DNA from: Minisyncoccota bacterium
Lineage (GTDB): Bacteria; Patescibacteriota; Minisyncoccia; Phycocordibacterales; UBA9973
Reading direction: 5' to 3'
Length of the DNA: 64,000 nucleotides
Assembly: GCA_041667145.1 (NCBI GenBank)
Contig: JBAYFP010000001.1
Span: 17,958-81,957, forward strand
Shown here: piece after piece, positions 1 to 64,000 of the stretch
Layout: each line of letters opens with the position of its first letter
Position numbering within the stretch: the first letter of the stretch is position 1
The notes under the pieces: model-generated
Seen by the model: only the letters and a program-made list of their open reading frames with translations
Told to the model about the DNA's origin: nothing
The model's database searches: none
Translations under genes and position numbers: made by a program

Positions 1-158
1 AGGATGCATACCCTGTAGTCAGCTTTGCTGTACTACTGGGGTTCGAATAAGTTTGGTGAAAGGGTAGTAATTTACCCCATACCACTAACCACTATATCTC
101 TAGGAAGTTCACAATGTTCACATGTGCATAAGTGAACGTTGTCTTTTATTGAGAGAAA

Positions 159-440
159 TTGTATAGTTTTTGTATGGCATATCTATATGTATTTTTATTT
201 GCATTAATATTTATCACATCAGGTATCATTAATCTCAACCCTAAACTACGTGTTTGGGCTATAAACTATAACAATCAAATGAGAGGTATTAAAACCGAAA
301 TTACAGAAAAAACCCATAAAACATATTTTTACTTTGGTTTATTTTCATTAATAATTGGCATATGTATTTTAATATTTGCTATTTTATTTTCGCTAAAAAT
401 TTGTACTCTGATTACACCATTTTATTGGTGTCCTAAATAA
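159..440 (+). CDS. hypothetical small membrane protein
   Basis: 93-aa ORF with two hydrophobic segments; no recognisable motif. Confidence 0.25.
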   Translation: MYSFCMAYLYVFLFALIFITSGIINLNPKLRVWAINYNNQMRGIKTEITEKTHKTYFYFGLFSLIIGICILIFAILFSLKICTLITPFYWCPK

Positions 441-448
441 CATATCTG

Positions 449-476
449 GCTCCAGACTTGGGAGGATGTTCGAATG
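449..476 (+). repeat. 28-bp direct repeat copy A (GCTCCAGACTTGGGAGGATGTTCGAATG; SD GGGAGGA + ATG)
   Basis: near-identical copies at 1520-1547 and 2047-2074; followed by 6-codon ORF MSIIGE*. Confidence 0.8.
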
Positions 477-500
477 AGTATAATAGGGGAGTAGAAAGAG

Positions 501-535
501 ATAAAATAAAACCCCTCGACTTTCATCAAGGGGCC
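501..535 (-). terminator. rho-independent terminator downstream of pepE
   Basis: minus-strand hairpin CCCCT/AGGGG (512-516 with 529-533) followed by T-rich run (plus 501-511). Confidence 0.4.
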
Positions 536-613
536 GATAGTATATTCTATCCGATTACCTATACCTATAACCACTTTTGATTTTTATTACTATTTGGATG
601 TTTTTTCCGAAAA

Positions 614-1357
614 TTACAACATTTCTTTTTCCGGATAAGGCTTACCAGGTAGCCAAAGTGTTGGTTCTTTGGCATTTTTGAAAATAACCGCTTCTCCCTT
701 TCCCTTGAGGATGTATTCGTCATTTTCCACGACAATCCAACATCCCTCTGGCAAACCGATAACTGTTTGATTTTGGTTCCACATAAGAAATTGCTGGATT
801 CTCTCTCCACGTGTTTCCCCCATATGTTTTTCTACGAGGGCTCCAGAAACAAAATGTGGATTGATTTGGAAAGGAACTAAACCCAGAGCTTTGTCGCTTC
901 TTGGGAATATGGGGGCCATGTCATTTGTTGTCATCATGCTGGGACAAGCTACAACGGTACCAGCACTTGCGCTGATATATTTCCATTCGCAGGAACTGAC
1001 CTTTCCAAGAATTCGATGAATGAGCTCAAATTCATGAAGCCAGTACGCCAATGTCCATGTGTTGCCTCCGCCGATACAGATGGCTATGATCGAAGGATCA
1101 GAGAAACAGTCTCGAGCTGGATATGAAGTGATGTCTACGAGCTCATATCCTAGTTCGGCAAATGGTTCGGAAACCATTTTTGTATAATCTGTATAACCTG
1201 TATAACCTCCGTTTGCCTTTGCATATGGAATAAACACGATTTTATTTTTCCCTTGGATTGCGGGTCCCAAGAAATTCTTTAAGTCATCAAGACAATGACC
1301 CCAGAATTTACCATCTTGGTAGCGAGAACTACTGATTAGAAAAAGTTGTTTCATCAC
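614..1357 (-). CDS. pepE: dipeptidase E (peptidase S51, alpha-aspartyl dipeptidase)
   Basis: full-length resemblance to PepE, including GGGNT and TTNDMP-like motifs; AAGGAG SD 6 nt upstream of ATG. Confidence 0.75.
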   Translation of the reverse strand: MMKQLFLISSSRYQDGKFWGHCLDDLKNFLGPAIQGKNKIVFIPYAKANGGYTGYTDYTKMVSEPFAELGYELVDITSYPARDCFSDPSIIAICIGGGNTWTLAYWLHEFELIHRILGKVSSCEWKYISASAGTVVACPSMMTTNDMAPIFPRSDKALGLVPFQINPHFVSGALVEKHMGETRGERIQQFLMWNQNQTVIGLPEGCWIVVENDEYILKGKGEAVIFKNAKEPTLWLPGKPYPEKEML

Positions 1358-1519
1358 TATCTCCTTAATTGATTGTGAATTTTTTATTTATATTATTTGT
1401 AGCAACCAAATTTTTATAAAGAAACGTATTAGACAAAACGTAGAAAAACTTTTATCTCAAAGAATTGTATTTAATTACAAATTACCACATATTTAATTAT
1501 GAGTCAATTTTCCCACGAT

Positions 1520-1547
1520 GCTCCAGACTTGGGAGGATGTTCGAATG
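1520..1547 (+). repeat. 28-bp direct repeat copy B
   Basis: identical to copy A; followed by 8-codon ORF MEMIKMNN* and a hairpin. Confidence 0.8.
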
Positions 1548-1573
1548 GAAATGATAAAAATGAATAACTGAAA

Positions 1574-1604
1574 AAGCCTGTCCCCTCATAGAGAGGACAG
1601 GCTT
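1574..1604 (+). terminator. perfect 10-bp hairpin AAGCCTGTCC..GGACAGGCTT
   Basis: stem 1574-1583 with 1595-1604, 11-nt loop, followed by GTATTTG. Confidence 0.35.
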
Positions 1605-2046
1605 GTATTTGACAGTTCTATATCAACATATAATCGCCTTATTTAGAGATGTCAGCTCTGCATAGGCAATGGGAATCAGTCAAAATATATCTCGGAAGGA
1701 ATCTTAGAATGTGATTCCCTAGATCTTCCAGAACCATCCGAGACATAGCTCAGTTTAAAAAAATAGAATCTCCGACATTACTGAGCATCATTCGGGATAA
1801 TGAAGACTAATATGACTGCACTGGCGTATCTTAAAAGTTGTCTTCGAAACTCTTAAGATAAAAAACATAGGCCCTTACAGTTTAGATAATAAAGAACTAC
1901 AACAAATGTAGAAGGAGGCAAATATCACCTAACTCCTACATAATCAGGATAGCATATTCTGATTTAAAAGTCAAGCATTTTTAAAATACTTTTTTGAAAC
2001 ATAAATAATTCTTATAAAATAAGGCTACATTGAATTGCTCCAAACT

Positions 2047-2074
2047 TGGGAGGATGTTCGAATGGCTATACTTA
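2047..2074 (+). repeat. 28-bp direct repeat copy C (one substitution)
   Basis: GCTCCAAACTTGGGAGGATGTTCGAATG; followed by 10-codon ORF. Confidence 0.8.
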
Positions 2075-2206
2075 ACGAAAAAGAGCCCGTGTGATTATTT
2101 AATAATCCACAGAAATTATAAAAATATTTCTCTATAATAATAGTTAACTTAAAAGTTATTAACAACGAAAACTTGTTATTTTGCGTGATTTTGGTATATT
2201 GACAAT

Positions 2207-2806
2207 ATGGTCAAATTGGTCAATCGTACAGATTTTGTGTCTAAAATTAAGGCTAAAAAGATTAGTCTTTTTTCTGGACGTGAGATTCAAACATTATTTG
2301 GAGTTTCTAAGGTTGCTACCACTGGCATATTGCATCGTTATAGCAAGCAAGGTTTTATCATCCAAATTAAACGAGGTTTGTATGCGTTTCCTGATGCTTT
2401 ACCTCCTGAATTGTATCTTGCTAATAAACTCTATGATCCATCCTATATCTCAAGAGAGTTTGCTCTGTCATATCGTGGGATAATTCCTGAGATGGTATAT
2501 GAAATTACATCAGTGACAACTAAGGCTACACAAAAATTTAAAGCATTAGGTAAAATATATTCTTATCGTACGATTAAAAAATCTGCTTTTACTGGGTACA
2601 CAGTAGAGAAACAGCAAGGTTTTACTTTTCGCATAGCAGATGCAGAAAAAGCATTTGTTGATACTCTTTATTATCGCGTTATTTTTGGAAAAAAACCTAT
2701 AAGTCGTTTTAATAAAGAAAAAATAAATAAAAATAAAGCACTTAAATATGGTGAACTTTTTGATAATCCTAAACTTATTGGTATACTAAAGAGAACATTA
2801 TCATGA
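2207..2806 (+). CDS. AbiEi-family antitoxin / transcriptional regulator (type IV TA)
   Basis: N-terminal wHTH-like pattern ...LFGVSKVATTGILHRYSKQGFIIQIKRGLYAFPD typical of AbiEi; stop overlaps start of the next gene (ATGA). Confidence 0.55.
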   Translation: MVKLVNRTDFVSKIKAKKISLFSGREIQTLFGVSKVATTGILHRYSKQGFIIQIKRGLYAFPDALPPELYLANKLYDPSYISREFALSYRGIIPEMVYEITSVTTKATQKFKALGKIYSYRTIKKSAFTGYTVEKQQGFTFRIADAEKAFVDTLYYRVIFGKKPISRFNKEKINKNKALKYGELFDNPKLIGILKRTLS

Positions 2807-3567
2807 TTGGACCAGAACTATTAGAAAATATTGCACGACAGGAACAAACAAGCATATTCCCGAATATTGTTCGTGAATATGTGCAACATTTGTTTTTAAC
2901 CGAGTTATATCAACTTCCAGAATCGGAGAAATTGCTTTTTAAAGGTGGCACTGCTCTGCGTATAGTTTATAATTCGCCACGTTTTTCAGAAGATTTAGAC
3001 TTTTCTTTATTTGGAGTTCCTTCTAATGAAATTGGATCATTTGTTGATCGTTTATTTCTTGACGTTCTTGCAAAACTTGAAAGTACAGGTATTCACATAG
3101 AAATCGATAATAAATCTGCTCGGACATCTGGTGGATACTTTGGTCTAGCTACTCTCAATACAAATGGTTATCCTCCTATAAACATTGAAATCAATATATC
3201 ATCTAGAGGTGGAAATCATATTCAAGGAGAAATAGATAGTATCACAAATAATTTTGTACCAACGTATACGCTTTATCATTTACCACAAAAAGATATGGTT
3301 GATGAAAAAATATTTGGTGCATTGATTGATAGGAAAAAACCTCGTGATTATTATGATTTATATTTTTTGATGCGTAAGGGGATGTTGTCTCCAGAGCAAA
3401 AAAAACATCTTAGTGAAGTTGCAAAAGAAATCATTGATAGTTCTAAACAAGTTGATTTTCAAGGAGAACTTGGAATATTTTTACCTGCAAGCCAACAATC
3501 TATTATACGTGATTTTCCCCAAACATTAGAAAGAGAAATGCGTAATCAACTTTCCTTTAATCAATAA
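2803..3567 (+). CDS. AbiEii/AbiGii-family nucleotidyltransferase toxin (abortive infection)
   Basis: hallmark FKGGTALRIVYNSPRFSEDLDFS motif of the DUF1814/AbiEii NTase family; 4-bp overlap with upstream AbiEi. Confidence 0.75.
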   Translation: MIGPELLENIARQEQTSIFPNIVREYVQHLFLTELYQLPESEKLLFKGGTALRIVYNSPRFSEDLDFSLFGVPSNEIGSFVDRLFLDVLAKLESTGIHIEIDNKSARTSGGYFGLATLNTNGYPPINIEINISSRGGNHIQGEIDSITNNFVPTYTLYHLPQKDMVDEKIFGALIDRKKPRDYYDLYFLMRKGMLSPEQKKHLSEVAKEIIDSSKQVDFQGELGIFLPASQQSIIRDFPQTLEREMRNQLSFNQ

Positions 3568-3664
3568 AATTGTTATTTAATATAATATTCTATTACAGAA
3601 GATACGACTCTATTTTTTTAGTTATTAAATAATATGTAAATACTAAAAGTACTTTAATTAAAAT

Positions 3665-4948
3665 ATGGCTGATCCAATACGCACCAAAAAAGTTAGCATT
3701 TTTGCTGAAACTAAAGTAGTTGTAGAAGGCAAAGAATTACTTATAAAACTAAATACTCTAGTTGACGCAGATAAATTTCTTGCACTATCAGAAGAGGAGA
3801 AAAAAACCTTTTTACTCCAAGAGGCAAATAAAACATCACCAACACCAGTTAGTGGTATTTTTACCCTAAACTCATCTTTCAAGTATGTTAACCCAAGTTT
3901 TTTGAAAGAATTTAATTATGGAAATGTTTTAGTTGAATTAAATATTCCATATTGCTTACATATTCCAAATGGATATGAGCTAGAAGTTATGTTTTCAAAA
4001 GACACAAAACAAATGGCACTTATAATCCCTTCAAAAATTTGGACTCAAAAAGCACAAACCAACAAAGAACGATCTGATGAAACAGATTTTTTTGCTGATG
4101 ACAGAGTTCTCTATTTTCGCAAAAATGCAATAGTGGGTCCTAAAATGCCCTTAGACTTATCAGAGGGTTGGGAGCAAAATTATACAGGTTTTAATGTGAA
4201 TAGAATAAAAGATAGAAATGGAAGATTTCGCTTTACGCATTTATATATACAGTTTGATTTAACTGCTACTGAAAAAGAGTTAGAAAATAAGTTTAATTCT
4301 AATATAGTAATTGAAAAAGTAAAAGACATAACATTCCAAGTAGTTAATAAACTTATAGATGCCTATAGATTTACAACAAACGAAGAATATATCACTAGGC
4401 TTGGAGAAGTTAGTTTAACTATGATTTATTTCATTGATTTAAATCAAGGTATTTATTTATCACAAGTAAATACAGAGGTGGCACCAATGAATAGGTCTAA
4501 ACCAGAAATAGAAAAAATAGAAGAAATGTTAGATAAAGGAGATAGCCCAGATTTATATACTTTACTATTATTAGACGCACAGAACTCTTTCAATACCAAA
4601 AACTATCCTCTCGCTGTAGTCCAATCATTTCAAGCACTAGAAATCTTTATTGAAAATTTTTTAATTAAAGGATTTATTGATGTTGGTAAAACAGAAATAG
4701 AAGCTTCTGATTATATAATTCAAAGTAATAATTGGATGACTAAAACCAGATTAAAAGAGTTACTTAAAGAAATTAAAGGAAAATCTTTACAAGAAATAGA
4801 TCAATCTCTTTGGGATAAATGGTGCACCACCTACGATGTAGTAAGAACTGCTGTCATACACAAAGGTAAAGAACCTATTGTCTCTGAAATAAAAAATACT
4901 CTTGAAAATAATTTTCAAGTTATTGAGTTACTAAAATCATTGGTTTAA
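3665..4948 (+). CDS. hypothetical protein, possible C-terminal HEPN-like domain (Rx4H)
   Basis: 427 aa, no known catalytic motif except C-terminal VVRTAVIH (R-x4-H) preceded by helix-like ALEIFIENFL; sits in a defense island. Confidence 0.3.
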   Translation: MADPIRTKKVSIFAETKVVVEGKELLIKLNTLVDADKFLALSEEEKKTFLLQEANKTSPTPVSGIFTLNSSFKYVNPSFLKEFNYGNVLVELNIPYCLHIPNGYELEVMFSKDTKQMALIIPSKIWTQKAQTNKERSDETDFFADDRVLYFRKNAIVGPKMPLDLSEGWEQNYTGFNVNRIKDRNGRFRFTHLYIQFDLTATEKELENKFNSNIVIEKVKDITFQVVNKLIDAYRFTTNEEYITRLGEVSLTMIYFIDLNQGIYLSQVNTEVAPMNRSKPEIEKIEEMLDKGDSPDLYTLLLLDAQNSFNTKNYPLAVVQSFQALEIFIENFLIKGFIDVGKTEIEASDYIIQSNNWMTKTRLKELLKEIKGKSLQEIDQSLWDKWCTTYDVVRTAVIHKGKEPIVSEIKNTLENNFQVIELLKSLV

Positions 4949-5160
4949 GTAATTTTTATTTTCATAATAAAAACTATTCAGTTAATTGAATAATTCAAAT
5001 AATACTATTTTTTATTTTTTGTTATAATGATAATAATCAGCCGAAAGTTAAAAGCTGTTTTTAACTTACTTACCCTTCTTTAATATAGACCTAACAGTAA
5101 AAGTCGCTTCTAGCTTCTTGTTTTATTAGGTCCTAATATTATTAAATAAAATTAAAAAAT

Positions 5161-5562
5161 ATGTCTACAATAAAACAAAAAAAACTAGCAAAAGAAATAG
5201 TAAATAATATGAAAAGAACAAAACCCATTAATAAAGGAAAATTGGTGGAAATGGTTGGATATAGTAAAATAACAGCGGAAACAAAACCCGGAGAAATAAT
5301 TCATCAAAAAGGTGTTCAAGAAGAATTAAAAGAATTAGGTTTTGATGAAGATTCTGCAAAAAAGGTTGTTAGTGAAATAATGAATAATCCAAAAGCAGAA
5401 CCAGGTGCTAGATTAAAAGCAACGGACCAGGTATTTAAAGTTTTGGGTTTGTATTCTCCAAAAGAACCTGTTAATAAATTTGCTGGATGGAGCAGAGAAC
5501 AATTAATAGATCTAATCCTTTCAAAAATTACAAACAAATCAATTCATGTAGTTAGTCATTAG
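5161..5562 (+). CDS. phage terminase small subunit-like HTH protein
   Basis: N-terminus KQKKLAKEIV..GKLVEMVGYSKITAETKPGEIIHQKGVQEEL follows the Terminase_2 pattern (KQxxFxxEY..AGYSxKTA..). Confidence 0.35.
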   Translation: MSTIKQKKLAKEIVNNMKRTKPINKGKLVEMVGYSKITAETKPGEIIHQKGVQEELKELGFDEDSAKKVVSEIMNNPKAEPGARLKATDQVFKVLGLYSPKEPVNKFAGWSREQLIDLILSKITNKSIHVVSH

Positions 5563-5565
5563 AAG

Positions 5566-5973
5566 CTATTTTAAAAGACTTAGAAGAGGTAATAATGTTG
5601 CAGGAGAAATAATAAATATTGTATTTGATACAAACATAAGAATATTAATAAATACTAATAAAATCATAATCCATTTCTCTATTTCTCTTTCTTCATCAAT
5701 TTTAAAGATAGCTATTATTCCAAAAATAGCTGATATAAATATAGGCATTACATAAAAAATATAAAAAGGCACCCAATCTAAAAAATCTGGAACAGATAAA
5801 ATTTGAGATACAGATAAATGTTTATATATAAATTTAGGTACCCATTCATCTGGTATATATATCCCTAATAAATGTGATACAGAATATTCACCAACAAGCA
5901 AATAAAATATTGTAAAAATTACTGCCAGAATTGAAAATTTATTTATCTTTTTAAGCATGTGTTTATAAAACAA
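5566..5973 (-). CDS. hypothetical membrane protein
   Basis: 135 aa, 4 hydrophobic helices. Confidence 0.4.
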   Translation of the reverse strand: MFYKHMLKKINKFSILAVIFTIFYLLVGEYSVSHLLGIYIPDEWVPKFIYKHLSVSQILSVPDFLDWVPFYIFYVMPIFISAIFGIIAIFKIDEEREIEKWIMILLVFINILMFVSNTIFIISPATLLPLLSLLK

Positions 5974-7119
5974 TTACTGCTCATGTATAGCTGAATAATT
6001 AATAATAGAACCTAAGCTCTCTAATTCACCTACAGTTACAGATGTTGGTATACCAAACCAACAACCATTCTTTTTTAAGAAAGCTCCTCCACCAGAATTA
6101 CCATGTTCTATCTTAGCTGATGTCTTAATCATATATCCCTCAAATCCGCTTATAACTCCCTCTGTGGCAGTAATAGTGTCACCTCCTACTCCTGGATAAC
6201 CCAAAATTATGATTTCATCACCTAACTTAATACTACTAGATCGACAAAGGTTATGTGCAACTGTACTAACACTGTCTGGAAGAGTCTGTATTGGTTTAAG
6301 TAAGGCAATATCTAAAGTTGGGACGGTAGAAGCAACACTGGTGTCATACCAACGTACGGGAGATTTCTTTATATCATCTGTAACCCCCACACTGCATAAA
6401 ACTGAGTCTTTTACTACATGTAAGTTAGTTAAAATAAATTTATTTAACCCGAAAATAGTTCCACTCCCTACAACAAAATTTTCAGAAGATCCATCAGAAC
6501 AGATTATCCTAACTATATATTTTGCTAAGTCACTCGCAAGCAGTGAACTGTTTGCCTGAGTAGAAGTGATAATTTTTTGTGGTTTGTTTTTGAGTATTTC
6601 TACTTCTTGTCTTAAATTTTCAACTTCTAGATTTTTTAATTTTTGTGTTTCTTTATCTTTTTTTTCTTTATTAATCTTTTCAATTTCATCTACTAGATTT
6701 ATTTTTTCTTTATTCAATACTTCCTTAAATATTTTTATGTCTTCTTCTGTAAAATTCTTTACTAATTTATTTACTTCATCGTTTTTATCTTCTCTTATAA
6801 GTTTTTGTACCCTCAAAACAACAGGAAACATTCTTTTTTCAGCTTGATAATTTTGATAGTACTTAAAGCCAAAATAACTAGCACCACCAATAACAACCAT
6901 ACTCAAAAATAGTATAGGGATAAACCACTTGTATTTTAAATATTTTATTTTAATCCCTTTTGATTTCAAAAACCTGAATATAAAATACGAAGTCAAAATG
7001 AGAAACAGAAAGACAATAAAATAAATGATCTCATTAGTAGAAATACTACTTTTCTGATGTGTAGTTTCTAAAATCGTAGGTGAAACTTCTTCTTTTGGAA
7101 ATTCATAAGGTATTATCAT
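5974..7119 (-). CDS. membrane-anchored trypsin-like serine peptidase (S1 family) with coiled-coil
   Basis: N-terminal TM, KE-rich coiled coil, C-terminal domain with TNLHVV (His), DIALL (Asp), GNSGG (Ser) motifs. Confidence 0.6.
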   Translation of the reverse strand: MIIPYEFPKEEVSPTILETTHQKSSISTNEIIYFIVFLFLILTSYFIFRFLKSKGIKIKYLKYKWFIPILFLSMVVIGGASYFGFKYYQNYQAEKRMFPVVLRVQKLIREDKNDEVNKLVKNFTEEDIKIFKEVLNKEKINLVDEIEKINKEKKDKETQKLKNLEVENLRQEVEILKNKPQKIITSTQANSSLLASDLAKYIVRIICSDGSSENFVVGSGTIFGLNKFILTNLHVVKDSVLCSVGVTDDIKKSPVRWYDTSVASTVPTLDIALLKPIQTLPDSVSTVAHNLCRSSSIKLGDEIIILGYPGVGGDTITATEGVISGFEGYMIKTSAKIEHGNSGGGAFLKKNGCWFGIPTSVTVGELESLGSIINYSAIHEQ

Positions 7120-7123
7120 AATT

Positions 7124-7726
7124 TTAATTTTCTATTTCATAATAAAAGTCTTTCCCATTTTCTCGTTTACAAAATGATGAATAATAATTTCCATTATTAA
7201 TGAATAATATAGTTAATCCATCTGATTTCCAAAATAAACATAATAATTCCTCGTCATTTTTTATTGCTTCAAGAGAATATTTTTTTGAAAGCCCATACAA
7301 AAACTCATAAGAGTAATAAATAACTATTATTAATAGTGACAATATAGTAAACCATTGCTTTTCAAAAATTGAGGATAAAAGTAAAACAACAAACGAGATA
7401 TTGACCACATATTCTCTTGTGGGAGAATTTGGAGTTAATAAAAAGAAAGCTATTACTGAAAAAGGCAGAGTAAGAAGTAATATAAAATTACTAGTTACAA
7501 AACTATAAATTATAAGAGCTAATATCAGTACAAACGGGACTGCAGCACTAAGCATAGTTCTTGTTCTTAAATTTTTTGGCACCTTGTGTCCTGATATTAT
7601 CCAATTTAAAGCATTGCCTTTTGCTACGAGTAATTGACTTTCTTTTTTATTAAGTGATTCTTGTAATTGGTCAAAATTAGTGAAGGGAAAATTTTTTAAA
7701 TACTCAATTTTTTCAAAATTTTTCAT
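7124..7726 (-). CDS. hypothetical membrane protein
   Basis: 200 aa, several TM helices. Confidence 0.4.
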   Translation of the reverse strand: MKNFEKIEYLKNFPFTNFDQLQESLNKKESQLLVAKGNALNWIISGHKVPKNLRTRTMLSAAVPFVLILALIIYSFVTSNFILLLTLPFSVIAFFLLTPNSPTREYVVNISFVVLLLSSIFEKQWFTILSLLIIVIYYSYEFLYGLSKKYSLEAIKNDEELLCLFWKSDGLTILFINNGNYYSSFCKRENGKDFYYEIEN

Positions 7727-8203
7727 AAATTATTTACTAGAACGCAAAAAGCTCCCAGCCAGCTTGATGGTTTTTAAGCCACCCGTATCCGTTTCCAGAT
7801 ACGACACAGTGAAGTGTAAACTCTGACTAGGAGTTCTTTATTCTTCACTGTGTTTTTAACCATACCTTATAGCTTTTTAAGCAATAAGGGTTAGGTCCTG
7901 TTTATTTAATTGTATTTATATTGTAACAAAAGAGAATTTGATAGTCTAATGTTTTTTTATTTGACTTTTAAAGCTTAGGAGTTAGAATAGAAATGTAGAG
8001 TTTTTAAAAAATAAAATATATGGCTTCTATTATTCAGAGAGTTTTTGTTTTTCCGCGAGACCAATAATTTTGGATACGCGAGATAGTCTTTAAAAGATTA
8101 AACCTGAAAATTGAATGCTAAATTATTACTAAAAAGATAACTCTTTTTAGGGTGTATTTAGTGTTTAATTTTTAGCTTAGGTCTAAAAATGAACAAATAA
8201 ATT

Positions 8204-8226
8204 ACCGCCAGTCGCGGTTTTTTTAT
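8204..8226 (+). terminator. small hairpin + T7 run
   Basis: ACCGC..GCGGT stem followed by TTTTTTT. Confidence 0.3.
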
Positions 8227-8261
8227 TTGTCTAAGCACTTCTTATTATACCCTTAATTTTT

Positions 8262-8432
8262 ATGGAATTAAGTGAGAAGGCAAAAAAAGAATTAAAACAA
8301 ATTCTTCAAAAGGAAATAGGTTTCGAGAGTGTCTCAATGCTCACTGATCAAGAGATTAATCATCTTGGTGTTTTTTTTCTTTCTATTTTTACTGAATCAC
8401 TCAAAATGAAAAATCTTAAAAAAAGCATATAA
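8262..8432 (+). CDS. small ORF (56 aa) immediately upstream of the serine recombinase
   Basis: ATG 8262 to TAA 8430-8432, MELSEKAKKELKQILQKEIGFESVSMLTDQEINHLGVFFLSIFTESLKMKNLKKSI; position suggests a helper/RDF-like protein but no motif. Confidence 0.2.
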   Translation: MELSEKAKKELKQILQKEIGFESVSMLTDQEINHLGVFFLSIFTESLKMKNLKKSI

Positions 8433-8440
8433 TATAAATT

Positions 8441-10111
8441 ATGGATAAAGATTTTTATAAAAACTTAAAAGTAGCAGGTTATTCTAGAAAATCATCTGAA
8501 GCAGAAGATAGACAAGTACTTTCTATAGGCTCACAAAAAGATGAGATAGAGAAAATGAAAGAATTAAATGGAATTACAGACACAATTTATTACGAAGACA
8601 GTAAATCAGCAAAAACTCCAGGAATAAGAGATCATTTTTCAAACATGATACAGGATATAAAAAATGGTAAAAGAAATGCAATTGCATGTTGGAAACCCGA
8701 CAGACTTGCAAGAAATATGGATGAGGGTGGAGAGATTATAGATTTATTACAAAGAGGAATTATCAAATCAATAATTACGCCTAGTAAAACCTATACACCT
8801 TCTGAACCAAGCTGGTCATTACTTCTTGAATTTGGTATGGCTAATCAGTTTAGTCGTGATTTATCTGTAAACGTAAAAAGAGGTCAAAATAAAAAAGCTA
8901 GAATGGGTATTCCACATGGATTAGCAAAAATAGGTTTTTTGAATGACAAAACTGAAGAAAAAGGAAATAGAAAATGGTTGATTGACGAAAAAAGATTTCG
9001 AATAATAAAAGAGGTATTTAAGGTATATCTAACTGGTAATTATTCTGGAGGTCAAATGTATGATCTAGCAATAAGAGCCGGACTTACTACACCAAAACAC
9101 AAACATAGTGGTGGTAATTCAATAACCCATTCTAGAATATATACAATATTAAAAGATACAATATATGCTGGTTTTTTTCATCAAGGAGGAGAAAGATACG
9201 AGTTAGATAAAACCTTACCTAGAATTATTACCGAAGATGAACACGAGAAAGTACTTAGAATGCTTTCTGGTAAAAATATACCAAAAACACAAACTCATCA
9301 ATCGATGTATGGCGGTTTTATAATATCACCTCAAAATAAATCCATAGGTACAGACTGTAAATTTCAAATTATATGTGAGTGTAAATACAAATTTTCTTAT
9401 ATTAATAAAACTCATTGTCCAAAATGTGGAAAAGAAATAATTTTAATAAAAAATCCAAAATATCTTGAGTATGAATATTATTACAATGTTGCCTTGAAAA
9501 AGAAAAAGTGGTCAATTAAAAATATTTCACAAAGTAAAGTTACTGATTTTTTATTAGAATTTGCGGATAAGTTTTCAATGTCCCCCGCTCTTGCAAATTG
9601 GTCCAGACGCCATATCCATGAAATTCATGATTCTGAAGTTGAATCAAAATTAGTGGTTGTAGAAAGTCAAAAGGAAAGGATTGAACAACTAGAAACAAAA
9701 AAGGAAAGATACCGTAATATGTTAGCTGATGAGATGATAGAAAGAGAAGAATACGAACATGACACAAAGAAATTTAGCGCCGAAATAGAAAAAATTAAAC
9801 AAAATTCACAAAACCAAGTAAATTGGCTACAAGAAGCTGAAAAAATAATTGACTTGGGGTTAGAAATGAAAAAAATAATCAAAAATGGAACCACAATGGC
9901 AAAAAGAGAGATACTTTCTAAACTCGGTTCGAACCTAATCTGGGACGAGGAAGAACTCAATATTATCAACAAAAAACCAATCCAAGTGCTGATCGATGGA
10001 CTTCTTTGGGCCAAACAAAAAAATCCTAAGTTCGAACCTAGTTCTATAGTTGATACATCAAGTCAGAATGATGTTTTTGAGGACATTCGTCCTATCTTGC
10101 TCCGGGGGTAG
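8441..10111 (+). CDS. large serine recombinase (resolvase/invertase catalytic domain + recombinase domain + zinc ribbon)
   Basis: N-terminal AGYSRKSSEAEDRQ..SIGSQ catalytic-serine motif, DRLAR, C-terminal CPKCGKE zinc ribbon; 556 aa; 3' end overlaps the tRNA 3' end. Confidence 0.85.
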   Translation: MDKDFYKNLKVAGYSRKSSEAEDRQVLSIGSQKDEIEKMKELNGITDTIYYEDSKSAKTPGIRDHFSNMIQDIKNGKRNAIACWKPDRLARNMDEGGEIIDLLQRGIIKSIITPSKTYTPSEPSWSLLLEFGMANQFSRDLSVNVKRGQNKKARMGIPHGLAKIGFLNDKTEEKGNRKWLIDEKRFRIIKEVFKVYLTGNYSGGQMYDLAIRAGLTTPKHKHSGGNSITHSRIYTILKDTIYAGFFHQGGERYELDKTLPRIITEDEHEKVLRMLSGKNIPKTQTHQSMYGGFIISPQNKSIGTDCKFQIICECKYKFSYINKTHCPKCGKEIILIKNPKYLEYEYYYNVALKKKKWSIKNISQSKVTDFLLEFADKFSMSPALANWSRRHIHEIHDSEVESKLVVVESQKERIEQLETKKERYRNMLADEMIEREEYEHDTKKFSAEIEKIKQNSQNQVNWLQEAEKIIDLGLEMKKIIKNGTTMAKREILSKLGSNLIWDEEELNIINKKPIQVLIDGLLWAKQKNPKFEPSSIVDTSSQNDVFEDIRPILLRG

Positions 10112-10416
10112 GGATCGAACCTACGACCAATCGCTTACACTTTATCTTCTATTACTAGAAGTGTGGACTATATCATCTCCATGTTCATAACTTATGAATT
10201 TAGGAGCAAGGCGCTTCGCGCTCTAATAAATATTAGAGAGCTACTCCAAAATGGATAGTCTCTACACCTTCCTCAATTTTGTAATTGAGGCTTGGCTCGG
10301 GATTACCCTAAAAGGGCTTCCCCGAATTCACCTTGTTGTTCAACCTACCTTTTGATAGGAAGCTGCGTAATTTTTTATCGACACAGGCGACCGCTCTACC
10401 GCTGAGCTACCCCGGA
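10100..10416 (-). tRNA. tRNA (probably Asn-GUU) interrupted by a group I intron in the anticodon loop
   Basis: 5' exon TCCGGGGTAGCTCAGCGGTAGAGCGGTCGCCTGT (10383-10416) and 3' exon TAAGCGATTGGTCGTAGGTTCGATCCCTACCCCCGGAG (10100-10137) fold into a 72-nt cloverleaf with anticodon loop CUGUUAA; exact splice junction not resolvable by eye. Confidence 0.7.
10138..10382 (-). ncRNA. group I intron (IC3-like, Azoarcus/cyanobacterial tRNA intron type)
   Basis: contains AATCCCGAGCCAAGCC and GGAAGGTGTAGAGACTATCC, matching the conserved P7/P3 region (GAGCCAAGC, GAAGGUGUAGAGACUA) of Azoarcus tRNA-Ile and cyanobacterial tRNA-Leu introns. Confidence 0.7.
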
Positions 10417-10561
10417 ATGTATTTAATTAATGAAAGAACTTTAATTATCTTAACAGAAAATGAGTAAAAAACAATAGAGTAGATTTATTATTGAATTTAA
10501 AGTATAATATGAATTATATTATTAATAATCAAAATCATAACCGTTTAAGGCGGTAAATTAT

Positions 10562-10687
10562 ATGGCAAAAAGAAGTACAACCCTTGGTCCAAAAAAGAAA
10601 TCACGACGTTCACATAAGACAAAGAAAAGATTAGAAATTAAAAGGCTTATGCTAGCTAAAAAGGCTACTAAAAGAAAACATAAGTAA
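10562..10687 (+). CDS. small highly basic protein (41 aa), ribosomal-protein-like
   Basis: MAKRSTTLGPKKKSRRSHKTKKRLEIKRLMLAKKATKRKHK; AAGGCGG SD upstream; the LAKKATKRKHK tail loosely resembles bL35. Confidence 0.3.
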   Translation: MAKRSTTLGPKKKSRRSHKTKKRLEIKRLMLAKKATKRKHK

Positions 10688-10689
10688 AT

Positions 10690-11136
10690 ATGAAGTCTAT
10701 ACTTAATTTTTTTGATAAACTTGAAGATAGAATCAGAGCTCAGTTGAGTCATTACCCTATACTTTATGCATTTATTGGTGGGGTAGGGATAGTTATCTTT
10801 TGGCGTGGTGTTTGGCATACGGCAGATTTTTTTACTACAATTATTGTTTTATACCAACAAAATGAATCAATTGATTTAGGTATTCTCCCTTGGTGGGATG
10901 GACCGTTGTCTCTCGTTGTTGGGAGTGCATTGCTTTTATCCACTGGTTTATTTGTATTTGATTTCATTGGTAGTCAGTCTATCATTTCAGGGCTTAAGGG
11001 AGAGAAAAAATTAGAAGAGAAAACAGAAGAAGAAGTCAGAGAAGAAACTGGTACAATAAAAGAGATAAAAGATGAAGTAAAAAAGATATCACGTCATTTA
11101 GATGAAATTGAAAAGGAATTAGAAGAAAAAAAATAG
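10690..11136 (+). CDS. hypothetical membrane protein with C-terminal coiled coil
   Basis: two TM segments then EEK-rich tail. Confidence 0.4.
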   Translation: MKSILNFFDKLEDRIRAQLSHYPILYAFIGGVGIVIFWRGVWHTADFFTTIIVLYQQNESIDLGILPWWDGPLSLVVGSALLLSTGLFVFDFIGSQSIISGLKGEKKLEEKTEEEVREETGTIKEIKDEVKKISRHLDEIEKELEEKK

Positions 11137-11169
11137 AGTCGTTTTTATTAGTTTAATTTAGTAAATTTT

Positions 11170-11844
11170 ATGGAAAACACAAAGAGTTATAGTAAGTTGT
11201 TGATAGGTATAGCATTATTAGTTTTTTCTGTAGTCTTTTTTCTTTCTGCTCAGAATTTTTCGAAACAGGGGTCTTATATTGAGGTGAAAGGATTGTCAGA
11301 GAAAATAGTTAAAGCAGATACAGCAATCTGGTCAATCAACTTTGAAGTTAAGTCAAACAATGTTGATTCTTTGTATGCTGATATAGAAAAGAATGTTACA
11401 ACAATTAAAAATTTCTTGAAGACAAAAGGTTTTGAAGATTCGGAAATAAACATTGCTCCAGTCAATACATATCAGGATACATATAAAGATGCATTATTTA
11501 GATATAATTCTACGACACAGCTCTCTGTTTATACGAAAAAAGTAGATTTAGTGAAGTCTGCTTCTAAGGATACTTTGATTTTAGTTAAAAATGGGATAGT
11601 TATGAATCAGAATTCAGTAAATTTTGAGTTTTCAGACATAAATAGTGTCAAACCTGAAATGTTGGCTGAAGCCTTAAAGAATGCGAAGGATACAGCTCAA
11701 AAAATTGCTCAAGATTCCGGGTCTAGTTTGGGTGGCTTGCATCGAGGGAATCAAGGAGTGTTTGATATTACAGATAAAGATTCTGGTTCACCTGAATACA
11801 AAAAGATACGTTTAGTTTCTACTTTACAGTTTTTGTTAAAATAA
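11170..11844 (+). CDS. SIMPL-domain (DUF541/BP26-like) protein
   Basis: signal anchor followed by the SIMPL-type pattern (KADTAIWSINFEV .. KNAKDTAQKIAQDSG). Confidence 0.55.
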   Translation: MENTKSYSKLLIGIALLVFSVVFFLSAQNFSKQGSYIEVKGLSEKIVKADTAIWSINFEVKSNNVDSLYADIEKNVTTIKNFLKTKGFEDSEINIAPVNTYQDTYKDALFRYNSTTQLSVYTKKVDLVKSASKDTLILVKNGIVMNQNSVNFEFSDINSVKPEMLAEALKNAKDTAQKIAQDSGSSLGGLHRGNQGVFDITDKDSGSPEYKKIRLVSTLQFLLK

Positions 11845-11849
11845 ATCAT

Positions 11850-11965
11850 AAAAAGTGAAGAACGAATATTTTTGCCGGTACGGATTTTTTGAAGCTTAAA
11901 AAATCCTGAAGTTTTCGCGCCGTCGCGCTCAAAACCCCTTAAAAACATTGTTCTTCACTTTTTAT
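11850..11965. repeat. structured repeat element copy 1: conserved 71-nt core inside a locus-specific long inverted repeat
   Basis: core 11876-11946 CGGTACGGATTTTTTGAAGCTTAAAAAATCCTGAA..AAACCCCTTAAAAAC shared with 27798-27869; flanks AAAAAGTGAAGAAC / GTTCTTCACTTTTT pair. Confidence 0.7.
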
Positions 11966-12135
11966 TTTTCACAAAACTTGTCGTAGGCGTACTTATTAGA
12001 AAACATTGCGCAGGAGCTTAGAAAATAAAGGAGGTATCCCGGACTATTATTTTCTTGAGTGACGAGCATAGCAATCCGCCAGCTGGCGGATATGCGTGTT
12101 TTATAATAAGTATGCCAAGTAAAAAGATTTGTGAT

Positions 12136-12621
12136 TTATAGGAAAAGTTTTTGAATTTTTTCCCAAGGGATAGCGACGAGCATCGTTCCCAAGACTACCA
12201 AAAAAAGACCGATACCTGTTTGCAAAGTGACGCCTTCTGTCAAAACGACGACTGCAAGTATTGCTGTAAAGACTATGGAAAGTTTATCAATGACTGTCAC
12301 AGCGACAGTCGGTCCTACTGATAATGCTTGATAAAAGAAAATCCAAGACAAAGCTCCACCGAGCCCAGAGAGAATCACAAAAATCCATTGTTTTGTAGAA
12401 AGTGATGATATTGCCGTTACTGTGAGTTTTCCAAATGATAATGCAGCGATAGACACAATGATGGCCATTATGATGCCTCGAATCGCTGTCAATAAATTTG
12501 CGTCAACCCCTTTAAGTCCTAATTTAGCAAAAATAGTTCCCATGCTTGCCATAATTGCACCCAACAATGCGTATATTATATACATGGGTTTTATTATATC
12601 AAACACATTGAAATAAAGCAT
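12136..12621 (-). CDS. EamA/DMT-superfamily small transporter (4-TM)
   Basis: hydrophobic 4-helix protein with EamA-like pattern; true start probably the internal Met at 12585. Confidence 0.5.
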   Translation of the reverse strand: MLYFNVFDIIKPMYIIYALLGAIMASMGTIFAKLGLKGVDANLLTAIRGIIMAIIVSIAALSFGKLTVTAISSLSTKQWIFVILSGLGGALSWIFFYQALSVGPTVAVTVIDKLSIVFTAILAVVVLTEGVTLQTGIGLFLVVLGTMLVAIPWEKIQKLFL

Positions 12622-12641
12622 TTTAGGTGTAATATATATGT

Positions 12642-14402
12642 ATGAAAAGCGAGACGAAGCAATGTCAAAACTGCAAACAAGACTTTACAATAGAACCAGA
12701 AGATTTTAATTTCTATGAGAAAATAAAGGTTCCTCCACCGACTTTTTGCCCACTTTGTAGGGCAGAAAGGCGATTTACTTTTAGGAATGAACGTAAGCTT
12801 TTTAAAGTAAAAGATTTTTATACTGATAAGGATATTTTTTCTTTATATCCAGCACGTGATAGTAAAAAAAATTTTACTCAAGAAGAGTGGTTTAGTGACA
12901 ATTGGGATGCATTAGAATATGGTCGTGATTATGATTTTTCTATACCATTTTTTAAACAATTTTTTGATTTAGAAAAAGTAGTTCCAGTTTGGCCGCTTCG
13001 AGTTGAATACGTCGTAAATAGTCCATATAGTGCTAATGCCTCAGCACTTAAAAATTGTTATTTATGTTTTAATTCAAGTCAATCAAAAGATTGTATGTAT
13101 AATAATGCAATAGACTTCAGTACAGACTGTATTGATAATTCCCATATTTTTCAATCAGAACGATGCTATGAATGTTTTTGGACGGATAATTCCTACCAAT
13201 GTTATTATTCTATAATTTGTAAAGAATCCCATAATCTTTATTTTTGTAAAAATTGTCTCGGATGCTCGGATTGTTTTGGATGTGTAGATTTAAGGAAATC
13301 CTCGTATTGTATTTTTAATAAGCAATATACAAAAGAGGATTATAAAAAGGAGATAGAGAATATGAAATTAAATACCATTTCTGGAGTTTCAAGAGCAAGA
13401 GAGAAGGCTCGAGTTTTTTGGTTGACTATGCCAACAAAATATCATCAAGGTTTAAAAAATTACGATTCGACTGGTTCTTATGTAACGAATTGCAAAAACG
13501 TAAAAGAAAGTTTTCTAATGAGAGAAGGAGAAAATATTAAATATTCTCAATATTTACAAGTTCCGAAAAATAAAGATTGTTATGATGCTACTGCATGGGG
13601 ACAGAATATGGAACTTAATTATGAAACTTGTCTTTGTGGGGAAAATTCTTTTAATATAAAATTTTGTTCAGATTGCTGGCCTAATTTTAAAGATTCTGAA
13701 TATTGTATAAGTATGTTTAGTTGCTCGGATTGTTTTGGATGTGTTGGTTTAAAGAAAAAACAATATTGTATTTTGAATAAACAATATACAAAAGAAGAAT
13801 ATAAAATTTTAGTAGAAAAAATTAAAAAACATATGGATGATATGCCTTTTGTTGACAGTAAAGAAAGGATATATAAATATGGAGAATTTTTTCCTATAGA
13901 ATTTTCTCCATTTGGTTATAACAATACAACAGCAATTCAGTATTTTAAAATGACAAAGGAAGAAGCAGAAAAAAAGGGTTATCCATGGAAAGAAATTGAA
14001 AGGGGTGAATATAATATCACTAAAAAAGTATCAGAACTTTCTGATTCTATTAACGATGTTGATGATTCTATCTTAAAAGAAGTAATAGAATGTGAAAACT
14101 GTAAGAGACCTTATCGTATTTTAAAGAATGAATTTATTTTTTATAAAAAAGAAAATTTACCTCTACCTGATTTGTGTGATGAATGTCGTTTTAGAAGAAG
14201 AATTAATGACAGGCTGGGGATTAAGTTGTATGAAAGGTCCTGTATGTGTAAAAGCGATTCTGATGAAACAGGTGTCTATAAAAATACTGTAGAACATATA
14301 CATGGTAATGAACCTTGTGGTGAAATATTTAAAACTGGATATAGCCCTGATTCTAAAGAGATAGTATACTGTGAGAAATGTTATCAGCAGGAGGTTTATT
14401 AA
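12642..14402 (+). CDS. cysteine-rich protein, paralog 1 (about 60 Cys; N- and C-terminal zinc-ribbon-like CxxC pairs; internal repeats)
   Basis: CQNCKQDF..CPLCR N-terminal ribbon; internal duplicated blocks ..CKNCLGCSDCFGCV.. and ..CSDCFGCVGLKKKQYCILNKQYTKEEY..; C-terminal CENCK..CDECR..CEKCY. Confidence 0.6.
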   Translation: MKSETKQCQNCKQDFTIEPEDFNFYEKIKVPPPTFCPLCRAERRFTFRNERKLFKVKDFYTDKDIFSLYPARDSKKNFTQEEWFSDNWDALEYGRDYDFSIPFFKQFFDLEKVVPVWPLRVEYVVNSPYSANASALKNCYLCFNSSQSKDCMYNNAIDFSTDCIDNSHIFQSERCYECFWTDNSYQCYYSIICKESHNLYFCKNCLGCSDCFGCVDLRKSSYCIFNKQYTKEDYKKEIENMKLNTISGVSRAREKARVFWLTMPTKYHQGLKNYDSTGSYVTNCKNVKESFLMREGENIKYSQYLQVPKNKDCYDATAWGQNMELNYETCLCGENSFNIKFCSDCWPNFKDSEYCISMFSCSDCFGCVGLKKKQYCILNKQYTKEEYKILVEKIKKHMDDMPFVDSKERIYKYGEFFPIEFSPFGYNNTTAIQYFKMTKEEAEKKGYPWKEIERGEYNITKKVSELSDSINDVDDSILKEVIECENCKRPYRILKNEFIFYKKENLPLPDLCDECRFRRRINDRLGIKLYERSCMCKSDSDETGVYKNTVEHIHGNEPCGEIFKTGYSPDSKEIVYCEKCYQQEVY

Positions 14403-14405
14403 ATA

Positions 14406-14460
14406 CCCAGACGTTGGACATCTGGGGATTATCCATAGTTCCAGATGTCCAACATCTGGG
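14406..14460 (+). other. pair of GC-rich hairpins (inverted copies of a 21-nt unit) between the Cys-rich paralogs
   Basis: CCCAGACGTTGGACATCTGGG (14406-14426) and CCAGATGTCCAACATCTGG (14441-14459), each self-complementary. Confidence 0.5.
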
Positions 14461-14471
14461 TGAAGAAAATC

Positions 14472-16238
14472 ATGGAGTATAAAAATGAAAATAAAATATG
14501 TCAAAACTGTAAACAAGATTTTACAATAGAGCCAGAAGATTTCAATTTTTATGAAAAAATAAAGGTACCTTCACCGACGTTTTGTCCACTTTGTAGGGCA
14601 CAGAGAAGATTTGCTTTTAGAAATGAAAAAAAATTTTTTCGTACAAAAAGCGCATTTTCTAATAAGGACATTTTTTCTTTATTACCCAAAGAAAGTCAAA
14701 GAAAAATTGTGACCGAAGAAGAGTGGCATGGAGATACATGGGACGCGATGGAATATGCTAGTGAAATAGATTTTTCAAAACCATTTTTGAAACAAATTTT
14801 AGATTTAGAAAAACTAATACCCATTTATAATCTAAATTGTCAATTTATGGTAAATAGTCAGTATTCAGGGAATGCGACAGCCCTTAGAAATTGTTATCTT
14901 TGTTTTAATTCTAACCATTCTGAAGATTCTATGTATGGGAATGCAATCGATAGCTCAAAGGATTGTGTAGATAATTCACATGTAAACCATTCTGAAAGAT
15001 GTTATGAATGTTTTTGGTTAGAAAATTGTTATCAATGTTATTTTTCGATAATATGTAAAGATTCTTTTAATCTATATTTTTGTAAGAATTGCGTAGGATC
15101 TTCAAATTGTTTTGGGTGTATGAATTTAAGTAAATCATCTTTCTGTATTTTTAATAAACAATATACAAAAGAAGAATATGAAATTGAAATAGAAAAAATG
15201 AAATTGAACACAATTTCAGGAATTTCAAAAGCTAGAGAAAAAGCACGTATATTCTGGTTAACTAAACCAGTAAAAAATCATCAGGGTTTGAAGAATTTGA
15301 ATTCAACAGGTTCTTATGTGACAAATTGTAAAAACGTAAATGATAGTTATTTAATTAGGGAGAGTGAAAATATGCGTTATTGTCAGTATATGCAGGTTTC
15401 AGGTAACAAGGATTGTTATGATACCTCTATTTGGGGAGAACACATGGAGTTGGATTATGAGACTTGTCTTTCTGGTGAAAATTCTTACAATTTAAAATTC
15501 TGCTTAAATTGTTGGCCAGCTTGTCGGAATAATGAATATTGTATTAATCTTTTTAGTACGACGGATTGTTTTGGTTGTGTTGGTTTGAAAAAGAAACAGT
15601 ATTGTATCTTAAATAAACAATATACAAAAGAAGAATACGAAATTTTGGTAGAAAAAATTAAGAACCATATGTATGAAATGCCATATGTTGATTCACAAGG
15701 TCTTGTTTATAAATATGGGGAGTTTTTCCCAATAGAATTTTCAGCATATGGATACAACAATTCGATTGCTTTTCAACATTTCCCGATTACGAAAGATGAG
15801 GCAGAAAAAAGGGGATATTTATGGATTGAAGTTCCTCATGGAGAATATACTATTACGAAAAAAGTTTCGGATCTCCCAGATTCGATTGATGATGTTGATG
15901 ATAATTTTTTAAGGGAAGTTGTAGAATGTGAAAATTGTAAAAATGCTTTTCGTGTCTTAGAGGATGAATTAAATTTTTTACAAAAAGAGAAACTTCCTTT
16001 ACCGACGATGTGTCATGATTGTAGACATAAAAGAAGGATAAGTGATAGATTGGAAATAAAATTATATGAAAGATCTTGTATGTGCAAGGGGGACTTTGAT
16101 GAAACTGGTGTTTATAAAAATACTGTAAAACATATACATAGTGATGAACCTTGCGGTGAAATATTTAAAACTGGATATAATCCTGATTCAAAAGAAATAG
16201 TATATTGTGAAAAATGTTATCAGCAGGAGGTATATTAA
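14472..16238 (+). CDS. cysteine-rich protein, paralog 2 (tandem duplicate of 12642-14402)
   Basis: roughly two-thirds identical to paralog 1 along full length; start moved to the Met aligned with paralog 1 (the ORF-track start 14445 overlaps the hairpin). Confidence 0.6.
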   Translation: MEYKNENKICQNCKQDFTIEPEDFNFYEKIKVPSPTFCPLCRAQRRFAFRNEKKFFRTKSAFSNKDIFSLLPKESQRKIVTEEEWHGDTWDAMEYASEIDFSKPFLKQILDLEKLIPIYNLNCQFMVNSQYSGNATALRNCYLCFNSNHSEDSMYGNAIDSSKDCVDNSHVNHSERCYECFWLENCYQCYFSIICKDSFNLYFCKNCVGSSNCFGCMNLSKSSFCIFNKQYTKEEYEIEIEKMKLNTISGISKAREKARIFWLTKPVKNHQGLKNLNSTGSYVTNCKNVNDSYLIRESENMRYCQYMQVSGNKDCYDTSIWGEHMELDYETCLSGENSYNLKFCLNCWPACRNNEYCINLFSTTDCFGCVGLKKKQYCILNKQYTKEEYEILVEKIKNHMYEMPYVDSQGLVYKYGEFFPIEFSAYGYNNSIAFQHFPITKDEAEKRGYLWIEVPHGEYTITKKVSDLPDSIDDVDDNFLREVVECENCKNAFRVLEDELNFLQKEKLPLPTMCHDCRHKRRISDRLEIKLYERSCMCKGDFDETGVYKNTVKHIHSDEPCGEIFKTGYNPDSKEIVYCEKCYQQEVY

Positions 16239-16275
16239 GAGGAGGCCGGACCTTTTTAGAAGGTCCGGCCTCCTC
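16239..16275 (+). terminator. 16-bp GC-rich perfect hairpin right after the paralog-2 stop
   Basis: GAGGAGGCCGGACCTT / AAGGTCCGGCCTCCTC; no T-run follows. Confidence 0.4.
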
Positions 16276-16290
16276 TAGTTATCCACAATT

Positions 16291-16812
16291 ATGAAAAATG
16301 AAAAAAAAAATCCCAGTACTAGAGCAAAGCTCAGTACAGGACAAGGGAAGATAGTAGTAGTTAGTGGGGGATTTGATCCACTTCATATTGGACATATTCG
16401 CTATATGCAAGAGGCAAAAAAACTGGGCGATAAATTAATTGTCATTTTAAACAATGATAATTGGAAAAGACAAAAAAGAAAGCATGTTTTTATGCCTGAT
16501 CACGAACGCAAAGAAATTATAGAAGCTTTAGCTTGTGTAGACAGGGTAATTATTAGCGGACACTCTAAAAATACAAAAGGTCCTAAAAATATGAGTGTGA
16601 GCAAAGAGTTGCTTAAAATTAAACCGCATATTTTCGCCAATGGTGGAGACAGGAATGAAGAAGATGCCAAAGATCCAAACTCCTCCCAATATTTTGATGT
16701 GGAAATGTGTAAGAAACTTGGTATCCAAATGGTTTTTAACGTAGGTAGAGGCGGAAAAATCAGGAGCTCGTCTGAACTTCTCAAAGAATATTCAAAAAAA
16801 ATAAAGAAATAA
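16291..16812 (+). CDS. cytidylyltransferase-like nucleotidyltransferase (HldE/RfaE domain II / TagD-like)
   Basis: VSGGFDPLHIGHIRYMQEAKKLGD (HxGH motif), ISGHS..; N-terminus includes a palindromic GTACT element. Confidence 0.6.
   Translation: MKNEKKNPSTRAKLSTGQGKIVVVSGGFDPLHIGHIRYMQEAKKLGDKLIVILNNDNWKRQKRKHVFMPDHERKEIIEALACVDRVIISGHSKNTKGPKNMSVSKELLKIKPHIFANGGDRNEEDAKDPNSSQYFDVEMCKKLGIQMVFNVGRGGKIRSSSELLKEYSKKIKK
16312..16340. repeat. GTACT-family palindromic element (short-loop form) inside the CDS N-terminus
   Basis: CCCAGTACTAGAGCAAAGCTCAGTACAGG; compare 44881-44916 and 50562-50594. Confidence 0.55.
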
Positions 16813-16875
16813 ACTTTTTTGTTTATTTATATTCTTTTTAGTGTTATTATACTTACATAATAAAGCTCGAGTATT

Positions 16876-17991
16876 ATGGTAAAAATACTAAAGAAACAGG
16901 GGAAAATAGTCAAAGTCAAAAAACAAAACAAAAAAACTGTTTCACTTAAAACTCGTAAAAAAGGCAAAAAAATAATTAAAATAGCGAAACTTAAAAGATT
17001 TTCGCATAATCCAATTATTGAGCCTAGCCCATATCCTTGGGAATCCAAAGCTACATTTAATCCAACTGCCTTTTTAGTGGATGGAAAAATTCATCTTATT
17101 TATCGAGCAATCGGTGATGATGATGTATCAGTTTTAGGATATGCTTCTAGTTTAGATGGTTCTAAAATAAAAGAAAGGTTTGCATATTCTATTTATAATA
17201 AATTTGGAAAATTTGTAAAATCTGGAGAGCCTATAAACTATATTTCAGGAGGGGGGTGGAATGGTGGTTGTGAAGATCCACGTGTTACTTTGATAGATAA
17301 TGTAGTTTATATGATTTATACAGCTTTTGATGGTTGGGGATCTTTACGAATGGCTTTAACTTCTATCAAACTAGATGATTTTAAAAAAAAGAAATGGAAC
17401 TGGGAAAAACCAATTTTAATTTCTCCTCCTGGTGAAATTCATAAAAATTGGGTTTTATTTCCAGAAAAAATAAATGGTAAATTTGCGATTTTGCATAGTA
17501 TCTCTCCTAAAGTTTTAATAGATTATGTGAAAAATTTTGATGAATTTGATGGTACTAAATTTATAAAAAGTTATCACAGTAGCACTCCTTCTTGGGGAAA
17601 TTCATGGGATAATATAGTGAGAGGCGTAGGCCCAACGCCAATAAAAATCAAAATAGGTTGGCTTGTTTTATATCATGCCATGGATAGAAACGATCCCAAC
17701 AGATATAAATTGGGGGCTATGATTTTAGACCTCAAGGATCCAACAAAAGTTTTGTATCGTTCTCCTTGTCCAATATTAGAGCCAGATGAAGATTATGAGA
17801 ATGAAGGATTTAAAGCTGGTGTCATATATTCCTGTGGTGCAGTAGTGAAAGACGGACAGCTTTTTGTATACTATGGTGGGGCTGATAGTGTAGTTTGTGT
17901 AGCTTCTATAAAACTATCAGATTTGATAAATAATCTTGTGAAAAATAAAAATATTAAATTAGAAAAAAATAAAAAATTTGAACTTAATTAA
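16876..17991 (+). CDS. glycoside hydrolase family 130 (beta-mannoside phosphorylase-like, DUF377)
   Basis: GCEDPRV, YTAFDG, YYGGAD hallmark motifs. Confidence 0.7.
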   Translation: MVKILKKQGKIVKVKKQNKKTVSLKTRKKGKKIIKIAKLKRFSHNPIIEPSPYPWESKATFNPTAFLVDGKIHLIYRAIGDDDVSVLGYASSLDGSKIKERFAYSIYNKFGKFVKSGEPINYISGGGWNGGCEDPRVTLIDNVVYMIYTAFDGWGSLRMALTSIKLDDFKKKKWNWEKPILISPPGEIHKNWVLFPEKINGKFAILHSISPKVLIDYVKNFDEFDGTKFIKSYHSSTPSWGNSWDNIVRGVGPTPIKIKIGWLVLYHAMDRNDPNRYKLGAMILDLKDPTKVLYRSPCPILEPDEDYENEGFKAGVIYSCGAVVKDGQLFVYYGGADSVVCVASIKLSDLINNLVKNKNIKLEKNKKFELN

Positions 17992-17997
17992 AATTAT

Positions 17998-19929
17998 ATG
18001 TTTGTTGTAAAAAAATCAGAACACAATCCTATACTTGTTCCCAATGAAGATCATTATTGGGAAGAATTTGCGAGTTTTAATCTTTGTCCGGTTAGACATA
18101 ATAAATCGATTTATGGACTTTACAGAGCCATCTCTGCAGTCGATATTTTACAAAATCCTCGTCAAAGATCTATCATAGGGATTACTCAGAGTAAAGATGG
18201 AATACATTTTAAAAATCGTGTGCCGTTTATTGTTCCTAAAGAAGAGTGGGATCAATTTGGTTGTGAAGATCCGCGGGTGACATATTTTGAAGGTGTTTTT
18301 TACACTTTTTATACGGCGCTTTCAGAGTATCCTTTCAACGCAAAAGGAATCAAGGTGGCCGTCGCAATATCTCGAGATTTAAAGAAGATTGACGAAAGAC
18401 ATTTAGTGACACCTTTTAACGCTAAAGCCATGACTCTCTTTCCAGAACGTATAAATGGAAAGATTGTTGTTGTTTTTTCTTACCACACTGATTCTCCTCC
18501 GACAAAAATAGCATTTGCGATGTTGGATAAGATAGAAGATTTGTGGTCGCAAACATTTTGGGAAAAATGGGAAAATAAAGTTGATGATTATACAATTGAT
18601 TTGAAACGTACACAGTATGATCATATCGAAGTCGGAGCTCCACCACTTAAAACAAAATACGGCTGGCTTTTTATTTATTCGCATATTCAAAATTATTTTC
18701 AATCACCTAATAATTTAGACAGAATTTTCGGTATTGAAGCGGTGTTGCTTGATTTAAAAGATCCAAGAAAGATAATTGCTAGAACTTCTGGACCGATGAT
18801 CGTTCCAGAAGAGTCTTATGAACTTTCAGGATATGTTCCAGATATAGTTTTCCCGACTGGCGCACTAATAGAAAAAGATACTCTTACGATATATTATGGT
18901 GCAGCTGATACTACGGTTTGCTCTGCAAAGGTTTGTTTGTCTGATCTTATTTCAAACATGCTTCCTAAGTTTAGAGAGGGCTCTCGTTTCAAGCGTTCTC
19001 TTAAAAATCCTATTATTGTTCCAATAAAAGAAAATAAATGGGAAGAGCAATCTACATTTAATCCCGCGTCAATATTACTTAATGGAAAGATACATATAGT
19101 GTATCGTGCAATGTCGCAGGACAATACATCTACACTTGGATATGCAATGACAAAGAATGGTGTTGATGTGATAGAACGTTTATCTTTACCCATCTATGTT
19201 CCTCGTGAAGATTTTGAAAATAAAAAAGTCAGTAATGGTAATTCTGGTTGTGAAGATCCGAGACTAACAAAGATTGGTAAGAATATTTATTTGTGTTATA
19301 CAGCTTTTGATAGTATTGGCCCTCCTAGGGTAGCTATCTCATCTATTACGGAAAAAGATTTTATTTCTCATAATTGGAGATGGGAAAAACCATTTTTAAT
19401 AACGCCACAAGGAATGGATGACAAAGATGCTTGTCTTTTTCCTAATAAATTTAAATTAGGTTATTTTATTTTGCATCGTTTAGACAATGAAATTTGTGGT
19501 GATTATTTAAACACTTTAGACTTTAAACATGAAGCTGTAAAAAAATGTATAAGAATTATTGGGCCTCGAGTAAACACATGGGACAGTGCTAAAGTAGGTA
19601 TCTCTGCTCCACCGATTAAAACAAAATATGGCTGGCTTTTGCTCTATCATGGAGTATCCAAAAGTCATAGTACTTATCGCATTGGGTGTGTTTTACTTGA
19701 TCTTAAAGATCCTGGCATTGTGCTTGCACGTAGTACTGAACCAATTTTTGAACCTGAAGAACAGTATGAAAAAATTGGTGTAGTTAATAATGTTGTATTT
19801 CCATGTGGAATGATAGTAAAAAATAAATTACTTTATATTTATTATGGAGGAGGAGATCGTGTGGTGGGGGTAGCCACGATGAAGCTTGATGTCATTTTGA
19901 AGGTACTTTTACATGGTACAAAATTATGA
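17998..19929 (+). CDS. tandem double GH130 domain protein
   Basis: two full repeats each with GCEDPR(V/L), YTA(L/F), YYG(A/G)(A/G)D motifs; 643 aa. Confidence 0.7.
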   Translation: MFVVKKSEHNPILVPNEDHYWEEFASFNLCPVRHNKSIYGLYRAISAVDILQNPRQRSIIGITQSKDGIHFKNRVPFIVPKEEWDQFGCEDPRVTYFEGVFYTFYTALSEYPFNAKGIKVAVAISRDLKKIDERHLVTPFNAKAMTLFPERINGKIVVVFSYHTDSPPTKIAFAMLDKIEDLWSQTFWEKWENKVDDYTIDLKRTQYDHIEVGAPPLKTKYGWLFIYSHIQNYFQSPNNLDRIFGIEAVLLDLKDPRKIIARTSGPMIVPEESYELSGYVPDIVFPTGALIEKDTLTIYYGAADTTVCSAKVCLSDLISNMLPKFREGSRFKRSLKNPIIVPIKENKWEEQSTFNPASILLNGKIHIVYRAMSQDNTSTLGYAMTKNGVDVIERLSLPIYVPREDFENKKVSNGNSGCEDPRLTKIGKNIYLCYTAFDSIGPPRVAISSITEKDFISHNWRWEKPFLITPQGMDDKDACLFPNKFKLGYFILHRLDNEICGDYLNTLDFKHEAVKKCIRIIGPRVNTWDSAKVGISAPPIKTKYGWLLLYHGVSKSHSTYRIGCVLLDLKDPGIVLARSTEPIFEPEEQYEKIGVVNNVVFPCGMIVKNKLLYIYYGGGDRVVGVATMKLDVILKVLLHGTKL

Positions 19930-19942
19930 TAGAATAGGGACA

Positions 19943-20013
19943 CTTGTCCCGTACTAAATTTTTGATTACGGGATATAAGGATAAAGATTATTAGTTAAAA
20001 TTTTAGTACTGGG
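19943..20013 (+). promoter_or_regulatory. GTACT-family long hairpin abutting the hpf start codon
   Basis: arms CTTGTCCCGTACTAAATTTTTGA / AAAATTTTAGTACTGGG, then ATG; same arms recur at 48408-48480. Confidence 0.55.
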
Positions 20014-20412
20014 ATGAAAATAAATTTACAAGGTAAAAATTTAGAAATTACTCCGGCTATTAATGATTATGTGGTAAAAAGAATGACCAATCTAGGTCGG
20101 TTGCTTTCGGAGATTGAAGAAAAAGGTGGAGATATTTTAGTTCGTTTTAATGTTTCAAAAACAACAAATCATCACAGAGCAGGAGATGTTTTTGAGGCTG
20201 ATTGTTCTATAAGTATAAAAGGAGAGAACTTTTATTCTAAAGTTGTGATGGAAGATCTTTATCAAGCGATAGATATGGTGAAAGAAAATCTTTTTAATGA
20301 TATTGAGAAAAATAAAGATCGTAGGCAGACACTTTTTAGGAGAGGGGCGGCGAGTGTCAAAAAGATGATGAAAGGTCTTTCAAAGCGAAATCCTTTTACG
20401 TCGAAATATTAA
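20014..20412 (+). CDS. hpf: ribosome hibernation promoting factor / RaiA (S30AE family)
   Basis: typical S30AE fold sequence (LEITPAINDYVVKRM, VRFNVSK). Confidence 0.75.
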   Translation: MKINLQGKNLEITPAINDYVVKRMTNLGRLLSEIEEKGGDILVRFNVSKTTNHHRAGDVFEADCSISIKGENFYSKVVMEDLYQAIDMVKENLFNDIEKNKDRRQTLFRRGAASVKKMMKGLSKRNPFTSKY

Positions 20413-21317
20413 TTTTTATAATCTATCTCTTTTCCCCCTTCTGGAATAATCTTTTTTATTATAAACTGGTTATTTTCAAGTATCGCATCTGTAATTATTA
20501 TTCTTTTGCCATTCTTAAAAAAGAAAGTTCGGGGCCAAGTAGCATAAGCTCTGAATTTATTATAATTATTTACCCCATCATCATTTAAATTTATAAACCC
20601 GTCTTCTTTCTTAATTTTCTTGCAATAGGTGGCTTGAGATTCGTTTTGTTTTTCTCCCCCTGCGAAGGGGGAGTGTCCAGAGGACGAGGGGGTCTTTAAT
20701 ATTTTTACTAAAAGTTCTCCCCCAATTTTTATCATACGTTTACGTAATTCTCCTGCTTTTTCATCTGGCTTAATTTCTATTTTTTCTACAGCTATGATAG
20801 GTCCTGTATCCATCTTGTATTCCATCTTTTGGATAGTGACGCCCGTTTCTGTATCCCCATTTAATATAGCTGATTCTACAGGAGAGGCTCCACGATATTT
20901 GGGAAGTAGAGAATAATGAATGTTTATAGAAACTAGTTTAGGTAGATTTATTAAATCTTCTGGAATTATTTTTCCATAGGCGACTACCAGAAAGAAATCT
21001 GGTAAGGATTTGCTTTTAGCGGGTGTCTCGCAGGCTGACGAGCCGAGAGGCAGCGCTGTGCCAGTAGGCACAGACAGCGACCCGATAAAAGTAGAATCCT
21101 TACCAGATAGAATCTCGGGTTGCAGATAGGGGACATTGTTATTTATTGCCCAAACTTTTACGGGTGGGGGAGTTATGAGCATTTTACGTCCTTGTGGTTT
21201 ATCGGGAGCAGTGATTATAAGCGATGGCATATAGCCGTTTTCTTTTAGAATTTCTAATGTTTCGGAAGCGACATCTGGTGTTCCCCAGAATATGAAATTT
21301 AAATTTTTTGTATTCAC
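20409..21317 (-). CDS. fmt: methionyl-tRNA formyltransferase
   Basis: HYSLLPKYRGASP motif, N-terminal formyltransferase domain; carries two GC-rich palindromic inserts. Confidence 0.85.
   Translation of the reverse strand: MNTKNLNFIFWGTPDVASETLEILKENGYMPSLIITAPDKPQGRKMLITPPPVKVWAINNNVPYLQPEILSGKDSTFIGSLSVPTGTALPLGSSACETPAKSKSLPDFFLVVAYGKIIPEDLINLPKLVSINIHYSLLPKYRGASPVESAILNGDTETGVTIQKMEYKMDTGPIIAVEKIEIKPDEKAGELRKRMIKIGGELLVKILKTPSSSGHSPFAGGEKQNESQATYCKKIKKEDGFINLNDDGVNNYNKFRAYATWPRTFFFKNGKRIIITDAILENNQFIIKKIIPEGGKEIDYKN
20654..20673. repeat. GC-rich hairpin CTCCCCCTGCGAAGGGGGAG inside fmt
   Basis: 8-bp perfect stem in AT-rich coding context; encodes extra low-complexity residues. Confidence 0.45.
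21054..21079. repeat. GC-rich palindrome CGCTGTGCCAGTAGGCACAGACAGCG inside fmt
   Basis: 7-bp stem CTGTGCC/GGCACAG inside an insertion encoding GSLSVPTGTALPLGSS. Confidence 0.4.
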
Positions 21318-21349
21318 TTTACAACTTTAAGAACTTTTTACTTTATAAA

Positions 21350-21931
21350 CTATTTTACAGGTAGCTCCTCTTTTATATCTTTAGCATGGTCGATAAAGAG
21401 GATACCTTTTAGGTGATCTGTTTCATGTTGGAATATTTGAGCTAGAAGGCCAGATGCACCTCTTTGGAATTTTTTGCTGTTTTCATCATAAGCAGTAATT
21501 AGAGCCTTTTTTGATCTATGAGTTTTTCCATAGAGCCATCTGACGGACAAACATCCTTCAGGAAGCCATTCTTTTTCACGAGATAATTTTGAAATTTTTG
21601 GATTGATAAAAACTAGATCTTTTAGCATTTCTTCATTTTGGATTTTTTCAAATTCTTGTTGGCCTCCTACAAAATCTTTGTGAAAAATCTTTCCTGATAC
21701 TACGAAAATAGAAAGTTTGTATCCTATCTGAGGGGCAGCGATAGCTACCCCGTCACTTTGGCTTTTCAAAGCTTGAGACATTTCTTTTATTATTTTTCTT
21801 ATCTTAAGAGTTTTAATCTCGCCAATCGGTACATCTTTTGTATTTTGATGTAAAACTCTATCTTCCCCGCCTGCAACGCTATGCGTAGCATTGCGGGCAG
21901 GTTTTTGATTAGCTTGTAAAATTTTCTTCAT
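21350..21931 (-). CDS. def: peptide deformylase
   Basis: GVAIAAPQIG, EGCLS, HETDHL motifs; def-fmt operon order. Confidence 0.85.
   Translation of the reverse strand: MKKILQANQKPARNATHSVAGGEDRVLHQNTKDVPIGEIKTLKIRKIIKEMSQALKSQSDGVAIAAPQIGYKLSIFVVSGKIFHKDFVGGQQEFEKIQNEEMLKDLVFINPKISKLSREKEWLPEGCLSVRWLYGKTHRSKKALITAYDENSKKFQRGASGLLAQIFQHETDHLKGILFIDHAKDIKEELPVK
21866..21901. repeat. 36-bp GC-rich palindromic element in frame inside def (family B)
   Basis: CCCGCCTGCAACGCTATGCGTAGCATTGCGGGCAGG; near-identical copy at 58111-58146 inside valS. Confidence 0.7.
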
Positions 21932-21938
21932 GATTTGG

Positions 21939-23249
21939 TTATTTGATTTCTTTCAAATATTCTAAAAGTTTTCCTAATTTTACGGTCTCTTGGGACCTGT
22001 TGGACATATCACGTACGATGACTGAATCATCAAGCGCTTCTTTTACTCCGAAAATAAGTGCATAAGGCACATTTAATTTTTCAGCGATAGCTAGTTGAGA
22101 TCCTAAACTATCTTTTGAAAGCGATTGAGCGATAGGTACATGTGCTTTACGCAATATCTCTATTATATTTAGACTTTTTAGTTTTGCTTCGGACCCAAGC
22201 TGAATGAAATATATTTTTGGTTTTTTCATTATGCGAGGAGAAAGTTTTTTATACCAAGGAGATGAAATGATCCTGTCTACTCCAATTGAAAAGCCGACAG
22301 CTGGCACGTCTTTTTTACTACCGAGTTGTTTTGCTAGATAATCATATCGTCCGCCTCCAGCGAGGGTGAGAGGTGTGCCATCTTCAGATCCACCTTGCTC
22401 TATTATTTCAAAAACAGTACGTGTGTAATAAGAAAGTCCGCGTACGAGATTTTTATTAATAGTATATGCAATATTCATTTCTTCTAAGTATTCTAATACC
22501 TCTTTAAAATGTTTCTTACATGAAGCACAGAGGAAACTTACAGCATCTGGTGCATTCTCATTTATTTCTTTAGTTTTTTCTTCTTTTGAATCTAATATTC
22601 TGAGTGGATTTGTTTTTAGACGTTCACGATCGATATGTGCTAGGTCATTAATATGTTTTCTATAATAACTTGTGAGTTCTTTTAGATATGTGTGTCTACA
22701 TTCTTTATCACCTATAGAATTGATATCAACTGAAAGATTGGTAGCGCCGGCTTCTTCTAAAATACTCATTCCAACCTTAATCACGAGTGCGTCCATGATA
22801 CTCTTATCACTTCCTAGAGAATCTAAATCAAATTGCCAAAATTGTCGATAACGTCCGCGTTGGGGATTGTCATGTCTAAAGACGGGGCCATATTGATAAA
22901 ACATTACAGGCTGGGGCATATTTTGCATTCCTTTTTCAATATAAGATCTCATAAGAGATGCTGTATGTTCTGGTTTTAATGCTAAATGATCTCCACCTTT
23001 TGTTTTGAGTGTATACATTTCCTTATCGACTATATCTGTTCCCTCACCAATGCCGGAAGTAAAAGTCTCTATGTGTTCAAGTAGGGGAGTTTCAATAGGT
23101 TTAAAACCGTAATAAACTGCGACTTCCTGTGCCTTTTCAAAAAAACCTTGGAAGCAATAATAGTCGTCATTAATGATGTCTCTCATTCCTTTTGGTGATG
23201 TGAGGTTTTTTGTTTTGTTTTGTTTCACTTTTTTCATGGCTCTACTCAA
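21939..23249 (-). CDS. hisS: histidyl-tRNA synthetase
   Basis: class II motifs, including FRHDNPQRGRYRQFWQ. Confidence 0.85.
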   Translation of the reverse strand: MSRAMKKVKQNKTKNLTSPKGMRDIINDDYYCFQGFFEKAQEVAVYYGFKPIETPLLEHIETFTSGIGEGTDIVDKEMYTLKTKGGDHLALKPEHTASLMRSYIEKGMQNMPQPVMFYQYGPVFRHDNPQRGRYRQFWQFDLDSLGSDKSIMDALVIKVGMSILEEAGATNLSVDINSIGDKECRHTYLKELTSYYRKHINDLAHIDRERLKTNPLRILDSKEEKTKEINENAPDAVSFLCASCKKHFKEVLEYLEEMNIAYTINKNLVRGLSYYTRTVFEIIEQGGSEDGTPLTLAGGGRYDYLAKQLGSKKDVPAVGFSIGVDRIISSPWYKKLSPRIMKKPKIYFIQLGSEAKLKSLNIIEILRKAHVPIAQSLSKDSLGSQLAIAEKLNVPYALIFGVKEALDDSVIVRDMSNRSQETVKLGKLLEYLKEIK

Positions 23250-23255
23250 TTAGAT

Positions 23256-23861
23256 TTATTCGACTTGTTTATAATTACCTGGCAGGATACCTATCTTGTT
23301 TAGTGGGAATAGACGTAAGAATACTTTTCCTATTAAGAGTTTCTTTGGTACTGCACCCCAATATCTTGAATCTGAACTAGCAGATCTGTTGTCTCCCATT
23401 ACAAAATATTCGTCAGATTTTAACACAAAATGAGTATCATTGTTTGAAGTGTTTTCTAAATATGATTGATCAAGGATTAGCCCGGAGGGATGATTTTTAT
23501 TTGTTATTGTCACAGTGTTTCCTTTTATGTCTACTGTTTCATTTGGAAGCCCGATTATTCTTTTTATAAAAAACTTTGTTGTATCATTCGGATATCTAAA
23601 AACTATTACGTCGTCTCTTTGTGGATCATTAAATCTATAAGATATTTCATCTATTATTAAATATTGCCCATCTTGAAATGTAGGTATCATTGAAGAACCA
23701 GAAACGATAAATGGTTGGGCGATGTATACACGTATAGGTATAACAATAGCGACTGCTATTATTGTAAAGCGTACAAGTTCCCAAAATGATTTCTTGTCAA
23801 ACTTTTTTTCATCTTGACTCACGGAGATAGGTGTTATATTTTCTTGTTCTTTTGATTCCAT
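23256..23861 (-). CDS. lepB: signal peptidase I
   Basis: N-terminal TM, SGSSM (Ser), GDNRSASSDSR box. Confidence 0.8.
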   Translation of the reverse strand: MESKEQENITPISVSQDEKKFDKKSFWELVRFTIIAVAIVIPIRVYIAQPFIVSGSSMIPTFQDGQYLIIDEISYRFNDPQRDDVIVFRYPNDTTKFFIKRIIGLPNETVDIKGNTVTITNKNHPSGLILDQSYLENTSNNDTHFVLKSDEYFVMGDNRSASSDSRYWGAVPKKLLIGKVFLRLFPLNKIGILPGNYKQVE

Positions 23862-23991
23862 GTTGCTATTTTAGCACAAAAAAGTCTTGACACAATGGGG
23901 GAATATGTTTTGGAATAAATTATTCCCCTACACCAGGTGAAGGGGAATCACCACCCCCAACCCCCTCCTCCACAAGGAGGGGATGAAGTTA

Positions 23992-24000
23992 TGTTATAAT
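23992..24000 (+). promoter_or_regulatory. extended -10 TGTTATAAT 6 nt upstream of the pth ATG (leaderless-type)
   Basis: TGTTATAAT-agaatt-ATG; identical architecture at gap and rpiB. Confidence 0.5.
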
Positions 24001-24006
24001 AGAATT

Positions 24007-24537
24007 ATGAAATTAATCGTTGGCTTGGGCAATCCAGGCGAAGAATATAAAAATACCAGACACAATACTGGGTATATTATGCTTGATATGGTTGAGAAAA
24101 AAATAGATTTGAAAGATAAAGTTAGATTTGTTTATCCAGATAAATTTATGAATAATTCTGGTAAAGTAGTCGGACCCTTGATAAAATCAAAAAAAGATTT
24201 GAAAGATCTTGTAGTGATTTATGATGACATTGATTTGCCAATAGGGAAAATGAAGATATCTTTCAATAGATCCTCGGGTGGACATAATGGTTTAGGTTCT
24301 ATAATAAAAGCATTAAAGTCTGAAGAATTTGTACGTATTCGTATTGGTATATCTAAAGCGACTCCTTCAGGAAAAATAAGAAAACCAAAAGGGGAGAAAG
24401 AAGTGCTAAAATTTTTACTTGGTGAATACAAAAAGAATGAGTTAGATGAACTTAAAAAACTTTCAAAAAAAGTGATTTTAGCTATTGAAACTATTTTTAC
24501 TGAAAGTAAAGATAAAGCGATGAGTTTGTATAATTAA
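24007..24537 (+). CDS. pth: peptidyl-tRNA hydrolase
   Basis: MKLIVGLGNPG..YKNTRHNTG motif; start moved to the internal Met. Confidence 0.85.
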   Translation: MKLIVGLGNPGEEYKNTRHNTGYIMLDMVEKKIDLKDKVRFVYPDKFMNNSGKVVGPLIKSKKDLKDLVVIYDDIDLPIGKMKISFNRSSGGHNGLGSIIKALKSEEFVRIRIGISKATPSGKIRKPKGEKEVLKFLLGEYKKNELDELKKLSKKVILAIETIFTESKDKAMSLYN

Positions 24538-27500
24538 ATCGCTTTCACTGCCTCTATAATTATACTTTTTTCGCCATTGCGAAGAGAAACTTTGCCGGAG
24601 AGGGCGATACATTTTTCGGGGACGAGTATGTCTACTGATTCTTTGAATATAGAAGGGAATGCGACGGCTTCTATCGATCCAGTAAAGTCAGAAATTTTTA
24701 AGAATGCCATGCGGTCATTGTTTTTTGTGATGACGACTCTAGCTGTCTCTATTATTCCAGCTATGGTGACAGGAATACCGTTTCCTAATTTTTCTTTTAT
24801 TTTTTTAATATTTATATCTCTGCTTTCTAATTTTTCGCGAACTCTGTCTAATGGATGTCCCGAAATATATAGTCCCAGCAATTCTTTTTCCCAAAGTAAT
24901 TTATCTGCCTGAGTTGCCGGTGGGGCTTCTTTTAATTTAAAAGTAGAAATGTCGGATTGTGGCAAGCCACCAAAGAGAGAAGTTTGATTTTCATTTTGGT
25001 TAAATGATTCTTTATTAAAGAGAAGCATATCCTCAAGGTTTGCAAGTAAAACTCCTCGATCAGCCCATTCATCCATACTGCCGGATTTGATCAAAGCTTC
25101 CATGGATTTTTTATTTAAATTTTTGTGTTTAATTCTTTTTAAGAAATCTGTAATGGATTTAAATTTGCCGTTTAATTTTCTCTCCGCTATTATCGCGTCT
25201 GAAATATCTGTACCGAGATTTTTAATCGTATAGAAACCAAATCTTATTTTTTCGCTAATATTTTTTTCTTCATCCCTTATTACCGTAAAGCCGCCATAGT
25301 TTTCATTTATGTTTGGAGGGAGAACTGGGATATTCATATTTTTGCATTCATTAATTATTTCAGAAATCTTTTCTACGTCGCCTGATTCAGCTGTAAGGAT
25401 GGCTGTCATATATTCGACAGGGTAATTGGCTTTCATATAGGCTGTCTGATAAGCGACGCGTCCATAGCTTGCGGCATGAGCTTTGTTGAAACCGTAGGCT
25501 TGGAATGGTTCAAAAAGTTTCCAAAGTTTCTCAGCAAATTCTGGAGTTTGTCCATTTGAAATAATTCCCTTAGTAAATTTTTCTCTTTGAGCTGCCATTT
25601 CTTTTGGAATTTTTTTACCGACAGCTTTTCTGAATTTATCTGCTTCTTCCCAGTTGTATCCGGCTAGCTCTATAGCACAAAAGAGGAGGTCGTCTTGATA
25701 AACGATAAGCCCGTATGATTCACCTAAGAATTTCTTCATTCGAGGATCTAAATATTTTACAAGATTTCTATTGTGTTTACGTTTAATATATTCTGGAATT
25801 GATTCCATAGGTCCAGGGCGGTATAGGGCGACCATTGCATTGATATCATGAATAGAAGTAGGTTTAAGCTCTTTTAAATATCTTGTCATTCCTGCACCGT
25901 TTAATTGGAATAGTCCTTCTGTTTGCCCACTAGCCAAAAGTGAGAAAGTTTTTTTGTCATTGAGGGGGATACGTTCTATGTCTATATCTATATTATAAAA
26001 TCTTTTGACTAGACTTATAGCGTCTCCTAATATTGCCAAGTTTCTAATACCCAAAAAATCAAATTTCAAAAGTCCGGCATCTTCGACACTGTACATATCA
26101 TATTGGGTAATTATTTTTCCACCCTTAGGGTCAAATTGAGTAGGTACATATTCATAAAGAGGTTTTGGAGCGATGACGACCCCGGCGGCATGTACTGAAA
26201 TGTGTCGTACACATCCTTCCAATTTTTTTGCTAGGTCTATAATTTTTTTAGTATCTTTTTCATCTTTATATGCTCCTTTTAATTCTGGAACCATTTCCAT
26301 CGCGTGGTCTATGGTCATTGGCATTCCCTGAGAACCCATTGGGATCATTTTTGAAATTCTGTCACCAATACTGTATGGGTAGCCTAATGCTCGAGCGACA
26401 TCACGCACGGCACCTCTGGCCATCATCGTACCAAATGTACCTATTTGTGCCACTTTATCCTCGCCATATTTCTTTTTCGCATATTCGATCATTTCGTCTC
26501 GTCTATTGTCGGCGTAGTCCATATCTATATCAGGAGGAGAAGGACGAAATGGGTTTAAAAATCTTTCAAAGGGAAGTTTGTATTCTATGGGGTTTACATT
26601 AGTAATACCAAGAAGATAGGTAACCATAGATCCGGCGACAGAACCTCGAATAGTCGTCAAAATACCATTATCTTTTGCATAATCTAATAAATCATCAACT
26701 ACTAGAAAATATGGTGAATATCCTTTTTTAAAAATAATTTTTAATTCATATTCTACTCTTTCAATAATTTCTGGTGTTTGTTTTATTCCTATATTTTCAA
26801 AACCAGCATAAGTAAGCTCGCGTAATTTTTCGTCATATGTCATACCTGCCTCAATTTTAAAATCTGGGAAAACCCAACTCCCGAGCTCGAGTTCAAGATC
26901 ACACATATCGGCTATTTTTTGAGTATTTGTCACAGCTTCAGGAATATCTTTAAAGATTTTTAAGGCTTCCTTTGTATCTATCAATGAAAAATCATCATCT
27001 GAAAATTCAAATTTTGATGTTTCTTTATTGTCTCCTTGTGTATTTATTTGAAGCAATGTATGGTGTGCCTCATGGTCTTCACTACATGGATAATGAGAGT
27101 CCTGTGTAGCAACGACAGGGATGTTGTGTTTCTTTGCGAGTTTCACCAATGTGTCACGCACATGTTTGTCATTTTCTACAGATGGGTGACATTGTATTTC
27201 TATAAAATAATTTTCCTTACCAAATATTTTTTGATATTCAGAAATAATTTTTTCTGCTTTTATCATATCATTACGAGCGATACTTTGAGACAATTCTCCT
27301 CCAAGACAACCCGAGAGAGCAATGACGCCTTCGTGATATTGCTCTAAAATTTCTTTATCCATTCTTGGTTTGTAATAATATCCTTCTAGATTTGAAATAG
27401 TGACGAGTCTGATGAGATTTTTGTACCCTTGTAAATTTTTTGCTAGAAGAGTGAGGTGATAATAACGTTTGCCGCCATCTGATTCTGTCGTTCTGTCTTT

Positions 27501-27746
27501 TCGAGAACCTGCTGTCATATATGCCTCGACTCCAATGATGGGTTTGATGCCTTCTTTTTTTGCTAATTTATAAAATTCTATAGCGCCATACATATTGCCA
27601 TGGTCAGTGACAGCTATAGCGGGCATGTTGTTTTTTTTAGCGAGGGCGACTAAATCTTTAAGCTTAGAAAGCCCATCCAAGAGAGAATAATGGCTGTGTG
27701 TATGTAGGTGTATGAAGCTTGTTTCTGATTTTTCCATTTTTAACAT
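24534..27746 (-). CDS. dnaE: DNA polymerase III alpha subunit
   Basis: PHP domain HLHTHSHYSLLDG, polymerase core, 1070 aa. Confidence 0.9.
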   Translation of the reverse strand: MLKMEKSETSFIHLHTHSHYSLLDGLSKLKDLVALAKKNNMPAIAVTDHGNMYGAIEFYKLAKKEGIKPIIGVEAYMTAGSRKDRTTESDGGKRYYHLTLLAKNLQGYKNLIRLVTISNLEGYYYKPRMDKEILEQYHEGVIALSGCLGGELSQSIARNDMIKAEKIISEYQKIFGKENYFIEIQCHPSVENDKHVRDTLVKLAKKHNIPVVATQDSHYPCSEDHEAHHTLLQINTQGDNKETSKFEFSDDDFSLIDTKEALKIFKDIPEAVTNTQKIADMCDLELELGSWVFPDFKIEAGMTYDEKLRELTYAGFENIGIKQTPEIIERVEYELKIIFKKGYSPYFLVVDDLLDYAKDNGILTTIRGSVAGSMVTYLLGITNVNPIEYKLPFERFLNPFRPSPPDIDMDYADNRRDEMIEYAKKKYGEDKVAQIGTFGTMMARGAVRDVARALGYPYSIGDRISKMIPMGSQGMPMTIDHAMEMVPELKGAYKDEKDTKKIIDLAKKLEGCVRHISVHAAGVVIAPKPLYEYVPTQFDPKGGKIITQYDMYSVEDAGLLKFDFLGIRNLAILGDAISLVKRFYNIDIDIERIPLNDKKTFSLLASGQTEGLFQLNGAGMTRYLKELKPTSIHDINAMVALYRPGPMESIPEYIKRKHNRNLVKYLDPRMKKFLGESYGLIVYQDDLLFCAIELAGYNWEEADKFRKAVGKKIPKEMAAQREKFTKGIISNGQTPEFAEKLWKLFEPFQAYGFNKAHAASYGRVAYQTAYMKANYPVEYMTAILTAESGDVEKISEIINECKNMNIPVLPPNINENYGGFTVIRDEEKNISEKIRFGFYTIKNLGTDISDAIIAERKLNGKFKSITDFLKRIKHKNLNKKSMEALIKSGSMDEWADRGVLLANLEDMLLFNKESFNQNENQTSLFGGLPQSDISTFKLKEAPPATQADKLLWEKELLGLYISGHPLDRVREKLESRDINIKKIKEKLGNGIPVTIAGIIETARVVITKNNDRMAFLKISDFTGSIEAVAFPSIFKESVDILVPEKCIALSGKVSLRNGEKSIIIEAVKAI

Positions 27747-27773
27747 AATAGCATAAAATTAGATTATTAAAAT

Positions 27774-27887
27774 AAAAGAGCAAAAGATAAATTTTTGTCG
27801 GTACGGATTTTTTGAAGCTTAAAAAATCCTGAAATTCTCGGCTCGACAGCCTCGAAACCCCTTAAAAACTTATCTTTTGCTCTTTTA
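27774..27887. repeat. structured repeat element copy 2 (core 27798-27869 inside a 23-bp perfect locus-specific inverted repeat)
   Basis: flanks AAAAGAGCAAAAGATAAATTTTT / AAAAACTTATCTTTTGCTCTTTT; second internal hairpin shows compensatory changes vs copy 1. Confidence 0.7.
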
Positions 27888-27894
27888 TTTTGTA

Positions 27895-27903
27895 TGTTAT
27901 AAT
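27895..27903 (+). promoter_or_regulatory. extended -10 TGTTATAAT 6 nt upstream of the gap ATG
   Basis: TGTTATAAT-attctt-ATG. Confidence 0.5.
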
Positions 27904-27909
27904 ATTCTT

Positions 27910-28935
27910 ATGAAGAAAATTAAAGTAGCCATTAATGGCTTTGGGAGAATAGGTAGAGCATTTTTAAAAATAGCTTGGGACAGACCAGAGATTGAAATAG
28001 TTGCAGTAAATGATTTAGGTTCGATAGAAAGTCTCGCTTATTTACTTCGTCATGATACCGTTTACAGAAATTGGAATCACAAGGTAGAAATTTCTGGTAC
28101 TGATTTATTAATAGATGGAAAAGTTATTAAATTTATTTCAGAAAAAGATACTACAAAACTCCCATGGAAAGAATTAGGCATCGATGTAGTTGTAGAATCA
28201 ACAGGATTATTTACTTCTTATGACAAGGCTGAATTTCATATCAAACAAGGCGCAAAGAAAGTTGTCATTTCTGCTCCATCTAAGGGAGCAGAAGGAAATG
28301 TAAAAGGGGAAACCATATTGCTTGGAATCAATGAAGATAAATTTGGTACTTGTGATATTACTTCCAATGCTTCTTGTACGACAAACGCTGCCTCACCACT
28401 TATTTCGATATTACACGAAGCTTTAGGTATAGAAAAAGCAATTTTAAATACTGTTCATGGGTATACAGCTTCTCAAGCACTTGTCGATGGTCCAAGTAGA
28501 AAAGATTTAAGAGAAGGACGTGCAGCAGCACAGAATATTGTACCGAGTTCTACTGGGGCAGCCATAGCTGTGACAGAAGCATTTCCAGAATTAAAAGGTT
28601 TATTTGATGGTATTTCTATTCGTGTGCCTGTGCCTGCTGGATCAATCGTAGATATCACTTTTATTTCTAAGAAAAATACAACTAAAGAAGAGGTGAATAG
28701 TATTTTAGAAAAAGCTTCGAAAGATAAAAAATGGGAAAAGATTTTTTCTGTCACTAAAGAGCCGTTAGTTTCTTCAGATATTTTAGGGGAATCACATGCG
28801 TGTATCGCAGACCTTGAAATGACTCGCGTCGTAGGGGGAAATCTCGTAAAAGTTCTCGGCTGGTACGATAACGAAATGGGGTATACGTATACCCTAGTTG
28901 ATCATGTAATTAAAACAGGGGGAACGATTAAATAA
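27910..28935 (+). CDS. gap: glyceraldehyde-3-phosphate dehydrogenase (type I)
   Basis: VAINGFGRIGR, SNASCTTN motifs; start moved to MKKIKVAING. Confidence 0.9.
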   Translation: MKKIKVAINGFGRIGRAFLKIAWDRPEIEIVAVNDLGSIESLAYLLRHDTVYRNWNHKVEISGTDLLIDGKVIKFISEKDTTKLPWKELGIDVVVESTGLFTSYDKAEFHIKQGAKKVVISAPSKGAEGNVKGETILLGINEDKFGTCDITSNASCTTNAASPLISILHEALGIEKAILNTVHGYTASQALVDGPSRKDLREGRAAAQNIVPSSTGAAIAVTEAFPELKGLFDGISIRVPVPAGSIVDITFISKKNTTKEEVNSILEKASKDKKWEKIFSVTKEPLVSSDILGESHACIADLEMTRVVGGNLVKVLGWYDNEMGYTYTLVDHVIKTGGTIK

Positions 28936-28943
28936 AAATTAAT

Positions 28944-29852
28944 ATGGAAGAAAATAGAAAATTTAATAATACTTCGGTTGAATCTTCTAAAAAAAGTTTA
29001 ATGTCCAGACGTCATTTTTTAAAGTTAGGTATTTTTGCTGGTGCTGGTGCTGTTTTGGGTTATCCTAAAATCAAGAATGAAATTTTAAACATACTTGATG
29101 AGAATGGTTTGAAAGAAAATATAAAAAGTTTAAAAAATTTTTTATATTCTAATTACAATTTAAATGCTGAACTGGATATTAGCAAAATTCCATCCATTGG
29201 TCATTCGATTAAAAGCGAAAGTACATCTTTAGCCGAACAATCTGAATTTCTTATTTGGATTTGTAAGGAAATAACTAAGTATCCGTTAGATTTTATCAAA
29301 AATTCGGGTTTAAAATCAATTTATTGTACTAAGGCTTTGGAACTTGATGGAACTATCGTCACAAGTTTTGCGTATGGAAATATTTTTTTTATATCTATTG
29401 GTCTATATGGGATTCTTGATAATTTGTATGCTAGTCATTCAGGTGTTACAGAAGATTTTCATCATGAATTATTTCATGTTGCAGACAGAATAAATAATGT
29501 TGAATGGGCTAAATTAAACGAAAAGGGTGATAAAGTCTATATGAGAACTTGGCAACATAATTTGTCTTGGGATGAGCTATATAAAGAATTAACCACAAGT
29601 CGACCAGAAGGATTTGCTGACAGATATGGCTTGAAAAATGAAGGGGAAGATAAAGCTACAATAGCTATGATGTTAATGACCGATCCGGTAAGAGCTTTTT
29701 CTTTAGCTGAAACTGATCTTGTTTTTTCTAAAAAGTTGGAAATTTGTAAAAAGTTATTTAAGGAATTAAGTGATGGCAAAATGGATGAAGTTTTTTGGAA
29801 AGATCTTAGTTTAGGTAATGTAGGTAAAGATTATTGGCAAAATAAAAAATAA
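28944..29852 (+). CDS. putative Tat-secreted protein with HExxH motif
   Basis: SRRHFLKLG twin-arginine-like signal; FHHELFHVADR. Confidence 0.35.
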   Translation: MEENRKFNNTSVESSKKSLMSRRHFLKLGIFAGAGAVLGYPKIKNEILNILDENGLKENIKSLKNFLYSNYNLNAELDISKIPSIGHSIKSESTSLAEQSEFLIWICKEITKYPLDFIKNSGLKSIYCTKALELDGTIVTSFAYGNIFFISIGLYGILDNLYASHSGVTEDFHHELFHVADRINNVEWAKLNEKGDKVYMRTWQHNLSWDELYKELTTSRPEGFADRYGLKNEGEDKATIAMMLMTDPVRAFSLAETDLVFSKKLEICKKLFKELSDGKMDEVFWKDLSLGNVGKDYWQNKK

Positions 29853-29883
29853 TTAATTTCTGTACATCAGGAATGGTTTGATA

Positions 29884-30675
29884 TTAATCGATTTCCCCTT
29901 TGAATACAAATTCGGCTGGGCCGCGGAGAATTATTTCATTTTTTTCATTTTCTGATAGGTAAAGTTTTCCGCCTGGAAATTCTAAGGTTATTTCTTTATT
30001 TTCAGCTAGGCCTTGCCTAGATAATATTGCATACACAGCACAAGCACCCGTACCACAGGCAAGTGTCGCACCACAACCACGCTCCCAGACTTTTACTTTA
30101 AAATAATCATCTGCCACCTTTTCCACAAATTCAGTATTTATTTTATTTGGAAAATGTGAGTCGTTTTCTATTTTAGGACCGATTTGTGATAAATCTATTT
30201 TAGAAATATCTTTTACAATACCAACAGCATGAGGATTACCCATGGAAACAAATTGAAATAAAATATTTTCTATAGTTGTTGGTTTACTAGGGAAGTCAGC
30301 ATGAGAAAAAATCGGGGCTCCCATGTTTACCGAAAAACTTTTATCATTATTACAAATTATTTTTTTTATCCCAGCTCTGGTATCTATCGATAATTCTTTT
30401 TTATTTGATTTTGTTTGTTCTAAAAAAAATTTTGCTAAGCATCTTACTCCGTTACCACACATTTCAGCCAAAGTGCCGTCACTATTGTAATAATTCATAA
30501 AACAATCTGCCTTTAGGGAATTCTCAAGAAGTATTATGCCGTCGGCTCCAATCCCAAAACGTCGATAACAGAGTAGCCTTATGTTATCTGTATTTTTTTC
30601 ATCAAAAGCCTTATCCCGATTGTCTATCATTATAAAGTCATTTCCAGCTCCGTGGTATTTATAAAATTTTATCAT
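29884..30675 (-). CDS. dapF: diaminopimelate epimerase
   Basis: YHGAGNDFIMID and CGNGVRC motifs; start moved to MIKFYKYHG. Confidence 0.8.
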   Translation of the reverse strand: MIKFYKYHGAGNDFIMIDNRDKAFDEKNTDNIRLLCYRRFGIGADGIILLENSLKADCFMNYYNSDGTLAEMCGNGVRCLAKFFLEQTKSNKKELSIDTRAGIKKIICNNDKSFSVNMGAPIFSHADFPSKPTTIENILFQFVSMGNPHAVGIVKDISKIDLSQIGPKIENDSHFPNKINTEFVEKVADDYFKVKVWERGCGATLACGTGACAVYAILSRQGLAENKEITLEFPGGKLYLSENEKNEIILRGPAEFVFKGEID

Positions 30676-30753
30676 GGTATTATATAGATTACTATATAAC
30701 AATGGCGCTCGGACATCAAACAAATAAACTATTTGCTTGTGCTCCTCGCTTAT

Positions 30754-30762
30754 TGTTATAAT
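30754..30762 (+). promoter_or_regulatory. extended -10 TGTTATAAT 6 nt upstream of the rpiB ATG
   Basis: TGTTATAAT-aatact-ATG. Confidence 0.5.
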
Positions 30763-30768
30763 AATACT

Positions 30769-31251
30769 ATGAAAATTTTTATTGGTACAGATCACGCAGG
30801 GTATGTATTAAAAGAAAAACTTGTCTCTTTTTTAAAAGCTCAAGGTCATGAAGTGATAGATGAAGGTGCTTATGTTTATGATGAGGATGATGATTACCCC
30901 GATTTTGTTTCCAAAGTCGCCCGTGAAGTTTCGAAGGATCCAAACTCAAATAGAGTGAGGGGTATTATTTTGGGTGGTACAGGACAAGGGGAAGCTATCG
31001 TGGCAAACAGATTCCCTCATGTTAGAGCCATAGTTTATTATGGCAGAGCAAAGGCTGTAGTAGAAAACGAATCAGGAATTCTTGCTAGATCTAGAAATCA
31101 CAATGATGCTAACATTCTTTCTCTTGGTGCTAGATATTTTACAGAAGAAGATATGGTAGAGATAGTTAATTATTGGCTTAATGCTCCTTTCAGTGAAGGC
31201 GAGAGGCATATTCGTCGTTTAGGAAAAATAGATGCAATAAAAGTTGATTAA
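30769..31251 (+). CDS. rpiB: ribose-5-phosphate isomerase B
   Basis: MKIFIGTDHAGY, RpiB/LacAB family length and motifs. Confidence 0.8.
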   Translation: MKIFIGTDHAGYVLKEKLVSFLKAQGHEVIDEGAYVYDEDDDYPDFVSKVAREVSKDPNSNRVRGIILGGTGQGEAIVANRFPHVRAIVYYGRAKAVVENESGILARSRNHNDANILSLGARYFTEEDMVEIVNYWLNAPFSEGERHIRRLGKIDAIKVD

Positions 31252-31978
31252 GACCATGATTGAAATAATTCCAGTAATTTTACCGAAAAATTATGAAGAT
31301 TTAAAAAACAAAATCGCACTAGTGCGAGGAATTGTTCCTATTGTGCAAGTGGATATTTGTGATGGTATTTTTGTATCGAGTGTTACATGGCCATTTTTGT
31401 CTGCTGGAGGAAAATTTAATGCAGAGAAAGCTGACCTTGATGAACATTTTAATAAAATTTTGAATGAAGAAGAAGGAATGCCTTTTTGGGAAGATATTGA
31501 TTTTGAACTTGACCTATTGGTGAAAGATGCAGTAGAGAATTTTGATATTTATACTAAATTAGGACCAAAAAGAATTATTTTCCATATTGAGGCAGTTGGT
31601 GATCTTGAAGATTTTAGGTATTTCTTAGAAGGGATAGATATGTATACTAGAGATAGTATAGAGATAGGTATTGCCATAAATCCTTCTACCCCTATAGAGC
31701 AGGCCTTCTCCTTAATTTCATGTGTAGATTTTGTTCAATTTATGGGGAACGATAAGATCGGGTATCAAGGAGTGACTTTAGATGAAAAAATTTACAAAAA
31801 GATTAAAGATTTTAGAGAAAAATATTTCGATATCCCCATTGCTGTCGATATCGGGGTGAATAAAAAGACAGCTCCACTTTTGATAAAAGCAGGAGTCACA
31901 AAGCTCATCATGGGTTCGGCGATCTTTAATACAGATGATGTTGTCGGAACGATAGAAGAATTTAAGAATTTAGAATAA
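31244..31978 (+). CDS. rpe: ribulose-phosphate 3-epimerase-like TIM-barrel protein
   Basis: VDICDGIFV (cf. DVMDGHFV), operon with rpiB. Confidence 0.5.
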   Translation: MIKTMIEIIPVILPKNYEDLKNKIALVRGIVPIVQVDICDGIFVSSVTWPFLSAGGKFNAEKADLDEHFNKILNEEEGMPFWEDIDFELDLLVKDAVENFDIYTKLGPKRIIFHIEAVGDLEDFRYFLEGIDMYTRDSIEIGIAINPSTPIEQAFSLISCVDFVQFMGNDKIGYQGVTLDEKIYKKIKDFREKYFDIPIAVDIGVNKKTAPLLIKAGVTKLIMGSAIFNTDDVVGTIEEFKNLE

Positions 31979-31983
31979 AACAT

Positions 31984-32592
31984 ATGATTAAATTGATCAT
32001 GTTTGATTTTGATGGAGTCATAGATAACAATTATGATTTGCATTTTGGTTTAAGTGAAAAGAAATTTACAGATATTACAAGAGAAGAACACAGGAAATTG
32101 TTTGAAGGCAACATTCATATTGAGAGAGAAAAATTGAAACACAGAGATACCGGTTTTGATTTTTTGAAACATCTAAGTGATACAAGAAAAGACAGAAAAA
32201 TAGAAAAAAATATAGAAAAAACTTTAAAAATATTAGCTCAAGATTATAATTTAGGGATAGTTTCTTCTTGTCATGAATATGGAATAAAAGAATATCTTCA
32301 AAATAATAAAATAGAAAACTTATTTTCTTTTCTTTATGGGCTTGAGACGCATAAATTAAAAACCCATAAATTTAAAAAAGTTTTAGGGGAATTTAATCTG
32401 AAAGAAGAAGAATGTATTTTTATAACAGATACATTGGGAGACATACTCGAGGCCAATGAAGCTGGGATAGATACTGTGGCTGTTGATTTCGGTTATCACG
32501 AAAGAGAGAGGCTAAAAAAGGGCAATCCTAAGAAAATAATTTCAGATTTTAAGGAGTTGATTGAAGTTCTAAAAAATATTGAGAATTTATAG
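31984..32592 (+). CDS. HAD-superfamily hydrolase
   Basis: motif I FDFDGVI; C-terminal D-containing motif. Confidence 0.55.
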   Translation: MIKLIMFDFDGVIDNNYDLHFGLSEKKFTDITREEHRKLFEGNIHIEREKLKHRDTGFDFLKHLSDTRKDRKIEKNIEKTLKILAQDYNLGIVSSCHEYGIKEYLQNNKIENLFSFLYGLETHKLKTHKFKKVLGEFNLKEEECIFITDTLGDILEANEAGIDTVAVDFGYHERERLKKGNPKKIISDFKELIEVLKNIENL

Positions 32593-32642
32593 GTTTTTGT
32601 GATTGACTGAAGAAATTTATGTAGGTATACTTAAAGATATAA

Positions 32643-33995
32643 ATGAACTTCTTGGGTAGAAAAAAAGAGGGTAGGAAGCTGTCTGGGAATATTTTATTTT
32701 TCTTGATTTTTTTTGTTTTTATTTTTGGGTTAGTGTTTTTCTCTGTTGTAGAGGCAGATTTTACAAGTACTAATTTTAAGCTCGAAAATCCAATTAATAT
32801 AATTAGCGGAGAACAATCAACATCACCGAGTTTTAAATATCTATCTACTACTTCTCAGTTAGTGCAAGGCCAGAGTACTAGTACTAATTTTACTCAAAAC
32901 GCAGGTTTTTTATATTTTCCAATAGCTACCTCACCTGTCTTATCTGCAACAGCCGGAGATGCACAGGTAGTTTTAAATTGGACTTCTGCTATAGGAATTT
33001 TAGCTAACATAACAAGTTATGAAGTGGGAATAAGTACTAGCTCGGGTGGAACATATACGTATACTTCAGTTGGAAATGTTCTGACTGATACGAAAACATC
33101 TCTTACAAACGGGACTCCATATTATTTTAAAATTCGTTCTTTTACTGCAGGACTTTTGTTAAGTGAATCTGCTATTGTGAGTGCGACACCTGTAGCTACA
33201 ATTATTCCTCCTCCAGGTGGCGGAGGCGGTGGAGGTGGAGGTGGAGTCCCACCACCAGCTCAAACGGGAGTAATTTTTTCTGGTAGAGCGTATCCATTAA
33301 GTAAAGTTAGTTTTCTAAAAGATGGACAACTAGCGCTTTCAACTATTGCTGGTCCGGATAGTAATTTTACTGGAAGTTTGACTAATCTTTCAGCAGGTAA
33401 TTATAACTTTTCTGTATATGGTGAAGATAAAAATGGTTTACGTTCAACTCCATTTAGTTTCCAGGTATTTGTGACATCAGGAGCGACTACAAACATTAGT
33501 GGGATATTTATTGCTCCGACGATTGCTGTAGATAAAAGTGAAGTAAAAAAAGGAGATAATATAGCTATCTTTGGACAAAGCGCTCCTTCATCAGAAATTG
33601 TCATCAGTATAAATTCTGCACAAGAATTTTTTAATAGTGCAGCTAGTGATAATAATGGTATATACTTACACAATTTTGATACATCTGTTCTCGAGCTTGG
33701 TAATCACTCCACAAAATCTAAAGCTTTAAAAAATGGTGAGATCAGTTCTTTTAGTAATATAGTAGGTTTTATTGTTGGAACAAAAAATATACTTGCAAAA
33801 GCACCAGAAAAAAGTGATAAATGTGATTTGAATGAAGATGGGCGTTGTAATCTTGTAGATTTTTCTATTGCAGCATTTTGGTATAAAAAACCTCTAAGTG
33901 AAGAATTCAAATTGAGAGAAAAGAAACATTTAAATGGAGACGGGAAAGTCGATTTGGTTGATTTTAGTATAATGGCCTTTTATTGGACAGGGTAA
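32643..33995 (+). CDS. secreted/anchored protein with fibronectin type III domain, Gly/Pro linker and C-terminal dockerin repeats
   Basis: FN3-like VVLNWTSA..YEVGISTSSGG..YYFKIRSF; PPPGGGGGGGGGGVPPP; dockerin pair DLNEDGRCNLVDFSI / LNGDGKVDLVDFSIM. Confidence 0.55.
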   Translation: MNFLGRKKEGRKLSGNILFFLIFFVFIFGLVFFSVVEADFTSTNFKLENPINIISGEQSTSPSFKYLSTTSQLVQGQSTSTNFTQNAGFLYFPIATSPVLSATAGDAQVVLNWTSAIGILANITSYEVGISTSSGGTYTYTSVGNVLTDTKTSLTNGTPYYFKIRSFTAGLLLSESAIVSATPVATIIPPPGGGGGGGGGGVPPPAQTGVIFSGRAYPLSKVSFLKDGQLALSTIAGPDSNFTGSLTNLSAGNYNFSVYGEDKNGLRSTPFSFQVFVTSGATTNISGIFIAPTIAVDKSEVKKGDNIAIFGQSAPSSEIVISINSAQEFFNSAASDNNGIYLHNFDTSVLELGNHSTKSKALKNGEISSFSNIVGFIVGTKNILAKAPEKSDKCDLNEDGRCNLVDFSIAAFWYKKPLSEEFKLREKKHLNGDGKVDLVDFSIMAFYWTG

Positions 33996-34011
33996 TATTA
34001 TAAAAATTATT

Positions 34012-34887
34012 ATGAAAAAATTTAGTCTAGTTTTATTTTTAATATTTTTTTTACCATTAGTATCTTTTGCTGCTAATATTTCTTTTGATTCAAATAAAGA
34101 TACCTTTTCTCAAGGTGAAGAATTTTTAGTGCAAGTTTTGTTAGACACAAAAGATGTGTCAGTGAATGCAGTAGAAGGAACTATCACATTTTCAGCTGAA
34201 TTTTTAGAACTAAAAGAGGTCAGAGATGGAAATTCGACTATTAATTTTTGGATAGAAAAACCTAATAATAAAAATGGAAATATTTCTTTTTCTGGTATCA
34301 CCACTGGTGGTTTTTCGGGGAGTAAAATGTTTTTATTTGGAATGGTATTCAAAACGAAAAAAGATGGAAACAGTCAAATGAATTTTAATAATGTAAGAAT
34401 TTTAGAGAATGATGGTATAGGTACAAAAATATCTACAAAAGAAATTCCTTTTAATTTTTCTATATCAAAAGATTTAAGTGGAAATAAAGTGGAAGATCTA
34501 ACCCTAAATGATAATGAAATGCCAGAAGATTTCACGCCATTCATAGGGAATGATTCTACTTTGTTTGGTGGGAAATATTTTATTGTATTTAGTACTGTAG
34601 ATAAAAGATCTGGCATAGACCATTATGAGGTACGAGAAAGTCCTTGGTATTTATTTGGATTTTTTGGAGGAAAATATGTAGTTACAGACAGCCCATATCT
34701 TTTGAGAGATCAAACACTTAAGGATACAATATATGTTAAAGCAATAGACAAAGCTAATAATGAGAGAATAGTAAAGATCGGAGCTCAAAACAGGCTAGCT
34801 CTATTGGAACAATGTTTAATTGTTGGTATACTTCTAAGCATATGTATTTTCTTATTCAAAAAATATGGACCAAATTTATTACGCTAA
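34012..34887 (+). CDS. cohesin-domain protein (secreted)
   Basis: signal peptide; cohesin-like beta-sandwich pattern GEEFLVQVLLDTKDVSVNAVEGTITFSAEFLELKEV. Confidence 0.45.
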   Translation: MKKFSLVLFLIFFLPLVSFAANISFDSNKDTFSQGEEFLVQVLLDTKDVSVNAVEGTITFSAEFLELKEVRDGNSTINFWIEKPNNKNGNISFSGITTGGFSGSKMFLFGMVFKTKKDGNSQMNFNNVRILENDGIGTKISTKEIPFNFSISKDLSGNKVEDLTLNDNEMPEDFTPFIGNDSTLFGGKYFIVFSTVDKRSGIDHYEVRESPWYLFGFFGGKYVVTDSPYLLRDQTLKDTIYVKAIDKANNERIVKIGAQNRLALLEQCLIVGILLSICIFLFKKYGPNLLR

Positions 34888-36001
34888 GAAAAAAATAATC
34901 AAAAAGCTTTTAATCTTAGCAATATTTTTGGGAATATTTGTTTTTTCCCCGTTTTTTGCAGAAGCTGCGACTCTATCTTTGAGTCCTTCGACTGGTATTT
35001 TTGAAACGGGTGAAAGAGTGGCTGTCAAAGTATTGGTGACATCAAACAATGTTCCTTTTAATGCAGTTTCGGGGATACTTTCTTTTCCATCTATTTTTTC
35101 TGTAGAATCTGTTTCGAAAACAAATTCAGCTCTTAACTTTTGGGTGACAGAGCCGACTATCAGTGGAGGGTCAGTAAAATTTGAAGGTATCGCTTTAGGT
35201 GGTTTTACTGGTTCTACAGGTAATGTCGTTACAATAAATCTTCGTGCGACAAAAGTAGGTGAAGGACAGGTATCTTTTAAATCTGGACAAATACTAGCTA
35301 ACGATGGAGACGGTACAGATATTACAGGTAATCTAATAGGTGCAAATTATTCTATAAAAGAAGCGACACAAAAAGCTCCACAGCCTAAACCAGAACCTAT
35401 ACCAACGCCTGAACCAGAACCAGTAGCCCCAGAAATAATCCAACCAGCTCCTTCTCTTAAAGCTCCAGAGATTATGCTTGGTGCTAAATATGGTTCACCA
35501 GCTATCATCGGAACATCTGAATATCCTGAAGCTCAAGTTTTAATGACATTCATTGCTGAGGATGGAGTAAAAGTATTCATACTAGGTGATGCAGATGTAG
35601 AAGGTAGCTTTAATATGCTGGTTCCAAATTCGTTGAAACATGGTTTATATACTGTGACAGCTGTGATGATAAAGACAGATAAGACAAATAGTCAAACTTC
35701 AAATGAAATAGTTATAAAAGTTGGTAATATTTTTTCTGATATTGGCTATGAGATATATTGGCTCATTTTGATCCTTATCCTTTTGATTTTGTATCTCGTA
35801 GCACGTATTATTTTCCATTTTAAAGACAAAAGTATAAATAAAAACTTAAAGAAAGAATTACATGAAGCTGAAGATATAATTCATAAGTCTTTTGATATTC
35901 TTCGTGAGGATGAGGTAGAGCATAAGAGTGTATCTGAGATAAAGAAAGATATTAATGAAGCGGAAAAAATAATAACTAAGGAAATTAAAGATATTGAATA
36001 G
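34865..36001 (+). CDS. membrane-anchored cohesin-domain scaffold-like protein with Pro-rich linker
   Basis: signal peptide, cohesin-like domain (GERVAVKVLVTSNNVPFNAVSGILSFPSIFSVESV), PQPKPEPIPTPEPEP linker, C-terminal TM + charged tail. Confidence 0.45.
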   Translation: MDQIYYAKKKIIKKLLILAIFLGIFVFSPFFAEAATLSLSPSTGIFETGERVAVKVLVTSNNVPFNAVSGILSFPSIFSVESVSKTNSALNFWVTEPTISGGSVKFEGIALGGFTGSTGNVVTINLRATKVGEGQVSFKSGQILANDGDGTDITGNLIGANYSIKEATQKAPQPKPEPIPTPEPEPVAPEIIQPAPSLKAPEIMLGAKYGSPAIIGTSEYPEAQVLMTFIAEDGVKVFILGDADVEGSFNMLVPNSLKHGLYTVTAVMIKTDKTNSQTSNEIVIKVGNIFSDIGYEIYWLILILILLILYLVARIIFHFKDKSINKNLKKELHEAEDIIHKSFDILREDEVEHKSVSEIKKDINEAEKIITKEIKDIE

Positions 36002-36048
36002 AGATAAATTTAGTTTCTTTTTTGTCTTTATTTTGTTAACATAAATTT

Positions 36049-37035
36049 ATGCTAAGTATTGGAATCGTGGGGTTGCCTAATGTCGGGAAATCGACGCTTT
36101 TTAATGCGCTTACAAAGAAAAGCGTGCCAGCGGAGAATTATCCTTTTTGTACTATAGATCCATCTGTGGGCATTGTTCCTGTGCCAGATGAAAGAGTACA
36201 GAAACTATCTGAATTTTCTAAATCTAAAAAAACTATCCCCGCAGTGATCGAGTTTGTGGATATCGCAGGGCTTGTGGCTGGAGCTTCCAAGGGTGAAGGT
36301 TTGGGAAATAAATTTTTAACAAATATTCGTGAGGTAGATGCTATAGCACATGTCGTGCGTGTTTTTCAGGATAATTCTGTGATTCACGTTGCTAATAAAG
36401 TTGACCCAATGCAAGATGTAGGAGTTATTAATTTAGAATTAGCTTTGGCTGACTTTGAAACAGTACAAAAAAGAATTTCTAGTATTCAAAAAGATGTCAA
36501 AAAAAATGATAAAGATGCGCTAAGTGAAGAAATTGTTTTAAAAAAAGTAGAGAAAGTGTTGGAAGAAGGGAAAATGGCGACTGACGCAAAATTGAGCGAA
36601 GATGAAAAGTTTAAAATAAAATCATTAAATTTGCTTACATTAAAACCAATGCTTTATGTTTTGAATACTTCAGAAGCGAGTGAGAACGTTGATATAAAAT
36701 TATCCGGGATGTCTGTAAAAGTCGATCCAGTTTTTGGACAAGGTTTTGATGAATTAATTAAGAAAAGTTATGAACTTTTAGGTCTTGAGACGTTTTTAAC
36801 AACAGGAGAAGACGAGACACGTGCTTGGACTATAAAGATAGGATCTACTGCACCTCTCGCAGGGATGGCCATTCATACAGATTTTAAAGAGAAATTTATT
36901 CGTGCAGAGGTGATAAGATGGGATAAATTATTAGAAGCTGGTTCACATTCTAAGGCTAAAGAAAAGGGATGGGTGAGAACAGAGGGTAAAGACTATATTG
37001 TTCAGGATGGAGATGTTATAGAATTCTTGATTTAA
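36049..37035 (+). CDS. ychF: ribosome-binding ATPase YchF (Obg-like)
   Basis: GIVGLPNVGKSTLFNALT P-loop; C-terminal TGS-like EGKDYIVQDGDVIEF. Confidence 0.8.
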   Translation: MLSIGIVGLPNVGKSTLFNALTKKSVPAENYPFCTIDPSVGIVPVPDERVQKLSEFSKSKKTIPAVIEFVDIAGLVAGASKGEGLGNKFLTNIREVDAIAHVVRVFQDNSVIHVANKVDPMQDVGVINLELALADFETVQKRISSIQKDVKKNDKDALSEEIVLKKVEKVLEEGKMATDAKLSEDEKFKIKSLNLLTLKPMLYVLNTSEASENVDIKLSGMSVKVDPVFGQGFDELIKKSYELLGLETFLTTGEDETRAWTIKIGSTAPLAGMAIHTDFKEKFIRAEVIRWDKLLEAGSHSKAKEKGWVRTEGKDYIVQDGDVIEFLI

Positions 37036-37043
37036 AAAATAAA

Positions 37044-38000
37044 ATGAAAAATGAAATTAAAATTTTTTGTGTAAAAGATTGGAAAGACTATGAGCTTTTA
37101 GATACTGGTGAAGGGGAAAAATTGGAAAGATTTGGTCCGTATACTTTTGTGCGTCCATATGAGGATGCTGTTTGGCTGAAAACTTTAGAAAACAAAGAAT
37201 GGGCGAAAGCTGATGGTAAATTTTGGAGTTCAAAAGTTGGTGCAAAGCCTGGATGGAAGATGAATAATAAAATTGAGAAGAAATGGGAGATGGAATATAA
37301 AGGGGTTAAATTTTTTGCTTCTCCTACATCTTTTAGACATTTAAGTTTCTTTCCTGAACAGGCGTATCATTGGGATTCTATATATGAAAAGATTACTTCA
37401 CAGAATGAGACTTTTTCTCGGGTCCTCGAGGCAGAGCCCCAGACCAGCTCAAAAAAGTCTCATTCTGTTTCGTTAGATTTAAAAAAAATAAAATTTCTGA
37501 ATCTTTTTGGTTACACTGGGGTCGCTAGTTTGTTTGCTTTGAAGGCTGGGGCAGAAGTGACGCATGTCGATGCTTCAAAATCTTCTATTGAACAGGCAAA
37601 AGAAAATCAGAAAATAAATATTGAATTGGCTGAAGCGCCTATGCGGGCTATTTGTGATGATGTACTTAAGTTTTTAGAAAGGGAAGTAAAGAGAGGAAAT
37701 AAATATGATGCTGTTGTTATGGATCCACCTAAATTTGGTCGCGGGCCTAAAGGAGAAATTTGGGAAATTGAAAAAGATTTACCGAAACTTCTTTCGTTGG
37801 TTCGTAAAATTTTGAGTGATAAACCACTTTTTGTTATTTTGAATTCTTATGCCATAGATTCATCCTCGCTTTCTTTAGGTTATGCCCTAGAGGATGCCAT
37901 GAAGGTTTTAGATGGCGAAGTTTCTGTTGGTGAGCTTTGCCTCTTAGAAAAATCTAATAATAGAACTATTTCTCTTTCAAATACTGCTATTTGGTGCTAA
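37044..38000 (+). CDS. class I SAM-dependent methyltransferase (RlmI/YccW-like)
   Basis: FGYTGVASL (motif I), VVMDPPKF (DPPxF motif IV). Confidence 0.5.
   Translation: MKNEIKIFCVKDWKDYELLDTGEGEKLERFGPYTFVRPYEDAVWLKTLENKEWAKADGKFWSSKVGAKPGWKMNNKIEKKWEMEYKGVKFFASPTSFRHLSFFPEQAYHWDSIYEKITSQNETFSRVLEAEPQTSSKKSHSVSLDLKKIKFLNLFGYTGVASLFALKAGAEVTHVDASKSSIEQAKENQKINIELAEAPMRAICDDVLKFLEREVKRGNKYDAVVMDPPKFGRGPKGEIWEIEKDLPKLLSLVRKILSDKPLFVILNSYAIDSSSLSLGYALEDAMKVLDGEVSVGELCLLEKSNNRTISLSNTAIWC
37428..37459. repeat. GC-rich element (family E: GGTCCTCGAG..CCCAGACCA) inside the MTase CDS
   Basis: CGGGTCCTCGAGGCAGAGCCCCAGACCAGCTC; cf. 40438-40467 and 60754-60798. Confidence 0.45.
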
Positions 38001-38011
38001 AATAAAAGACT

Positions 38012-38587
38012 ATGGAAACAAAACCAAAGGTTTTAAAGTGGGCGCTTATTATAGGTATTGTAGTGGTGTTAAATTTATTTTTTAATTATACTATTTCTCT
38101 TTTTTATAAAGAGCCAGATTATAATACTTTTTTCCCACAGCAACAAGTCGTGGAGCCGATAACTAATAAAGATGCATGTCTCAAAGTCGGTGGGCAGTGG
38201 ATTGAAAGCCCTGTATATAAAGATGGGAAGACTGTTCCAGTTCCAGCAGGTTCTCCACAAGTGATGAGTTATTGTAATCCTGATTTTACCAAACAGCAGG
38301 AATTTAGTGATGCGCAAAAGGTTTACCAAAGAAACATTTTTATAATACTTGTCGTACTTGGTGTCCTATCTCTCGTTTTAGGTGTGTTTCTTGCCAATGA
38401 AATTATTACCTTAGGTCTTTCATGGGGTGGAGTTCTTTCACTTGTCATTGCTTCAATGCGATATTGGTCAACTGCAGACAATCTTATAAAAGTTCTGATA
38501 TTAGGATTTGCATTAGCTGCACTTGTTTGGTTGGCTGTCAGAAAGTTTGGGAAAAATATTAGTTCTGATGAAAAATTACAACCATAA
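38012..38587 (+). CDS. hypothetical membrane protein
   Basis: N- and C-terminal TM helices. Confidence 0.4.
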   Translation: METKPKVLKWALIIGIVVVLNLFFNYTISLFYKEPDYNTFFPQQQVVEPITNKDACLKVGGQWIESPVYKDGKTVPVPAGSPQVMSYCNPDFTKQQEFSDAQKVYQRNIFIILVVLGVLSLVLGVFLANEIITLGLSWGGVLSLVIASMRYWSTADNLIKVLILGFALAALVWLAVRKFGKNISSDEKLQP

Positions 38588-40946
38588 AACAATTGAATTA
38601 AAAATCCAGAGGGAATGGGAAAAGAAAAAAATTTATTCTGTCTCTGAAAAATCTAAAAAACTAAAATTTTATGGTTTGGTTGAATTTCCATATCCTTCAG
38701 GAGAGGGTTTGCATATTGGGCACCCTCGTTCGTACACAGCAATGGATATTATTGCACGTAAACGAAGAATGGAAGGGATGAATGTTTTGTATTCAATCGG
38801 CTGGGATGCTTTTGGATTGCCTACAGAAAATTATGCTATTAAGACTGGAATTCAGCCGGCGATTGTTACAAAGAAAAATACAGATACATTTCGCAAACAA
38901 TTAAAAAGTTTGGGATTTTCATTTGATTGGTCTAGGGAAATAAATACAACTGATCCGAAATATTATAAATGGACACAGTGGATTTTCTTACAGTTTTTCA
39001 AAAAGGGCTTAGCATATAAAGCAAAATCTTACATAAATTGGTGTCCGAAAGATAAAATAGGATTAGCTAATGAAGAGGCTGTGGGTGGTATTTGTGATCG
39101 TTGTGGAAGTGCTACAGAAAAGCGTGAAAAAGAACAGTGGATGCTTGCTATCACAAAGTATGCAGATAGACTCGATAAAGATTTAGATTTAGTTGATTAT
39201 CCTGAGCGAGTAAAAATACAACAAAAAAATTGGATAGGGAAAAGTGAAGGAAGTGAGATTTTATTTAAAATTCCTCTTAGCTCTTTTTTTGTAAAAGTAT
39301 TTACTACTAGGCCTGATACACTTTTTGGTGTTACGTATGTTGTGCTTGCGCCAGAGCATCAATTAGTTGCAAAACTTTTTGATCAAATCGAAAATAAAAA
39401 GGAAGTTCAAAAATTTATTGAGGATACTAAAAAGAAAACTGAGTTAGAAAGGACAGCAGAGAACAAAAATAAAACGGGGATTGAATTAAAAGGTATTAAA
39501 GCTTTAAATCCTGCAAATAATGAAGAGGTGCCTGTCTGGATAGCTGATTATGTATTAGCAGATTATGGTACAGGGGCGGTAATGGCTGTACCACAACATG
39601 ACGCACGAGATAGAGAATTTGCAGAAAAATATAATTTACCGATAATAGATAAGCCTTTAGTTGATGCAAAAGAAATTACTAAAAAAGTCGGTGGGAAAAT
39701 TGTTACAAAATTTAAATTACGAGATTGGGTGTTTTCAAGGCAGAGGTATTGGGGTGAGCCGATACCGATAATAAATTGCGAAAAATGTGGCTCTGTGCCA
39801 GTGCCAGAAAAAGATTTACCTGTGAAATTACCAGAAGTGAAAAGTTATAAGCCAACGAATAATGGAGAGTCTCCACTTGCTAGTATTTTAAAATGGGTGA
39901 ATGTAAAATGTCCTAAATGTAAAGGTAAAGCAAAGAGGGAAACAGACACCATGCCTAATTGGGCAGGAAGCTCTTGGTATTATTTAAGATATACTGATCC
40001 TAAAAATAATAAGGTTTTTGCAGACCCTAAAAAAATGAAATATTGGCTTGGGAACAAATCGGGGCAGGGCGGTGTAGATTGGTATAACGGAGGAATGGAA
40101 CACACTACTCTTCATTTATTGTATTCTCGTTTTTGGCATAAATTTTTGTATGATTTAAAACTTGTGCCGACTATTGAGCCGTATCAAAAAAGGACTTCAC
40201 ATGGGATGATTTTGGGTGAAGGGGGAGTAAAAATGTCTAAATCTTTAGGCAATGTGGTAAATCCAGATGATATTGTGAAAACTTACGGTGCGGATACTTT
40301 ACGAGTATATGAAATGTTTATTGGGCCTTTTGAAGAATCTGTAGCTTGGAGTACAGAAAGTATTATCGGTTCGAGAAGGTTTATAGAAAAAGTTTGGAGG
40401 TTGAGAAATAAAGCGGAAGAGAGTCCAAAGAATTTTTCAGGTCCTCGAGATAAATCCCAGACCATTCAAAATCCTTCGGCCTCTCTCCCGCTTCAAAAAC
40501 TTTTACATAAAACTATTAAAAAAGTGGGAGAAGATATAGAAAATATGCGTTTTAATACTGCTATTTCTGCAATGATGATACTTGCAACAGAGATGGAGAA
40601 AGTAGAAACTGTTGATGTAGAGGATTTTAAAAAGTTTTTACAAATTTTAGCTCCATTTGCTCCACATATTGTTGAAGAAATTTGGCAAAATTTAAGAGAA
40701 AAAAAATCTATTAGTTTTTCAGAATGGCCTAAATATGATGAAAATCTAATAAAAGATAAAGAAATAAAAATAGCCGTGCAAGTAAATGGTAAATTTAGAA
40801 CTGAGATTCTAATAGAGGTAGATGAGAAAGAAGAAATTGTAAAAAATAAAGCTTTGAAAAATGAAATAGTTTTGAAATATATGATGGGTGGATCTCCTAA
40901 AAAGGTGATTTATGTAAAAAATAGACTTATCAACATATTAACCTAG
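38568..40946 (+). CDS. leuS: leucyl-tRNA synthetase
   Basis: HIGH (HIGHPRSY) and KMSKS (VKMSKSLGNVV) motifs, CP1/zinc region; start moved to MKNYNHK. Confidence 0.85.
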   Translation: MKNYNHKTIELKIQREWEKKKIYSVSEKSKKLKFYGLVEFPYPSGEGLHIGHPRSYTAMDIIARKRRMEGMNVLYSIGWDAFGLPTENYAIKTGIQPAIVTKKNTDTFRKQLKSLGFSFDWSREINTTDPKYYKWTQWIFLQFFKKGLAYKAKSYINWCPKDKIGLANEEAVGGICDRCGSATEKREKEQWMLAITKYADRLDKDLDLVDYPERVKIQQKNWIGKSEGSEILFKIPLSSFFVKVFTTRPDTLFGVTYVVLAPEHQLVAKLFDQIENKKEVQKFIEDTKKKTELERTAENKNKTGIELKGIKALNPANNEEVPVWIADYVLADYGTGAVMAVPQHDARDREFAEKYNLPIIDKPLVDAKEITKKVGGKIVTKFKLRDWVFSRQRYWGEPIPIINCEKCGSVPVPEKDLPVKLPEVKSYKPTNNGESPLASILKWVNVKCPKCKGKAKRETDTMPNWAGSSWYYLRYTDPKNNKVFADPKKMKYWLGNKSGQGGVDWYNGGMEHTTLHLLYSRFWHKFLYDLKLVPTIEPYQKRTSHGMILGEGGVKMSKSLGNVVNPDDIVKTYGADTLRVYEMFIGPFEESVAWSTESIIGSRRFIEKVWRLRNKAEESPKNFSGPRDKSQTIQNPSASLPLQKLLHKTIKKVGEDIENMRFNTAISAMMILATEMEKVETVDVEDFKKFLQILAPFAPHIVEEIWQNLREKKSISFSEWPKYDENLIKDKEIKIAVQVNGKFRTEILIEVDEKEEIVKNKALKNEIVLKYMMGGSPKKVIYVKNRLINILT
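40438..40467. repeat. family E GC-rich element inside leuS
   Basis: CAGGTCCTCGAGATAAATCCCAGACCATTC. Confidence 0.45.
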
Positions 40947-41043
40947 CTAATATATTGTTAAATATATTAGGTTTGTAGTATGATATGGGTATCAATAAAG
41001 TCGTTGAAACTTTTATTAGTATTTTAATGTTAGTATAAAAAAT

Positions 41044-43122
41044 ATGTTATCAAATATTTTAGATAGAATCTCTTTTTGGTCACTTTTTGTGGTCGTTGTC
41101 CTGTTGCCAGTTTTTTTCTTACCATTTACTCAGATCCCCGTCGAGACATCGAAGGGTCTTATTTTAGTTATAGGTTTGGCAGTGTCTGTCATTTTCTGGA
41201 TAGCTGCTAGATTTTCAGATGGAAGGGTAGTTATCCCGAAGTCTCGCCTTTTACTTGCTGGGGTTGCTGTTTTATTAGTTACGCTTATTTCTGCTTTATT
41301 TTCTTCTACTTCGCAATTGTCTCTTTTTGGTATAATGCTTGATCTTGGGACTTTCTATTTCATATTGGCAGCCTTTCTTTTAATGTTCTTTGCATCTATG
41401 ATCTTGAAAGATACCAAAGATGCCAAGAAAGTTTTCTGGGGAGTGATAATTTCTTCAGCAGTTTTATTTGTATTTCAGATTTTTCACTTGTTTTTCCCTC
41501 AGTTTTTGTCTCTAGGAGTTTTAGGAAGTAAGACGGAGACCATCTTGGGTTCTTGGAATGCGTTTGGTTTGTTTGCTGGTTTCTCGGCTGTCATGTCTCT
41601 TTTTATTGTTGAATTTTTTTCAATTTCAAAAAATATTAAATGGTTCTTGGGTGTTTTGATTGCAATTTCTGTCCTATTGTCTGCTGCAGTCAACTTCCCA
41701 CTAGTTTGGGAGCTTCTCGGAGTTTTTGCTTTGATTATCTTTGTTTATAAGATTTCATATTCATTTGGTGAGAAACAAGAAGAAGGAAAGAAAAGAAATT
41801 TCCCAGCTTTTTCGTTTGCAGTTGTTATGATTTCCTTATTGTTCTTTATATCAGGTCAATTTATAGGAGGACTTTTACCAAATGCTCTTAATTTATCAAA
41901 CATTGAGATCAGGCCTTCTTTTAGTGCCACTATGTCAGTGACGAAAGATGCGATTATGAAAAATCCAGTTTTGGGAGTAGGTCCAAATAAATTTTCTGAA
42001 GTATGGGCAATGTATAAACCAGCTGTTATTAATTCTACTCAATTTTGGGATTCATCTTTTAATTTTGGTTCTGGCTTGTTGCCGACTTTTGCTTCTACGA
42101 CTGGTATTTTAGGTATATTAGCTTGGTTAGCATTCTTTGTTTTATTTATACTTGCAGGTGTCAAATCTCTTTTTTCTAGTATTAAGAATAATATGAGTTG
42201 GGAGGTGGTAGCATTCTTCGTAGCTTCATTATACTTGTTTGTTTCCTCTTTCTTTTATTCTACTGGATCAGTTTTGTTTTTATTGGCTTTTGCTTTCTTG
42301 GGAGCATTTATAGGGATATCTTCAAATAATTCTAACAAAGAAATTTCATTTTCATTTTTAGATGATCCTAGGAAAAGTTTTTTCTCGATATTATTTCTTG
42401 TGGTGTTGATGATCGTTTCTGCGGCTGCTGGATTTAAATATGTAGAGAGATTAGCTTCCGTATCATATTTAGGGGAGACACTTTCCACTTCGACAATTTC
42501 TGTCGCGGAAGATTCAATCACTAAAGCTATTTCTCTTAACCAAAATGATTTGTATTTGCGTACTTATGCTCAAGTTTATATTGCAAAAATTAATTCTTTA
42601 GTTGCTAAGGGTTCTTCTTTGACTGATGAAGAAAAAGCTAGTTTACAGACAAGTTTTGATCAAGCATTAAACGGTGCAAATCTAGCGATAGTTTATGATA
42701 AGACAAATTATTTAAATTATATTTCTTTAGGATCTGTATATAATACAGTCGGTGGACTCGGCGTGCAGGATGCTTACACAAAAGCTGTCGAAGCATATAA
42801 AACAGCTTCGATTCTTAATCCATTGAATCCGGGAATAAAACTTACAATAGCACGTATATTATTTACAGATGGAAAAATAAAAGAAGCTAGAGATTTTGCA
42901 AAAGAAGCTCTCTCCTTAAAACCCGATTATTTGGAAGCATTGATTACTATGTCTCAAATAGAAAAGAAAGATGGTAATAATACGATCGCTATTACTTATG
43001 CTGAGACAGCACTCTCTCTTGCCCCTACTAATAAGGATTTGATTCAATATGTTGCTTCATTAAAAAAGGGAGATACTACAGTTACACCACCAGCTACAAG
43101 TAATAATAAAAAAACACAATAA
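41044..43122 (+). CDS. polytopic membrane protein, O-antigen ligase (Wzy_C)-like with C-terminal TPR repeats
   Basis: more than 10 TM helices then TPR-like repeats (..AYTKAVEAYKTASILNP..). Confidence 0.4.
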   Translation: MLSNILDRISFWSLFVVVVLLPVFFLPFTQIPVETSKGLILVIGLAVSVIFWIAARFSDGRVVIPKSRLLLAGVAVLLVTLISALFSSTSQLSLFGIMLDLGTFYFILAAFLLMFFASMILKDTKDAKKVFWGVIISSAVLFVFQIFHLFFPQFLSLGVLGSKTETILGSWNAFGLFAGFSAVMSLFIVEFFSISKNIKWFLGVLIAISVLLSAAVNFPLVWELLGVFALIIFVYKISYSFGEKQEEGKKRNFPAFSFAVVMISLLFFISGQFIGGLLPNALNLSNIEIRPSFSATMSVTKDAIMKNPVLGVGPNKFSEVWAMYKPAVINSTQFWDSSFNFGSGLLPTFASTTGILGILAWLAFFVLFILAGVKSLFSSIKNNMSWEVVAFFVASLYLFVSSFFYSTGSVLFLLAFAFLGAFIGISSNNSNKEISFSFLDDPRKSFFSILFLVVLMIVSAAAGFKYVERLASVSYLGETLSTSTISVAEDSITKAISLNQNDLYLRTYAQVYIAKINSLVAKGSSLTDEEKASLQTSFDQALNGANLAIVYDKTNYLNYISLGSVYNTVGGLGVQDAYTKAVEAYKTASILNPLNPGIKLTIARILFTDGKIKEARDFAKEALSLKPDYLEALITMSQIEKKDGNNTIAITYAETALSLAPTNKDLIQYVASLKKGDTTVTPPATSNNKKTQ

Positions 43123-43134
43123 TAATTAATAAAA

Positions 43135-44829
43135 ATGCAGAGGATCTTGAAAATTTTCAGTAAGGAATATGGAAATATAAATCAAGCTGCTCTTCTTTTA
43201 GGCTGTTTTACTCTTCTTTCTCAAGTATTGGCACTTTTTCGTGATAGAAGTATTGCACATTTTATAGGTCCTGGATCTGAACTAGATGCCTATTATGCGG
43301 CTTTTAGAGTTCCAGATCTTATCTTTATCTCTATTGCTTCTCTTGCTTCTATCACTGTACTTATCCCATTCATAGTATCAAAAATGGATGGTGAAAAAGT
43401 TACTGGGGAGGCTCGTAAATTATTAAATGATGTTTTTACAGTTTTTTTAGTAGCTATGGTATTTGTTTCTTTTTTAGCTTTTATCTTGATGCCTTATTTG
43501 ACATCTTTTATCGCTCCAGGTTTTACACCAGTAATGCAAGCTAAGGTAGTTTTACTTTCACGGATAATGTTGCTCTCTCCGATACTGATGGGGCTTTCAA
43601 ATCTCTTTGGTACCGTCACTCAACTTTTTCGAAAGTTTTTTATTTATTCTTTGAGTCCAATATTTTATAATTTGGGTATTATCATTGGTGTAGTTTTTCT
43701 GTACCCAATTTTTGGAATTGTTGGAATGGTTTTAGGTGTGGTATTAGGTGCATTAATGCATTTTCTAATTCAAGTGTTTGCTTCTTTTGGATGTGGTTTT
43801 ACTTTGAGATTGTCTTTAGGTTATGGTGCAAGTGCTATTAATTTCAAGGAAATAAAATGTATAGCTTTTACGTCACTTCCTAGAACACTTGGTCTTTCTT
43901 TTAACAATATCGCTCTAATTTCAATAATTGCTTTTGCTTCTTATTTGGCAAGTGGTTCAATTTCAATTTTTAATCTCTCATTCAATCTACAATCTGTACC
44001 ACTTAACATAATTGGAGTATCTTATGCTGTCGCCGCTTTCCCAACCTTAGTAAAATCTTTTGGATATGAGAAAAAAGAAGAATTTAGAAATCACTTAAAA
44101 TCTACAGCTAGACAGATAGTATTTTGGTCTCTTCCGGTGATATTTCTTTTTATTGTGATTAGAGCACAGATCGTCCGTGTGGTATTAGGTTCTGGATCTT
44201 TTTCTTGGGAAAATACTCGTCTTGTTGCAGCATCTTTGGCTGTTTTTTCTATTTCGATTCTTGCTCAAGGTATGACTGCTCTTTTATCTAGAGCTTATTA
44301 TGCAGCGGGAGATACAAAACAACCCCTAACAGTAAATCTATCTTGTTCTATTTTGATTATAATTTTATCTTTTGTATTTTTGCATATTTTTGAAAACATT
44401 CCGATGTTTCGTTATTTTATTGAATCATTATTGAAAGTCACAGATATTCCTGGGACAGAAGTGTTAATGTTGCCACTTGCATATTCTACAGGCACTATCA
44501 TTAATGCGATTTTACATTGGTATTTTGTTAGAAGAGATTTTATGGAGCATGAGTCATTTATTACTAAAACTTTTTTTCAAAGTCTAGGTGCTTCATTCTC
44601 GCTTGGAGTAGTGGCTTATATAAGTTTAAATATTCTCTCTCCGATTTTTGGTACTACCACAGGCTGGGGAGTATTTTTGCAGGGATTTATTTCTGGAATT
44701 TTAGGTATTTGTGCTGGCTTTTTGGTATTGTATCTTTTAAAAAATGAGGAGCTTAAAGATCTTGTAAAAGTTCTTAAAACTAAATTTTGGCGTACAAAAG
44801 TTCTCATTTCTCCTCAAGAAGAACTCTAA
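43135..44829 (+). CDS. murJ: lipid II flippase MurJ/MviN
   Basis: N-terminal LALFRDRSIAHFIGPGSELDAYYAAFRVPDLIF pattern, 14-TM topology. Confidence 0.75.
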   Translation: MQRILKIFSKEYGNINQAALLLGCFTLLSQVLALFRDRSIAHFIGPGSELDAYYAAFRVPDLIFISIASLASITVLIPFIVSKMDGEKVTGEARKLLNDVFTVFLVAMVFVSFLAFILMPYLTSFIAPGFTPVMQAKVVLLSRIMLLSPILMGLSNLFGTVTQLFRKFFIYSLSPIFYNLGIIIGVVFLYPIFGIVGMVLGVVLGALMHFLIQVFASFGCGFTLRLSLGYGASAINFKEIKCIAFTSLPRTLGLSFNNIALISIIAFASYLASGSISIFNLSFNLQSVPLNIIGVSYAVAAFPTLVKSFGYEKKEEFRNHLKSTARQIVFWSLPVIFLFIVIRAQIVRVVLGSGSFSWENTRLVAASLAVFSISILAQGMTALLSRAYYAAGDTKQPLTVNLSCSILIIILSFVFLHIFENIPMFRYFIESLLKVTDIPGTEVLMLPLAYSTGTIINAILHWYFVRRDFMEHESFITKTFFQSLGASFSLGVVAYISLNILSPIFGTTTGWGVFLQGFISGILGICAGFLVLYLLKNEELKDLVKVLKTKFWRTKVLISPQEEL

Positions 44830-44880
44830 TTTTGGAATCAAAAGCTTTTCTGCTAATATGAATTTATGGATTTAAAACAC

Positions 44881-44916
44881 CCCGGTACTAGAGCAAAGCT
44901 TCAGTACGGGGCAGGC
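44881..44916 (+). promoter_or_regulatory. GTACT-family palindromic element (short-loop form) upstream of lepA
   Basis: CCCCGGTACTAGAGCAAAGCTTCAGTACGGGGCAGG. Confidence 0.55.
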
Positions 44917-44927
44917 ATTAGAAATTT

Positions 44928-46811
44928 ATGAAATTAGGAAATATTAGAAACTTCAGCATAATAGCTCATATTGATCATGGGAAGAGTACCTTGGCAGATC
45001 GAATGCTTGAGATTACTCATACTATTCCAGAACGTAAAATGCGCGACCAGGTGTTAGATACTATGGAGCTTGAACGTGAACGTGGAATTACTATCAAAAT
45101 GCAACCTGTGAGGATGGAATTTTCCCCGAATTCCCCGAAACCAGGTTTAGGGGGAATTCCCCTAAACCTGGTTTCGGGGAAAAATGAGACTTATGTTTTA
45201 AACCTTATAGACACTCCTGGACATATAGATTTCTCTTATGAGGTATCTCGCGCCCTAAAGGCTGTAGAGGGGTCTATTTTGTTGGTTGATGCAACACAGG
45301 GAGTACAGGCGCAAACACTTACTACGCTTAATATGGCGCGTGAGGGAGGCATCAAGATCATCCCTGTTCTGTCTAAAATAGATTCACCTTTGGCCCGTGT
45401 GGAAGAGGTAAAAAAGGAGGTTATAGAGCTTTTAAATTGTGATTCTAATGATGTTCTTATGGTCTCAGGACGTACAGGTGAAGGAGTGGAAAATTTGTTA
45501 CAAGAGATCATAAAACGTGTTCCACCACCAAAAGAAAATTACCAACAAGGTGAAAATATTTTACGTGCTCTTGTTTTTGATTTTAAATATTCAAGCCATA
45601 AAGGTGTGATAGTTTTTATTCGATTACTTGATGGGCAAGTAAAGAAAGGAGAGAGTTTAATTTTTTCAGTTTCAGGAGAGAAATTTAGTTCTCTTGAAGT
45701 TGGTACTTTTTCTCCTGAAGAAACTCCTAGGGATTTTTTGTCAGCAGGAGACACAGGATACATTGTCACAGGTATTAAAAGGCCAGGTATAGCTTCTGTT
45801 GGAGATACCATTACTAAAGAAAAAAATCCATTACCTCCGCTTCCTGGATACATGCAACCGATGCCTGTCGTTTGGGCTTCTGTTTTTCCTGAAGACGCGG
45901 ATGACTTTATGGAGTTAAAGGCCTCATTAGGTAAATTAAAACTTTCGGATTCTTCTTTTTCTTATGAGGAAGAATCTTCAGGTTCATTGGGGCGGGGTTT
46001 TCGTTGTGGATTTTTAGGAATGTTACATTTGGAAATAATTACAGAAAGATTAAGACGAGAATTTAATTTAAAATTAGTAATCACAACACCTTCTATTACT
46101 TACGAAGTTGTTATGAAAAATCCTTCTATAGTTTCAGGGCATTTTGGTAAAAAAGTAAAAATATATTCTCCATATTTTTTCCCAGATGATGGAAATATAG
46201 AAACAGTTCAAGAGCCTTGGGTTGATGTAAAAATAATTTCTCCAGCAAAATTTTTAGGTAATATTATGCAACTTCTTTTCGACCATGAAGCGGAAGTAAG
46301 AGAAACAGATAATTTTGGTAATAATCGTTCTTCTTTATCTGTCAGAATGCCACTTCGTGAACTTATGCGTAATTTTTTTGATGAATTAAAAAGTGTAACA
46401 TCTGGCTATGGATCTATTTCTTATAAAATAGGGGAAATGAGAGAAGCGAATGTCACTCGACTCGATATTCTTGTAGCGGATGAAGTCGTTCCAGCTTTTT
46501 CGAGAGTTATAGCAAAAAAGAGAGCGGAAGAAGAAGCAGAAAAAGCTGTTGAAAGGCTAGAAGGTATTTTACCAAGACAGATGTTTACTTTAAAAATACA
46601 GGGTAGAGCTTTAGGGCGTATTATTTCTTCACGTACAATGTCTGGCATGAAAAAAGATGTCACCCAGCACATGTATGGTGGAGATATCACTCGTAAAATG
46701 AAGCTTCGTGAGAAACAGAAAAAAGGGAAGAAGAAAATGAAAGAGCGAGGCAGGGTAAATATCCCACAGGATGTATTCTTAAAAATGATGCGTTCGGGGA
46801 ATGATAATTAG
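44928..46811 (+). CDS. lepA: elongation factor 4 (LepA)
   Basis: GTPase motifs AHIDHGKST, DTPGH; LepA C-terminal domain; carries in-frame palindromic insert. Confidence 0.9.
   Translation: MKLGNIRNFSIIAHIDHGKSTLADRMLEITHTIPERKMRDQVLDTMELERERGITIKMQPVRMEFSPNSPKPGLGGIPLNLVSGKNETYVLNLIDTPGHIDFSYEVSRALKAVEGSILLVDATQGVQAQTLTTLNMAREGGIKIIPVLSKIDSPLARVEEVKKEVIELLNCDSNDVLMVSGRTGEGVENLLQEIIKRVPPPKENYQQGENILRALVFDFKYSSHKGVIVFIRLLDGQVKKGESLIFSVSGEKFSSLEVGTFSPEETPRDFLSAGDTGYIVTGIKRPGIASVGDTITKEKNPLPPLPGYMQPMPVVWASVFPEDADDFMELKASLGKLKLSDSSFSYEEESSGSLGRGFRCGFLGMLHLEIITERLRREFNLKLVITTPSITYEVVMKNPSIVSGHFGKKVKIYSPYFFPDDGNIETVQEPWVDVKIISPAKFLGNIMQLLFDHEAEVRETDNFGNNRSSLSVRMPLRELMRNFFDELKSVTSGYGSISYKIGEMREANVTRLDILVADEVVPAFSRVIAKKRAEEEAEKAVERLEGILPRQMFTLKIQGRALGRIISSRTMSGMKKDVTQHMYGGDITRKMKLREKQKKGKKKMKERGRVNIPQDVFLKMMRSGNDN
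45124..45179. repeat. 46-bp near-perfect palindrome inserted in frame in lepA (family C)
   Basis: CCCCGAAACCAGGTTTAGGGG-gaatt-CCCCTAAACCTGGTTTCGGGG (45133-45179), with a partial extra half-copy 45124-45132; adds about 14 aa before DTPGH. Confidence 0.75.
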
Positions 46812-46819
46812 ATTAAGAC

Positions 46820-46912
46820 AGGCCACTCTTGAAAGAATTTTCGAAACTGCGCCCTCGGAGTCATAAGGACAGGGAACCCACACGTTTCTTAAAATTCTTT
46901 CAAGAGTGGCCT
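46820..46912 (+). terminator. long hairpin (22-bp perfect stem, about 49-nt GC-rich loop) just after the lepA stop
   Basis: AGGCCACTCTTGAAAGAATTTT / AAAATTCTTTCAAGAGTGGCCT, followed by TTTTCAGTTATTT. Confidence 0.5.
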
Positions 46913-47051
46913 TTTCAGTTATTTAAGTTGAAAAATAGGGGAATAGAGTAAAATCATACTGATGATGATCAATACGCAGACTACTGCCCAGATAATTTGT
47001 ATTTTCTTTTGGTGTTTTTTATTGAAAAACATGTAATAATGATAGCATATT

Positions 47052-47429
47052 ATGCGAAGTTTTCAAAAAGGAGGAAGGTTAAAACATATGATGCAGTCAA
47101 AAATCTTTTTGATATTTTTAGGTGTTTTAATTCTTGTTTTCTTTTATAATATGTTCGGTCTTTTGGGAAAAATGGAGGAAACTAGAAAAAATAGACAGAT
47201 AGTGGAAGATAAAATTGCAGAATTAGAAAAAACTAAAGAAAAATTAAATTCTGAAATTACCTCTTTGAAAACTGAAAAAGGAGTAGAAGAAAGTATAAGA
47301 GAGAAATTTGGTTTAGCAAAAGAAGGGGAAGGTATGATTATGGTGGTAGACGAAAAACCCCAAAAAGAAGTAGAAAAAACTTCAAATTCTTCTACTTTCT
47401 TTTCTTTTTTTACTAATTTGTTTAAATAA
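47052..47429 (+). CDS. septum formation initiator (FtsB/DivIC-like)
   Basis: TM + coiled coil + IREKFGLAKEGE (cf. FtsB ARERLGLVKPGE). Confidence 0.55.
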   Translation: MRSFQKGGRLKHMMQSKIFLIFLGVLILVFFYNMFGLLGKMEETRKNRQIVEDKIAELEKTKEKLNSEITSLKTEKGVEESIREKFGLAKEGEGMIMVVDEKPQKEVEKTSNSSTFFSFFTNLFK

Positions 47430-47450
47430 GTAATGTGATATAATAAAGTA

Positions 47451-48404
47451 ATGAAAATAGCATTTTTTTATAAGTCTGAGGAAGTTCGAGAACTTTTAGA
47501 AGATTCTTTTCCTGGCAATGAAGTGTCTTTTTTTAACGAAAAATTAAGTGAGAGTAATGTTGATAAAATAAAAGAATTTGAGATTATTTCAGTATTTATA
47601 GATTCAGAAGTTAATAAGAATATTATTGACAATTTGCCAAACCTAAAATATATTACCACTCGATCGACAGGTTATGATCATATCGATTGTAAGTATGCAG
47701 AGAGTAAGGGTATAAAAGTTTCAAATGTTCCAGTTTATGGTTCAAGTACAGTAGCTGAATTTGCTTTTGCTCTTTTGTTAAATCTTTCTAGAAAAATTAG
47801 TGAAGCAGGTAAACAATTAAAAGAAGGTGGTGATTTTGAAACATCTGAGAAATGTGAAGGTTTTGATCTTGATGGAAAAACTATAGGAGTTATTGGTACA
47901 GGTAAAATTGGTAAAAATATAATTCGTATCGCTAAAGCTTTCAATATGAAAGTATTAGCTTATGATTTATATCCAGATGTTAATTTCGCAAGAGAAAATG
48001 GATTTGAATATAAAGATTTTGAAGAGATTCTTTCTGTGTCAGATGTAGTTACTTTGCATGCACCTTATACAAAAGAAAATCATCATCTTATAAACAAAGA
48101 AAATATTTTAAAAATGAAAAAAGGCGTTTACATTATAAACACTGCTCGTGGTGAACTTGTAGATAATGATGCATTACTTTTAGGTATCAATGAGGGCATT
48201 GTCGGGGGTGTCGGATTAGATGTTTTGGAAGGGGAACGTAACATTAAAAAGGGTGACAAAATTTCTCTTTTAGATAAACCTAATGTAATTATTACTCCTC
48301 ATGTAGCTTTTTATTCTAAAGAAGCGATGATGAGAATTATGCAAACGACTGTGGAAAACATAAAAGGATTCATATCTGGAAATTTACAAAATCTGGTTAG
48401 ATAA
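47451..48404 (+). CDS. D-isomer-specific 2-hydroxyacid dehydrogenase (glycerate/hydroxypyruvate reductase-like)
   Basis: GKTIGVIGTGKIGKNI Rossmann motif, catalytic R/E/H pattern. Confidence 0.75.
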   Translation: MKIAFFYKSEEVRELLEDSFPGNEVSFFNEKLSESNVDKIKEFEIISVFIDSEVNKNIIDNLPNLKYITTRSTGYDHIDCKYAESKGIKVSNVPVYGSSTVAEFAFALLLNLSRKISEAGKQLKEGGDFETSEKCEGFDLDGKTIGVIGTGKIGKNIIRIAKAFNMKVLAYDLYPDVNFARENGFEYKDFEEILSVSDVVTLHAPYTKENHHLINKENILKMKKGVYIINTARGELVDNDALLLGINEGIVGGVGLDVLEGERNIKKGDKISLLDKPNVIITPHVAFYSKEAMMRIMQTTVENIKGFISGNLQNLVR

Positions 48405-48407
48405 AAA

Positions 48408-48480
48408 ACTTGTCCCGTACTAAATTTTTGAGTAAAACAAATGGTCAATATTAATAACAATTTAAAATTTTAGTACTGGG
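48408..48480 (+). promoter_or_regulatory. GTACT-family long hairpin abutting the glycerate kinase start codon
   Basis: arms identical to 19943-20013 (CTTGTCCCGTACTAAATTTTTGA .. AAAATTTTAGTACTGGG-ATG), loop differs. Confidence 0.55.
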
Positions 48481-49776
48481 ATGAATGAAAGACTTATCAA
48501 AAATTTTGACGATTTAGCAACGACAGAAAATCGCAAGATAGCTTTAGAAATAATAGAAGCAGGGCTTGGTGCTATAAATACGAGCAAAGTGATTAGTTCT
48601 CTGGTTTCTCTTACTGGTGATGTTTTATCAGTTGCAGGTAAAAAATTTGATCTTACTAAGTATAAAAATATAAAAGTTGTTGGTTTTGGTAAATCTTCTT
48701 GTGAGGGAGCTTTAGCAATAGAGAAAATTTTGGGAGCTAGGATAACTAGCGGAGCTGTGATTGGACTTCAGAAGGCTGATTGTAAATATATTGAAACTTT
48801 TGCTGGCACACACCCAAAGCCATCCGAGGAAAACATTAAAGCAGGGGAAAAGATATATGAGATTATAAATGGTTCAAAAGAGGATGACCTTATTATTGTG
48901 CTTGTCTCTGGTGGGGGTTCTTCACTCCTTTGTTACCCTGAAAGTGAATATAAAGAAGGAGCTAGACTCTATGATGCTTTTCTAAAATCTGGCAAAACGA
49001 TAACAGAAATAAACACAGTTAGGAAACATCTCTCATTGTTTAAAGGTGGAGGATTAGCAAAAATAGCATATCCTGCGACTATCGTTGGGCTTATTTTTTC
49101 AGATATTCCTGGAAATGATTTTAAAAATGTTGCTTCTGGTGCGACATATAAAGATGACACTACTATAGAAGATGCTCAAAAAATTATTATAGAAAATAAC
49201 TTAGGGGAATTTAATTTAATTGAAACACCAAAAGAAGATAAATATTTTGAAAATGTTTTTAATTTTATTCTTGTTTCAGATAAAACTGCGGTAGATGCGA
49301 TGGCTCAAAAGTCGAGAGAGTTTAATTTGGGAGTAAATATTCTTTCTACTGAATTATACGATGAGGTAGATGAAGCGCTCGGAAAAATATTTAAAGATAA
49401 AAGTGATAGTTCTGTCGTTTTGGCTGCTGGTGAGCCTAGAATTGTTGTAAAAAAAGAAGCGGGTAAAGGTGGGAGAAGTCTTCATATGGCTCTTTCTGTA
49501 GTTGCCAAAAAACTTATAAACAAAGAAGATTTTATGAATTCTGTTTTTATATCCTTTGCCTCTGACGGTATGGACAATAGTGATGCCGCGGGAGCTATTG
49601 TCGATAAAAATACAATAGAGAAAATAGAGAAATTAAATTTAAATGTTGATGATGCTTTAGAGCGTTTTGATTCCTACCCAGTTTTCGAAAAATCAGGTGA
49701 TATGATCATGACAGGTCCTACAGGTGCAAATGTTTCAGATTTGATGTTACTTTTGACGAAAAAAAATAATTTATGA
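48481..49776 (+). CDS. glycerate 2-kinase (MOFRL family)
   Basis: MOFRL-type N- and C-terminal domains (..VVGFGKSS.., ..LVSGGGSSLL..). Confidence 0.6.
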   Translation: MNERLIKNFDDLATTENRKIALEIIEAGLGAINTSKVISSLVSLTGDVLSVAGKKFDLTKYKNIKVVGFGKSSCEGALAIEKILGARITSGAVIGLQKADCKYIETFAGTHPKPSEENIKAGEKIYEIINGSKEDDLIIVLVSGGGSSLLCYPESEYKEGARLYDAFLKSGKTITEINTVRKHLSLFKGGGLAKIAYPATIVGLIFSDIPGNDFKNVASGATYKDDTTIEDAQKIIIENNLGEFNLIETPKEDKYFENVFNFILVSDKTAVDAMAQKSREFNLGVNILSTELYDEVDEALGKIFKDKSDSSVVLAAGEPRIVVKKEAGKGGRSLHMALSVVAKKLINKEDFMNSVFISFASDGMDNSDAAGAIVDKNTIEKIEKLNLNVDDALERFDSYPVFEKSGDMIMTGPTGANVSDLMLLLTKKNNL

Positions 49777-50270
49777 AAAATAATGAAGATAACGTTGCAT
49801 ATATAGATGGAGCAAATCTACACAAGGGAATGAAGGCTCTAGATTGGGAATTTGATTACGGGCGTTTTAGAGTTTGGTTAAAAGAAAAATATCGTATTCA
49901 ACAAGCTTATTTATTTTTAGGATTTATTCCAAAATATAAAGATCTTTATACAAAATTACAAGAACAAGGGTACACTCTTGTTTTTAAAGAAGTTATTTTT
50001 GATGGTGATGGAAAAGCAAAAGGAAATTGTGATGCAGATATCGTTGTTCACGCCATGCAAGATGCCTATGAGAATAAATTTAATAAAGTGGTTTTGATTT
50101 CTAGTGATGGTGACTATGCTCCATTAGTTAAATTCCTGAAAGAAAAAAATAAAATTGAATTTATTTTATCTCCATATGATACAAAAAAGTGTTCGATTTT
50201 ATTAAAAAGAACTGGAGTAAAAATATCTTATATTTCTGACCAGAAAAATATTCTTAAAAAGAGTACTTAA
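49773..50270 (+). CDS. NYN-domain (LabA-like) protein
   Basis: VAYIDGANL, CDADIVVHAM, LISSDGDYAPLV. Confidence 0.6.
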   Translation: MKNNEDNVAYIDGANLHKGMKALDWEFDYGRFRVWLKEKYRIQQAYLFLGFIPKYKDLYTKLQEQGYTLVFKEVIFDGDGKAKGNCDADIVVHAMQDAYENKFNKVVLISSDGDYAPLVKFLKEKNKIEFILSPYDTKKCSILLKRTGVKISYISDQKNILKKST

Positions 50271-50290
50271 AAAGAAAAAGCCCCCGATGT

Positions 50291-50327
50291 GGACTAACCA
50301 CATAAGGGTCTTTTTCGTAAGGATGTG
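50291..50327 (+). terminator. rho-independent terminator
   Basis: CCCgATGTGG..CCACATaaGGG stem then TCTTTTTCG. Confidence 0.5.
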
Positions 50328-50403
50328 TATATTATATCAAAATGTCAGACAAAAAGTCAATAGTTATCCACAGGTAGTAAAATATAGTATAATCAATTAA
50401 ATT

Positions 50404-51717
50404 ATGGATAAAAAGATTACAAAAATTGTGGGAGAAGAGATTAAGGATTCGAGAGGGAACCCGACTATTAAAGTGACTGTTTGGGTAGGTGATGAATCAG
50501 GCAGTTTTGCTGTGCCGTCTGGAGCCTCTACGGGGGCTCATGAAGCTCATGAATTAAGAGACCCCGAACCAGAGCAAGCTCGGTACGGGGCAGGTCCAGA
50601 TGGCAAGGGTGGTATGAAGAAAGCTATTTGGAACGTAGAGAATATAATTGCTCCGGCATTGATTGGTCAAAATGTTTTAAATCAAGAAGTAATAGATAGA
50701 ATGATGATTAAATTAGATGGCACTCCAAATAAAGACAATCTCGGAGGGAATGCTCTTATTGGTGTCTCTATCGCTTGTGCTAAAGTAGCAGCAAAAGTTT
50801 TTAGTTTAGAAACTTTTGAGTATTTGCGAACTTTAGCAAAAATAAAACCTTCAAGAAAAATTCCTTATTTGTATATGAATTTAATAAATGGGGGGAAGCA
50901 TGCGAAAAATGAGTTGGCCTTCCAAGAATATCACATAGTACCTAGCACTGAAGATGTAAGCGAAGCAATGGAAATGGGTATCAAAATACAAAATAGTTTG
51001 AAAGAAATTATTAGTAAAGACCTTGGGGGAGAATCAATAGTATTTGGTGATGAGGGTGGTTTTGCTCCTAAAATAAGCGACGTTAAAAAACCTTTAGAAT
51101 ATCTAAGTAAAGCAATAAAACAAAATAATCTTGTAGACAAAGTACGTTTAGCATTAGACGTCGCTAGTTCTTCATTTTTTGAAAATCCTGCCCGCAATGC
51201 TTCAGGCATAGCTGATGCAGGCGGGGGGAAATATAAAATTGATAGTAAAGAAATAACGAAAGAAGAGTTGATAAGTGTTTATAATTCTTTAATTAGGGAA
51301 TTTGATTTACTTTCAATAGAAGATCCGTTTGATGAGGAAGATTTTTCCAGTTTTAGAAAATTAAGAGAAAATAATAAAAAATTATTTAGACCTAGGTCTA
51401 GTCTTTTAGTGGTAGGGGATGACCTGACTGTCACAAATAAAATTTTATTGGAAAAAGCGATAGGAGAAAAGAGTATTAATGCAATGATAATTAAACCAAA
51501 TCAGATAGGTACTCTTACGGAAACTCTTGAAACGATGAAAAAAGCACGAGAGAATGATGTTGAGTTGATTATTAGCCACCGAAGCGGGGAAACGGAGGAT
51601 GATTTTATTGCTGACCTTGCCTATGCTTTTGGTTGTTTTGGATTAAAAGCTGGTTCTCCCCAAAAACCTGAAAGAATGGTGAAGTATAAAAGATTAATTA
51701 AAATTTCAGAAATGTAA
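50404..51717 (+). CDS. eno: enolase
   Basis: DSRGNPTIKV, VGDDLTVTN, SHRSGETED motifs; carries GTACT-family insertion. Confidence 0.9.
   Translation: MDKKITKIVGEEIKDSRGNPTIKVTVWVGDESGSFAVPSGASTGAHEAHELRDPEPEQARYGAGPDGKGGMKKAIWNVENIIAPALIGQNVLNQEVIDRMMIKLDGTPNKDNLGGNALIGVSIACAKVAAKVFSLETFEYLRTLAKIKPSRKIPYLYMNLINGGKHAKNELAFQEYHIVPSTEDVSEAMEMGIKIQNSLKEIISKDLGGESIVFGDEGGFAPKISDVKKPLEYLSKAIKQNNLVDKVRLALDVASSSFFENPARNASGIADAGGGKYKIDSKEITKEELISVYNSLIREFDLLSIEDPFDEEDFSSFRKLRENNKKLFRPRSSLLVVGDDLTVTNKILLEKAIGEKSINAMIIKPNQIGTLTETLETMKKARENDVELIISHRSGETEDDFIADLAYAFGCFGLKAGSPQKPERMVKYKRLIKISEM
50562..50594. repeat. GTACT-family element in frame inside eno
   Basis: CCCCGAACCAGAGCAAGCTCGGTACGGGGCAGG, same loop (AGAGCAA(A)GCTC) and right arm (GTACGGGGCAGG) as 44881-44916. 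Confidence 0.55.
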
Positions 51718-51879
51718 GAAGATTCAGAGTATCAAAAGATAAAAAGAAACATATTGAAAAATATGGGGAAATTGCAGATAATCCATATTTAATACGTCTG
51801 CCGTTTATTTTAGTATAAAATATGTTATACTTGAATCTGAATTAAAAATTCTTTTATTCAACTTATACAATGGTGAATT

Positions 51880-52071
51880 ATGTCAGAAACTGATATGATG
51901 TTTCTTCGTAATCCTGTTGTTTCAACGTTATTGATTTTTGTGATGCTTAGCTTAGGGGTTTATATCGTCATGGGGATCATAAACATAAATAGGCAATTAC
52001 GAAAAGGAATTCAGAAACGAAATGATCGTGCTGCAGAAGAAGTACTTTTAAGGAAGTCTAAAAAAAGATGA
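51880..52071 (+). CDS. small membrane protein
   Basis: 63 aa, one TM. Confidence 0.3.
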   Translation: MSETDMMFLRNPVVSTLLIFVMLSLGVYIVMGIININRQLRKGIQKRNDRAAEEVLLRKSKKR

Positions 52072-52199
52072 CTTCAGGGATTTTTAAAAAAATGGTAGAA
52101 CTGAAGTTTTACCATTTTTTATTTTTTAGAATAGCATAAATTATGCTATAATATTTGTATATATTTAATGGGTATTGATTATTATTAATTTAGTAATTT

Positions 52200-54611
52200 A
52201 TGACAGAAGAAAAAAATAATTTTGTAAAGTGGTATAGCGAAGTGGGTATTGCAGATGTTCCGTCAGTTGGAGGGAAAAATGCAGCATTAGGAGAAATGTA
52301 TTCAAATCTTGTGCCACTTGGAGTAAATATACCGGATGGTTTTGCTTTGACGGCAGATGCATATCGACATTTCTTTAAAGAAACAGGACTAGATGAAGAA
52401 ATAAAGAAAATCTTGGCTGATCTCGATACAAAAAATATTAAAAATCTTCAAATTCGTGGGAAAAAAGTTAGAGAGACTATTTTGAAGGCATCCTTACCAC
52501 AAGATTTGCAAGATGTTATTACAAAATCATATGCAGAGTTAGGTAGAAAATATGGGAAAGATAGTGATGTAGCTGTGCGTTCTTCTGCTACGGCCGAAGA
52601 TCTTCCAGGTGCTTCTTTTGCCGGACAACAGGAGACTTTTTTAAACGTTCACGGTATTGAAAATATTCTTATTGCCACTAAAAAATGTATAGCTTCACTT
52701 TTTACTGACCGAGCTATTTCTTATAGGGTAGATAAAGGTTTCTCACATTTTGATGCCGCTTTATCTGTCGGTGTTCAAATAATGGTTCGTTCCGACCTTT
52801 CTGCCTCTGGCGTTGCTTTTACTTTAGACACGGAGACAGGTTTTGATAAAGTTATTTTAATAAATGGTATTTATGGGCTTGGTGAATTCATCGTTCAAGG
52901 GAAAGTTATCCCAGATGAGTTTATAATCTTCAAGCCCACATTAGAAAGTGGTAAAAATCCGATCATTGGTAAAAATATTGGTAAGAAAAATATTAAACTT
53001 ATTTATGCGAAAGATGGTACGAAACAAGAAAAAGTTTCCTTACAAGAACAACAAAAATTTTGTATTACAGACGAAGAGGCAATAAAGCTCGGTAAATGGT
53101 GTTTGCAAATAGAAAAATATTTTTCTGAAAAACACAATCGCTATCAGCCGATGGATATCGAATGGGCAAAGGATGGAAAAACTGGCCAGCTTTTTATTGT
53201 ACAAGCTCGTCCTGAGACTGTTCGTTCTGGTGAAGATAGAAATATTTTAAAAGAATATCAATTACAAAAAGCAGGCAAAGTGTTGGTAAGTGGTATTGCT
53301 GTCGGTTCTAAGATTGGCAGTGGAAAAGTTCGTATCTTGCGCAGTGCTAAAAATATTTCTTCTTTCCAAAAAGGGGAAGTATTGGTGACAGAAATAACCG
53401 ACCCAGATTGGGAACCTATCATGAAGATAGCGAGCGCTATTGTGACGGATAAGGGCGGGCGTACATCTCATGCCGCTATCGTTTCTCGTGAGCTTGGTAT
53501 TCCTTGTATTGTAGGGTCAAATAATGCCACTAAGGCTCTTAAAAATGGTCAGGACGTGACTGTAGACGCTTCAGGAGGCCAAGTAGGCAATGTTTATGAA
53601 GGCATTATCCCATTTAAAATTATAGAACATCAGCTAGACAAAATACCAAAAATAGAGACAAAAATCATGGTAAATATCGGTTCTCCAGATGAAGCTTTTA
53701 AGAATTATCATCTTCCTACACAAGGTGTGGGTTTGGGGAGACTAGAATTTATTATTGCTTCACATATTCGTGTTCATCCAAATGTATTGATTAACTATAA
53801 AAAATTAAAAGAAGGCAAAAAAACTTCTGCAATAAATAAAGTTCTAAAAGAAGTTGAAAATCTTACTCCTCTTTATAAAGATAAAACACAATTTTATGTG
53901 GATGAGCTTGCGCGAGGTATAGCAAAGATTGGAGCCACGTTTTTCCCTAATAAAGTTATTATTCGTTTTTCTGATTTTAAAACAAATGAATATCGTACAT
54001 TGCTCGGTGGAGATATGTATGAACCACATGAGGAGAATCCAATGCTTGGTTGGCGTGGGGCATCTCGATATTACGATCCAAAATTTAAAGAGGCTTTTGG
54101 CCTCGAATGTGTCGCGATGAAACGCGTGCGAGAAGATATGGGCCTTACGAATGTCATACCTATGGTTCCGTTTTGTCGAACTCCTGAAGAGGGAAAACAA
54201 GTGATAGAAACAATGAAAGAATATGGTTTAGACAGAGAGAAAGATAAAGAACTTAAAGTTTATGTGATGTGTGAAATCCCTTCCAACATTCTTTTAGCCG
54301 ACGAATTCCTTGAAATTTTTGACGGCATGTCTATAGGATCTAACGATTTGACACAGCTTACCTTAGGACTTGATCGTGATTCAGGAATAGTTACACATAT
54401 AGCAAATGAGAACAACGCAGCAGTTAAGAAACTTGTAGCTCAAATTATTCATAAATGTAAAGAAAAAGGGAAGTATATAGGTATTTGTGGGCAGGCACCT
54501 TCAGATTATCCAGAATTTGCAAAGTTTTTAGTGAGTGAGGGAATAGAAAGTATGTCGCTCAACCCTGATACTGTTATTAAAATTATTATGGCTTTGAGTG
54601 AAAATAAATAA
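52200..54611 (+). CDS. ppsA: phosphoenolpyruvate synthase (pyruvate, water dikinase)
   Basis: N-terminal PPDK-N domain, GGRTSHAAIVSRELGIPCIVG phospho-His domain, C-terminal PEP-utilizing TIM barrel. Confidence 0.85.
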   Translation: MTEEKNNFVKWYSEVGIADVPSVGGKNAALGEMYSNLVPLGVNIPDGFALTADAYRHFFKETGLDEEIKKILADLDTKNIKNLQIRGKKVRETILKASLPQDLQDVITKSYAELGRKYGKDSDVAVRSSATAEDLPGASFAGQQETFLNVHGIENILIATKKCIASLFTDRAISYRVDKGFSHFDAALSVGVQIMVRSDLSASGVAFTLDTETGFDKVILINGIYGLGEFIVQGKVIPDEFIIFKPTLESGKNPIIGKNIGKKNIKLIYAKDGTKQEKVSLQEQQKFCITDEEAIKLGKWCLQIEKYFSEKHNRYQPMDIEWAKDGKTGQLFIVQARPETVRSGEDRNILKEYQLQKAGKVLVSGIAVGSKIGSGKVRILRSAKNISSFQKGEVLVTEITDPDWEPIMKIASAIVTDKGGRTSHAAIVSRELGIPCIVGSNNATKALKNGQDVTVDASGGQVGNVYEGIIPFKIIEHQLDKIPKIETKIMVNIGSPDEAFKNYHLPTQGVGLGRLEFIIASHIRVHPNVLINYKKLKEGKKTSAINKVLKEVENLTPLYKDKTQFYVDELARGIAKIGATFFPNKVIIRFSDFKTNEYRTLLGGDMYEPHEENPMLGWRGASRYYDPKFKEAFGLECVAMKRVREDMGLTNVIPMVPFCRTPEEGKQVIETMKEYGLDREKDKELKVYVMCEIPSNILLADEFLEIFDGMSIGSNDLTQLTLGLDRDSGIVTHIANENNAAVKKLVAQIIHKCKEKGKYIGICGQAPSDYPEFAKFLVSEGIESMSLNPDTVIKIIMALSENK

Positions 54612-54840
54612 CATGGATACACTAATAATAATTCAAATCATCTTCTATATACTAGCCTCCATAGCTATTTTGGCTGTGGGGATTTTGTTAGTAATTATGC
54701 TTTATTATTTGATAGGCATATTGAAAAATACTCGGAATCTTTCAGACGATATAAACCAAACTTACGTAAAGATTAAAAAACATATTAAAAAAATTATTAA
54801 TTCGTTAACAAATAATAAAAAAGATGAAAAAAGTAAATAA
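54598..54840 (+). CDS. small membrane protein
   Basis: 80 aa, one TM. Confidence 0.3.
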   Translation: MKINNMDTLIIIQIIFYILASIAILAVGILLVIMLYYLIGILKNTRNLSDDINQTYVKIKKHIKKIINSLTNNKKDEKSK

Positions 54841-55093
54841 AATTAAGAAACAAGAGAAAAAGAGTTCAAAATTTATAAAAGGTGCTTTGATAGGTGTAGC
54901 TTTAGGTGCAGCGGCTGGAGCGTTTGCTACTTCTAAAAAGGGGAAGAAAATAGGTAAAGATATAAAAGATGAATCTATGAAGCTTTATAAAAAATTTGAA
55001 CCAGAAATAAAAAAAGTAAAAGAGATGGGTGAAAAAGAGTATAAGAAATTTCTAAAAACTGCTGTGAGTGAATATAAAAAGAGGAAGAAATGA
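54824..55093 (+). CDS. YtxH-like small protein
   Basis: GALIGVALGAAAGAF then K-rich helix. Confidence 0.35.
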   Translation: MKKVNKIKKQEKKSSKFIKGALIGVALGAAAGAFATSKKGKKIGKDIKDESMKLYKKFEPEIKKVKEMGEKEYKKFLKTAVSEYKKRKK

Positions 55094-55115
55094 GATCTTT
55101 GATATGAAAGTGTAA

Positions 55116-55147
55116 AAGCGGTTTTGTCTTATTCGACAAAACCGCTT
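55116..55147. terminator. bidirectional terminator hairpin (13-bp perfect stem)
   Basis: AAGCGGTTTTGTC ttattc GACAAAACCGCTT between convergent genes. Confidence 0.45.
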
Positions 55148-55161
55148 ATTGTTTCTGAATT

Positions 55162-55833
55162 TTATTTCAGATATAGTGGGCAGTCGCTAAAATCCCAGTT
55201 TTTTATCGATACTGCCGGTGACGAATTATTTTTACAAAGTGGACACTCATCAGGTACCCATTTTGATATCTTGCGATTGACAAGTGCAAGAATTTCTTTG
55301 TTGTTGCCAGTCCTTATCCCGGATTGATTCATAAAGGTAGCAACATATGGTAGGACATTTCCACCACTTTCCATGATGATACTGTCAATCAAAGGAATAT
55401 CCGAAAATATTGTTTCGGAGAAGAAGTTTGTAATTAGTAAAATTTCTTCTCCGGTTCGGATATCCATTGATGGGCGAGATGGTAAATTGCATTCTTCAAT
55501 AACATACCCGCCATGAAGACATGTGTTGCCATATTGTGGTATTTGCCCGAGGCGGAGTGCCATATTGTAGGCGATGATGTTTGATCTTAAATCAAGGCTT
55601 AATATTTTTTTAATTCTTTTGATGTTGCCAATCTTAGACCAAGTTATTGTGATAAGATCATTACAGATTTCATTAAGGAAATCTGGATCCTTAGTGATTA
55701 TCTCTGGTCTTGTAAAACCATCTGAATGTCTTCCCGAATGAAGAATAGCATGAGGTTTTTTTGGATCTCCACTATAATCATAGAACCAAATAATACCTCT
55801 TTTCGCTAATTCTTCTTTATGATCTAAATGCAT
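55162..55833 (-). CDS. hypothetical protein
   Basis: 223 aa, no confident motif. Confidence 0.35.
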   Translation of the reverse strand: MHLDHKEELAKRGIIWFYDYSGDPKKPHAILHSGRHSDGFTRPEIITKDPDFLNEICNDLITITWSKIGNIKRIKKILSLDLRSNIIAYNMALRLGQIPQYGNTCLHGGYVIEECNLPSRPSMDIRTGEEILLITNFFSETIFSDIPLIDSIIMESGGNVLPYVATFMNQSGIRTGNNKEILALVNRKISKWVPDECPLCKNNSSPAVSIKNWDFSDCPLYLK

Positions 55834-55940
55834 GGTTGTTCCTTTCTTTTATTGTATTCTGTTTTCAATGAGGGTTAATTTTTTTAAATTACAATAAAAA
55901 AGACAAAAAAGCAAGGGCAAAATAGAAAATATAATTTTTG

Positions 55941-56011
55941 TGCGGGATGGGGTAATCGAAACCCCGTCTAATCCTTGGGAAGGACTCATTCTACCACTAA
56001 ACTAATCCCGC
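55941..56011 (-). tRNA. tRNA-Gly (CCC)
   Basis: GCGGGAT acceptor, anticodon loop UUCCCAA, T-arm GGGGT TTCGATT ACCCC; 71 nt. Confidence 0.8.
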
Positions 56012-56106
56012 ATTCATAAAATATATCGTTATTTTGCTTTTTGAGCAAGTGTTTAAATTAAACTGGTTAATGCTTGTTGTTGTCAATAAATTACACTTGA
56101 CACGTA

Positions 56107-56115
56107 TGCTATAAT
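56107..56115 (+). promoter_or_regulatory. extended -10 TGCTATAAT 8 nt upstream of the grx ATG
   Basis: TTGACA just upstream but too close for a -35. Confidence 0.4.
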
Positions 56116-56123
56116 ATAAATAT

Positions 56124-56357
56124 ATGAAAAATATAACAATATATTCGACACCGTCTTGTCACTTTTGCCACATGGCAAAAGATTTTTTTAAGGCGAATAA
56201 CGTAGCTTACACAGAATATGATGTAGCTAGCAACTTAGAAAAAAGAAAAGAAATGGTAGATAAAAGCGGGCAAATGGGTGTGCCTGTGATCATTATAGAT
56301 AATGATATCATCGTAGGTTTCGATAAACCTCAAATATCTAAATTATTAGGACTTTAA
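56124..56357 (+). CDS. glutaredoxin-like protein (NrdH/Grx, CxxC)
   Basis: TIYSTPSCHFCHMAK thioredoxin-fold CxxC, 77 aa. Confidence 0.7.
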   Translation: MKNITIYSTPSCHFCHMAKDFFKANNVAYTEYDVASNLEKRKEMVDKSGQMGVPVIIIDNDIIVGFDKPQISKLLGL

Positions 56358-56365
56358 TAAATTTG

Positions 56366-56437
56366 TGTCCTCGCCGGGAGTCGAACCTGGATCAGCTCGT
56401 TAGGAGTGAGCTATTCTATCCATTGAACTACGAGGAC
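56366..56437 (-). tRNA. tRNA-Arg (CCU) candidate
   Basis: GTCCTCG/CGAGGAC acceptor, anticodon loop CUCCUAA; one A-C mismatch each in anticodon and T stems. Confidence 0.55.
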
Positions 56438-56522
56438 TAACTTTAGGAACTCTTATAATTTAACACAAAAAAGCTAATTTTAAAAATTGGCTTTTTTGGG
56501 ATGTGTATGATAAAATACCAAA

Positions 56523-56783
56523 ATGGATCCAGAATCTAAGCAATTGTTACAAAACACATTAGCACTTGCTGAAGAAAACAATAAAATGCTTCATAAGATT
56601 AGAGGCGCCCAGAGGAGGGAAGTCGTTTGGCGAACATTAAAGATTCTTGTGATAATAGCGATAGCTTTCGGATCTTTTTATTTCGTAGAACCATATCTAA
56701 ACAAAGTGATGGATATGTATAATTCAGTTGTTGGTGTACAACAGAAGTTAAATAGTGGTTCTGATTTATTGAAAAAATTATAG
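56523..56783 (+). CDS. hypothetical small membrane protein
   Basis: 86 aa, central TM. Confidence 0.3.
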   Translation: MDPESKQLLQNTLALAEENNKMLHKIRGAQRREVVWRTLKILVIIAIAFGSFYFVEPYLNKVMDMYNSVVGVQQKLNSGSDLLKKL

Positions 56784-56786
56784 AAT

Positions 56787-56859
56787 GCTTGGGTAGCTCA
56801 GTTAGTAGAGCATTCCCCTGAAGAGGGAAGGGTCGGCAGTGCGATTCTGCCCCCAAGCA
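56787..56859 (+). tRNA. tRNA-Phe (GAA)
   Basis: GCTTGGG acceptor, D-arm GCTC AGTTAGTA GAGC, anticodon loop CUGAAGA; 73 nt. Confidence 0.85.
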
Positions 56860-56866
56860 CAAATTT

Positions 56867-56893
56867 AAAAAACTGCAGGTTCTGCAGTTTTTT
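56867..56893. terminator. bidirectional terminator AAAAAACTGCAG-gtt-CTGCAGTTTTTT
   Basis: 12-bp stem with A/T-run tails on both strands, between tRNA-Phe (+) and hsp20 (-). Confidence 0.6.
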
Positions 56894-56899
56894 AAATTC

Positions 56900-57361
56900 T
56901 TATATTGATTTGACTTTTATTGTACTTCTTTTTTCTTTATCTACTTTTTGGATTTTGACAGTCAATAGTCCATGTTTTTCTACTGCTTCGACTTCTTCTG
57001 GCTCTACTTCTTGGGGGAGAAGTATCGAGCGGGAAAATTTACCCCAATAAAGTTCTTTTACGAAGTAATTTTCCTCATCTATTGTTCTGTTTTCTTCCCT
57101 TTTGCCTTTGATGGTGATCATATCTCTCGTCACAGCAAGTTCTAGATCTTCTGGTTTAACTCCAGCAACCATGGTTTGCAATATTATATCTGTAGGTGTC
57201 TGATAGACATCTACAGCTAGCTCTAATTCATCATTTTCTTCTTCCATCCATCCATTTCCATTTTTTTTATCTCCTTTTACAGAAACATTTTTTATTTCCT
57301 CTTCATCCTCATGTACACCACCAGTTAGTCTTTCAAAAAAACTTCTTTTTTTATTTTGCAT
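56900..57361 (-). CDS. Hsp20/alpha-crystallin small heat-shock protein
   Basis: alpha-crystallin domain pattern (..VDVYQTPTD..AVTRDMITIKGKRE..GLLTVKIQK). Confidence 0.75.
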   Translation of the reverse strand: MQNKKRSFFERLTGGVHEDEEEIKNVSVKGDKKNGNGWMEEENDELELAVDVYQTPTDIILQTMVAGVKPEDLELAVTRDMITIKGKREENRTIDEENYFVKELYWGKFSRSILLPQEVEPEEVEAVEKHGLLTVKIQKVDKEKRSTIKVKSI

Positions 57362-57368
57362 ATATTTT

Positions 57369-58079
57369 TTATTCTACGCTCATTCTTCTTAATTTTTCAA
57401 AAAGTAACATAATAATAATTGTGACGACCCAAAGAAAACCTAACACACTTAAAGAATTACTTCCGTTATTCTCCATTATAAAAAAATTAAACGCACTATG
57501 CAAGGTGATAGCCAAGATAATACCTACAAAAACATAAATATACTTAGTAAATTTACCCATAAAGAAGGAAAGTCCTAATGCTATACCTATGATACCAGTC
57601 GATACAGCGTGAAGGAGCGTGGATCCAAGGAATCTAAGCTGTCCTGTGAGTAAGCCTACAGTCGTTTGGTCTAGTGATAATGGTTTTATTAAAAAAAGAG
57701 TATTTTCGAGGGCTGCGAATCCTAATGCTGCTGTAATCAAGAATACTGGCCAGTCTACAGGTTCATCTACGCGGTTTGTCTTGTAGAGTAGGATAACCAC
57801 ACATAGATATTTTACTAATTCTTCGATGCTTGCCCAGCCAATGATTTGCCATTCGTGTGAACTTACATTATTTTGAATTAATTTTTGGAGTGGTATAACG
57901 ATGATAATAGAAAACATCCCAAGAAAAAATATTGCAGTTAAAAGTCCTTTGGGTTCGGGCTTGTTTTGGTCGTCTTCTCTAAGCCAAAACCAAAGCCAAA
58001 AGAGTGCTGGGGCTATGCCTCCTAAAAGTGCTAAACCTAAAATTTTTGGATCAGTTGTCATTAAGGGGCCATTTAGCAA
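57369..58079 (-). CDS. PrsW-family intramembrane protease
   Basis: polytopic; EELVKY (EExxK), FAALENTLF (FxxxE) and HxxxN-type motifs. Confidence 0.6.
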   Translation of the reverse strand: MLNGPLMTTDPKILGLALLGGIAPALFWLWFWLREDDQNKPEPKGLLTAIFFLGMFSIIIVIPLQKLIQNNVSSHEWQIIGWASIEELVKYLCVVILLYKTNRVDEPVDWPVFLITAALGFAALENTLFLIKPLSLDQTTVGLLTGQLRFLGSTLLHAVSTGIIGIALGLSFFMGKFTKYIYVFVGIILAITLHSAFNFFIMENNGSNSLSVLGFLWVVTIIIMLLFEKLRRMSVE

Positions 58080-60249
58080 TCATTAATAAATCATTCTTCT
58101 CTCGTTTTTTCCCGCCTGCATCACTATGCGAAGCATTGCGGGCAGGAATTATAGACCAGATTTCTTCAGTGACAAAAGGCATAAATGGATGGAGAATTAT
58201 CAAAAGTGTATTTAAGTGAGTAAATAAAAGTGTTTTTGCTGAAAGAGAATTTTGGTTTTTAATAATTTTTGTTTTTGATCTTTCTATTAAAATATCTGCA
58301 AAAGTATGCCAGAAATAATGATAAAGCTTTTCAGCAACGATTGAAAAACGGAATTCATTCATTTCTTTAGAGATTTCAGAAACGAGTTTATTTAGTTCTT
58401 CATGACTTTCTTTATCTTCAGTGTCTAGATTATCTAAATTTATAGAATTTAAGTCTTTTGTGTTTTCTATAACAAATCGTGAAGCATTCCAGATTTTATT
58501 AGCAAATTTCTTATAACCACGGATATCGTCCTCATTTAATTTTAGATCATTCCCGGGAGTATTGCCGACGACCATAGCCATGCGTAAAGCATCATTGCCA
58601 TGTTTTTCTATTATATCTAATGGATCTATTGCTTTATCTCCCATTGATTTGGACATCTTTTTTCCATCGGCTGTCCGGATCATTCCGTGTAGATATACAT
58701 TTTTAAATGGTATGTCACCCAATAAATATTGTGACATAAGTATCATTCGAGCAATCCAAAAAAATAAAATATCATGTCCTGTTTCAAGTACGCTTATAGG
58801 ATGATATGTTTTAAGATCTTTTGTCTGTTCTGGCCAACCTAGGGTAGAGAAAGTCCAAAGTCCAGAGGAAAACCAAGTATCTAATGTATCTTCATCTTGT
58901 TTCCATTCAGAACCTACAGGAGCCTCTATGTTACAATATATTTCATCTTGTTTGTACCACACAGGGATTCTATGTCCATACCATATTTGGCGAGATATAC
59001 ACCAGTCGTGTAGGTTTTCAATCCAATTATAGTAGACTTTTTCAAAATGATTGGGAATTATTTTTATTTTTCCGTCACGTACTGGTTCGAGCATCAATTC
59101 TTTTAGAGATTTATTACTACGGGAAGAAATTTTCTTATTTACATCTATAAACCATTGGAGCATTATTTGTGGTTCTATAATTCCACCAGTTCGTTCAGCA
59201 GTAGCAACTCTGTTTATATAATTTTCATCAACAGATATAAGTAACCCTTTGCTCTTTAATTTTTCAACAATTTTTTCACGTGCATCTAGGATTTTCATCC
59301 CCGCAAACTCCTGAGCTATAGGAAGCAATTTGCCATATTTGTCTATTATTTGTTCTTTGTCCAATTTGTATTTTTCTGCTAGAGCAAAGTCTTCATGTGA
59401 ATGCCATGGAGTGATGGTCATGACTCCAGTACCAAACTCCATGTCGATCATTTCATCTTTTATGATAGTCGCTTCTATAGGCCCATTTATCCATTCAAGT
59501 TTTATTTTTTGCATGTGCTTCCAGTCTTTATATCTTTTATCATCTGGATGCATCACCACATATTTATCTCCAAATTTTGTTTCAGGTCGCGCTGTACTTA
59601 TCTCAAATGGGCCATATTTAAAAGTATAAAATTTGTTTTTTCTTTCTTCGTATACTATTTCGTCATCTGAGATGACTGTTTGACCCTTTGGGTCCCAATT
59701 GACCATACGATTCCCTCGATAAATAAGACCATCGTCATACATTTGTTTGAATGCAGTTTTAACAGCGAGATTGCGTTTTTCATCGAGAGTAAAAGCTTCT
59801 CTAGACCAGTCGAGAGAAGCTCCCATTTTTTTTGCTTGGCCAACTATTGTGTTGTGTGAATCTTGAGCATATTTTTCTACTTTTTTTAGAAATTCTTCAC
59901 GGCCTATATCATTTTTACGAATACCTTCTTTTTCTAACAGTTTTTCGACTTTTGATTGAGTAGCTATAGCTGCATGGTCTGTCCCAGGCAACCATAAAGT
60001 ATTTTTACCATTCATTCGAGCATAGCGGATCATGATATCTTCAATGATTAAAGTGAGTGCATGTCCTGTGTGTAGACTACCTGTCACATTCGGTGGAGGA
60101 AGGACTATAGAAAAAGATTCTGTATTAGATTTTGTTATTCCATTTTTTATGCAAATATCTGGATTAAAAAAACCAGACTCTTCCCAGAGCTTGTATATTT
60201 TATCCTCAGTTTCTTTTGGGTCGTAGGGCTTTAGTAATCTCTCATCCAT
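58051..60249 (-). CDS. valS: valyl-tRNA synthetase
   Basis: HIGH (SLHTGHAL), KMSKS (KMSKSMGD), WCISRQIWYGHRIPVWY; C-terminal tail carries family B palindromic element. Confidence 0.8.
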   Translation of the reverse strand: MDERLLKPYDPKETEDKIYKLWEESGFFNPDICIKNGITKSNTESFSIVLPPPNVTGSLHTGHALTLIIEDIMIRYARMNGKNTLWLPGTDHAAIATQSKVEKLLEKEGIRKNDIGREEFLKKVEKYAQDSHNTIVGQAKKMGASLDWSREAFTLDEKRNLAVKTAFKQMYDDGLIYRGNRMVNWDPKGQTVISDDEIVYEERKNKFYTFKYGPFEISTARPETKFGDKYVVMHPDDKRYKDWKHMQKIKLEWINGPIEATIIKDEMIDMEFGTGVMTITPWHSHEDFALAEKYKLDKEQIIDKYGKLLPIAQEFAGMKILDAREKIVEKLKSKGLLISVDENYINRVATAERTGGIIEPQIMLQWFIDVNKKISSRSNKSLKELMLEPVRDGKIKIIPNHFEKVYYNWIENLHDWCISRQIWYGHRIPVWYKQDEIYCNIEAPVGSEWKQDEDTLDTWFSSGLWTFSTLGWPEQTKDLKTYHPISVLETGHDILFFWIARMILMSQYLLGDIPFKNVYLHGMIRTADGKKMSKSMGDKAIDPLDIIEKHGNDALRMAMVVGNTPGNDLKLNEDDIRGYKKFANKIWNASRFVIENTKDLNSINLDNLDTEDKESHEELNKLVSEISKEMNEFRFSIVAEKLYHYFWHTFADILIERSKTKIIKNQNSLSAKTLLFTHLNTLLIILHPFMPFVTEEIWSIIPARNASHSDAGGKKREKNDLLMIAKWPLNDN
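58111..58146. repeat. 36-bp family B palindromic element in frame at the valS C-terminus
   Basis: CCCGCCTGCATCACTATGCGAAGCATTGCGGGCAGG; encodes PARNASHSDAGG, cf. def PARNATHSVAGG. Confidence 0.7.
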
Positions 60250-60281
60250 TACTCGATAATAACATAAAATATTGACGTTTT

Positions 60282-61427
60282 CTACTTTAGACGTAAGTTT
60301 CCCTTCGCTTTAATTTTTGAGGTTTTGGCTAGTTTATCTTTGTTTTTTAAAAACTGTAAATATCCGACTATCCCTATCATTATAGAGTTATCTCCTGATA
60401 ATTCCTTTTTTGGGAAAAATAATTTTGTGTTTTTATCCATAACCTTTTTCATTTGCCTCTGTAGGTGTCTATTACAAGCAACTCCACCGGCAACAATTAA
60501 AGTTTTAGCTTTATATTTTTCTTTTGCCTTGATTGTTTTATAAATTAGAGTTTCTACGACAGCGTTTTCAAATTCTAAAGCTATAGCTTGTTTTGTTTTT
60601 TCATCTTTTAAAATATTTGGATTTTCTTTTTCTAAGTCACGTATTAAATAGAGTACCGCTGTTTTTAATCCTGAAAATGAGAAATCAAAATTTTTACTAT
60701 AAAGCATAGGGCGGGGAAGAGAATTTTTTTTAGCTTTGCCTGTATGCTTTTGTGAATGGTCTGGCCGGGGTAGGGGACCCGGGGAACCGAGGACCTGAGC
60801 AAAAGCATCGGGCAAGGCTAATCTTGCCTCCTCAGCTAATTTTGAAATTTTTGGGCCACCAGGGTATTCTAACCCGAGCATTCGTGCGACTTTATCGTAT
60901 GCTTCACCAGCTGCGTCATCTAAGGTTTCACCGATGATTTTATATTTTTCAAAGTTTTTTGTAATAATTAGTTCTGTATGTCCTCCAGAGACAAGAAGTG
61001 ACAAAATAGGGGATTCTATTTTTGGAATATTAAACTTTCCTTTGTTTTTTCCAAAGACAGATAATATGTGTCCTTCCATATGATTTACAGGTATGAGTGG
61101 GACTTTCCATTTTTCGGCTAGTTCTTTTGCAAAGGTTATCCCAGTCCAGAGTGAAGGTTCTAGCCCTGGTCCATATGTCACAGCTATTGCATCTATTTTT
61201 TCTTTGGTGATTTTTTTTAGTACTTGCTCTAAAAGTATAGGTAGATTTTTTATATGTTCTCTTTTTGCAAGCATAGGAAAAACTCCACCATATTGTGCAT
61301 GGATTTTAACTTGTGAATTTGACACATTGGCTAGTATTTTAAAAGAGGTATTTTCTTTATTTCCCTTTACCTCCATTACGGTTAGAGCCGTGTCGTCGCA
61401 GCTTGTTTCAATACTTAAAATTCTCAT
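60282..61427 (-). CDS. tsaD: tRNA N6-adenosine threonylcarbamoyltransferase TsaD
   Basis: MRILSIETSCDDTA, HMEGH, VAGGVACN motifs; carries GC-rich insertion. Confidence 0.85.
   Translation of the reverse strand: MRILSIETSCDDTALTVMEVKGNKENTSFKILANVSNSQVKIHAQYGGVFPMLAKREHIKNLPILLEQVLKKITKEKIDAIAVTYGPGLEPSLWTGITFAKELAEKWKVPLIPVNHMEGHILSVFGKNKGKFNIPKIESPILSLLVSGGHTELIITKNFEKYKIIGETLDDAAGEAYDKVARMLGLEYPGGPKISKLAEEARLALPDAFAQVLGSPGPLPRPDHSQKHTGKAKKNSLPRPMLYSKNFDFSFSGLKTAVLYLIRDLEKENPNILKDEKTKQAIALEFENAVVETLIYKTIKAKEKYKAKTLIVAGGVACNRHLQRQMKKVMDKNTKLFFPKKELSGDNSIMIGIVGYLQFLKNKDKLAKTSKIKAKGNLRLK
60754..60798. repeat. family E GC-rich element inside tsaD
   Basis: coding strand CAGGTCCTCGG-TTCCCCGGGTCCCCTACCCCGG-CCAGACCATTC; encodes inserted GSPGPLPRPDHSQ. 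Confidence 0.45.
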
Positions 61428-61513
61428 GTGCGTTTATACTAGCAAATATAGGTATATTTGCAAAATCATTAGATGATATATGTCTAAATTAAAATTTATG
61501 TTATTATGGTTTC

Positions 61514-62786
61514 ATGAAATCACCAGAAGGCCCTAGAAAAGTAAAGAATAAAAATGAAGATGTTATTCCAGAATATGGGTTAGAAGATGGCATAAAAAAA
61601 TTAGTTAGTCTTATCCAAGAGAAAATTTCTAAAGGCATTTTGCCTGTTATTGTCAGAGTGGCTGGAGGTTCTGCTTGTGGCAAGACGACAGAAGTATCAG
61701 AGAAAATTAAAAGAATTTTTAATGAAGATGAAGTGCTTATTCTTTCCATGGATAATCATTATTTTGATAAACATCATTGGGTAAAAATGGCTAAACAAGG
61801 AATTTCTAAACCTAATGTAGATGAACCGGCTTCAATTAATTTTGCGTCAGTAGAAAAAAATGAAGAACAGTTGATAAGTGGGAAAACAATTGAAGAGCCA
61901 TTATATAGTCACAGAATGCAAGAAGCTACTAAAACAGTTACAGAACAACCGCATAATATAATTGTTGAAGAAGGTATTTTTAATCTTCTTCTTGAAAAAA
62001 AATCTGAGAGACATATCAATGTATTTGTTGATACTGATACTTATGGGAGAATGATTCGACGAGTTTATAGAGATGTAAAATATAGGATGAGACCAAATGA
62101 GACTGCAGCTGATATGCTTAAATATGTTCTTGAAACAGTTGAGCCTATGTATGAGAAGCATGTAAAGCCCACTATGGAAAATGCTGATATGATTATTAAT
62201 AATCCATTTGATCCAGAGTCTGAAACAGAAAAATTTGAGTTGAAAGAAGCGCAATTAAATTTTAAAACCGAATTAACTTCAGAAAAATTACTTGCCTTAG
62301 GTGCTAAAGTGATTGATCAAGCAGAGCAGGTAGATTATTACTATAATCCCAAAAACTTAGATGAAACTGGGGAAACTTTGAGAATTCGTCATGAATTTAG
62401 GATAGGCGAGGAAGAAAATAATGAGAAAGAAACTATTTTTTTTTGGTTACAAAGGACCTGAGAAGGGTGTTGAATCAGATTTTAGAGTACATCCAAAATT
62501 AGAATTTGAAATAGATAAAGATGCTGAAAAAAAATTTATAGAAACATTTGGTGATCATACAAAAAGAATAGAAAAAGATAGGATTTTGTACGAACTTGAT
62601 GGGGTAATGTTTTTTCTTGATGATGTTGTAAAAATTGAAAAAGGTGATGTACAGACTTATTTAGAAAAGTTTATAGAAATTAGATCAACTGATAAAGAAA
62701 TTAACGATGAAAAGATAAAATCTTTGGTTTCAAAACTTGGTCTTAAAATGGAAGATGGAATAAAAACTCCTTATTCTAAGATGTAA
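61514..62786 (+). pseudogene. P-loop kinase (uridine kinase/PRK family)-CYTH domain fusion, frameshifted at a T9 tract
   Basis: Walker A AGGSACGKTT; CYTH (ELKEAQLNFKTEL..ETLRIRHE; YKGPEKG..); frames 61514-62461 and 62421-62786 rejoin if T9 (62436-62444) is read as T8. Confidence 0.6.
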
Positions 62787-62789
62787 TGT

Positions 62790-62864
62790 GTGGGCGGCAC
62801 AGGAATCGAACCTGTTACCTTGTCTACGTCAAAGACACGCTCTAGCCAAATGAGCTAGCCGCCC
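62790..62864 (-). tRNA. tRNA-Val (GAC)
   Basis: GGGCGGC acceptor, anticodon loop UUGACGU, T-arm ACAGG TTCGATT CCTGT; 75 nt. Confidence 0.85.
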
Positions 62865-62873
62865 AAAATTTGA

Positions 62874-63623
62874 TTATACAGCAAGTTTCTCCAATATTCC
62901 AAGTTCTTCTTTTGTATTTGGCTGGAATGCTTCGATAACATTTGCCAATGGTGCTGATTCTATTTTTATGTTTTGATGACGAGCTATTTCAAGGAGATCA
63001 CCTATATAATATTCCTTTTGTGTGTTTTCATTTTTTATAGAACCAATATTTTTCCAAAGCCAATTTGAGTCAAAAGCATAGACTGCTGGATTTAGCTCTT
63101 TTATTAATTTTTCTTTTTCTGAAGTGTCTTTAAATTCGACAATACCTTCTATTGATCCATCACTTCCTCTTATTATTCTCCCAAAATGCCTTAGGCCTGA
63201 TCTCCATCCTTCAAAGTCCGGCATAGATACCGTCGCTATTGTTATTATAGATTTTTTTTCTTCGTGTTTTTTTAAAAGATGTTCGATTGTTTTTTTTGAA
63301 ATAAGTGGCTGATCGCAAGAGAGTATCAATACAGTATTGTGCTCATAGGAGATGGCTTTTTTTGCTGCAGCGACTGCATGCCCTGTTCCTAATGGCTCAT
63401 CTTGGATAGCATATAGATAATCATTCCCCAAGACCTCTTTTATTCTTTCTTTTTTATGGCACACTACGATTATTGGTTTGAGTGGTATATCTAAAGTAGA
63501 TACAGTATCGAGTATATGTTTGATAAGAGGTTTTTTCTTGAGTATTTGAAGTGCTTTTGGTTCGTCAGACTTCATGCGTGTTCCTTTTCCTCCTGCTAAT
63601 ATTATTATTTGTGTATTTTGCAT
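62874..63623 (-). CDS. sugar-phosphate nucleotidyltransferase (GlmU N-terminal domain-like)
   Basis: ILAGGKGTRMKSDEPKAL signature. Confidence 0.65.
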   Translation of the reverse strand: MQNTQIIILAGGKGTRMKSDEPKALQILKKKPLIKHILDTVSTLDIPLKPIIVVCHKKERIKEVLGNDYLYAIQDEPLGTGHAVAAAKKAISYEHNTVLILSCDQPLISKKTIEHLLKKHEEKKSIITIATVSMPDFEGWRSGLRHFGRIIRGSDGSIEGIVEFKDTSEKEKLIKELNPAVYAFDSNWLWKNIGSIKNENTQKEYYIGDLLEIARHQNIKIESAPLANVIEAFQPNTKEELGILEKLAV

Positions 63624-63751
63624 TAAATTTTTTTATTTAATTTATATTTAGTTATATTAACATTTTTATTCTCATAACGTCTAGGTGTACAATTCAGTAA
63701 GACTCTATTTTCTTTTTAGATTACTTTAAAAAAGTGATATAATTTATTCAA

Positions 63752-64000
63752 ATGACTAAGATAAATATTGTGGCGATTAATCTTCAATCAGGTGTCGGTA
63801 TGACGAAAGGTGGTTTTCATATCCCATTAAATACTTGGAAATATTGGTTGCCACATTCACATAAACCTATTTCGGATGCAGGGGAAATGATAAAGGATGA
63901 AGGTGTAGATATCGCCTGTGTGACAGAGATTACAGAAAGTTCTATACGCACAGGTTTTCGTTCACAGACGGATTTTCTTGCAAGGAAATCAGGATTGCGA
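63752..64000 (+). CDS. endonuclease/exonuclease/phosphatase-family protein (5' partial, runs off window)
   Basis: ATG 63752 preceded by TGATATAAT; N-terminal INIVAINLQ..DIACVTE pattern. Confidence 0.3.
   Translation, partial: MTKINIVAINLQSGVGMTKGGFHIPLNTWKYWLPHSHKPISDAGEMIKDEGVDIACVTEITESSIRTGFRSQTDFLARKSGLR

Follow-up and report, generated by a model that had tools for sequence, protein, structure and literature searches.

A conserved cohesin-dockerin operon, probably a non-cellulosomal surface anchor for an adhesin-like protein, in a Minisyncoccota bacterium

Introduction

What would a cohesin-dockerin pair be used for in a small-genome Patescibacterium? Cohesin and dockerin proteins of a CPR bacterium were detected in a groundwater metaproteome and were taken there as a cellulosome (10.1101/2021.08.21.457207). 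The question is raised again by three adjacent genes (g1, g2 and g3) in a 64-kb stretch of DNA (64,000 nucleotides; hereafter the window) from a Minisyncoccota bacterium, which an original prediction made from the sequence had described as a cellulosome-like assembly that could serve surface display or host attachment. No description of a cohesin-dockerin operon of this kind was found in open-access full texts. Since g2 and g3 are already named 'cohesin domain-containing protein' by NCBI, novelty lies in the operon as a conserved unit and in its architecture. To our knowledge, little has been learned about attachment and partner recognition in most Patescibacteria (CPR); the exception is Saccharibacteria, in which type IV pili have been implicated.

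Results

Three reading frames in the window

The three predicted plus-strand open reading frames were recovered with the expected boundaries by an ORF check of the window (Table 1), and the last 23 nt of g2 double as the first 23 nt of g3. Family profiles for g1, g2 and g3 matched only these three frames within the 64 kb, and no further dockerins, cohesins or proteins with the g1 N-terminal module were found in the window. The uniqueness of these matches and the same gene order in 55 of 57 loci of other species indicate that the trio is more than a chance neighborhood. The promoter-like site upstream of g1 constitutes weak evidence, because the total of such sites is not above shuffle expectation. 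RNA families, repeats and terminators were also considered as signs of regulation and set aside: a search of Rfam returned no RNA family match, the DNA repeats mirror only protein repeats and paralogy, and promoter and terminator counts did not exceed those of shuffled sequences.

Table 1. Features of the three-gene locus, numbered from the first nucleotide of the window
Feature	Residues (aa)	Position	Strand	Remarks
Promoter-like site, TTGACT-17-TATACT		32603..32631	+	10/12 matches, joint best in region; ends 12 nt before g1 ATG
g1, secreted dockerin-bearing cargo	450 in total	32643..33995	+	NCBI 'hypothetical protein WCS86_00280'
g1 signal peptide	1-38	32643..32756	+	predicted cleavage between VEA and DF; sole hydrophobic stretch in g1 (aa 12-41)
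g1 N-terminal head, three 19-aa repeats		32757..32927	+	TSTNF at aa 41, TSPSF at 60, TSTNF at 79; ends GFLYFP; DNA repeat D11
g1 FN3 domain	about 96-185	32928..33197	+	Pfam fn3 E 3.8e-4; PDB 9vsf_A FN3 region E 2e-6
g1 Gly10 hinge	192-201	33216..33245	+	Gly run in nearly all family members, length variable
g1 stalk, two Ig-like domains (Big_6 / Big_13 type)	about 205-385	33255..33797	+	Pfam and family alignment
g1 dockerin	393-450	33819..33992	+	Ca loop 1 DLNEDGRCNLVD then helix FSIAAFWYKK; Ca loop 2 HLNGDGKVDLVD then helix FSIMAFYWTG
g2, membrane-anchored single-cohesin protein	291 in total	34012..34887	+	AF2 mean pLDDT 90.2
g2 cohesin domain	about 21-155	34072..34476	+	
g2 second domain, Ig/FN3-like	about 165-258	34504..34785	+	conserved motif DKxSGIDHYEV ... 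KAxDKxGNE
g2 C-terminal TM helix	about 262-286	34795..34869	+	then basic tail KKYGPNLLR
g3, membrane-anchored single-cohesin protein with cytoplasmic tail	378 in total	34865..36001	+	AF2 mean pLDDT 81.5
g3 cohesin domain	about 35-166	34967..35362	+	paralogue of g2 cohesin
g3 Pro-rich linker	168-198	35366..35458	+	PxPEP-type 12-nt repeats, DNA repeat D4, low pLDDT
g3 Ig-like domain (Big_13 type)	about 199-288	35459..35728	+	model strands 202-286
g3 TM helix	about 295-318	35747..35818	+	
g3 conserved cytoplasmic helical tail		35819..35998	+	HKSFDILRED ... KKDINEAEKIITKEIKDIE; internal 31-aa duplication, DNA repeat D2

Architecture of the cargo protein g1

More than 2,100 homologues of g1 were found, and among 38 family members Pfam matches were obtained to Big_6 in 36, to Dockerin_1 in 35 and to fn3 in 28. 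The signal peptide cleavage boundary (A-x-A followed by D) is conserved in the family alignment. The Ig stalk and the dockerin are the most conserved part of the family. An FN3 domain and a G10 linker had been predicted ahead of the dockerin, and both are borne out, the glycine run being exactly ten residues long; overlooked were about 180 aa between this linker and the dockerin, which comprise two Big_6-type Ig-like domains, and a conserved N-terminal three-repeat module of 57 aa. The module has no family match in Pfam or NCBIfam. It is carried, in several architectures, by 516 cluster representatives, and in all of the best 150 of these it directly follows the signal peptide. The g1-type dockerin ends 97 of these best 150 proteins and several others end in a transmembrane (TM) helix, so that dockerin and TM anchor appear to be interchangeable as tethers. 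The g1 protein has no catalytic domain.

The duplicated calcium-binding segment predicted at the end of g1 is present: loop and helix of the first repeat span aa 395-416 and those of the second aa 428-449, with the originally quoted strings at aa 395-409 and 429-443. The window protein itself falls 0.7 bit short of the Pfam Dockerin_1 gathering cut-off (22.2 versus 22.9 bits), and its relatives give E-values down to 4.4e-9, so the proposed HMM check succeeds at the level of the family. Searched against the PDB, the g1-family dockerin profile retrieved dockerins only (2y3n_B, E 1.3e-7; 5nrm_B, 8e-5; CelS, 6e-4), and its alignment with cellulosomal dockerins spans both repeats. Across 75 species copies, D or N is nearly invariant at positions 1, 3, 5, 9 and 12 of both EF-hand-type loops; the one departure is the first position of loop 2, occupied by D in 34 of the 75 and by H in the window g1. 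Conservation is extreme in the dockerin helices. The two repeats share their recognition residues, L and V at positions 10/11 and A and F/Y at 17/18, a pattern that we take to mark symmetric type I dockerins, with their dual mode of binding. Judged by its sequence, g1 carries a genuine two-repeat dockerin of type I-like character (Pfam PF00404), and its near-symmetric repeats, aligned over both halves by the profile, resemble those of cellulosomal type I pairs. Since the domain is nearly invariant across species, a test for dockerin-cohesin co-variation would carry little signal. Cys394 and Cys402 likely form a disulfide. Alternative disulfide clasps occur in this conserved small dockerin.

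Two paralogous membrane-anchored cohesins

As predicted, a hydrophobic signal sequence opens both g2 and g3, and a beta-sandwich comes next. Absence of a cohesin HMM match, which the original prediction had counted toward its refutation, was the outcome for the window proteins singly and was overturned at the level of the family: neither Pfam nor NCBIfam searches with the single g2 and g3 sequences gave a cohesin match, while Pfam Cohesin (PF00963) matched 9 of 40 g2 relatives (best E 3.2e-5) and 3 of 40 g3 relatives (best E 2.1e-6). Full-length g2 and g3 family profiles likewise gave weak matches to the PDB (E 0.35 to 0.8), and domain-restricted profiles and fold searches were therefore needed. 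The cohesin-domain profile matched 5m2o, the ScaB cohesin of R. flavefaciens (E 6.9e-4), and 7urp (E 1.7e-3), and the g2 sequence matched the latter, a Sca5 cohesin, directly (E 0.008).

The high-confidence models of g2 and g3 contain a nine-stranded beta jelly-roll of ~140 residues that superposes on solved cohesins, and solved cohesins, whether dockerin-bound or free, dominate the fold searches; Foldseek matches of the g3 cohesin to cohesins have TM scores of 0.62-0.77. Structurally, the cohesins closest to those of g2 and g3 come from A. fulgidus and C. perfringens and are non-cellulosomal. Among these, the best Foldseek matches are the C. perfringens GH84C NagJ cohesin+FN3 and the GH33 cohesin (2w1n, 2vo8, 2jh2). 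The top fold match of g2 is 2w1n, a cohesin+FN3 double module that aligns, in both g2 and g3, with the cohesin plus the FN3-like domain behind it (E 1.4e-11 and 4.8e-10), and 2vo8 reached a TM score of 0.81. The two window cohesins are paralogues (hhalign probability 99.8%, E 3.2e-29). Each protein has one cohesin, and neither Pfam nor fold searches revealed a carbohydrate-binding module (CBM) in either. In the strand order of the model, most of the invariant residues of the g2 cohesin lie in strands 3, 5, 6 and 8 and in the flanking loops. Dockerins bind the 8-3-6-5 sheet in the known cohesin topology, and the conserved g2 residues would, on the model, map to this binding sheet.

Beyond its cohesin, g2 had been described as merely secreted. 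The cohesin stands, and the secretion has to be replaced by membrane anchoring, as the protein ends in a TM helix and a basic tail; this anchor and the Ig/FN3-like second domain (invariant residues D197, K198, G201, E209, D246 and N250) had both been overlooked. By contrast with this revision of g2, all the parts listed for g3, namely the Pro-rich linker, a second (beta) domain, the TM helix and a charged tail, are present. The second domain of g3 is Ig-like and in some species (loci L030 and L070) matches the g1 Ig profile. No family match to the cytoplasmic tail was obtained in profile searches.

Operon conservation and cargo variation

Among 57 Patescibacteria loci, chosen as species representatives with enough flanking sequence on both sides, the order dockerin gene, g2-type gene, g3-type gene was kept in all but two. 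Of 61 loci, 60 have a dockerin gene immediately before the g2 homologue, and of 73 loci, 72 have a g3-type gene immediately after it. No other neighbor is conserved across 80 loci, the next-best cluster occurring in only 13. Two apparent neighbor clusters proved to be antisense shadow ORFs and were discarded, as was an apparently natural fusion of g1 and g2 (L073), which spans an N/X run, that is, an assembly gap, and thus offers no Rosetta-stone support.

Across ~70 related loci, the dockerin protein linked to the operon is a non-enzymatic Ig-stalk protein, with a single exception (L074), in which an unrelated 963-aa cargo with the same dockerin at its end is encoded directly upstream of the cohesin genes; this cargo is repetitive, possibly beta-helical, and unclassified. 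The distal head of g1 differs between species, while hinge, stalk and dockerin are constant, and the heads found elsewhere on the same dockerin and stalk include Cys-rich, DNDGDG-type and large unclassified ones. Ca. Microsyncoccus archaeolyticus also has the operon (L038); no expression data on it were found in the supplements of PMC10936435. An essential 'dockerin' protein of Southlakia epibionticum (SEML1_0315; Cell 2023) was rejected as a member of the same operon: it has 927 aa and different neighbors, among which no cohesin genes are listed.

Discussion

The trio is best explained as a non-cellulosomal operon for surface anchoring by cohesin and dockerin, through which an adhesin-like protein is displayed, a reading to which we assign a probability of about two in three. 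All three proteins would be exported through Sec. The signal peptides of g2 and g3 would be removed and their C-terminal TM helices would retain them in the cytoplasmic membrane, with the N-terminus outside and the basic tail inside, so that an Ig-like spacer would hold the single cohesin away from the membrane; to this, g3 would add a Pro-rich extender of ~30 aa and the conserved cytoplasmic helical tail. The g1 protein would leave the membrane, and its C-terminal dockerin would be captured, in a Ca2+-dependent manner, by the cohesin of g2, of g3 or of both. The resulting assembly would consist of the two-Ig stalk, the poly-Gly hinge and an outward-pointing distal head, formed here by the FN3 domain and the three-repeat module. 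The variable head would probably be the ligand- or host-binding end, with hinge, stalk and dockerin serving as a constant adaptor. Binding of the g1 dockerin to these very cohesins is suggested by synteny and modular architecture, and the same strict synteny and modularity are consistent with a role in host attachment. Such a system would be expected to depend on calcium, to be exposed on the surface and to act in adhesion or recognition.

Known systems share some of these elements. Single-cohesin anchoring scaffoldins of cellulosomes (OlpA, OlpC and SdbA of C. thermocellum; ScaE of R. flavefaciens) resemble the arrangement proposed for g2 and g3, in which each cell-bound protein uses a single cohesin to capture a partner tagged with a dockerin. 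However, cellulosome scaffoldins rely on SLH domains or sortase anchoring rather than on a C-terminal TM helix, and the present system differs further in its non-enzymatic cargo, in the lack of a primary multi-cohesin scaffoldin and of a CBM, in having two paralogous anchors side by side, one of them with a conserved cytoplasmic tail, and in its small-genome Patescibacterium host. In C. perfringens, as here, cohesins are used outside cellulose degradation; cohesin-dockerin modules of that species sit on secreted enzymes and assemble enzyme complexes, whereas here dedicated membrane anchors carry the cohesins and the partner lacks an enzyme. The non-cellulosomal cohesin of Archaeoglobus fulgidus (2xdh) is archaeal and stands in a different protein context, and it is not known to us to belong to a conserved three-gene operon or to a TM-anchored pair. 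The amylosome of Ruminococcus bromii (Sca5, 7urp; PMC4611034) likewise extends the cohesin-dockerin principle beyond cellulose, but its dockerins are borne by amylases.

Four other explanations were weighed. One is an envelope or S-layer-type scaffold, in which g1 would be an abundant structural surface subunit and g2 and g3 its membrane stalks, analogous to the canopy-plus-stalk arrangement of archaeal SlaA/SlaB. A near-universal, strictly ordered operon in many Patescibacteria lineages fits such a housekeeping envelope role, all three proteins are built only of beta-sandwiches (Ig, FN3 and cohesin), each anchor has its TM helix toward the C-terminus, and translational coupling of g2 and g3 suggests a fixed stoichiometry. 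Nevertheless, the head of g1 is swapped between species, which is unusual in a lattice subunit and typical of a recognition module, and the flexible Gly10 hinge argues against a rigid lattice; we consider this scaffold unlikely. A fibre anchor, in which a polymer of other secreted proteins that begin with this module would take up the N-terminal module of g1 or be nucleated by it, and g1 would act as the base adaptor to the cohesins, would agree with the placement of the module right after the signal peptide in all of the best 150 of the 516 cluster representatives, which have several architectures, and with operon-near proteins elsewhere that consist of the module and a C-terminal '...Y..VITYVATANF' strand, presumably reminiscent of pilin-like subunits. 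It is made quite improbable by the facts that g1 is the only module protein encoded in the window, that the module received no family assignment, and that many species replace it with unrelated heads yet keep the operon.

The genes might also be adjacent without their products interacting, the EF-hand pair of g1 being a calcium stabilizer or serving another partner, and the cohesin folds of g2 and g3 binding, say, glycans or host proteins. This appears very improbable given the gene order kept without any other conserved neighbor, the extreme conservation of the dockerin helices, the predicted location of conserved cohesin residues on strands of the known binding sheet, and the unrelated L074 cargo, which has the same dockerin and is encoded next to the cohesin genes. 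Finally, a real minimal cellulosome, in which carbohydrate-active enzymes would be secreted and dock on the cohesins to degrade polysaccharides, is hardly credible: the cohesin and dockerin modules are genuine, two GH130 genes lie in the window and CPR proteins of this type have been read in this way in the metaproteomic study, but the sole dockerin in the 64 kb sits on the non-catalytic g1, the GH130 proteins gave no match to the dockerin profile or to the Ca-loop pattern, the anchors have a single cohesin each, without a CBM or a multi-cohesin scaffoldin, and the linked proteins of ~70 related loci are non-enzymatic Ig-stalk proteins apart from the unclassified L074 cargo. Of the label 'cellulosome-like', the docking principle survives; enzyme cargo, multi-cohesin scaffoldin and CBM are all absent. 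Bona fide cohesin and dockerin modules thus occur here in a context without cellulosomal enzymes, which makes the system non-cellulosomal.

The present result corrects a tendency to take cohesin and dockerin matches in CPR as evidence of cellulose degradation, and the extremely conserved small dockerin and the two cohesins, if they bind as predicted, could serve as an orthogonal affinity pair. With its gene order kept in almost every Paceibacteria-type species examined, the operon provides a testable candidate for surface display or host recognition, and localization experiments are feasible, as Ca. Microsyncoccus archaeolyticus grows in enrichment culture on a methanogen. More tentatively, the operon may be a lineage-wide modular docking station, in which paralogous cohesins mount swappable dockerin-tagged heads that choose the host or surface, and the g3 tail couples the outside to the cell interior. 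If true, this docking station would be a principal attachment apparatus, so far undescribed, of the ultra-small Paceibacteria and their relatives among the Patescibacteria, and a handle for host prediction.

Domain structure of the operon products

The dockerin-bearing cargo gene (g1) and the two adjoining single-cohesin genes (g2 and g3) are co-directional, with a gap of 16 nt between g1 and g2 and a g3 start codon 23 nt ahead of the g2 stop, an overlap suggesting that translation of g2 and g3 is coupled. The operon is flanked by housekeeping genes on both sides in the window. The original prediction of a three-gene dockerin-cohesin module is borne out by the ORFs, in which all of the features it listed were found: both dockerin strings, the FN3 domain and the exact G10 run in g1, a signal peptide in both g2 and g3, and, in g3, the Pro-rich linker, the TM helix and the charged tail. 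However, it overlooked the two Ig-like domains of g1, and its description of g2 as a secreted cohesin is wrong, since the protein ends in a TM helix and a basic tail.

Features of the operon and of other regions of the window
Feature	Protein position (aa)	Window position	Strand	Description
g1		32643-33995	+	450-aa ORF
g1 signal peptide	1-38			
g1 three-repeat module	39-95	32757-32927		57 aa; three 19-aa repeats; conserved
g1 FN3				between three-repeat module and Gly10 hinge
g1 Gly10 hinge	192-201			
g1 two Ig-like domains	about 205-385			Big_6/Big_13 type
g1 dockerin	393-450			
g1 Cys394, Cys402	394, 402	33822-33848		geometry C pair
g2		34012-34887	+	291-aa ORF, beginning with signal peptide
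g2 cohesin	about 21-155			followed by short linker
g2 second domain	about 165-258			Ig/FN3-like; conserved
g2 C-terminal TM helix	about 262-286			followed by basic tail
g3		34865-36001	+	378-aa ORF, beginning with signal peptide
g3 cohesin	about 35-166			followed by Pro-rich linker, Ig-like domain, TM helix
g3 cytoplasmic tail	319-378	35819-35998		60 aa; two helices; conserved
Upstream flank				RpiB-like, ribulose-phosphate-epimerase-like, HAD-like ORFs (named by reading of translations)
Downstream flank				YchF-like GTPase, methyltransferase, LeuRS-like ORF (YchF-like and LeuRS-like named by reading of translations)
Large serine recombinase		8441-10111		Resolvase + Recombinase domains
Two ORFs near recombinase		12642-14402, 14445-16238		586 and 597 aa; without Pfam match
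Two tandem GH130 genes		16876-19929		mannoside phosphorylase-type
Four-gene metabolic block		47451-54611		about 11 kb downstream of operon

The repeats of the N-terminal module of g1 carry the motif [ST]S[ST][NS]F at aa 41, 60 and 79, and the module ends in GFLYFP; no family was found for it in Pfam or NCBIfam. No matching family was found for the cytoplasmic tail of g3 either; cohesin anchors do not usually have a conserved portion inside the cell. This tail contains an internal duplication of ~31 aa (KKELHEAEDIIHK / KKDINEAEKIITK), mirrored in the DNA by repeat D2.

The g1 of the window scores 22.2 bits against Pfam Dockerin_1, for which the cut-off is 22.9, and the family is matched by 35 of 38 g1 relatives (best 4.4e-9). 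Searched with a profile built on the last 60 residues, the PDB gave only dockerins, the best match being 2y3n_B (E 1.3e-7, with an alignment spanning both repeats), followed by A. cellulolyticus DocCel5, CelS and CelD. In 75 copies from different species, the consensus is D-L-N-x-D-x-x-V-N-L-V-D for loop 1 and x-L-N-G-D-G-K-V-D-L-V-D for loop 2, and the helices, FSIAAYWYKR and FSIMAYYWTG, hardly vary; the window copy has His at position 1 of loop 2. Positions 10/11 and 17/18, through which type I dockerins recognise cohesins, are L,V and A,F/Y in the g1 family and identical in both repeats, a symmetry in keeping with a dual binding mode. Cysteines around Ca loop 1 of the 75 dockerins (loci L001-L082, around g2 homologues) are nearly always paired, and the pairs take one of three geometries: an upstream Cys with loop position 6 (A, n=23), an upstream Cys with loop position 4 (B, n=11) and a Cys just before D1 with loop position 8 (C, n=7, window included). 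Cysteines are absent there from 32 copies and unpaired in only 2. Such near-exclusive pairing suggests interchangeable disulfide clasps.

Taken alone, the g2 and g3 of the window give no Pfam cohesin match, an outcome that the original prediction had named as counting against it, but relatives of both do match Pfam Cohesin (9 of 40 for g2 and 3 of 40 for g3). A direct match links g2 to the second cohesin of R. bromii Sca5 (E 0.008), and the cohesin-domain profile matches R. flavefaciens ScaB cohesin 3 (E 7e-4). The PDB chain of the Sca5 cohesin, 7urp_A, is labelled 'Ribonucleases G and E' in the sequence file; the odd-looking first phmmer match of g2 is this chain, and hence really a cohesin. 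The AlphaFold models are confident (pLDDT 90.2 for g2 and 81.5 for g3) and their top Foldseek matches are mostly cohesins, with the cohesin+FN3 double module 2w1n ranking first for both and spanning both extracellular domains. The two cohesins are paralogues (hhalign probability 99.8%, E 3.2e-29) with the common motifs NAV.G, S..NFW, F.G....GG and L.NDG.GT, and most of these invariant residues map, by strand order in the g2 model, to strands 3, 5, 6 and 8 or the loops next to them. In the established cohesin topology, the sheet with strands 3, 5, 6 and 8 binds the dockerin; mapped from strand order, not in 3D, the conserved g2 residues would lie on this sheet.

Conservation and synteny

Homologues number more than 2,100 for g1 and hundreds each for g2 and g3, and where the organism is named, it almost always belongs to the Patescibacteria (Nomura-, Woese-, Doudna-, Uhr-, Taylor-, Pacebacteria and others). 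Scanning a single genome for each GTDB species yielded 80 loci, among them Wolfe-, Vogel-, Colwell-, Kaiser-, Azam-, Campbell-, Harrison-, Magasanik-, Uhr- and Doudnabacteria as well as 'Minisyncoccia' and Ca. Microsyncoccus archaeolyticus PMX.50. A few record titles deviate (Nitrospira, Gammaproteobacteria and many 'uncultured Saccharibacteria'), which may well reflect noise in binning or labelling. Synteny was counted with domain HMMs on six-frame ORFs at loci with enough flanking room: the gene immediately before the g2 homologue encodes a dockerin protein in 60 of 61 loci, the one immediately after it is of g3 type in 72 of 73, and both neighbours are in place in 55 of 57. Of the two deviating loci, L034 has an extra cohesin gene inserted, and in L022 g3 is absent or diverged. 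Extra cohesin-TM paralogues occur in nine loci. When all flanking ORFs were clustered, no additional conserved partner emerged; the conserved unit consists of these three genes.

At L001 (1-12706), on the Nomurabacteria A3A95 contig, a giant ORF of 2,848 aa, an IS200/IS605-type Y1 transposase and three small TM proteins of about 130 aa come before the operon; its g1 homologue is without FN3, and two additional cohesin-TM paralogues, of 451 and 460 aa, follow. Genes for 2-hydroxyacid dehydrogenase, MOFRL glycerate kinase-like protein, enolase and pyruvate phosphate dikinase (12727-16873) stand directly after these cohesin genes. The same block lies farther downstream in the window, so synteny extends beyond the operon, interrupted by inserted housekeeping genes.

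Elsewhere in the window, G+C falls to 0.27-0.30 between 4 and 10 kb, and the region 8441-16238, with the recombinase and its two neighbours, may be an integrated element. In the second GH130 protein, about 350 aa without family match extend the N-terminus; neither GH130 protein matches the dockerin profile or the Ca-loop pattern.

Cargo variation and proposed surface anchoring

Our main reading, with a probability of about 0.65, is that the membrane cohesins hold dockerin-bearing g1 on the cell surface. Within the g1 family, the constant part runs from the poly-Gly hinge through both Ig domains to the dockerin, and the head, the portion before the hinge, varies. The three-repeat module with FN3, as in the window, forms the head in 26 loci; other heads consist of the module alone, are Cys-rich ('CG..I.E.GE.CD', Microsyncoccus included), carry 'DNDGDG..DYP.DP.C' or are larger and unclassified. 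An S-layer-like envelope scaffold, which the near-universal conservation and all-beta composition would fit, is unlikely; swapped heads and a Gly hinge suit it poorly.

An unrelated, repetitive and possibly beta-helical protein of 963 aa at L074 (4100-6988) carries, at its C-terminus, a poly-Gly run and the same dockerin as g1. Its gene follows the g1 homologue and immediately precedes the two cohesin genes; the protein is an example of an alternative cargo. An apparent natural g1-g2 fusion at another locus (L073, 35-2179) was rejected: a run of N (X in translation), an assembly gap or mask, crosses the gene junction.

The profile of the three-repeat module found 516 matches among 1.84 billion cluster representatives. 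In all of the 150 best, the module lies at residues about 7-120, N-terminal after a leader of signal-peptide length; 97 of these 150 have the same dockerin as g1 at the C-terminus, and several others have a C-terminal TM helix instead. That either a dockerin or a TM helix can occupy the C-terminus argues for the dockerin as a cell tether, which would leave the N-terminal head exposed. Anchoring of a fibre through the g1 module is a weaker candidate still than the scaffold: the module is common to other secreted proteins, some with pilin-like C-terminal strands, but no such gene was found in the window.

Mere adjacency of the three genes, without interaction, is improbable: synteny, surface conservation and the cargo at L074 are all hard to square with it. 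The term 'cellulosome-like' in the original prediction suits the anchoring step but goes no further: the 64-kb window has neither an enzyme on a dockerin nor a multi-cohesin scaffoldin, a CBM or an SLH/sortase anchor, and a true cellulosome, contradicted by the cargo, is very improbable.

Domain-level annotation of g2 and g3 is already known, both being named 'cohesin domain-containing protein' by NCBI; g1 is listed as 'hypothetical protein WCS86_00280'. Non-cellulosomal cohesin-dockerin cases with PDB entries include C. perfringens enzymes and A. fulgidus. Such pairs are also established in the R. bromii amylosome (PMC4611034). CPR proteins with cohesin/dockerin domains have been detected in a metaproteome and interpreted as a cellulosome (10.1101/2021.08.21.457207), and a Saccharibacterium is reported to have an essential dockerin-domain envelope protein, although its gene context differs from that of the window operon (PMC10633639). 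No description of the three-gene operon, of the TM-anchored paralogous cohesin pair or of a cargo with constant stalk and variable head was found in open-access full texts, where absence is not proof.

If the membrane cohesins hold g1 on the surface, all three proteins would be exported through Sec, and g2 and g3 would stay in the membrane as single-pass, N-out, C-in proteins that present one cohesin each, that of g2 near the membrane and that of g3 farther out on its Pro-rich extender. Released g1 would be caught by Ca-dependent dockerin-cohesin binding, and once captured would display its hinged stalk and species-specific head, probably in an adhesive role.

Follow-up and report, generated by a model that had tools for sequence, protein, structure and literature searches.

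Palindromic, GC-rich DNA elements within housekeeping genes of a Nomurabacteria/Paceibacteria-type genome

We analysed a stretch of 64,000 nucleotides ("the window"), placed by its TsaD homologs among Candidatus Nomurabacteria/Paceibacteria (Patescibacteria); the same tsaD is also found on 203-kb metagenome contigs. Three genes in the window each contain one copy of a repeat that we refer to as "family E". The first host gene, at 37044..38000 on the + strand, encodes a class I SAM-dependent RNA methyltransferase (PF10672; similar to PDB 2igt). Within it lies a 69-nt hairpin (37400..37468, +) whose arms, 37400-37416 and 37452-37468, are complementary at 17/17 positions and whose core, GGTCCTCGAGGCAGAGCCCCAGACC, occupies 37421-37445. 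The second host gene, leuS (38523..40946, +), encodes leucyl-tRNA synthetase and contains an 83-nt hairpin (40411..40493, +) with its core at 40440-40463; this copy is located in a variable LeuS linker that runs from the VWR..K motif to LLHKTIKKV. The third, tsaD (60282..61427, -), encodes a tRNA t6A synthase subunit. Its 92-nt hairpin (60730..60821, -) has the complete core, including an apical GC stem-loop (60758-60795), and gives the product LALPDAFAQVLGSPGPLPRPDHSQKHTGKAK. The third copy has the same orientation relative to its gene as the other two, i.e., the motif GGTCCTCG is on the coding strand in all three cases, in differing codon phases. These are the only copies in ~74 kb of the source genome (the window plus 10 kb more). 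Their sequences are not nearly identical and thus give no indication of recent activity.

A first-pass annotation had drawn attention to two end motifs common to the three genes, and pattern searches bear this out. All three strings quoted there are present in the window. The composite pattern GGTCCTCG-N(5-35)-CCAGACC has three matches, with 0.00 expected, and none of 100 dinucleotide-preserving shuffles of the 64-kb window contains any match. With ≤1 mismatch allowed, GGTCCTCGRG matches five times in the window as against 1.05 expected, a number reached by 0/100 shuffles. Each of the three window occurrences of CCAGACCA adjoins one of the three GGTCCTCG occurrences, and a covariance model applied without filters recovers these three copies in the window and no others. 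The annotated positions for leuS (40438) and tsaD (60754) are right; the methyltransferase string is at 37419-37450, not at 37428-37459, a shift of ~9 nt. Translation reproduces the peptides given for leuS (SGPRDKSQT) and tsaD (QVLGSPGPLPRPDHSQ), and their frames do differ. By contrast, the suggestion that the word CCAGAC ties family E to other repeats did not hold up: there are 16 occurrences in the window versus 10.9 expected, and 9/100 shuffles reach that number. CCAGAC is thus not enriched, and the proposed link is therefore without statistical support.

Only the core, of 25-38 nt, had been described; the full unit in the window is larger, a hairpin of 69-92 nt, arms included. The window copies have folding z-scores of -4.6 to -7.4, and a long-hairpin fold was found in 11/11 copies analysed, as well as in a further copy, from a metagenome contig (L011). 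Read on the GGTCCTCG strand, the 5' half consists of a variable arm, a T-run, a few unpaired bases, GGTC, a CTC bulge, and GG. The apex is an optional GC-rich stem-loop, shortened in the methyltransferase and leuS copies. The 3' half consists of CC, an unpaired A, GACC, an A-run, and the complementary arm. An alignment of 11 copies from eight loci has 18 invariant columns, and 9/17 consensus base pairs have changes on both sides, i.e., the pairs covary. The arms behave differently: their complementarity score is 12-19 within one copy versus 3-10 between non-orthologous copies, and the core is invariant across genomes of 30-57% GC. An invariant core with most arms completely different is not predicted by simple neutral decay of whole-element copies. 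A search of Rfam 15 on both strands, at E≤1, returned no family at any of the three window copies. Two identities for the core were considered and rejected: a K-turn, because the core contains none, and a ribozyme, intron, or other known RNA motif, because of the negative Rfam result. The flanks of 12 copies have no consistent direct repeat; TTC is present beside two, and the one empty site is much diverged.

Comparison with orthologs and homologs shows where extra DNA is present. In a genome with the same gene order (GCA_018823255.1; locus L289), the methyltransferase gene lacks 25 codons exactly at the hairpin, and the alignment with PDB 2igt has a gap of ~25 aa at the insert, between two aligned domains. 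TsaD homologs that lack the insert are shorter by about 26-28 aa, with 30-36 residues from PGGP to FSFSG versus 56 in the window protein. In LeuS, the distance from VWR..K to LLHKTIKKV is 18-22 aa in homologs without an insert and 34-62 aa in homologs with one; the window protein has 41. The leuS gene of L289 has an orthologous family E copy with perfect 19-nt arms. In an orthologous tsaD copy (L121), a C-G pair of the apical stem is replaced by U-A, a compensatory change. Orthologous copies differ in length by 6 nt in tsaD and 15 nt in leuS, both multiples of three, and independent family E copies are present in another tsaD (L287) and another leuS (L290). When the tsaD loci were searched for LeuS and methyltransferase orthologs, only paralogous aminoacyl-tRNA synthetases were found there.

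Family E is not confined to the source genome. A pattern scan of metagenomes yielded at least five true copies among the 120 loci listed, each with the hairpin architecture; the remaining matches listed are chance occurrences in GC-rich DNA. One locus (L039) has two copies, one in ligA (NAD-dependent DNA ligase) and one intergenic (L039b); another (L048) has a single intergenic copy; and a third (L056) has a copy within tgt (tRNA-guanine transglycosylase). On a contig of 57% GC (L011), a tsaD copy at the usual site is inverted relative to the gene. One subfamily, recognizable by the peptide ASPDAFAQVLGS..PDHSQKHTG, keeps its arms in TsaD (the window protein, L121, and P0002-5), in LeuS (L290/P0183), and in a PF01565 FAD-binding protein. 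The same arms in three host genes mean that the whole hairpin, not the core alone, can move. The FAD-binding gene, known from its peptide only, is probably a family E host; a concatenated peptide query gave only two such proteins (P0241 and P0242), which does not amount to a census. Family E is therefore a dispersed repeat, with hosts that include genes for a methyltransferase, LeuS, TsaD, LigA, Tgt, and a PF01565 protein, plus two intergenic sites. These unrelated genes and intergenic DNA of other CPR genomes, the absence of the methyltransferase copy from the syntenic ortholog and from the solved homolog 2igt, and a 5' motif read in codon phases 1, 2, and 3 across copies all uphold the first-pass interpretation of an inserted nucleic-acid element. 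Searches elsewhere were negative. In the IMG/VR viral contigs, a first pattern gave nothing but chance matches, and a complete scan with a refined pattern gave 21 matches, all without a hairpin and all outside AT-rich DNA. The covariance model R1, run over ~1.1 Mb of collected sequence, found no additional diverged copies, and full-text searches of the literature turned up no account of elements like these in CPR/Patescibacteria.

No genic copy contains a stop codon or disrupts the frame of its host gene. Likewise, every complete tsaD locus collected from genomes with tblastn is intact across inserts of many families. This conservation of the reading frame suggests that the inserts are translated. 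Indeed, copies that are in frame, stop-free, different in length by multiples of three, and read in three phases point to read-through rather than to bypassing by the ribosome or to excision. The use of three phases for the 5' motif also rules out selection on the peptide. The insertion sites appear compatible with the host folds: the methyltransferase insert falls between the two domains that align to 2igt, and the TsaD insert falls in a loop modelled with low confidence. In the AlphaFold model of the window TsaD (mean pLDDT 87.5), insert residues 214-233 are coil with pLDDT <50, and the rest is at about 90; the insert is thus predicted to be a loop that is probably disordered. Orientation is biased, with eight copies sense and one antisense. 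In the common orientation, the conserved part of the consensus has no stop codon in any of the three frames; in the opposite orientation there is a TGA in one frame at each end of the consensus, which may account for part of the bias.

The two strands of the genic hairpins are not equivalent. The strand antisense to the mRNA folds better, by 5-19 kcal/mol, in 9/10 genic copies, and in 7/8 independent genic copies, the flipped L011 copy included (the copies scored are those of the window, L011, L039, L056, L121, L287, L289, and L290). The antisense strand has 29 G.U pairs versus 9. Among 244 ordinary coding windows from the same DNA, the antisense strand folds better in only 31%. This asymmetry hints at a constraint beyond mere tolerance of the inserts; it is equally explained, with no antisense function, by selection against stable hairpins in translated mRNA. 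Mutation bias was rejected as the cause, on the grounds that the sense strand has G>C and A>T and that the coding baseline runs in the opposite direction.

Family E is one among many families of hairpin inserts that occupy the same protein loops, a circumstance that the first-pass annotation had missed. We surveyed TsaD and LeuS homologs (P0001-P0240) and the loci L121-L146. The TsaD loop between KLAE and LPRPM and the LeuS linker before LLHKTIKKV are hot spots: dozens of CPR lineages have inserts of ~28 aa there that differ from one another and derive from hairpins. Within these loops, one and the same DNA may be read in different frames or orientations, e.g., SQADGPRGSAPRARGDSDP versus SLSPRARGALPLG, and some proteins have double inserts.

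In our view, family E probably consists of mobile palindromic elements that permissive protein loops tolerate and that are translated there, much like the palindromic elements of Rickettsia discussed below. Under this model, family E would comprise imperfect palindromes of ~70-95 bp that spread within and between CPR genomes of the Nomurabacteria/Paceibacteria type. Each would consist of a GC-rich asymmetric core (GGTCCTCGG, an optional apical GC stem-loop, and CCAGACC), a 5' T-run and a 3' A-run, and self-complementary arms of 15-30 nt. Elements would land in intergenic DNA and in genes alike, with genic copies surviving where their length keeps the frame and where the site is a permissive surface loop or linker of a housekeeping protein. 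The host would then translate through the element, producing an extra loop of ~23-30 aa that is probably disordered and whose sequence is set by the frame. Spread presumably occurs by DNA-level copying of the whole hairpin, probably via a single-stranded hairpin intermediate. The complementarity of the arms could be kept either by template switching ("quasi-palindrome correction") or by selection, and the element would be of no benefit to its host. A scan of 30 proteins, including 28 window ORFs (about half of the ORFs in the window), revealed no transposase; the sole recombinase among them is a serine recombinase at 8441-10111.

There are several other ways to account for these observations. 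One possibility, unlikely in our estimation, is that there is no element with fixed ends, and that GC-rich cores are copied into the apex of existing hairpins, such as older inserts or terminators, through template switching during replication or through gene conversion among dispersed palindromes; only the core would then travel, and the arms would be part of the site. In line with such copying, the core is invariant while the arms of most copies are unlike, and no consistent target-site duplication was seen at the flanks of 12 copies. The tsaD hairpins of L121 and L287 appear nested in remnants of older arms formed by a purine run and a pyrimidine run (KEKQ..FSFS), although this is an unquantified reading. 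The same KEKQ..FSFS arms are common to loci with quite different cores, and short alleles (L127, L136, and L142) retain such arms alone. Many core families are found in the same tsaD and leuS loops, and the tsaD inserts of L123 and L124 are in opposite orientations, with 106/117 positions identical to the reverse complement. However, the empty methyltransferase site of L289 has no pre-existing palindrome, one subfamily brings its own arms into three host genes, and the TsaD double inserts (P0045, P0047, and P0106) lie side by side rather than nested. A more radical version, which we regard as quite unlikely, is an undescribed type of mobile DNA in CPR whose small, structured, GC-rich cores home into, swap between, and flip within existing hairpin tips, those of hairpins in essential genes among them, using a folded intermediate of the antisense strand and an unknown enzyme. 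If core-swapping does take place, certain loops of TsaD, LeuS, and other proteins would be rapidly evolving "cassette" sites across the radiation.

The hairpin might instead be a selected functional structure, acting in cis in the mRNA or as antisense-strand RNA or single-stranded DNA. The constancy of the core in genomes of 30-57% GC, the covarying stems with their compensatory change between orthologs, and an antisense strand that is more stable against the coding-sequence baseline would all be expected of such a structure. The strand asymmetry is equally explained by selection against stable mRNA hairpins, however, and the hairpins are found both between genes and in unrelated genes, where either orientation occurs. 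They are missing from orthologs with no sign of compensation, have lost the apical part in two window copies, and match nothing in Rfam on either strand even at E≤1; we therefore judge a function of this kind very unlikely. Alternatively, the inserts might be left untranslated, through intron-like removal from the mRNA or through ribosome bypass of the kind seen in T4 gene 60 and in the "byp" elements of Magnusiomyces mitochondria. Unusual intervening sequences are a known trait of CPR genomes, and the window contains a group I intron in what looks like a tRNA gene. The byp elements, cited in the discussion of PMC6649704, are also palindromic and within protein-coding genes. Neither route predicts a constraint on frame, yet all genic copies keep the frame and lack stops, the complete tsaD loci are intact, ortholog lengths differ by multiples of three, and no ribozyme or intron model matches, making an untranslated insert highly improbable. 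Hardest of all to credit is that family E is a peptide module under protein-level selection, or the product of chance. The three codon phases yield unrelated peptides, and some copies are intergenic; as for chance, the composite pattern has an expectation of 0.00.

Palindromic "selfish DNA" inserted in frame in essential genes is best known from Rickettsia. The RPEs, reportedly described by Ogata et al. (2000/2002), are protein-coding palindromic repeats of that genus. They are also summarised in section 4.2 of PMC10969869. Family E resembles RPEs in being a dispersed palindromic repeat of a small AT-rich genome, located in frame in unrelated housekeeping genes, adding a peptide at fold-compatible positions, with intergenic copies and no known transposase. 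Thus, the characteristics of the RPE kind, i.e., a repeat family, a stable hairpin, a fold-compatible site, and, judging from the reading frames, read-through, are all found. The differences are that the host of family E belongs to CPR, that the elements measure 69-95 bp rather than about 100-150 bp, that the conserved core is GC-rich with arms unlike between most copies, and that in CPR the same loops are occupied repeatedly by different families and by inverted copies. Because of its host and its length, we liken family E to RPEs by kind and do not file it as a member of RPE-1 to RPE-10.

Other systems are less similar. Bacterial MITEs found in genes include ERIC/RU and QMITE1 (PMC10969869, PMC2759123). 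MITEs are characterized by terminal inverted repeats conserved between copies, target-site duplications, and a related IS element. Like family E, they are small, non-autonomous, hairpin-forming repeats able to make in-frame fusions. Unlike MITEs, family E has its least conserved part in the terminal arms, and the 30 scanned proteins include no transposase; no terminal repeats conserved between copies were found, with arms shared within subfamilies only. Byps and yeast mitochondrial GC clusters are GC-rich, mobile, and present in AT-rich genomes. The byps of Magnusiomyces capitatus mitochondria are palindromic and interrupt protein-coding genes, according to the citation of them in PMC6649704. 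Because the ribosome skips byps, they need not preserve the frame, whereas genic copies of family E invariably do so and contain no stops. In mitochondrial genes of Nematomorpha, long inverted repeats form coding palindromes in functional coding sequence (PMC6649704), and the discussion of that paper proposes that template switching keeps them perfect. There, as in family E, arm complementarity appears to be actively maintained. However, both arms of the nematomorph palindromes encode conserved host protein, and neither a shared core nor an insertion relative to orthologs is described; the family E hairpin is wholly extra and has a dispersed core. Lastly, REP/REPIN sequences, mobilised by RAYT, are extragenic, with a conserved tag and arms that are recognised (PMC3733652). 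Family E shares with them GC-rich imperfect hairpins in many copies that are probably handled as single-stranded DNA. It differs in being mostly genic, with variable arms and no invariant tag: GTAG/CGTC is outside the invariant columns, so family E is not the extragenic, GTAG/CGTC-tagged palindrome of the REP/REPIN-RAYT system.

An unrelated and apparently widespread CPR counterpart to the Rickettsia repeats suggests that elements of this kind may arise recurrently in very small AT-rich genomes. Such elements would explain why CPR housekeeping proteins vary in length and have low-complexity loops that are lineage-specific; these loops can mislead alignments, phylogenies, and structure predictions. 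The hot-spot loops of TsaD and LeuS amount to a natural experiment on the tolerance of proteins for insertions of random peptides. For the mechanism of mobilisation, starting points are offered by the constancy of the core, the variability of the arms, and the asymmetry between strands.

Hairpins other than family E are also found in coding sequence of the window. The gene fmt (methionyl-tRNA formyltransferase; 20409-21317) has a 103-nt insert at 21001-21103 (-), GC-rich and branched, with a folding energy of -58 kcal/mol. Its core matches the tsaD insert of L124 at 63/78 positions, and by visual comparison the same core family is present in L123, inverted, and in L130. A hairpin in lepA (45131-45181) has perfect 23-nt arms, and the window LepA has nine extra residues there relative to the L287 ortholog. 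Strong hairpins are also located within the coding sequences of enolase (50513-50604) and of the ORF at 55162-55833 (55385-55475). In L289, in-frame GC hairpin micro-insertions of ~21 nt, e.g., CCCCGCCTTTGGCGGGG, are present in ychF (3425) and leuS (6794-6850), and a NUDIX domain is inserted within LeuS (6971-7530); all of these are absent from the window.

Between genes, a hairpin downstream of lepA (46820-46912; -45 to -50 kcal/mol) has a GC-rich centre of 49 nt enclosed by perfect arms of 22 nt. Two intergenic elements, at 11848-11965 and 27769-27891, have in common a ~75-nt core with two hairpins (..GYCGGTACGGATTTTTTGAAGCTTAAAAAATCCTGAA..), flanked by outer arms of 25-28 nt that differ between the copies, a design like that of family E; neither has an Rfam match. 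A further hairpin, at 14405-14461, has 21-nt arms that are 95% complementary (about -42 kcal/mol) and contains CCAGAC; it is located between ORFs of ~590 aa (12642-14402 and 14445-16238) with no Pfam match. The group I intron is at 10145-10456 (-; Rfam, 66.7 bits), between GC islands at 10088-10129 and 10377-10420 that resemble tRNA exons; ARAGORN called no tRNA at 10088-10460. The serine recombinase at 8441-10111 (+), a large one, adjoins this intron, and an AbiEi/AbiEii toxin-antitoxin pair is found farther left (2207-3567, +). The intron/recombinase region looks like an island integrated at a tRNA gene. A full-length LOOT RNA (Rfam RF03000, 77 bits) is located at 7766-7897 (-).

Follow-up and report, generated by a model that had tools for sequence, protein, structure and literature searches.

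We identify a 51-nt perfect palindrome lying in frame within the lepA gene of a Paceibacteria genome (Table 1), and we consider it likely that the element is a REPIN-like doublet of two inverted REP units, mobilised by a RAYT-like transposase and tolerated by virtue of its landing in a loop and its open reading frame. The palindrome is the one copy in the window, by which we mean the whole 64-kb stretch of DNA that was analysed (64,000 nucleotides). It belongs to a dispersed family whose other copies also sit in frame in unrelated genes, the family is associated and co-varies with a transposase, and the lepA loop in which it resides turns over among orthologues.

Table 1. Features of lepA and its palindrome (positions in the window)
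Feature	Position	Strand	Description
lepA (EF4) host gene	44928..46811	+	intact 627-aa ORF
9-bp tandem copy of the doublet's left end	45122..45130	+	TTCCCCGAA, exact; encodes SPN; repeated at 45131-45139
REPIN-like doublet	45131..45181	.	51-nt perfect palindrome, 23 + 5 + 23 nt, 17 codons, SPKPGLGGIPLNLVSGK
Left arm	45131..45153		TTCCCCGAAACCAGGTTTAGGGG, 23 nt, 100% complementary to right arm
Left REP unit	45133..45153	+	CCCCGAAACCAGGTTTAGGGG, itself an imperfect palindrome
Spacer	45154..45158	.	GAATT, 5 nt, loop of the long hairpin
Right REP unit	45159..45179	+	CCCCTAAACCTGGTTTCGGGG, exact reverse complement of left unit
Right arm	45159..45181		CCCCTAAACCTGGTTTCGGGGAA, 23 nt

The host gene is lepA by several measures. 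Its product is identical (100%) to P0001, a protein annotated as 'translation elongation factor 4 [Candidatus Paceibacterota bacterium]', contains five of the five LepA Pfam domains and matches solved EF4 structures at E = 1e-60. The preliminary description had placed in this gene an in-frame palindrome with 21-bp arms, beyond chance expectation, that adds about 14 residues between the GITIK and LIDTPGH blocks, and had taken a partial half-copy upstream as the footprint of an insertion. Our data support this reading and revise its dimensions: the quoted 21-nt core is exact in both units, but the full arms run to 23 nt, and the additional segment, which is indeed in frame, comprises 17 residues. 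Shuffles of the window yielded no match to the unit. The half-copy proved to be an exact 9-bp tandem duplication, and its connection with insertion is borne out by partial end duplications at independent family copies: L050 (TTTCCCCGAAAC x2), L009 at position 5495, and L051 (TTTAGGGGA(A) x2).

The left unit pairs with itself through 4 + 5 bp with one G/A mismatch (positions 5 and 17 of 21 nt), and is the counterpart of the single-unit family CCCCTAAACCSGGTTTAGGGG, copies of which flank a RAYT-like gene on three related contigs (L009, L013, L016). For positions 45110-45200 the calculated folding energy is -30.1 kcal/mol (z = -7.5) for DNA and -51.7 kcal/mol (z = -7.7) for RNA, and homologous lepA doublets with short flanks fold as RNA at -46 to -54 kcal/mol. 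The peptide across the insert reads MEFSPNSPKPGLGGIPLNLVSGKNETY. Because the frame is open and 51 nt is a multiple of three, neither a programmed frameshift nor translational bypass is needed to express lepA, and a reading of the sequence just before the stem showed no canonical slippery heptamer. An intein or intron was likewise rejected, the element being far too small and devoid of splicing motifs. A search of the region against Rfam 15 returned only eukaryotic miRNA hairpin models, all below the gathering score, and the phage collection searched with the region gave no match.

Alignment to EF4 structures places the insert, as had been claimed, between the GITIK and LIDTPGH blocks, precisely in the alignment gap at the turn that joins them (...GITIK-MQPVRME / YVLNLIDTPGH). 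We read the two conserved blocks as beta strands; the insertion site belongs to the G domain, and the RGITIK block that precedes it is what we take to be the switch I region. Removal of the 17 residues leaves a 20-residue segment, a length shared by about one half of the 120 nearest orthologues. An AF2 model of the window's LepA is poor (mean pLDDT 54) and draws the insert, at low confidence, as coil between two strands. A second, 8-residue segment of this LepA (PSIVSGHF, ~46113-46136) is encoded by DNA that is not palindromic.

Comparison of orthologues points to insertion at this site and to its repeated occupation. LepA proteins ~95% identical outside the loop (loop-masked distance ~0.05) carry different, unrelated palindromes or inserts, or none, and the nearest relatives of the window's LepA by this distance (P0003 and P0007-P0010) lack the palindrome and any other insert, as expected of the proposed in-frame insertion. 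Presence of the same segment in distant lineages would argue against it; none was found, and the homologous segment is limited to three close relatives (P0002, P0059 and L076). The loop is thus one on which many different palindromes have landed repeatedly. Tolerance alone does not explain why different elements occupy exactly the same codon position, and a site-specific process may be needed.

Homologous 51-nt inserts occupy the same lepA codon in three independent assemblies, L076 (NCBI), L156 (Logan) and L157 (ENA). In these and the window's doublet (n=4) we count 0 mismatches and 0 G-T pairs, while the spacer and flanking loop codons change freely and the four genes diverge by 22–44% at third codon positions. 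Between the window and L076 there are four differences per arm, and the arms of L076 and L156 are identical. Across copies and orthologues the spacer varies (AAATT, AAACT, AAGTT, AGA, TTT, GAA) and the arms remain complementary. The inserts of L076 and L156 are preceded by a diverged end duplication (SPKV / STKV). In two further lepA genes the palindrome takes in conserved upstream codons (CGAATGGCTTGG-ACG-CCAAGCCATTCG in L134, CGGATGATATATCATCCG in L164).

The same unit is scattered through other genes. A metagenome search for the unit, which can be written CCCC[GT]AAACCNGGTTT[AC]GGGG, returned matches on unrelated low-GC contigs. The architecture of two inverted 21-nt units recurs at L012/L018, L017, L043 and L050 and, in degenerate form, at L031; with host genes assigned by Pfam, in-frame doublets lie in genes for a MurE-like protein (L012), MurD (L017, L050), Fmt (L043) and UvrB (L031, the degenerate copy). 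Single units occur at many more sites, among them in-frame copies in GatA (L053), RsmI (L075), RsmE (L059), HolB (L061) and Jag/R3H (L003), and related contigs hold up to four unit copies within 0.9–1.5 kb. Doublets in unrelated genes consist of the same two 21-nt units, and only the central base of the unit and the spacer vary. The family consensus is TTCCCC[T/G]AAACCSGGTTT[A/C]GGGGAA; neither it nor its variants include a GTAG or CGTC tag. The doublet is open in two of its three frames and the single unit in one of three. The 24-nt single-unit form TTCCCCTAAACCSGGTTTAGGGGAA encodes SPKPGLGE whichever orientation is read, and other hosts read the doublet in a different frame, as FPETRFRG.SPKPGFGE. 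The flanks of eight doublets revealed neither direct repeats indicative of target-site duplication nor a common target motif. At the protein level, a peptide query from the two doublet reading frames gave no candidate hosts, and a search of representative proteins with a 30-aa peptide of the window found P0241 alone, a spurious repeat protein.

The contigs with at least three unit copies (L009, L013) all have a ~235-aa ORF with the motif MPNHFH. After removal of eight REP-encoded residues, the transposase ORF P0121 scores 24.4 bits against Pfam Y1_Tnp (PF01797; cutoff 23) and matches NCBIfam NF047646 (REP-associated tyrosine transposase) at E = 1.7e-9, its 37.7 bits lying below the curated cutoff of 80. 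It has a Y1/HUH domain with an HUH motif and the catalytic Tyr motif. The sole PDB profile match of the RAYT-like ORF is 4ER8 (TnpA-REP), a RAYT bound to a REP hairpin (PDB 4ER8), with the HUH and YI.NP motifs aligned. The same structure is the top Foldseek match (E = 8.9e-4, probability 1.00), at a TM of only 0.30–0.39 and from a model of mediocre confidence (pLDDT 67). Across 69 homologues MPNHFH and SYIHLNP do not vary, and both align to 4ER8.

Palindrome and transposase co-vary. RAYT-like homologues are present at six of ~22 distinct low-GC loci that were found by the palindrome pattern alone. Seven transposase loci (L009, L060, L158-L161, L162) represent seven palindrome variants, and each has its own variant in frame inside the ORF, after the HUH motif; the same variant recurs at or over the stop codon in all seven and upstream of the start in six, the palindrome upstream at L060 being of a different type. 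SPxPGxGE variants occupy the internal site after the HUH motif in nearly all of 120 homologues. The lepA doublets of L076, L156 and L157 are of the variant (AAGC-TGG/CCA-GCTT) that is the REP of transposase P0135, and P0135 and L157 come from the same aquifer sample series. The window's palindrome is of the L009 type. Gene order around the transposase is the same on four contigs (PG_binding genes, RAYT, Ig-like protein, rplJ, rplL), and the gene behaves as single-copy and vertically inherited. The window has one unit copy and no RAYT homologue, so that for its source genome a transposase partner is suggested by analogy with the related contigs.

We propose that the family comprises short GC-rich palindromes scattered in the low-GC genomes of Paceibacteria (Patescibacteria), together with a single-copy, vertically inherited RAYT-like Y1/HUH transposase. 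The lepA doublet would be two imperfect 21-nt REP palindromes in inverted orientation, joined by a 5-nt spacer. The transposase would recognise the hairpin on single-stranded DNA and copy or move the element without target-site duplication; HUH/Y1 transposition of the IS200/IS605 type is not expected to leave one, in line with the doublet flanks. To our knowledge, RAYT-driven transposition of REPINs has never been directly shown, here or elsewhere. Insertions into coding DNA would survive only in a tolerant surface loop, at a length that is a multiple of three (51 nt in lepA, 24 nt for single units) and in a stop-free frame. The lepA copy is presumably translated, as its open frame suggests, into a 17-residue loop extension of the G domain rich in Ser, Pro, Gly and Lys. 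The perfect arms would be kept by a process at the DNA level and not by RNA selection, for which the candidates are hairpin-templated correction and renewed insertion of, or exchange for, members of the REP pool then current in the genome.

Could the element instead be kept for a function of its own, be it a hairpin in mRNA or DNA that sets the pace of translation or replication across lepA, or a LepA loop extension that acts on the ribosome? Its position in the G domain, after the RGITIK block, the very stable RNA hairpin and the arms that stay perfectly paired in four diverged orthologues, where spacer and flanking loop codons vary freely, would suit such a role. However, close relatives with unrelated inserts or none imply that LepA needs no particular sequence or structure at this point, and the use of different frames of the same DNA by different hosts speaks against a common peptide function. 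The absence of G-U pairs from ~93 base pairs of the lepA doublets also argues for copying at the DNA level and not for selection on RNA. With the AF2 model offering nothing beyond low-confidence coil, we regard retention for function as quite unlikely.

Nor is a local birth of the hairpin probable, in which template switching or inverted duplication at replication would have been followed by correction of the quasipalindrome, the likeness to other copies would be convergent and the element would not be mobile. The L134 and L164 palindromes, which span conserved upstream codons, do resemble local inverted duplications, the 9-bp tandem duplication at the left end is a slippage-type event, and hairpin-templated correction also accounts for perfect arms. 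Yet near-identical 21-nt units form doublets in unrelated genes on unrelated contigs, and single units lie in many genes and around the transposase gene, co-varying with it. Convergence on one 21-nt sequence that shuffling never produced is not credible, and the dispersed copies largely refute an origin in place, leaving it a very slim chance. A fold-back chimera, of the kind that in some library types can yield perfect palindromes, or another artefact of sequencing or assembly is almost certainly not the explanation, given an insert of exactly 51 nt in frame, homologous inserts at the same codon from other samples and pipelines (L076, L156, L157) and the same LepA protein recorded in NCBI, JGI and ENA.

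The lepA element is a further variant within known kinds, namely REP/REPIN-RAYT systems, intragenic REPs and the palindromic elements of Rickettsia. In common with REPIN-RAYT of Pseudomonas fluorescens and E. coli (PMC3116915; PDB 4ER8), it has a short imperfect palindromic unit (21 nt, within the 20–40 bp of REPs), two inverted units with a short spacer that form one long hairpin, and dispersed copies, which here are spread across related contigs, with one in the window. Related loci also share a Y1/HUH transposase gene, single-copy and vertically inherited, that has its own REPs around it, co-variation of the REP sequence with the transposase lineage, and the lack of target-site duplication. 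Unlike REPs and REPINs, typically extragenic, the Paceibacteria copies are often intragenic, in frame and in essential genes, as in lepA. Their units lack the GTAG tag and encode one and the same peptide whichever way they are read, and within the transposase ORF a third cognate copy follows immediately on the HUH motif. The host genome is of the reduced CPR/Patescibacteria kind, with a transposase that has diverged below the NCBIfam RAYT cutoff.

Units inside ORFs have a precedent. REP monomers and dimers wholly within ORFs of known proteins, including excision-repair proteins, were reported by Di Nocera et al. 2013 (PMC3733652), the dimers encoding ~20–30 residues, and were interpreted as tolerated insertions. 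In those REPs one end of the unit carries a conserved tetranucleotide, GTAG (or CGTC), as is typical of described REPs (PMC3733652), whereas the Paceibacteria family has another sequence, neither tag and a host from another phylum. That account (PMC3733652) does not include two features seen here, near-identical orthologues in which different palindromes re-occupy one protein loop, and orthologous copies that stay mismatch-free. Rickettsia palindromic elements (RPEs; PMC10969869) are likewise palindromic selfish DNA, inserted in frame into numerous unrelated housekeeping genes where the host genome is reduced, and seem compatible with protein fold and function; they measure ~100–150 bp and have no known cognate transposase, whereas the Paceibacterota element has 51 nt (24 nt as monomer), a sequence unrelated to the RPE consensus and a RAYT-like partner. 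Classical MITEs and the palindrome-associated elements derived from IS200/IS605 resemble it as small non-autonomous hairpins, presumably mobilised in trans by Y1 enzymes via single-stranded DNA. The Paceibacteria palindrome differs from these in having no distinct left and right ends, no IS-derived terminal inverted repeats and no target-site duplication, the 9-bp repeat being a one-sided tandem copy of the element's end, and in having a transposase gene in conserved synteny that is not multi-copy. Searches of the literature for palindromic, in-frame or REP elements of Patescibacteria or CPR returned nothing specific, within a coverage that was incomplete and is no proof of absence.

The usual account of REPs and REPINs places them outside genes, and the role of RAYTs is unsettled. 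Here a REPIN-type element lies in frame within essential genes of a minimal genome, in a family whose sequence seems built to stay open and loop-like when translated. RAYT homologues in Paceibacteria number in the thousands, and the REP-like in-frame segment after the HUH motif, so widespread among those examined, is cognate at the DNA level in seven loci. The co-varying triplets, at least seven and many more by extension, constitute a natural data set for the REP-RAYT recognition code and for how CPR protein loops gain insertions. An unlikely extension is that this REP-RAYT goes beyond tolerated selfish DNA and is an active lineage-specific system that keeps rewriting certain loops of essential proteins and its own post-HUH loop. 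The transposase, or hairpin-templated repair triggered by it, would then continually replace or homogenise intragenic copies to match the current REP specificity, and the copy within the ORF would be an autoregulatory or specificity-tracking site; RAYT would become a site-directed, in-frame editor of coding DNA with a cellular role.

Near-identical LepA proteins can thus be told apart by entire palindromes at a single loop. This also serves as a warning that, in CPR proteins, differences in length and odd segments rich in Ser, Pro and Gly may be mobile DNA and not adaptive domains. In 713 kb of Paceibacteria DNA we counted 36 GC-rich perfect palindromes, 16 of them within long ORFs, and block-shuffling of the DNA as a control left one.

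The palindrome in lepA, two inverted 21-nt REP units separated by a 5-nt spacer, is best filed with the REP/REPIN-RAYT elements (RAYT, REP-associated tyrosine transposase), showing the in-frame behavior of Rickettsia palindromic elements (RPEs); it calls for no new category. Its 21-nt core, quoted exactly in the preliminary description, and the reverse complement of that core are the sole matches in the 64-kb window at ≤3 mismatches, and shuffled windows gave none, in agreement with the proposal that the palindrome did not arise by chance. Folding energies for 45110-45200 are -30.1 kcal/mol for the DNA and -51.7 kcal/mol for the RNA (z ~ -7.5 for each). In-frame insertion was also read correctly: deleting the 17 residues coded by the 51-nt palindrome leaves 20 residues between RGITIK and DTPGH, the length found in about half of the 120 nearest LepA proteins (78-88% identity). 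Alignments to solved EF4 structures place the extra residues in a gap, where the chain turns from GITIK-x-VR-x to YV-x-LIDTPGH, and the reported upstream partial duplication is present as a tandem pair (table).

Positions and sequences of the palindromic elements and associated features (window coordinates unless a database contig, L, is named)
Feature	Position	Sequence	Remarks
lepA inverted repeat	45131-45153, 45159-45181		23-nt arms, 100% complementary, GAATT between; sequence reading and repeat search
Tandem pair	45122-45130, 45131-45139	TTCCCCGAA	adjoins palindrome upstream
lepA host ORF	44928-46811 (+)		intact, 627 aa; EF4/LepA of Candidatus Paceibacterota MAG
Single unit	low-GC loci	TTCCCCTAAACCSGGTTTAGGGGAA	
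Doublet	low-GC loci, unrelated sites	CCCCGAAACCNGGTTTAGGGG-5 nt-CCCCTAAACCNGGTTTCGGGG	architecture exactly that of lepA element
Transposase-locus variant	L009	CCCCTAAACCSGGTTTAGGGG	
Transposase-locus variant	L060	CCCCTAAGTCGGACTTAGGGG	
Transposase-locus variant	L158	CCCGGACACCWGGTGTCCGGG	
Transposase-locus variant	L159	CCCCTGACCCWGGGTCAGGGG	
Transposase-locus variant	L160	CCCCTATCCCSGGGATAGGGG	
Transposase-locus variant	L161	CCCCTTCACCWGGTGAAGGGG	
Transposase-locus variant	L162	CCCCTAAGCTGGGCTTAGGGG	
LepA palindrome, Zambryskibacteria MAG	L115 3555-3600	CCCCAAGGAAGGACCTAGGGG AATT CCCCTAGGTCCTTCCTTGGGG	perfect, 46 bp, in frame, ~residue 188; centre GGGGAATTCCCC
Extra LepA palindromes	L076 3624-3646, 4247-4274; L157 4151-4178		in frame, other families; read LLPLTKGEV and YPHTKNSVRV
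LepA loop insert start	L134 ~3178-3204	CGAATGGCTTGG-ACG-CCAAGCCATTCG	inverted copy of conserved upstream codons
LepA loop insert start	L164 1278-1295	CGGATGATATATCATCCG	inverted conserved upstream codons
Y1_Tnp gene	L164 316-1041	TGCGTTAGGC...GCCTAACGCA	flanked by these palindromes; directly 5' of lepA (1095-3455)
fmt palindrome	20998-21107 (ORF 20409-21317, minus)	TCTGGTAAGGATT, AATCCTTACCAGA (outer arms)	in frame, imperfect, ~110 nt; DNA -33.3 kcal/mol, z = -7.4
fmt small palindrome	20654-20673 (minus)	CTCCCCCTGCGAAGGGGGAG	GC-rich; reads HSPFAGGE
Palindrome	23962-23982	CCCCTCCTCCACAAGGAGGGG	PLLHKEG in one frame; just 5' of ORF starting 23983
Hairpin 3' of lepA	46820-46912		93 nt, perfect 22-bp stem, 9 nt past stop; RNA -45.8 kcal/mol, z = -7.3
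murJ-lepA spacer hairpin	44880-44915	CCCCGGTACT...AGTACGGGG	imperfect, GC-rich
LOOT RNA	7766-7897 (-)		77 bits
Group I intron	10145-10456 (-)		67 bits
Inverted repeat	14405-14461		21-nt arms, 95% complementarity
Inverted repeat	16238-16276	AGAGGAGGCCGGACCTT	17-nt perfect arms

Related copies, absent elsewhere in the window, are dispersed on low-GC metagenome contigs. Scanning public metagenome contigs for CCCCNAAACCNGGTTTNGGGG returned 75 loci, of which the high-GC matches are ordinary terminator-like hairpins. The low-GC loci (29-36% GC) carry two related forms, single unit and doublet, many copies lying in frame within long ORFs whose Pfam names include MurE-like, MurD, Fmt, UvrB, GatA, RsmI, RsmE, HolB, and Jag; two MurD orthologues share the insertion site. 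The single unit has stops in two of three frames on either strand, and its open frame reads SPKPGLGE in both orientations, while the doublet leaves two frames open (SPKPGLG..PLNLVSG or FPETRFRG.SPKPGFGE). No direct repeats were found flanking doublets; one-sided partial duplications of the element end occur in the window, L050, L009 (position 5495), and L051. Across 713 kb of Paceibacteria DNA we counted 36 GC-rich perfect palindromes, 16 of them intragenic, against one in a shuffled control.

A ~235-residue ORF with MPNHFH is common to the contigs where copies are densest (L009, L013, L016). Without its eight REP-encoded residues, this ORF scores above the Pfam Y1_Tnp threshold; against the NCBIfam model 'REP-associated tyrosine transposase' it reaches E = 1.7e-9, short of the strict cutoff. 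A profile of 69 homologues gave a single PDB match, a weak one to E. coli TnpA-REP (4ER8) in which the HUH and Tyr motifs line up. For an AF2 model (pLDDT 67), the top fold match, and the only significant one, is again 4ER8; the IS200, IS608, and ISDra2 transposases come next. More than 7,800 homologues exist, the named ones from Paceibacterota, Nomurabacteria, or Patescibacteria, and a few are labelled RayT. The gene's neighbourhood is conserved on four contigs, as expected of a vertically inherited single-copy RAYT and not of an insertion sequence. Of ~22 distinct low-GC loci retrieved by the palindrome pattern alone, 6 contain a homologue. The 64-kb window holds one element copy and no transposase gene, which counts against a REP-RAYT model for this genome.

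Transposase and palindrome co-vary. Nearly all of 120 homologues carry an eight-residue SPxPGxGE segment right behind the HUH strand, whose variants are translations of different palindromes. At each of seven loci read at the DNA level, the locus's own variant is found again within the ORF and at, or across, the stop codon; six loci also have it ~15-160 nt 5' of the start, the upstream palindrome of L060 being of another type. The lepA doublets of L157, L076, and L156 are built from the L162 variant and the window's from the L009 variant; the copies in lepA thus follow the REP variants specific to particular transposases.

The LepA loop site is an insertion hot spot. Alignment to orthologues, suggested in the preliminary description, showed a variable insert with a homologous segment in three relatives: P0002 (on L156), P0059 (L157), and the LepA of L076. 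Beyond the 20-residue class the segment spans 21-52 residues, or 180-192 in two proteins, and many of the sequences are mutually unrelated. With the loop masked, those three relatives group at ~0.05 distance in a cluster that also holds quite different inserts (PLLVEEGVGGG..., FPISNFQFPIND...KLKIEN, HSDRQLINAERNTDK...), and the nearest relatives of the window's LepA, ~0.09 away, have no palindrome there. Since near-identical LepA proteins carry unrelated inserts or none, loop content changes much faster than the protein.

Small inserts also vary near LepA residues 199, 393, and 440, some being perfect palindromes in the DNA of L076, L157, and L115. The L115 palindrome, at a different LepA site, shares the unit design of the lepA element (mismatch at positions 5 and 17). 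In L076 and L157, two more palindromes besides the loop doublet bring the number of palindromic inserts in this single essential gene to three. Judging from their inverted upstream codons, the insert starts in L134 and L164 look more like products of template switching at the site than of an element brought in from elsewhere. In L164, which encodes LepA P0036, the same loop is occupied in frame by an insert of ~170 residues that includes a PDDEXK_3 domain and is edged by arrays of inverted GCAGACTAACGC units whose core, CTAACGCAG, is common to the transposase's palindrome.

The four homologous lepA inserts (window, L076, L156, L157) are each 51 nt without mismatch, yet they differ. Window and L076 differ at four positions per arm, every change mirrored in the partner arm; in L157 relative to L076 both units have their inner 3-nt loop flipped (CCA to TGG); spacers vary, and L076 and L156 have the same arms. 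Third-codon-position difference is ~22% among L076, L156, and L157 and 39-44% between those and the window. The lack of any G-T pair in ~93 base pairs points to a DNA-level process, not RNA-structure selection. The arms may be kept perfect by copies from the genome's REP pool that insert afresh or replace older ones, or by hairpin-templated correction.

Direct observation extends to the element's anatomy, the family's dispersed in-frame copies, its association and co-variation with the transposase, the turnover of the lepA loop, and the lack of target-site duplications. HUH/Y1 enzymes of the IS200/IS605 and TnpA-REP kinds provide the basis for a mobilization model. By analogy, the hairpin would be recognized on single-stranded DNA and mobilized in trans by a Y1/HUH enzyme, copies would be lost unless length, frame, and protein structure tolerated them, and the insert would be translated as a flexible loop. 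REPIN-RAYT systems (PMC3116915) resemble the family here in their doublet design, in single-copy RAYT genes flanked by REPs, and in co-variation; Di Nocera et al. (PMC3733652) reported REP monomers and dimers located inside genes, repair genes among them, and RPEs (PMC10969869) are the classic example of palindromes inserted in frame. Compared with these precedents, the elements here lack a GTAG or CGTC tag, have a high intragenic share, encode the same peptide in both orientations, keep a conserved cognate copy within the transposase ORF, repeatedly re-occupy a single loop, and reside in a CPR bacterium. Our literature search, of incomplete coverage, found no account of such elements in Patescibacteria. 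Unexpected features are the REP within the transposase, the co-varying triplets, and the turnover of the loop; through them, RAYT specificity and activity can be put to the test.

Elsewhere in the window, the ~110-nt fmt palindrome adds ~20 residues at the site of the REPIN doublet in the L043 Fmt orthologue, and the segment with the small fmt palindrome is four residues longer than in that orthologue. The 23962-23982 palindrome resembles the 'PLLxxEG' family among relatives' LepA loop inserts. The hairpin 3' of lepA matched no Rfam family and no copy among retrieved loci; that in the murJ-lepA spacer may be either a terminator or a further palindromic element that has decayed. The inverted repeats at 14405-14461 and 16238-16276, both strong, appear to lie beyond real coding sequence, and the LOOT RNA and group I intron score above their Rfam gathering scores.

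Follow-up and report, generated by a model that had tools for sequence, protein, structure and literature searches.

ORF1 and ORF2, two open reading frames in the 64-kb stretch of DNA analysed here (the window), are by ancestry a single gene, which encoded a TTM1-like protein composed of a P-loop kinase and a C-terminal CYTH/TTM domain. The gene is split within its CYTH part, at a run of nine T's. The split is probably the result of a real, recent and non-programmed replication-slippage mutation, by which a tract of eight T's (T8) was lengthened to nine (T9), and the lesion is possibly leaky. The two ORFs are annotated in the database as two hypothetical proteins of a Candidatus Paceibacterota MAG. 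The elements of the locus are as follows:

61514-62786, plus strand: whole ancestral gene, TTM1-like P-loop kinase with C-terminal CYTH/TTM domain, 423 aa with T8
61514-62461, plus strand: ORF1 as encoded, 315 aa (MFA6585615.1, WCS86_00425)
62421-62786, plus strand: ORF2 as encoded, 121 aa (MFA6585616.1, WCS86_00430)
62436-62444, plus strand: T9 homopolymer, exactly nine T's in the context AAACTA-TTTTTTTTT-GGTTAC
62406-62458, plus strand: interval in which the frame has to change; the last stop in the ORF2 frame ends at 62405, and the ORF1 stop is at 62459-62461

Reading frames at the T tract

Both ORFs are on the plus strand, and the frame of ORF2 is +1 relative to that of ORF1. ORF1 comprises the kinase domain, strands 1-3 of the CYTH domain and half of strand 4, and it ends with a five-residue out-of-frame tail, WLQRT, followed by TGA. 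ORF2 comprises the rest of strand 4, strands 5-8 and the C-terminal helices. The tail of ORF1 and the head of ORF2 are the same 41 nt read in different frames, and the ATG of ORF2 at 62421 is probably fortuitous. Deletion of one T from the tract (T9 to T8) joins the two frames into a 423-aa fused product, in which the tract is read in frame as ATT TTT TTT GGT (I-F-F-G). The Pfam CYTH profile PF01928 matches ORF1 alone only at positions 7-58 of 179, the first third of the profile, and ORF2 alone has no Pfam match. The T8 product is matched from position 7 to position 179 of 179, with an E-value of 1.7e-8 and a score of 34.9 bits vs a cut-off of 23.2.

With two A/T runs of nine or more bases per 64 kb, the chance of finding such a run inside the 53-nt frame-change interval is about 0.002. 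The T tract and the frameshift are therefore linked and do not coincide by accident. The indel cannot be placed to the base by alignment because the T run codes for Phe in all frames, and the T9 tract is most likely its site, by far ahead of any other position in the interval.

Homologs of the fused protein

A search of 5.8 billion proteins yielded 40 proteins with both a PRK and a CYTH domain. All 40 are unsplit, and the best of them is 48% identical to the protein described here. They have one of two architectures: CYTH-PRK-CYTH with about 575 aa, and PRK-CYTH with about 380-420 aa, as here. The alignment of the T8 product with 28 unsplit homologs is unbroken at the junction, where ETIFFGYKGP is found opposite ILTYKGP, LFGYKGP or FFTYKGP, and the residues directly past the junction, Y312-K313-G314, are invariant. 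The homologs have F/L-rich codons at the site of the tract, for example ACATTTTTTACA in locus L020.

The comparison was extended to 22 loci from species-representative genomes, which included Jacksonbacteria, Saccharibacteria, Falkowbacteria, Micrarchaeota, Nanoarchaeota and others. All 22 are open through the matched region and none is split at the site of the T tract. A single open frame over a motif-bearing match is present in 20 of them; another locus (L030) is open, distant and without the YKGP motif. The Peribacteria locus L021 was considered as a second split gene and rejected. Its apparent stop is an in-frame TGA at a family-invariant Gly, which means that the gene is read with genetic code 25 (UGA = Gly) and is not split.

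Of 1.84 billion 50%-identity representatives, 133 were found by a filter-free HMMER search with E-values of 1e-30 or lower. Nearly all of the best 150 representatives listed cover both domains, and ORF1 and ORF2 are the one split pair among them. A recurrent break near query residues 281-315, suggested by four proteins, was also rejected, as none of them is broken at the site of the T tract: the sequence of P0125 continues past the site before it diverges, P0188 is a homolog of full length but divergent, and P0068 and P0163 appear to be fragments cut off at contig ends. The gene context of the intact homologs is not conserved, so that their neighbours give no clue to function. One homolog (P0040) has an added UPRTase domain, and this links the family to pyrimidine salvage.

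An earlier note on this DNA had described the T9 run at 62436-62444, the ORFs in adjacent frames, and a Walker A motif (AGGSACGKTT) followed by the first part of a CYTH domain in ORF1. The coordinates and frames were confirmed in the sequence, and the motif is present, together with a Pfam PRK match and the partial CYTH match given above. The proposal that the ORFs are halves of one kinase-CYTH gene, which join if T9 is read as T8, is borne out by the full PRK and CYTH matches of the T8 product, by the end-to-end CYTH domain, by the unbroken alignment across the junction and by the orthologs, none of which is split. The same note had called the kinase-CYTH fusion uncommon, and this does not hold in view of the 133 representatives and of the crystal structure of the same module (7z66/7z67). 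The fusion is a known architecture, of wide occurrence among CPR bacteria and DPANN archaea.

The kinase domain

61649-62200, plus strand: PRK/uridine-kinase-like domain, residues 46-229 (PF00485, E 1e-24)
61661-61690, plus strand: Walker A motif (P-loop) AGGSACGKTT, residues 50-59; the family-invariant Ser55 is Cys here

The match to PF00485 over residues 46-229 has a score of 88 bits vs a curated cut-off of 22. The Walker A sequence fits the pattern GxxxxGK[ST], and G51, G56, K57 and T58 are invariant across the family. The PDB sequences matched by the kinase half are the uridine kinases 3w8r and 3asy, with E-values of about 6e-19. The protein has the P-loop fold of Udk/UCK2 (PDB 3asy, 1udw) and resembles them in sequence over residues 44-230 (E 6e-19); the TM scores are about 0.73-0.77, and the Walker A motif, the Asp of SMD(D/N) and the RR..RD lid motif are all kept. 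Unlike Udk/UCK2, it is fused to a CYTH domain, has several family-invariant residues substituted, and remains below the cut-offs of the NCBIfam uridine-kinase equivalogs NF004018 (120.4 bits vs 180) and TIGR00235 (115.8 bits vs 220.3). Judged from these sequence matches, the kinase half is uridine-kinase-like and not a certified Udk. Six of the 28 residues of the kinase domain that are invariant in the homologs have been lost (S55C, G85D, E106A, H177Y, E231P and Y232F). This divergence marks a long-branch member of the family, and the predicted activity may differ.

The CYTH domain and its predicted structure

62231-62774, plus strand: CYTH/TTM tunnel domain, residues 240-420 of the fused product; the frameshift follows residue 309
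62246-62260, plus strand: position of the CYTH ExExK signature, located by alignment; E-A-Q-L-N here

The C-terminal CYTH domain of the prokaryotic family has the signature E-x-Q-x-K. The corresponding residues here are E245-A-Q247-L-N249, in which Lys249, invariant in the 28 homologs, is replaced by Asn (K249N). The basic residues R290, R292, K313, K328, K354, R356 and R390 are invariant in the alignment and are candidates for the lining of the tunnel. Arabidopsis TTM1 (AtTTM1) has Gln in place of the glutamates of the ExExK signature; its tunnel lacks catalytic activity and has been proposed to regulate the kinase (PMC9582702). By analogy, the catalytic competence of the CYTH domain described here is doubtful, as it is for AtTTM1. 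Since its metal-binding signature is degenerate, as in AtTTM1, the domain most likely binds a phosphate-rich ligand and would regulate the kinase rather than hydrolyse the ligand.

An AF2 model was built on the repaired (T8) sequence. It has a pLDDT of 88.4 and a pTM of 0.83, and consists of the kinase domain followed by an eight-stranded barrel, whose pLDDT is mostly 80-96 between residues 244 and 391. The predicted CYTH strands are residues 244-251, 265-277, 288-296, 305-313, 324-333, 350-361, 364-375 and 379-391. According to the model, the frameshift is inside strand 4 (305-313), and would leave 3.5 strands in ORF1 and 4.5 in ORF2. An insertion of about 10 aa just 5' of the T tract corresponds to the variable β3-β4 loop, where the homolog P0045 has an insertion of similar length. 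The top Foldseek match for the model is AtTTM1 (7z67), with an E-value of 3e-24 and both domains aligned; the sequence match to 7z66 has an E-value of 4.5e-12. The barrel superimposes on archaeal TTMs with TM scores of 0.73-0.77 for SaTTM (7ns9/7nsa) and 0.74 for PH1819 (2een).

Preservation of the two halves

The preservation of the gene was assessed at conserved columns defined from the 28 homologs alone, with the identity expressed relative to the homolog-homolog identity:

Kinase domain: deviations at 20 of 63 columns conserved at 90% or more; 22 of 28 invariants kept; relative identity 0.69
CYTH part in ORF1: deviations at 4 of 23 such columns; 9 of 10 invariants kept; relative identity 0.78
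CYTH part in ORF2: deviations at 3 of 26 such columns; 11 of 11 invariants kept; relative identity 0.93

Over the whole protein, 27 of the 112 conserved columns deviate, and most homologs deviate at 0-5. ORF2 is open for 121 codons in DNA of 33% GC, and none of 20000 shuffles of this DNA stays open. There is a single lesion, and no stop is found in ORF2. This complete preservation of ORF2 implies that the lesion is recent, that it is leaky or compensated at the level of expression, or that it is artefactual. The residues lost in the kinase domain and the K249N substitution suggest that the gene was perhaps already under altered or relaxed constraint, which blurs functional inference.

Length of the tract and probable reality of the extra T

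The number of A/T runs in the window decreases geometrically for lengths from 4 to 8, with each further base reducing the count to 0.39 of the preceding one. There are 27 runs of length 8, one of 9 and one of 10. The two runs of nine or more bases compare with about 20 expected (P = 5e-7), a depletion of about tenfold, and the T9 run is the only T run of this length in the window. A/T runs of nine or more bases are thus avoided in the genome, and T8 is therefore the natural state of the tract. Nearly all the long runs (28 of the 29 with eight or more bases) are inside ORFs, where only T9 disrupts a gene: none of the ORFs with the 26 A8/T8 runs is disrupted, and the A10 run at 16301-16310 is in frame and leaves its gene unbroken.

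The possibility that the assembly is prone to homopolymer errors was considered and rejected. Where other ORFs overlap in pairs and have Pfam matches, each is a complete gene of its own; the overlapping pair 34012-34887/34865-36001 has no Pfam match. The intact genes with A8/T8 runs, together with these complete overlapping pairs, indicate that the assembly is not generally error-prone at homopolymers.

The T9 tract is identical, with 0 mismatches, in a MEGAHIT-style ENA contig (k141_1691909, 203 kb, ERZ27249449) and in a 2050-bp Logan contig from SRR6484324, and the NCBI and JGI/IMG records contain the same two split proteins. This agreement between assemblies of different construction, and between the records, makes a pure assembler quirk unlikely. 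The ENA and Logan assemblies possibly share reads, and their agreement is then compatible with a homopolymer error of a systematic kind. Among 15 billion protein sequences, none is the exact T8 product. The same locus with a T tract of any length, T9 included, has no match in JGI metagenome contigs, and a protein-level scan of the JGI metagenomes for close relatives gave none. In the population sampled, the dominant genotype most likely does have the extra T, which is most likely a recent gain.

Slippage and possible rescue

The exact T8 product can be obtained from the T9 gene by two routes: deletion of one nucleotide by RNA polymerase, or a +1 slip of the ribosome on UUU_UUU_U. A -1 ribosomal shift on U_UUU_UUU and a transcript with one additional U were rejected as means of rescue, as each gives the wrong frame and a stop after 19 codons. 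The RNA polymerase of E. coli shows about 10% deletion-type rescue on a T8 reporter (PMC6260861). The bypass frequency increases about 3.4-fold per repeat base, and indel formation also rises steeply with length (PMC3812077). In a genome-wide study, the slips made during transcription of homopolymers were mostly insertions; deletions were rarer, and transcription errors restored no reading frame (PMC5574713).

No stimulatory structure is predicted in the RNA around the tract (fold z-score 0.16), no hairpin is located ahead of the U run, and there is no SD-like element at a functional distance from the tract. An Rfam search of the surroundings finds only the neighbouring tRNA-Val. Neither the T tract nor the split is conserved in the relatives (22 loci; best 150 representatives). 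A minor leak of full-length protein is plausible, with rescue speculative for this organism, and an efficient switch at T9 is not supported.

Alternative explanations of the split

The earlier note had offered a sequencing or assembly error, a fresh pseudogene and slippage-based switching as explanations. These were the right options, and they have been narrowed, as an assembler quirk is unlikely and programmed switching unsupported. A sequencing or consensus artefact, in which the organism has T8 and an intact gene of 423 codons and the additional T was introduced during library preparation, base-calling or assembly, is a rather unlikely reading. It would explain why the frame is restored when the window's longest T run is shortened by a single base, in a genome that otherwise caps its A/T runs at 8; however, T9 recurs in the two differently built assemblies, and NCBI and JGI/IMG both list the split proteins. 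The absence of decay in ORF2 is equally expected under a true T8, and the MAG comes from a single sample for which no second population was found for comparison. An assembly that made such errors would have to be reconciled with the 26 A8/T8 runs and the in-frame A10 run that leave their genes intact. A consensus indel at a 9-mer is unusual in short-read assemblies, and this too counts against an artefact, if the platform was short-read. An old pseudogene, inactive for a long time and in decay, is disfavoured and highly improbable. The divergence of the kinase (20 of 63 conserved columns, 6 of 28 invariants) and K249N in the CYTH domain might be taken as signs of decay, but this divergence precedes the break, whereas decay that set in after truncation would be expected to show behind it. 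Moreover, there is only a single lesion, ORF2 is the best conserved part (11 of 11 invariants, ratio 0.93), and its 121 open codons at 33% GC were matched by 0 of 20000 shuffles.

A functional switch, in which a phase-variable T8/T9 tract or programmed slippage sets the ratio of kinase-only to full-length protein, perhaps in response to UTP, is improbable. Neither tract nor split is conserved in any relative, and neither a stimulatory hairpin nor an SD-like element at a functional distance accompanies the tract. T9 does have a length at which the slippage of bacterial RNA polymerase is measurable (PMC5009743; PMC6260861), and a +1 ribosomal slip on UUU_UUU_U would give the same product; however, the common slips, +1U insertion and the -1 shift, stop after 19 codons, and only the rarer deletion helps. 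The perfect maintenance of ORF2 would suit a switch, and the truncated form could differ in function, as the TTM domain of AtTTM1 keeps its kinase inactive (PMC9582702), but the truncated product would have an incomplete barrel. The tract is also unlike typical contingency loci in being located inside a β-strand, in the 3' third of a housekeeping-type gene. The more specific idea of a UTP-sensitive slippage switch, maintained at T9 in a kinase of pyrimidine salvage, is barely credible. If it were true, RNA polymerase would pause and slip on U9 at low UTP, the products being the full kinase-CYTH protein vs a kinase without its autoinhibitory tunnel, and nucleotide supply would be coupled to enzyme form in a salvage-dependent CPR symbiont. 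It is scarcely to be expected, finally, that the two ORFs are a true two-gene arrangement, with ORF2 started from its own ATG (62421) and its part of the CYTH domain reassembling with the half-barrel of ORF1. NCBI annotates two CDSs, and the ATG is preceded at 8 nt by GAGGA, in a leader that is A/T-rich as elsewhere in the window; yet an SD-like core precedes only 4 of 49 ORF starts in the window, and GAGGA, being part of the G-E-E codons, carries little weight. The predicted cut in the middle of a β-strand, rather than in a loop, argues against two genes, as do the tail of ORF1 and head of ORF2, which are out-of-frame readings of the same 41 nt, and the finding that no homolog is split (22 loci; best 150 representatives).

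Proposed origin and consequences of the T9 tract

In the preferred explanation, the recent and non-programmed slippage mutation, a T8 tract coding for I-F-F-G in β-strand 4 of the CYTH domain would have gained one T in this Paceibacterota lineage. Eight bases is the longest homopolymer normally tolerated in this genome, and such a run is a hotspot of replication slippage. The main product would then end at 315 aa and consist of the kinase and 3.5 of the 8 barrel strands, with the other 4.5 strands left in the +1 frame. Some full-length protein, a minor, leaky fraction, might still be made when RNA polymerase drops one U on U9. Alternatively, the leak might be due to a +1 slip of the ribosome on UUU_UUU_U.

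Relation to known systems

The closest described architecture is that of Arabidopsis TTM1/TTM2 (7z66/7z67; Pesquera et al. 2022, PMC9582702), in which, as here, a UCK-like kinase is N-terminal and a CYTH/TTM barrel C-terminal. TTM1/TTM2 are defined by a kinase followed directly by a TTM domain in one polypeptide; the repaired gene encodes such a tandem, and T9 interrupts it. The ExExK signature is degenerate with Gln in both proteins, which points to a ligand-binding or regulatory tunnel and not to a hydrolase. The differences from AtTTM1 are also considerable. The sequence identity is only about 20%, and the orientation of the domains differs in the model, with global TM scores of 0.44-0.47. 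AtTTM1 has a coiled coil and a C-terminal transmembrane tail anchor, which are plant-specific (PMC9582702); these are missing here, where the CYTH profile ends at residue 420 of 423, too close to the C-terminus for any additional domain. AtTTM1 is mitochondrial and has both signature Glu residues changed to Gln, whereas the protein described here is bacterial (CPR), has E-x-Q-x-N and is frameshifted.

The PRK-CYTH and CYTH-PRK-CYTH proteins of CPR bacteria and DPANN archaea (for example P0002, P0012 and P0022) are full-length homologs with 38-48% identity and E-values down to 1e-96. They share with the protein described here 42 invariant residues, among them the YKGP that follows the junction directly, and those of about 380-420 aa also agree with it in their two-domain architecture. 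Unlike the gene described here, all of them are unsplit, and most have an extra N-terminal canonical CYTH domain (E-I-E-R-K). Their database labels are 'class IV adenylate cyclase' or 'uridine kinase', and no experimental characterisation of the prokaryotic kinase-CYTH family was found.

The arrangement of the frames resembles that in Shigella mxiE/spa13, Thermus dnaX, Citrobacter tssM and the poly(A) genes of Buchnera/Blochmannia, where a run of about nine A's or T's separates the frames and the full-length product would likewise need slippage of the polymerase or ribosome (cases of slippage on A/T runs, both programmed and non-programmed, are reviewed in Atkins et al. 2016, PMC5009743, and in PMC4256274). 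In those genes the tract is conserved or the rescue has been shown experimentally, usually by insertion. The T9 tract, in contrast, is found in one MAG only and needs a 1-nt deletion or a +1 ribosomal shift.

The T9 case is an ordinary homopolymer mutation or error, probably a recent one, and not a new mechanism. If T9 is real, it is a further homopolymer indel in a reduced AT-rich genome, partly rescuable by slippage, and this phenomenon is well known. In annotation, WCS86_00425 and WCS86_00430 are better treated as one frameshifted TTM1-like kinase-CYTH gene. The tandem kinase-TTM module was earlier described as special to plants (PMC9582702), but in CPR bacteria and DPANN archaea it constitutes a family that is sizeable and as yet uncharacterised. 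These organisms rely on nucleotide salvage, and the kinase-CYTH family may merit biochemistry, for which the frameshifted copy would be a poor choice.

Homopolymer tracts in the window

A/T runs of at least 9 nt are far rarer in the whole window than the distribution of shorter runs predicts: two are observed against about 20 expected (P = 5e-7), the expected number being an extrapolation of the geometric fall-off seen between lengths 4 and 8. Runs of exactly 8 nt number 27, nearly all of them within genes. The abrupt ceiling at 8 is consistent with selection against slippage-prone tracts. Besides the T9 that splits the kinase-CYTH gene, the sole A/T run of 9 nt or longer is an A10 at 16301-16310, associated with the following features:

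16240-16274: 13-bp GC-rich inverted repeat (AGGAGGCCGGACC...GGTCCGGCCTCCT), between the preceding gene and the cytidylyltransferase-like gene
16291-16812: cytidylyltransferase-like gene (PF01467)

The A10 occupies codons 4-7 of this gene (MKNEKKNPST...) in frame, and the reading frame is unbroken. The tract is slippage-prone and lies close to the gene start.

Other candidate breaks

A homolog of 325 aa found in the representative search, P0125, reads through the equivalent of the T9 site (ILTCKGPRESGVFCKRP) and then continues into unrelated sequence in place of the family KFEFEID. This divergence may reflect a separate frameshift, arisen in another lineage, or faulty assembly there. Further candidates are a PRK-CYTH homolog from a complete Candidatus Peribacteria genome and a pair of adjacent ORFs in the window:

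CP060226.1 (HK-STAS-PATE-10), locus L021, 4370-4372: in-frame TGA in the PRK-CYTH homolog
34012-34887 and 34865-36001, + strand: neighbouring ORFs with a 23-nt overlap

Under table 11 the Peribacteria gene appears as ORFs of 175 and 230 aa. Because its TGA falls precisely at a family-invariant glycine (FVDL-TGA-THGRMLRR), the sequence indicates that UGA encodes glycine in this genome (genetic code 25), making the split a false one. Neither ORF of the adjacent pair has a Pfam match; the two may be distinct genes or the pieces of a further split gene.

Gene boundaries and translation starts

The kinase-CYTH gene is followed by a convergent tRNA gene:

62790-62864, - strand: tRNA-Val(GAC)

The stop codon of ORF2, the downstream CYTH piece, is only 4 nt from the near end of this gene, with no terminator-like hairpin between them. 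A Shine-Dalgarno-like core of at least 4 nt at a spacing of 3-12 nt precedes 4 of the window's 49 ORF starts, the upstream regions of which are merely A/T-rich. The genome is almost without Shine-Dalgarno motifs.

The kinase-CYTH family and the divergent copy

Members of the family (P0002-P0040; L003-L023, L083-L085) occur in CPR bacteria (Jacksonbacteria, Saccharibacteria, Falkowbacteria, Peribacteria) and in DPANN archaea (Micrarchaeota, Nanoarchaeota). Most carry an extra N-terminal canonical CYTH domain (E-I-E-R-K). Their database label, 'class IV adenylate cyclase', has no evident experimental basis. In one member of 718 aa (P0040) a UPRTase domain is added at the C-terminus, a feature that points towards pyrimidine salvage.

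Frameshift aside, the window's copy (kinase domain and CYTH motif at 61514-62260) is a long-branch member. Of the 28 kinase-domain residues that are invariant across 28 homologs, it has lost six (S55C in the P-loop, G85D, E106A, H177Y, E231P and Y232F), and the CYTH signature Lys is replaced by Asn (K249N). These substitutions suggest that function may be altered or relaxed upstream of the break.
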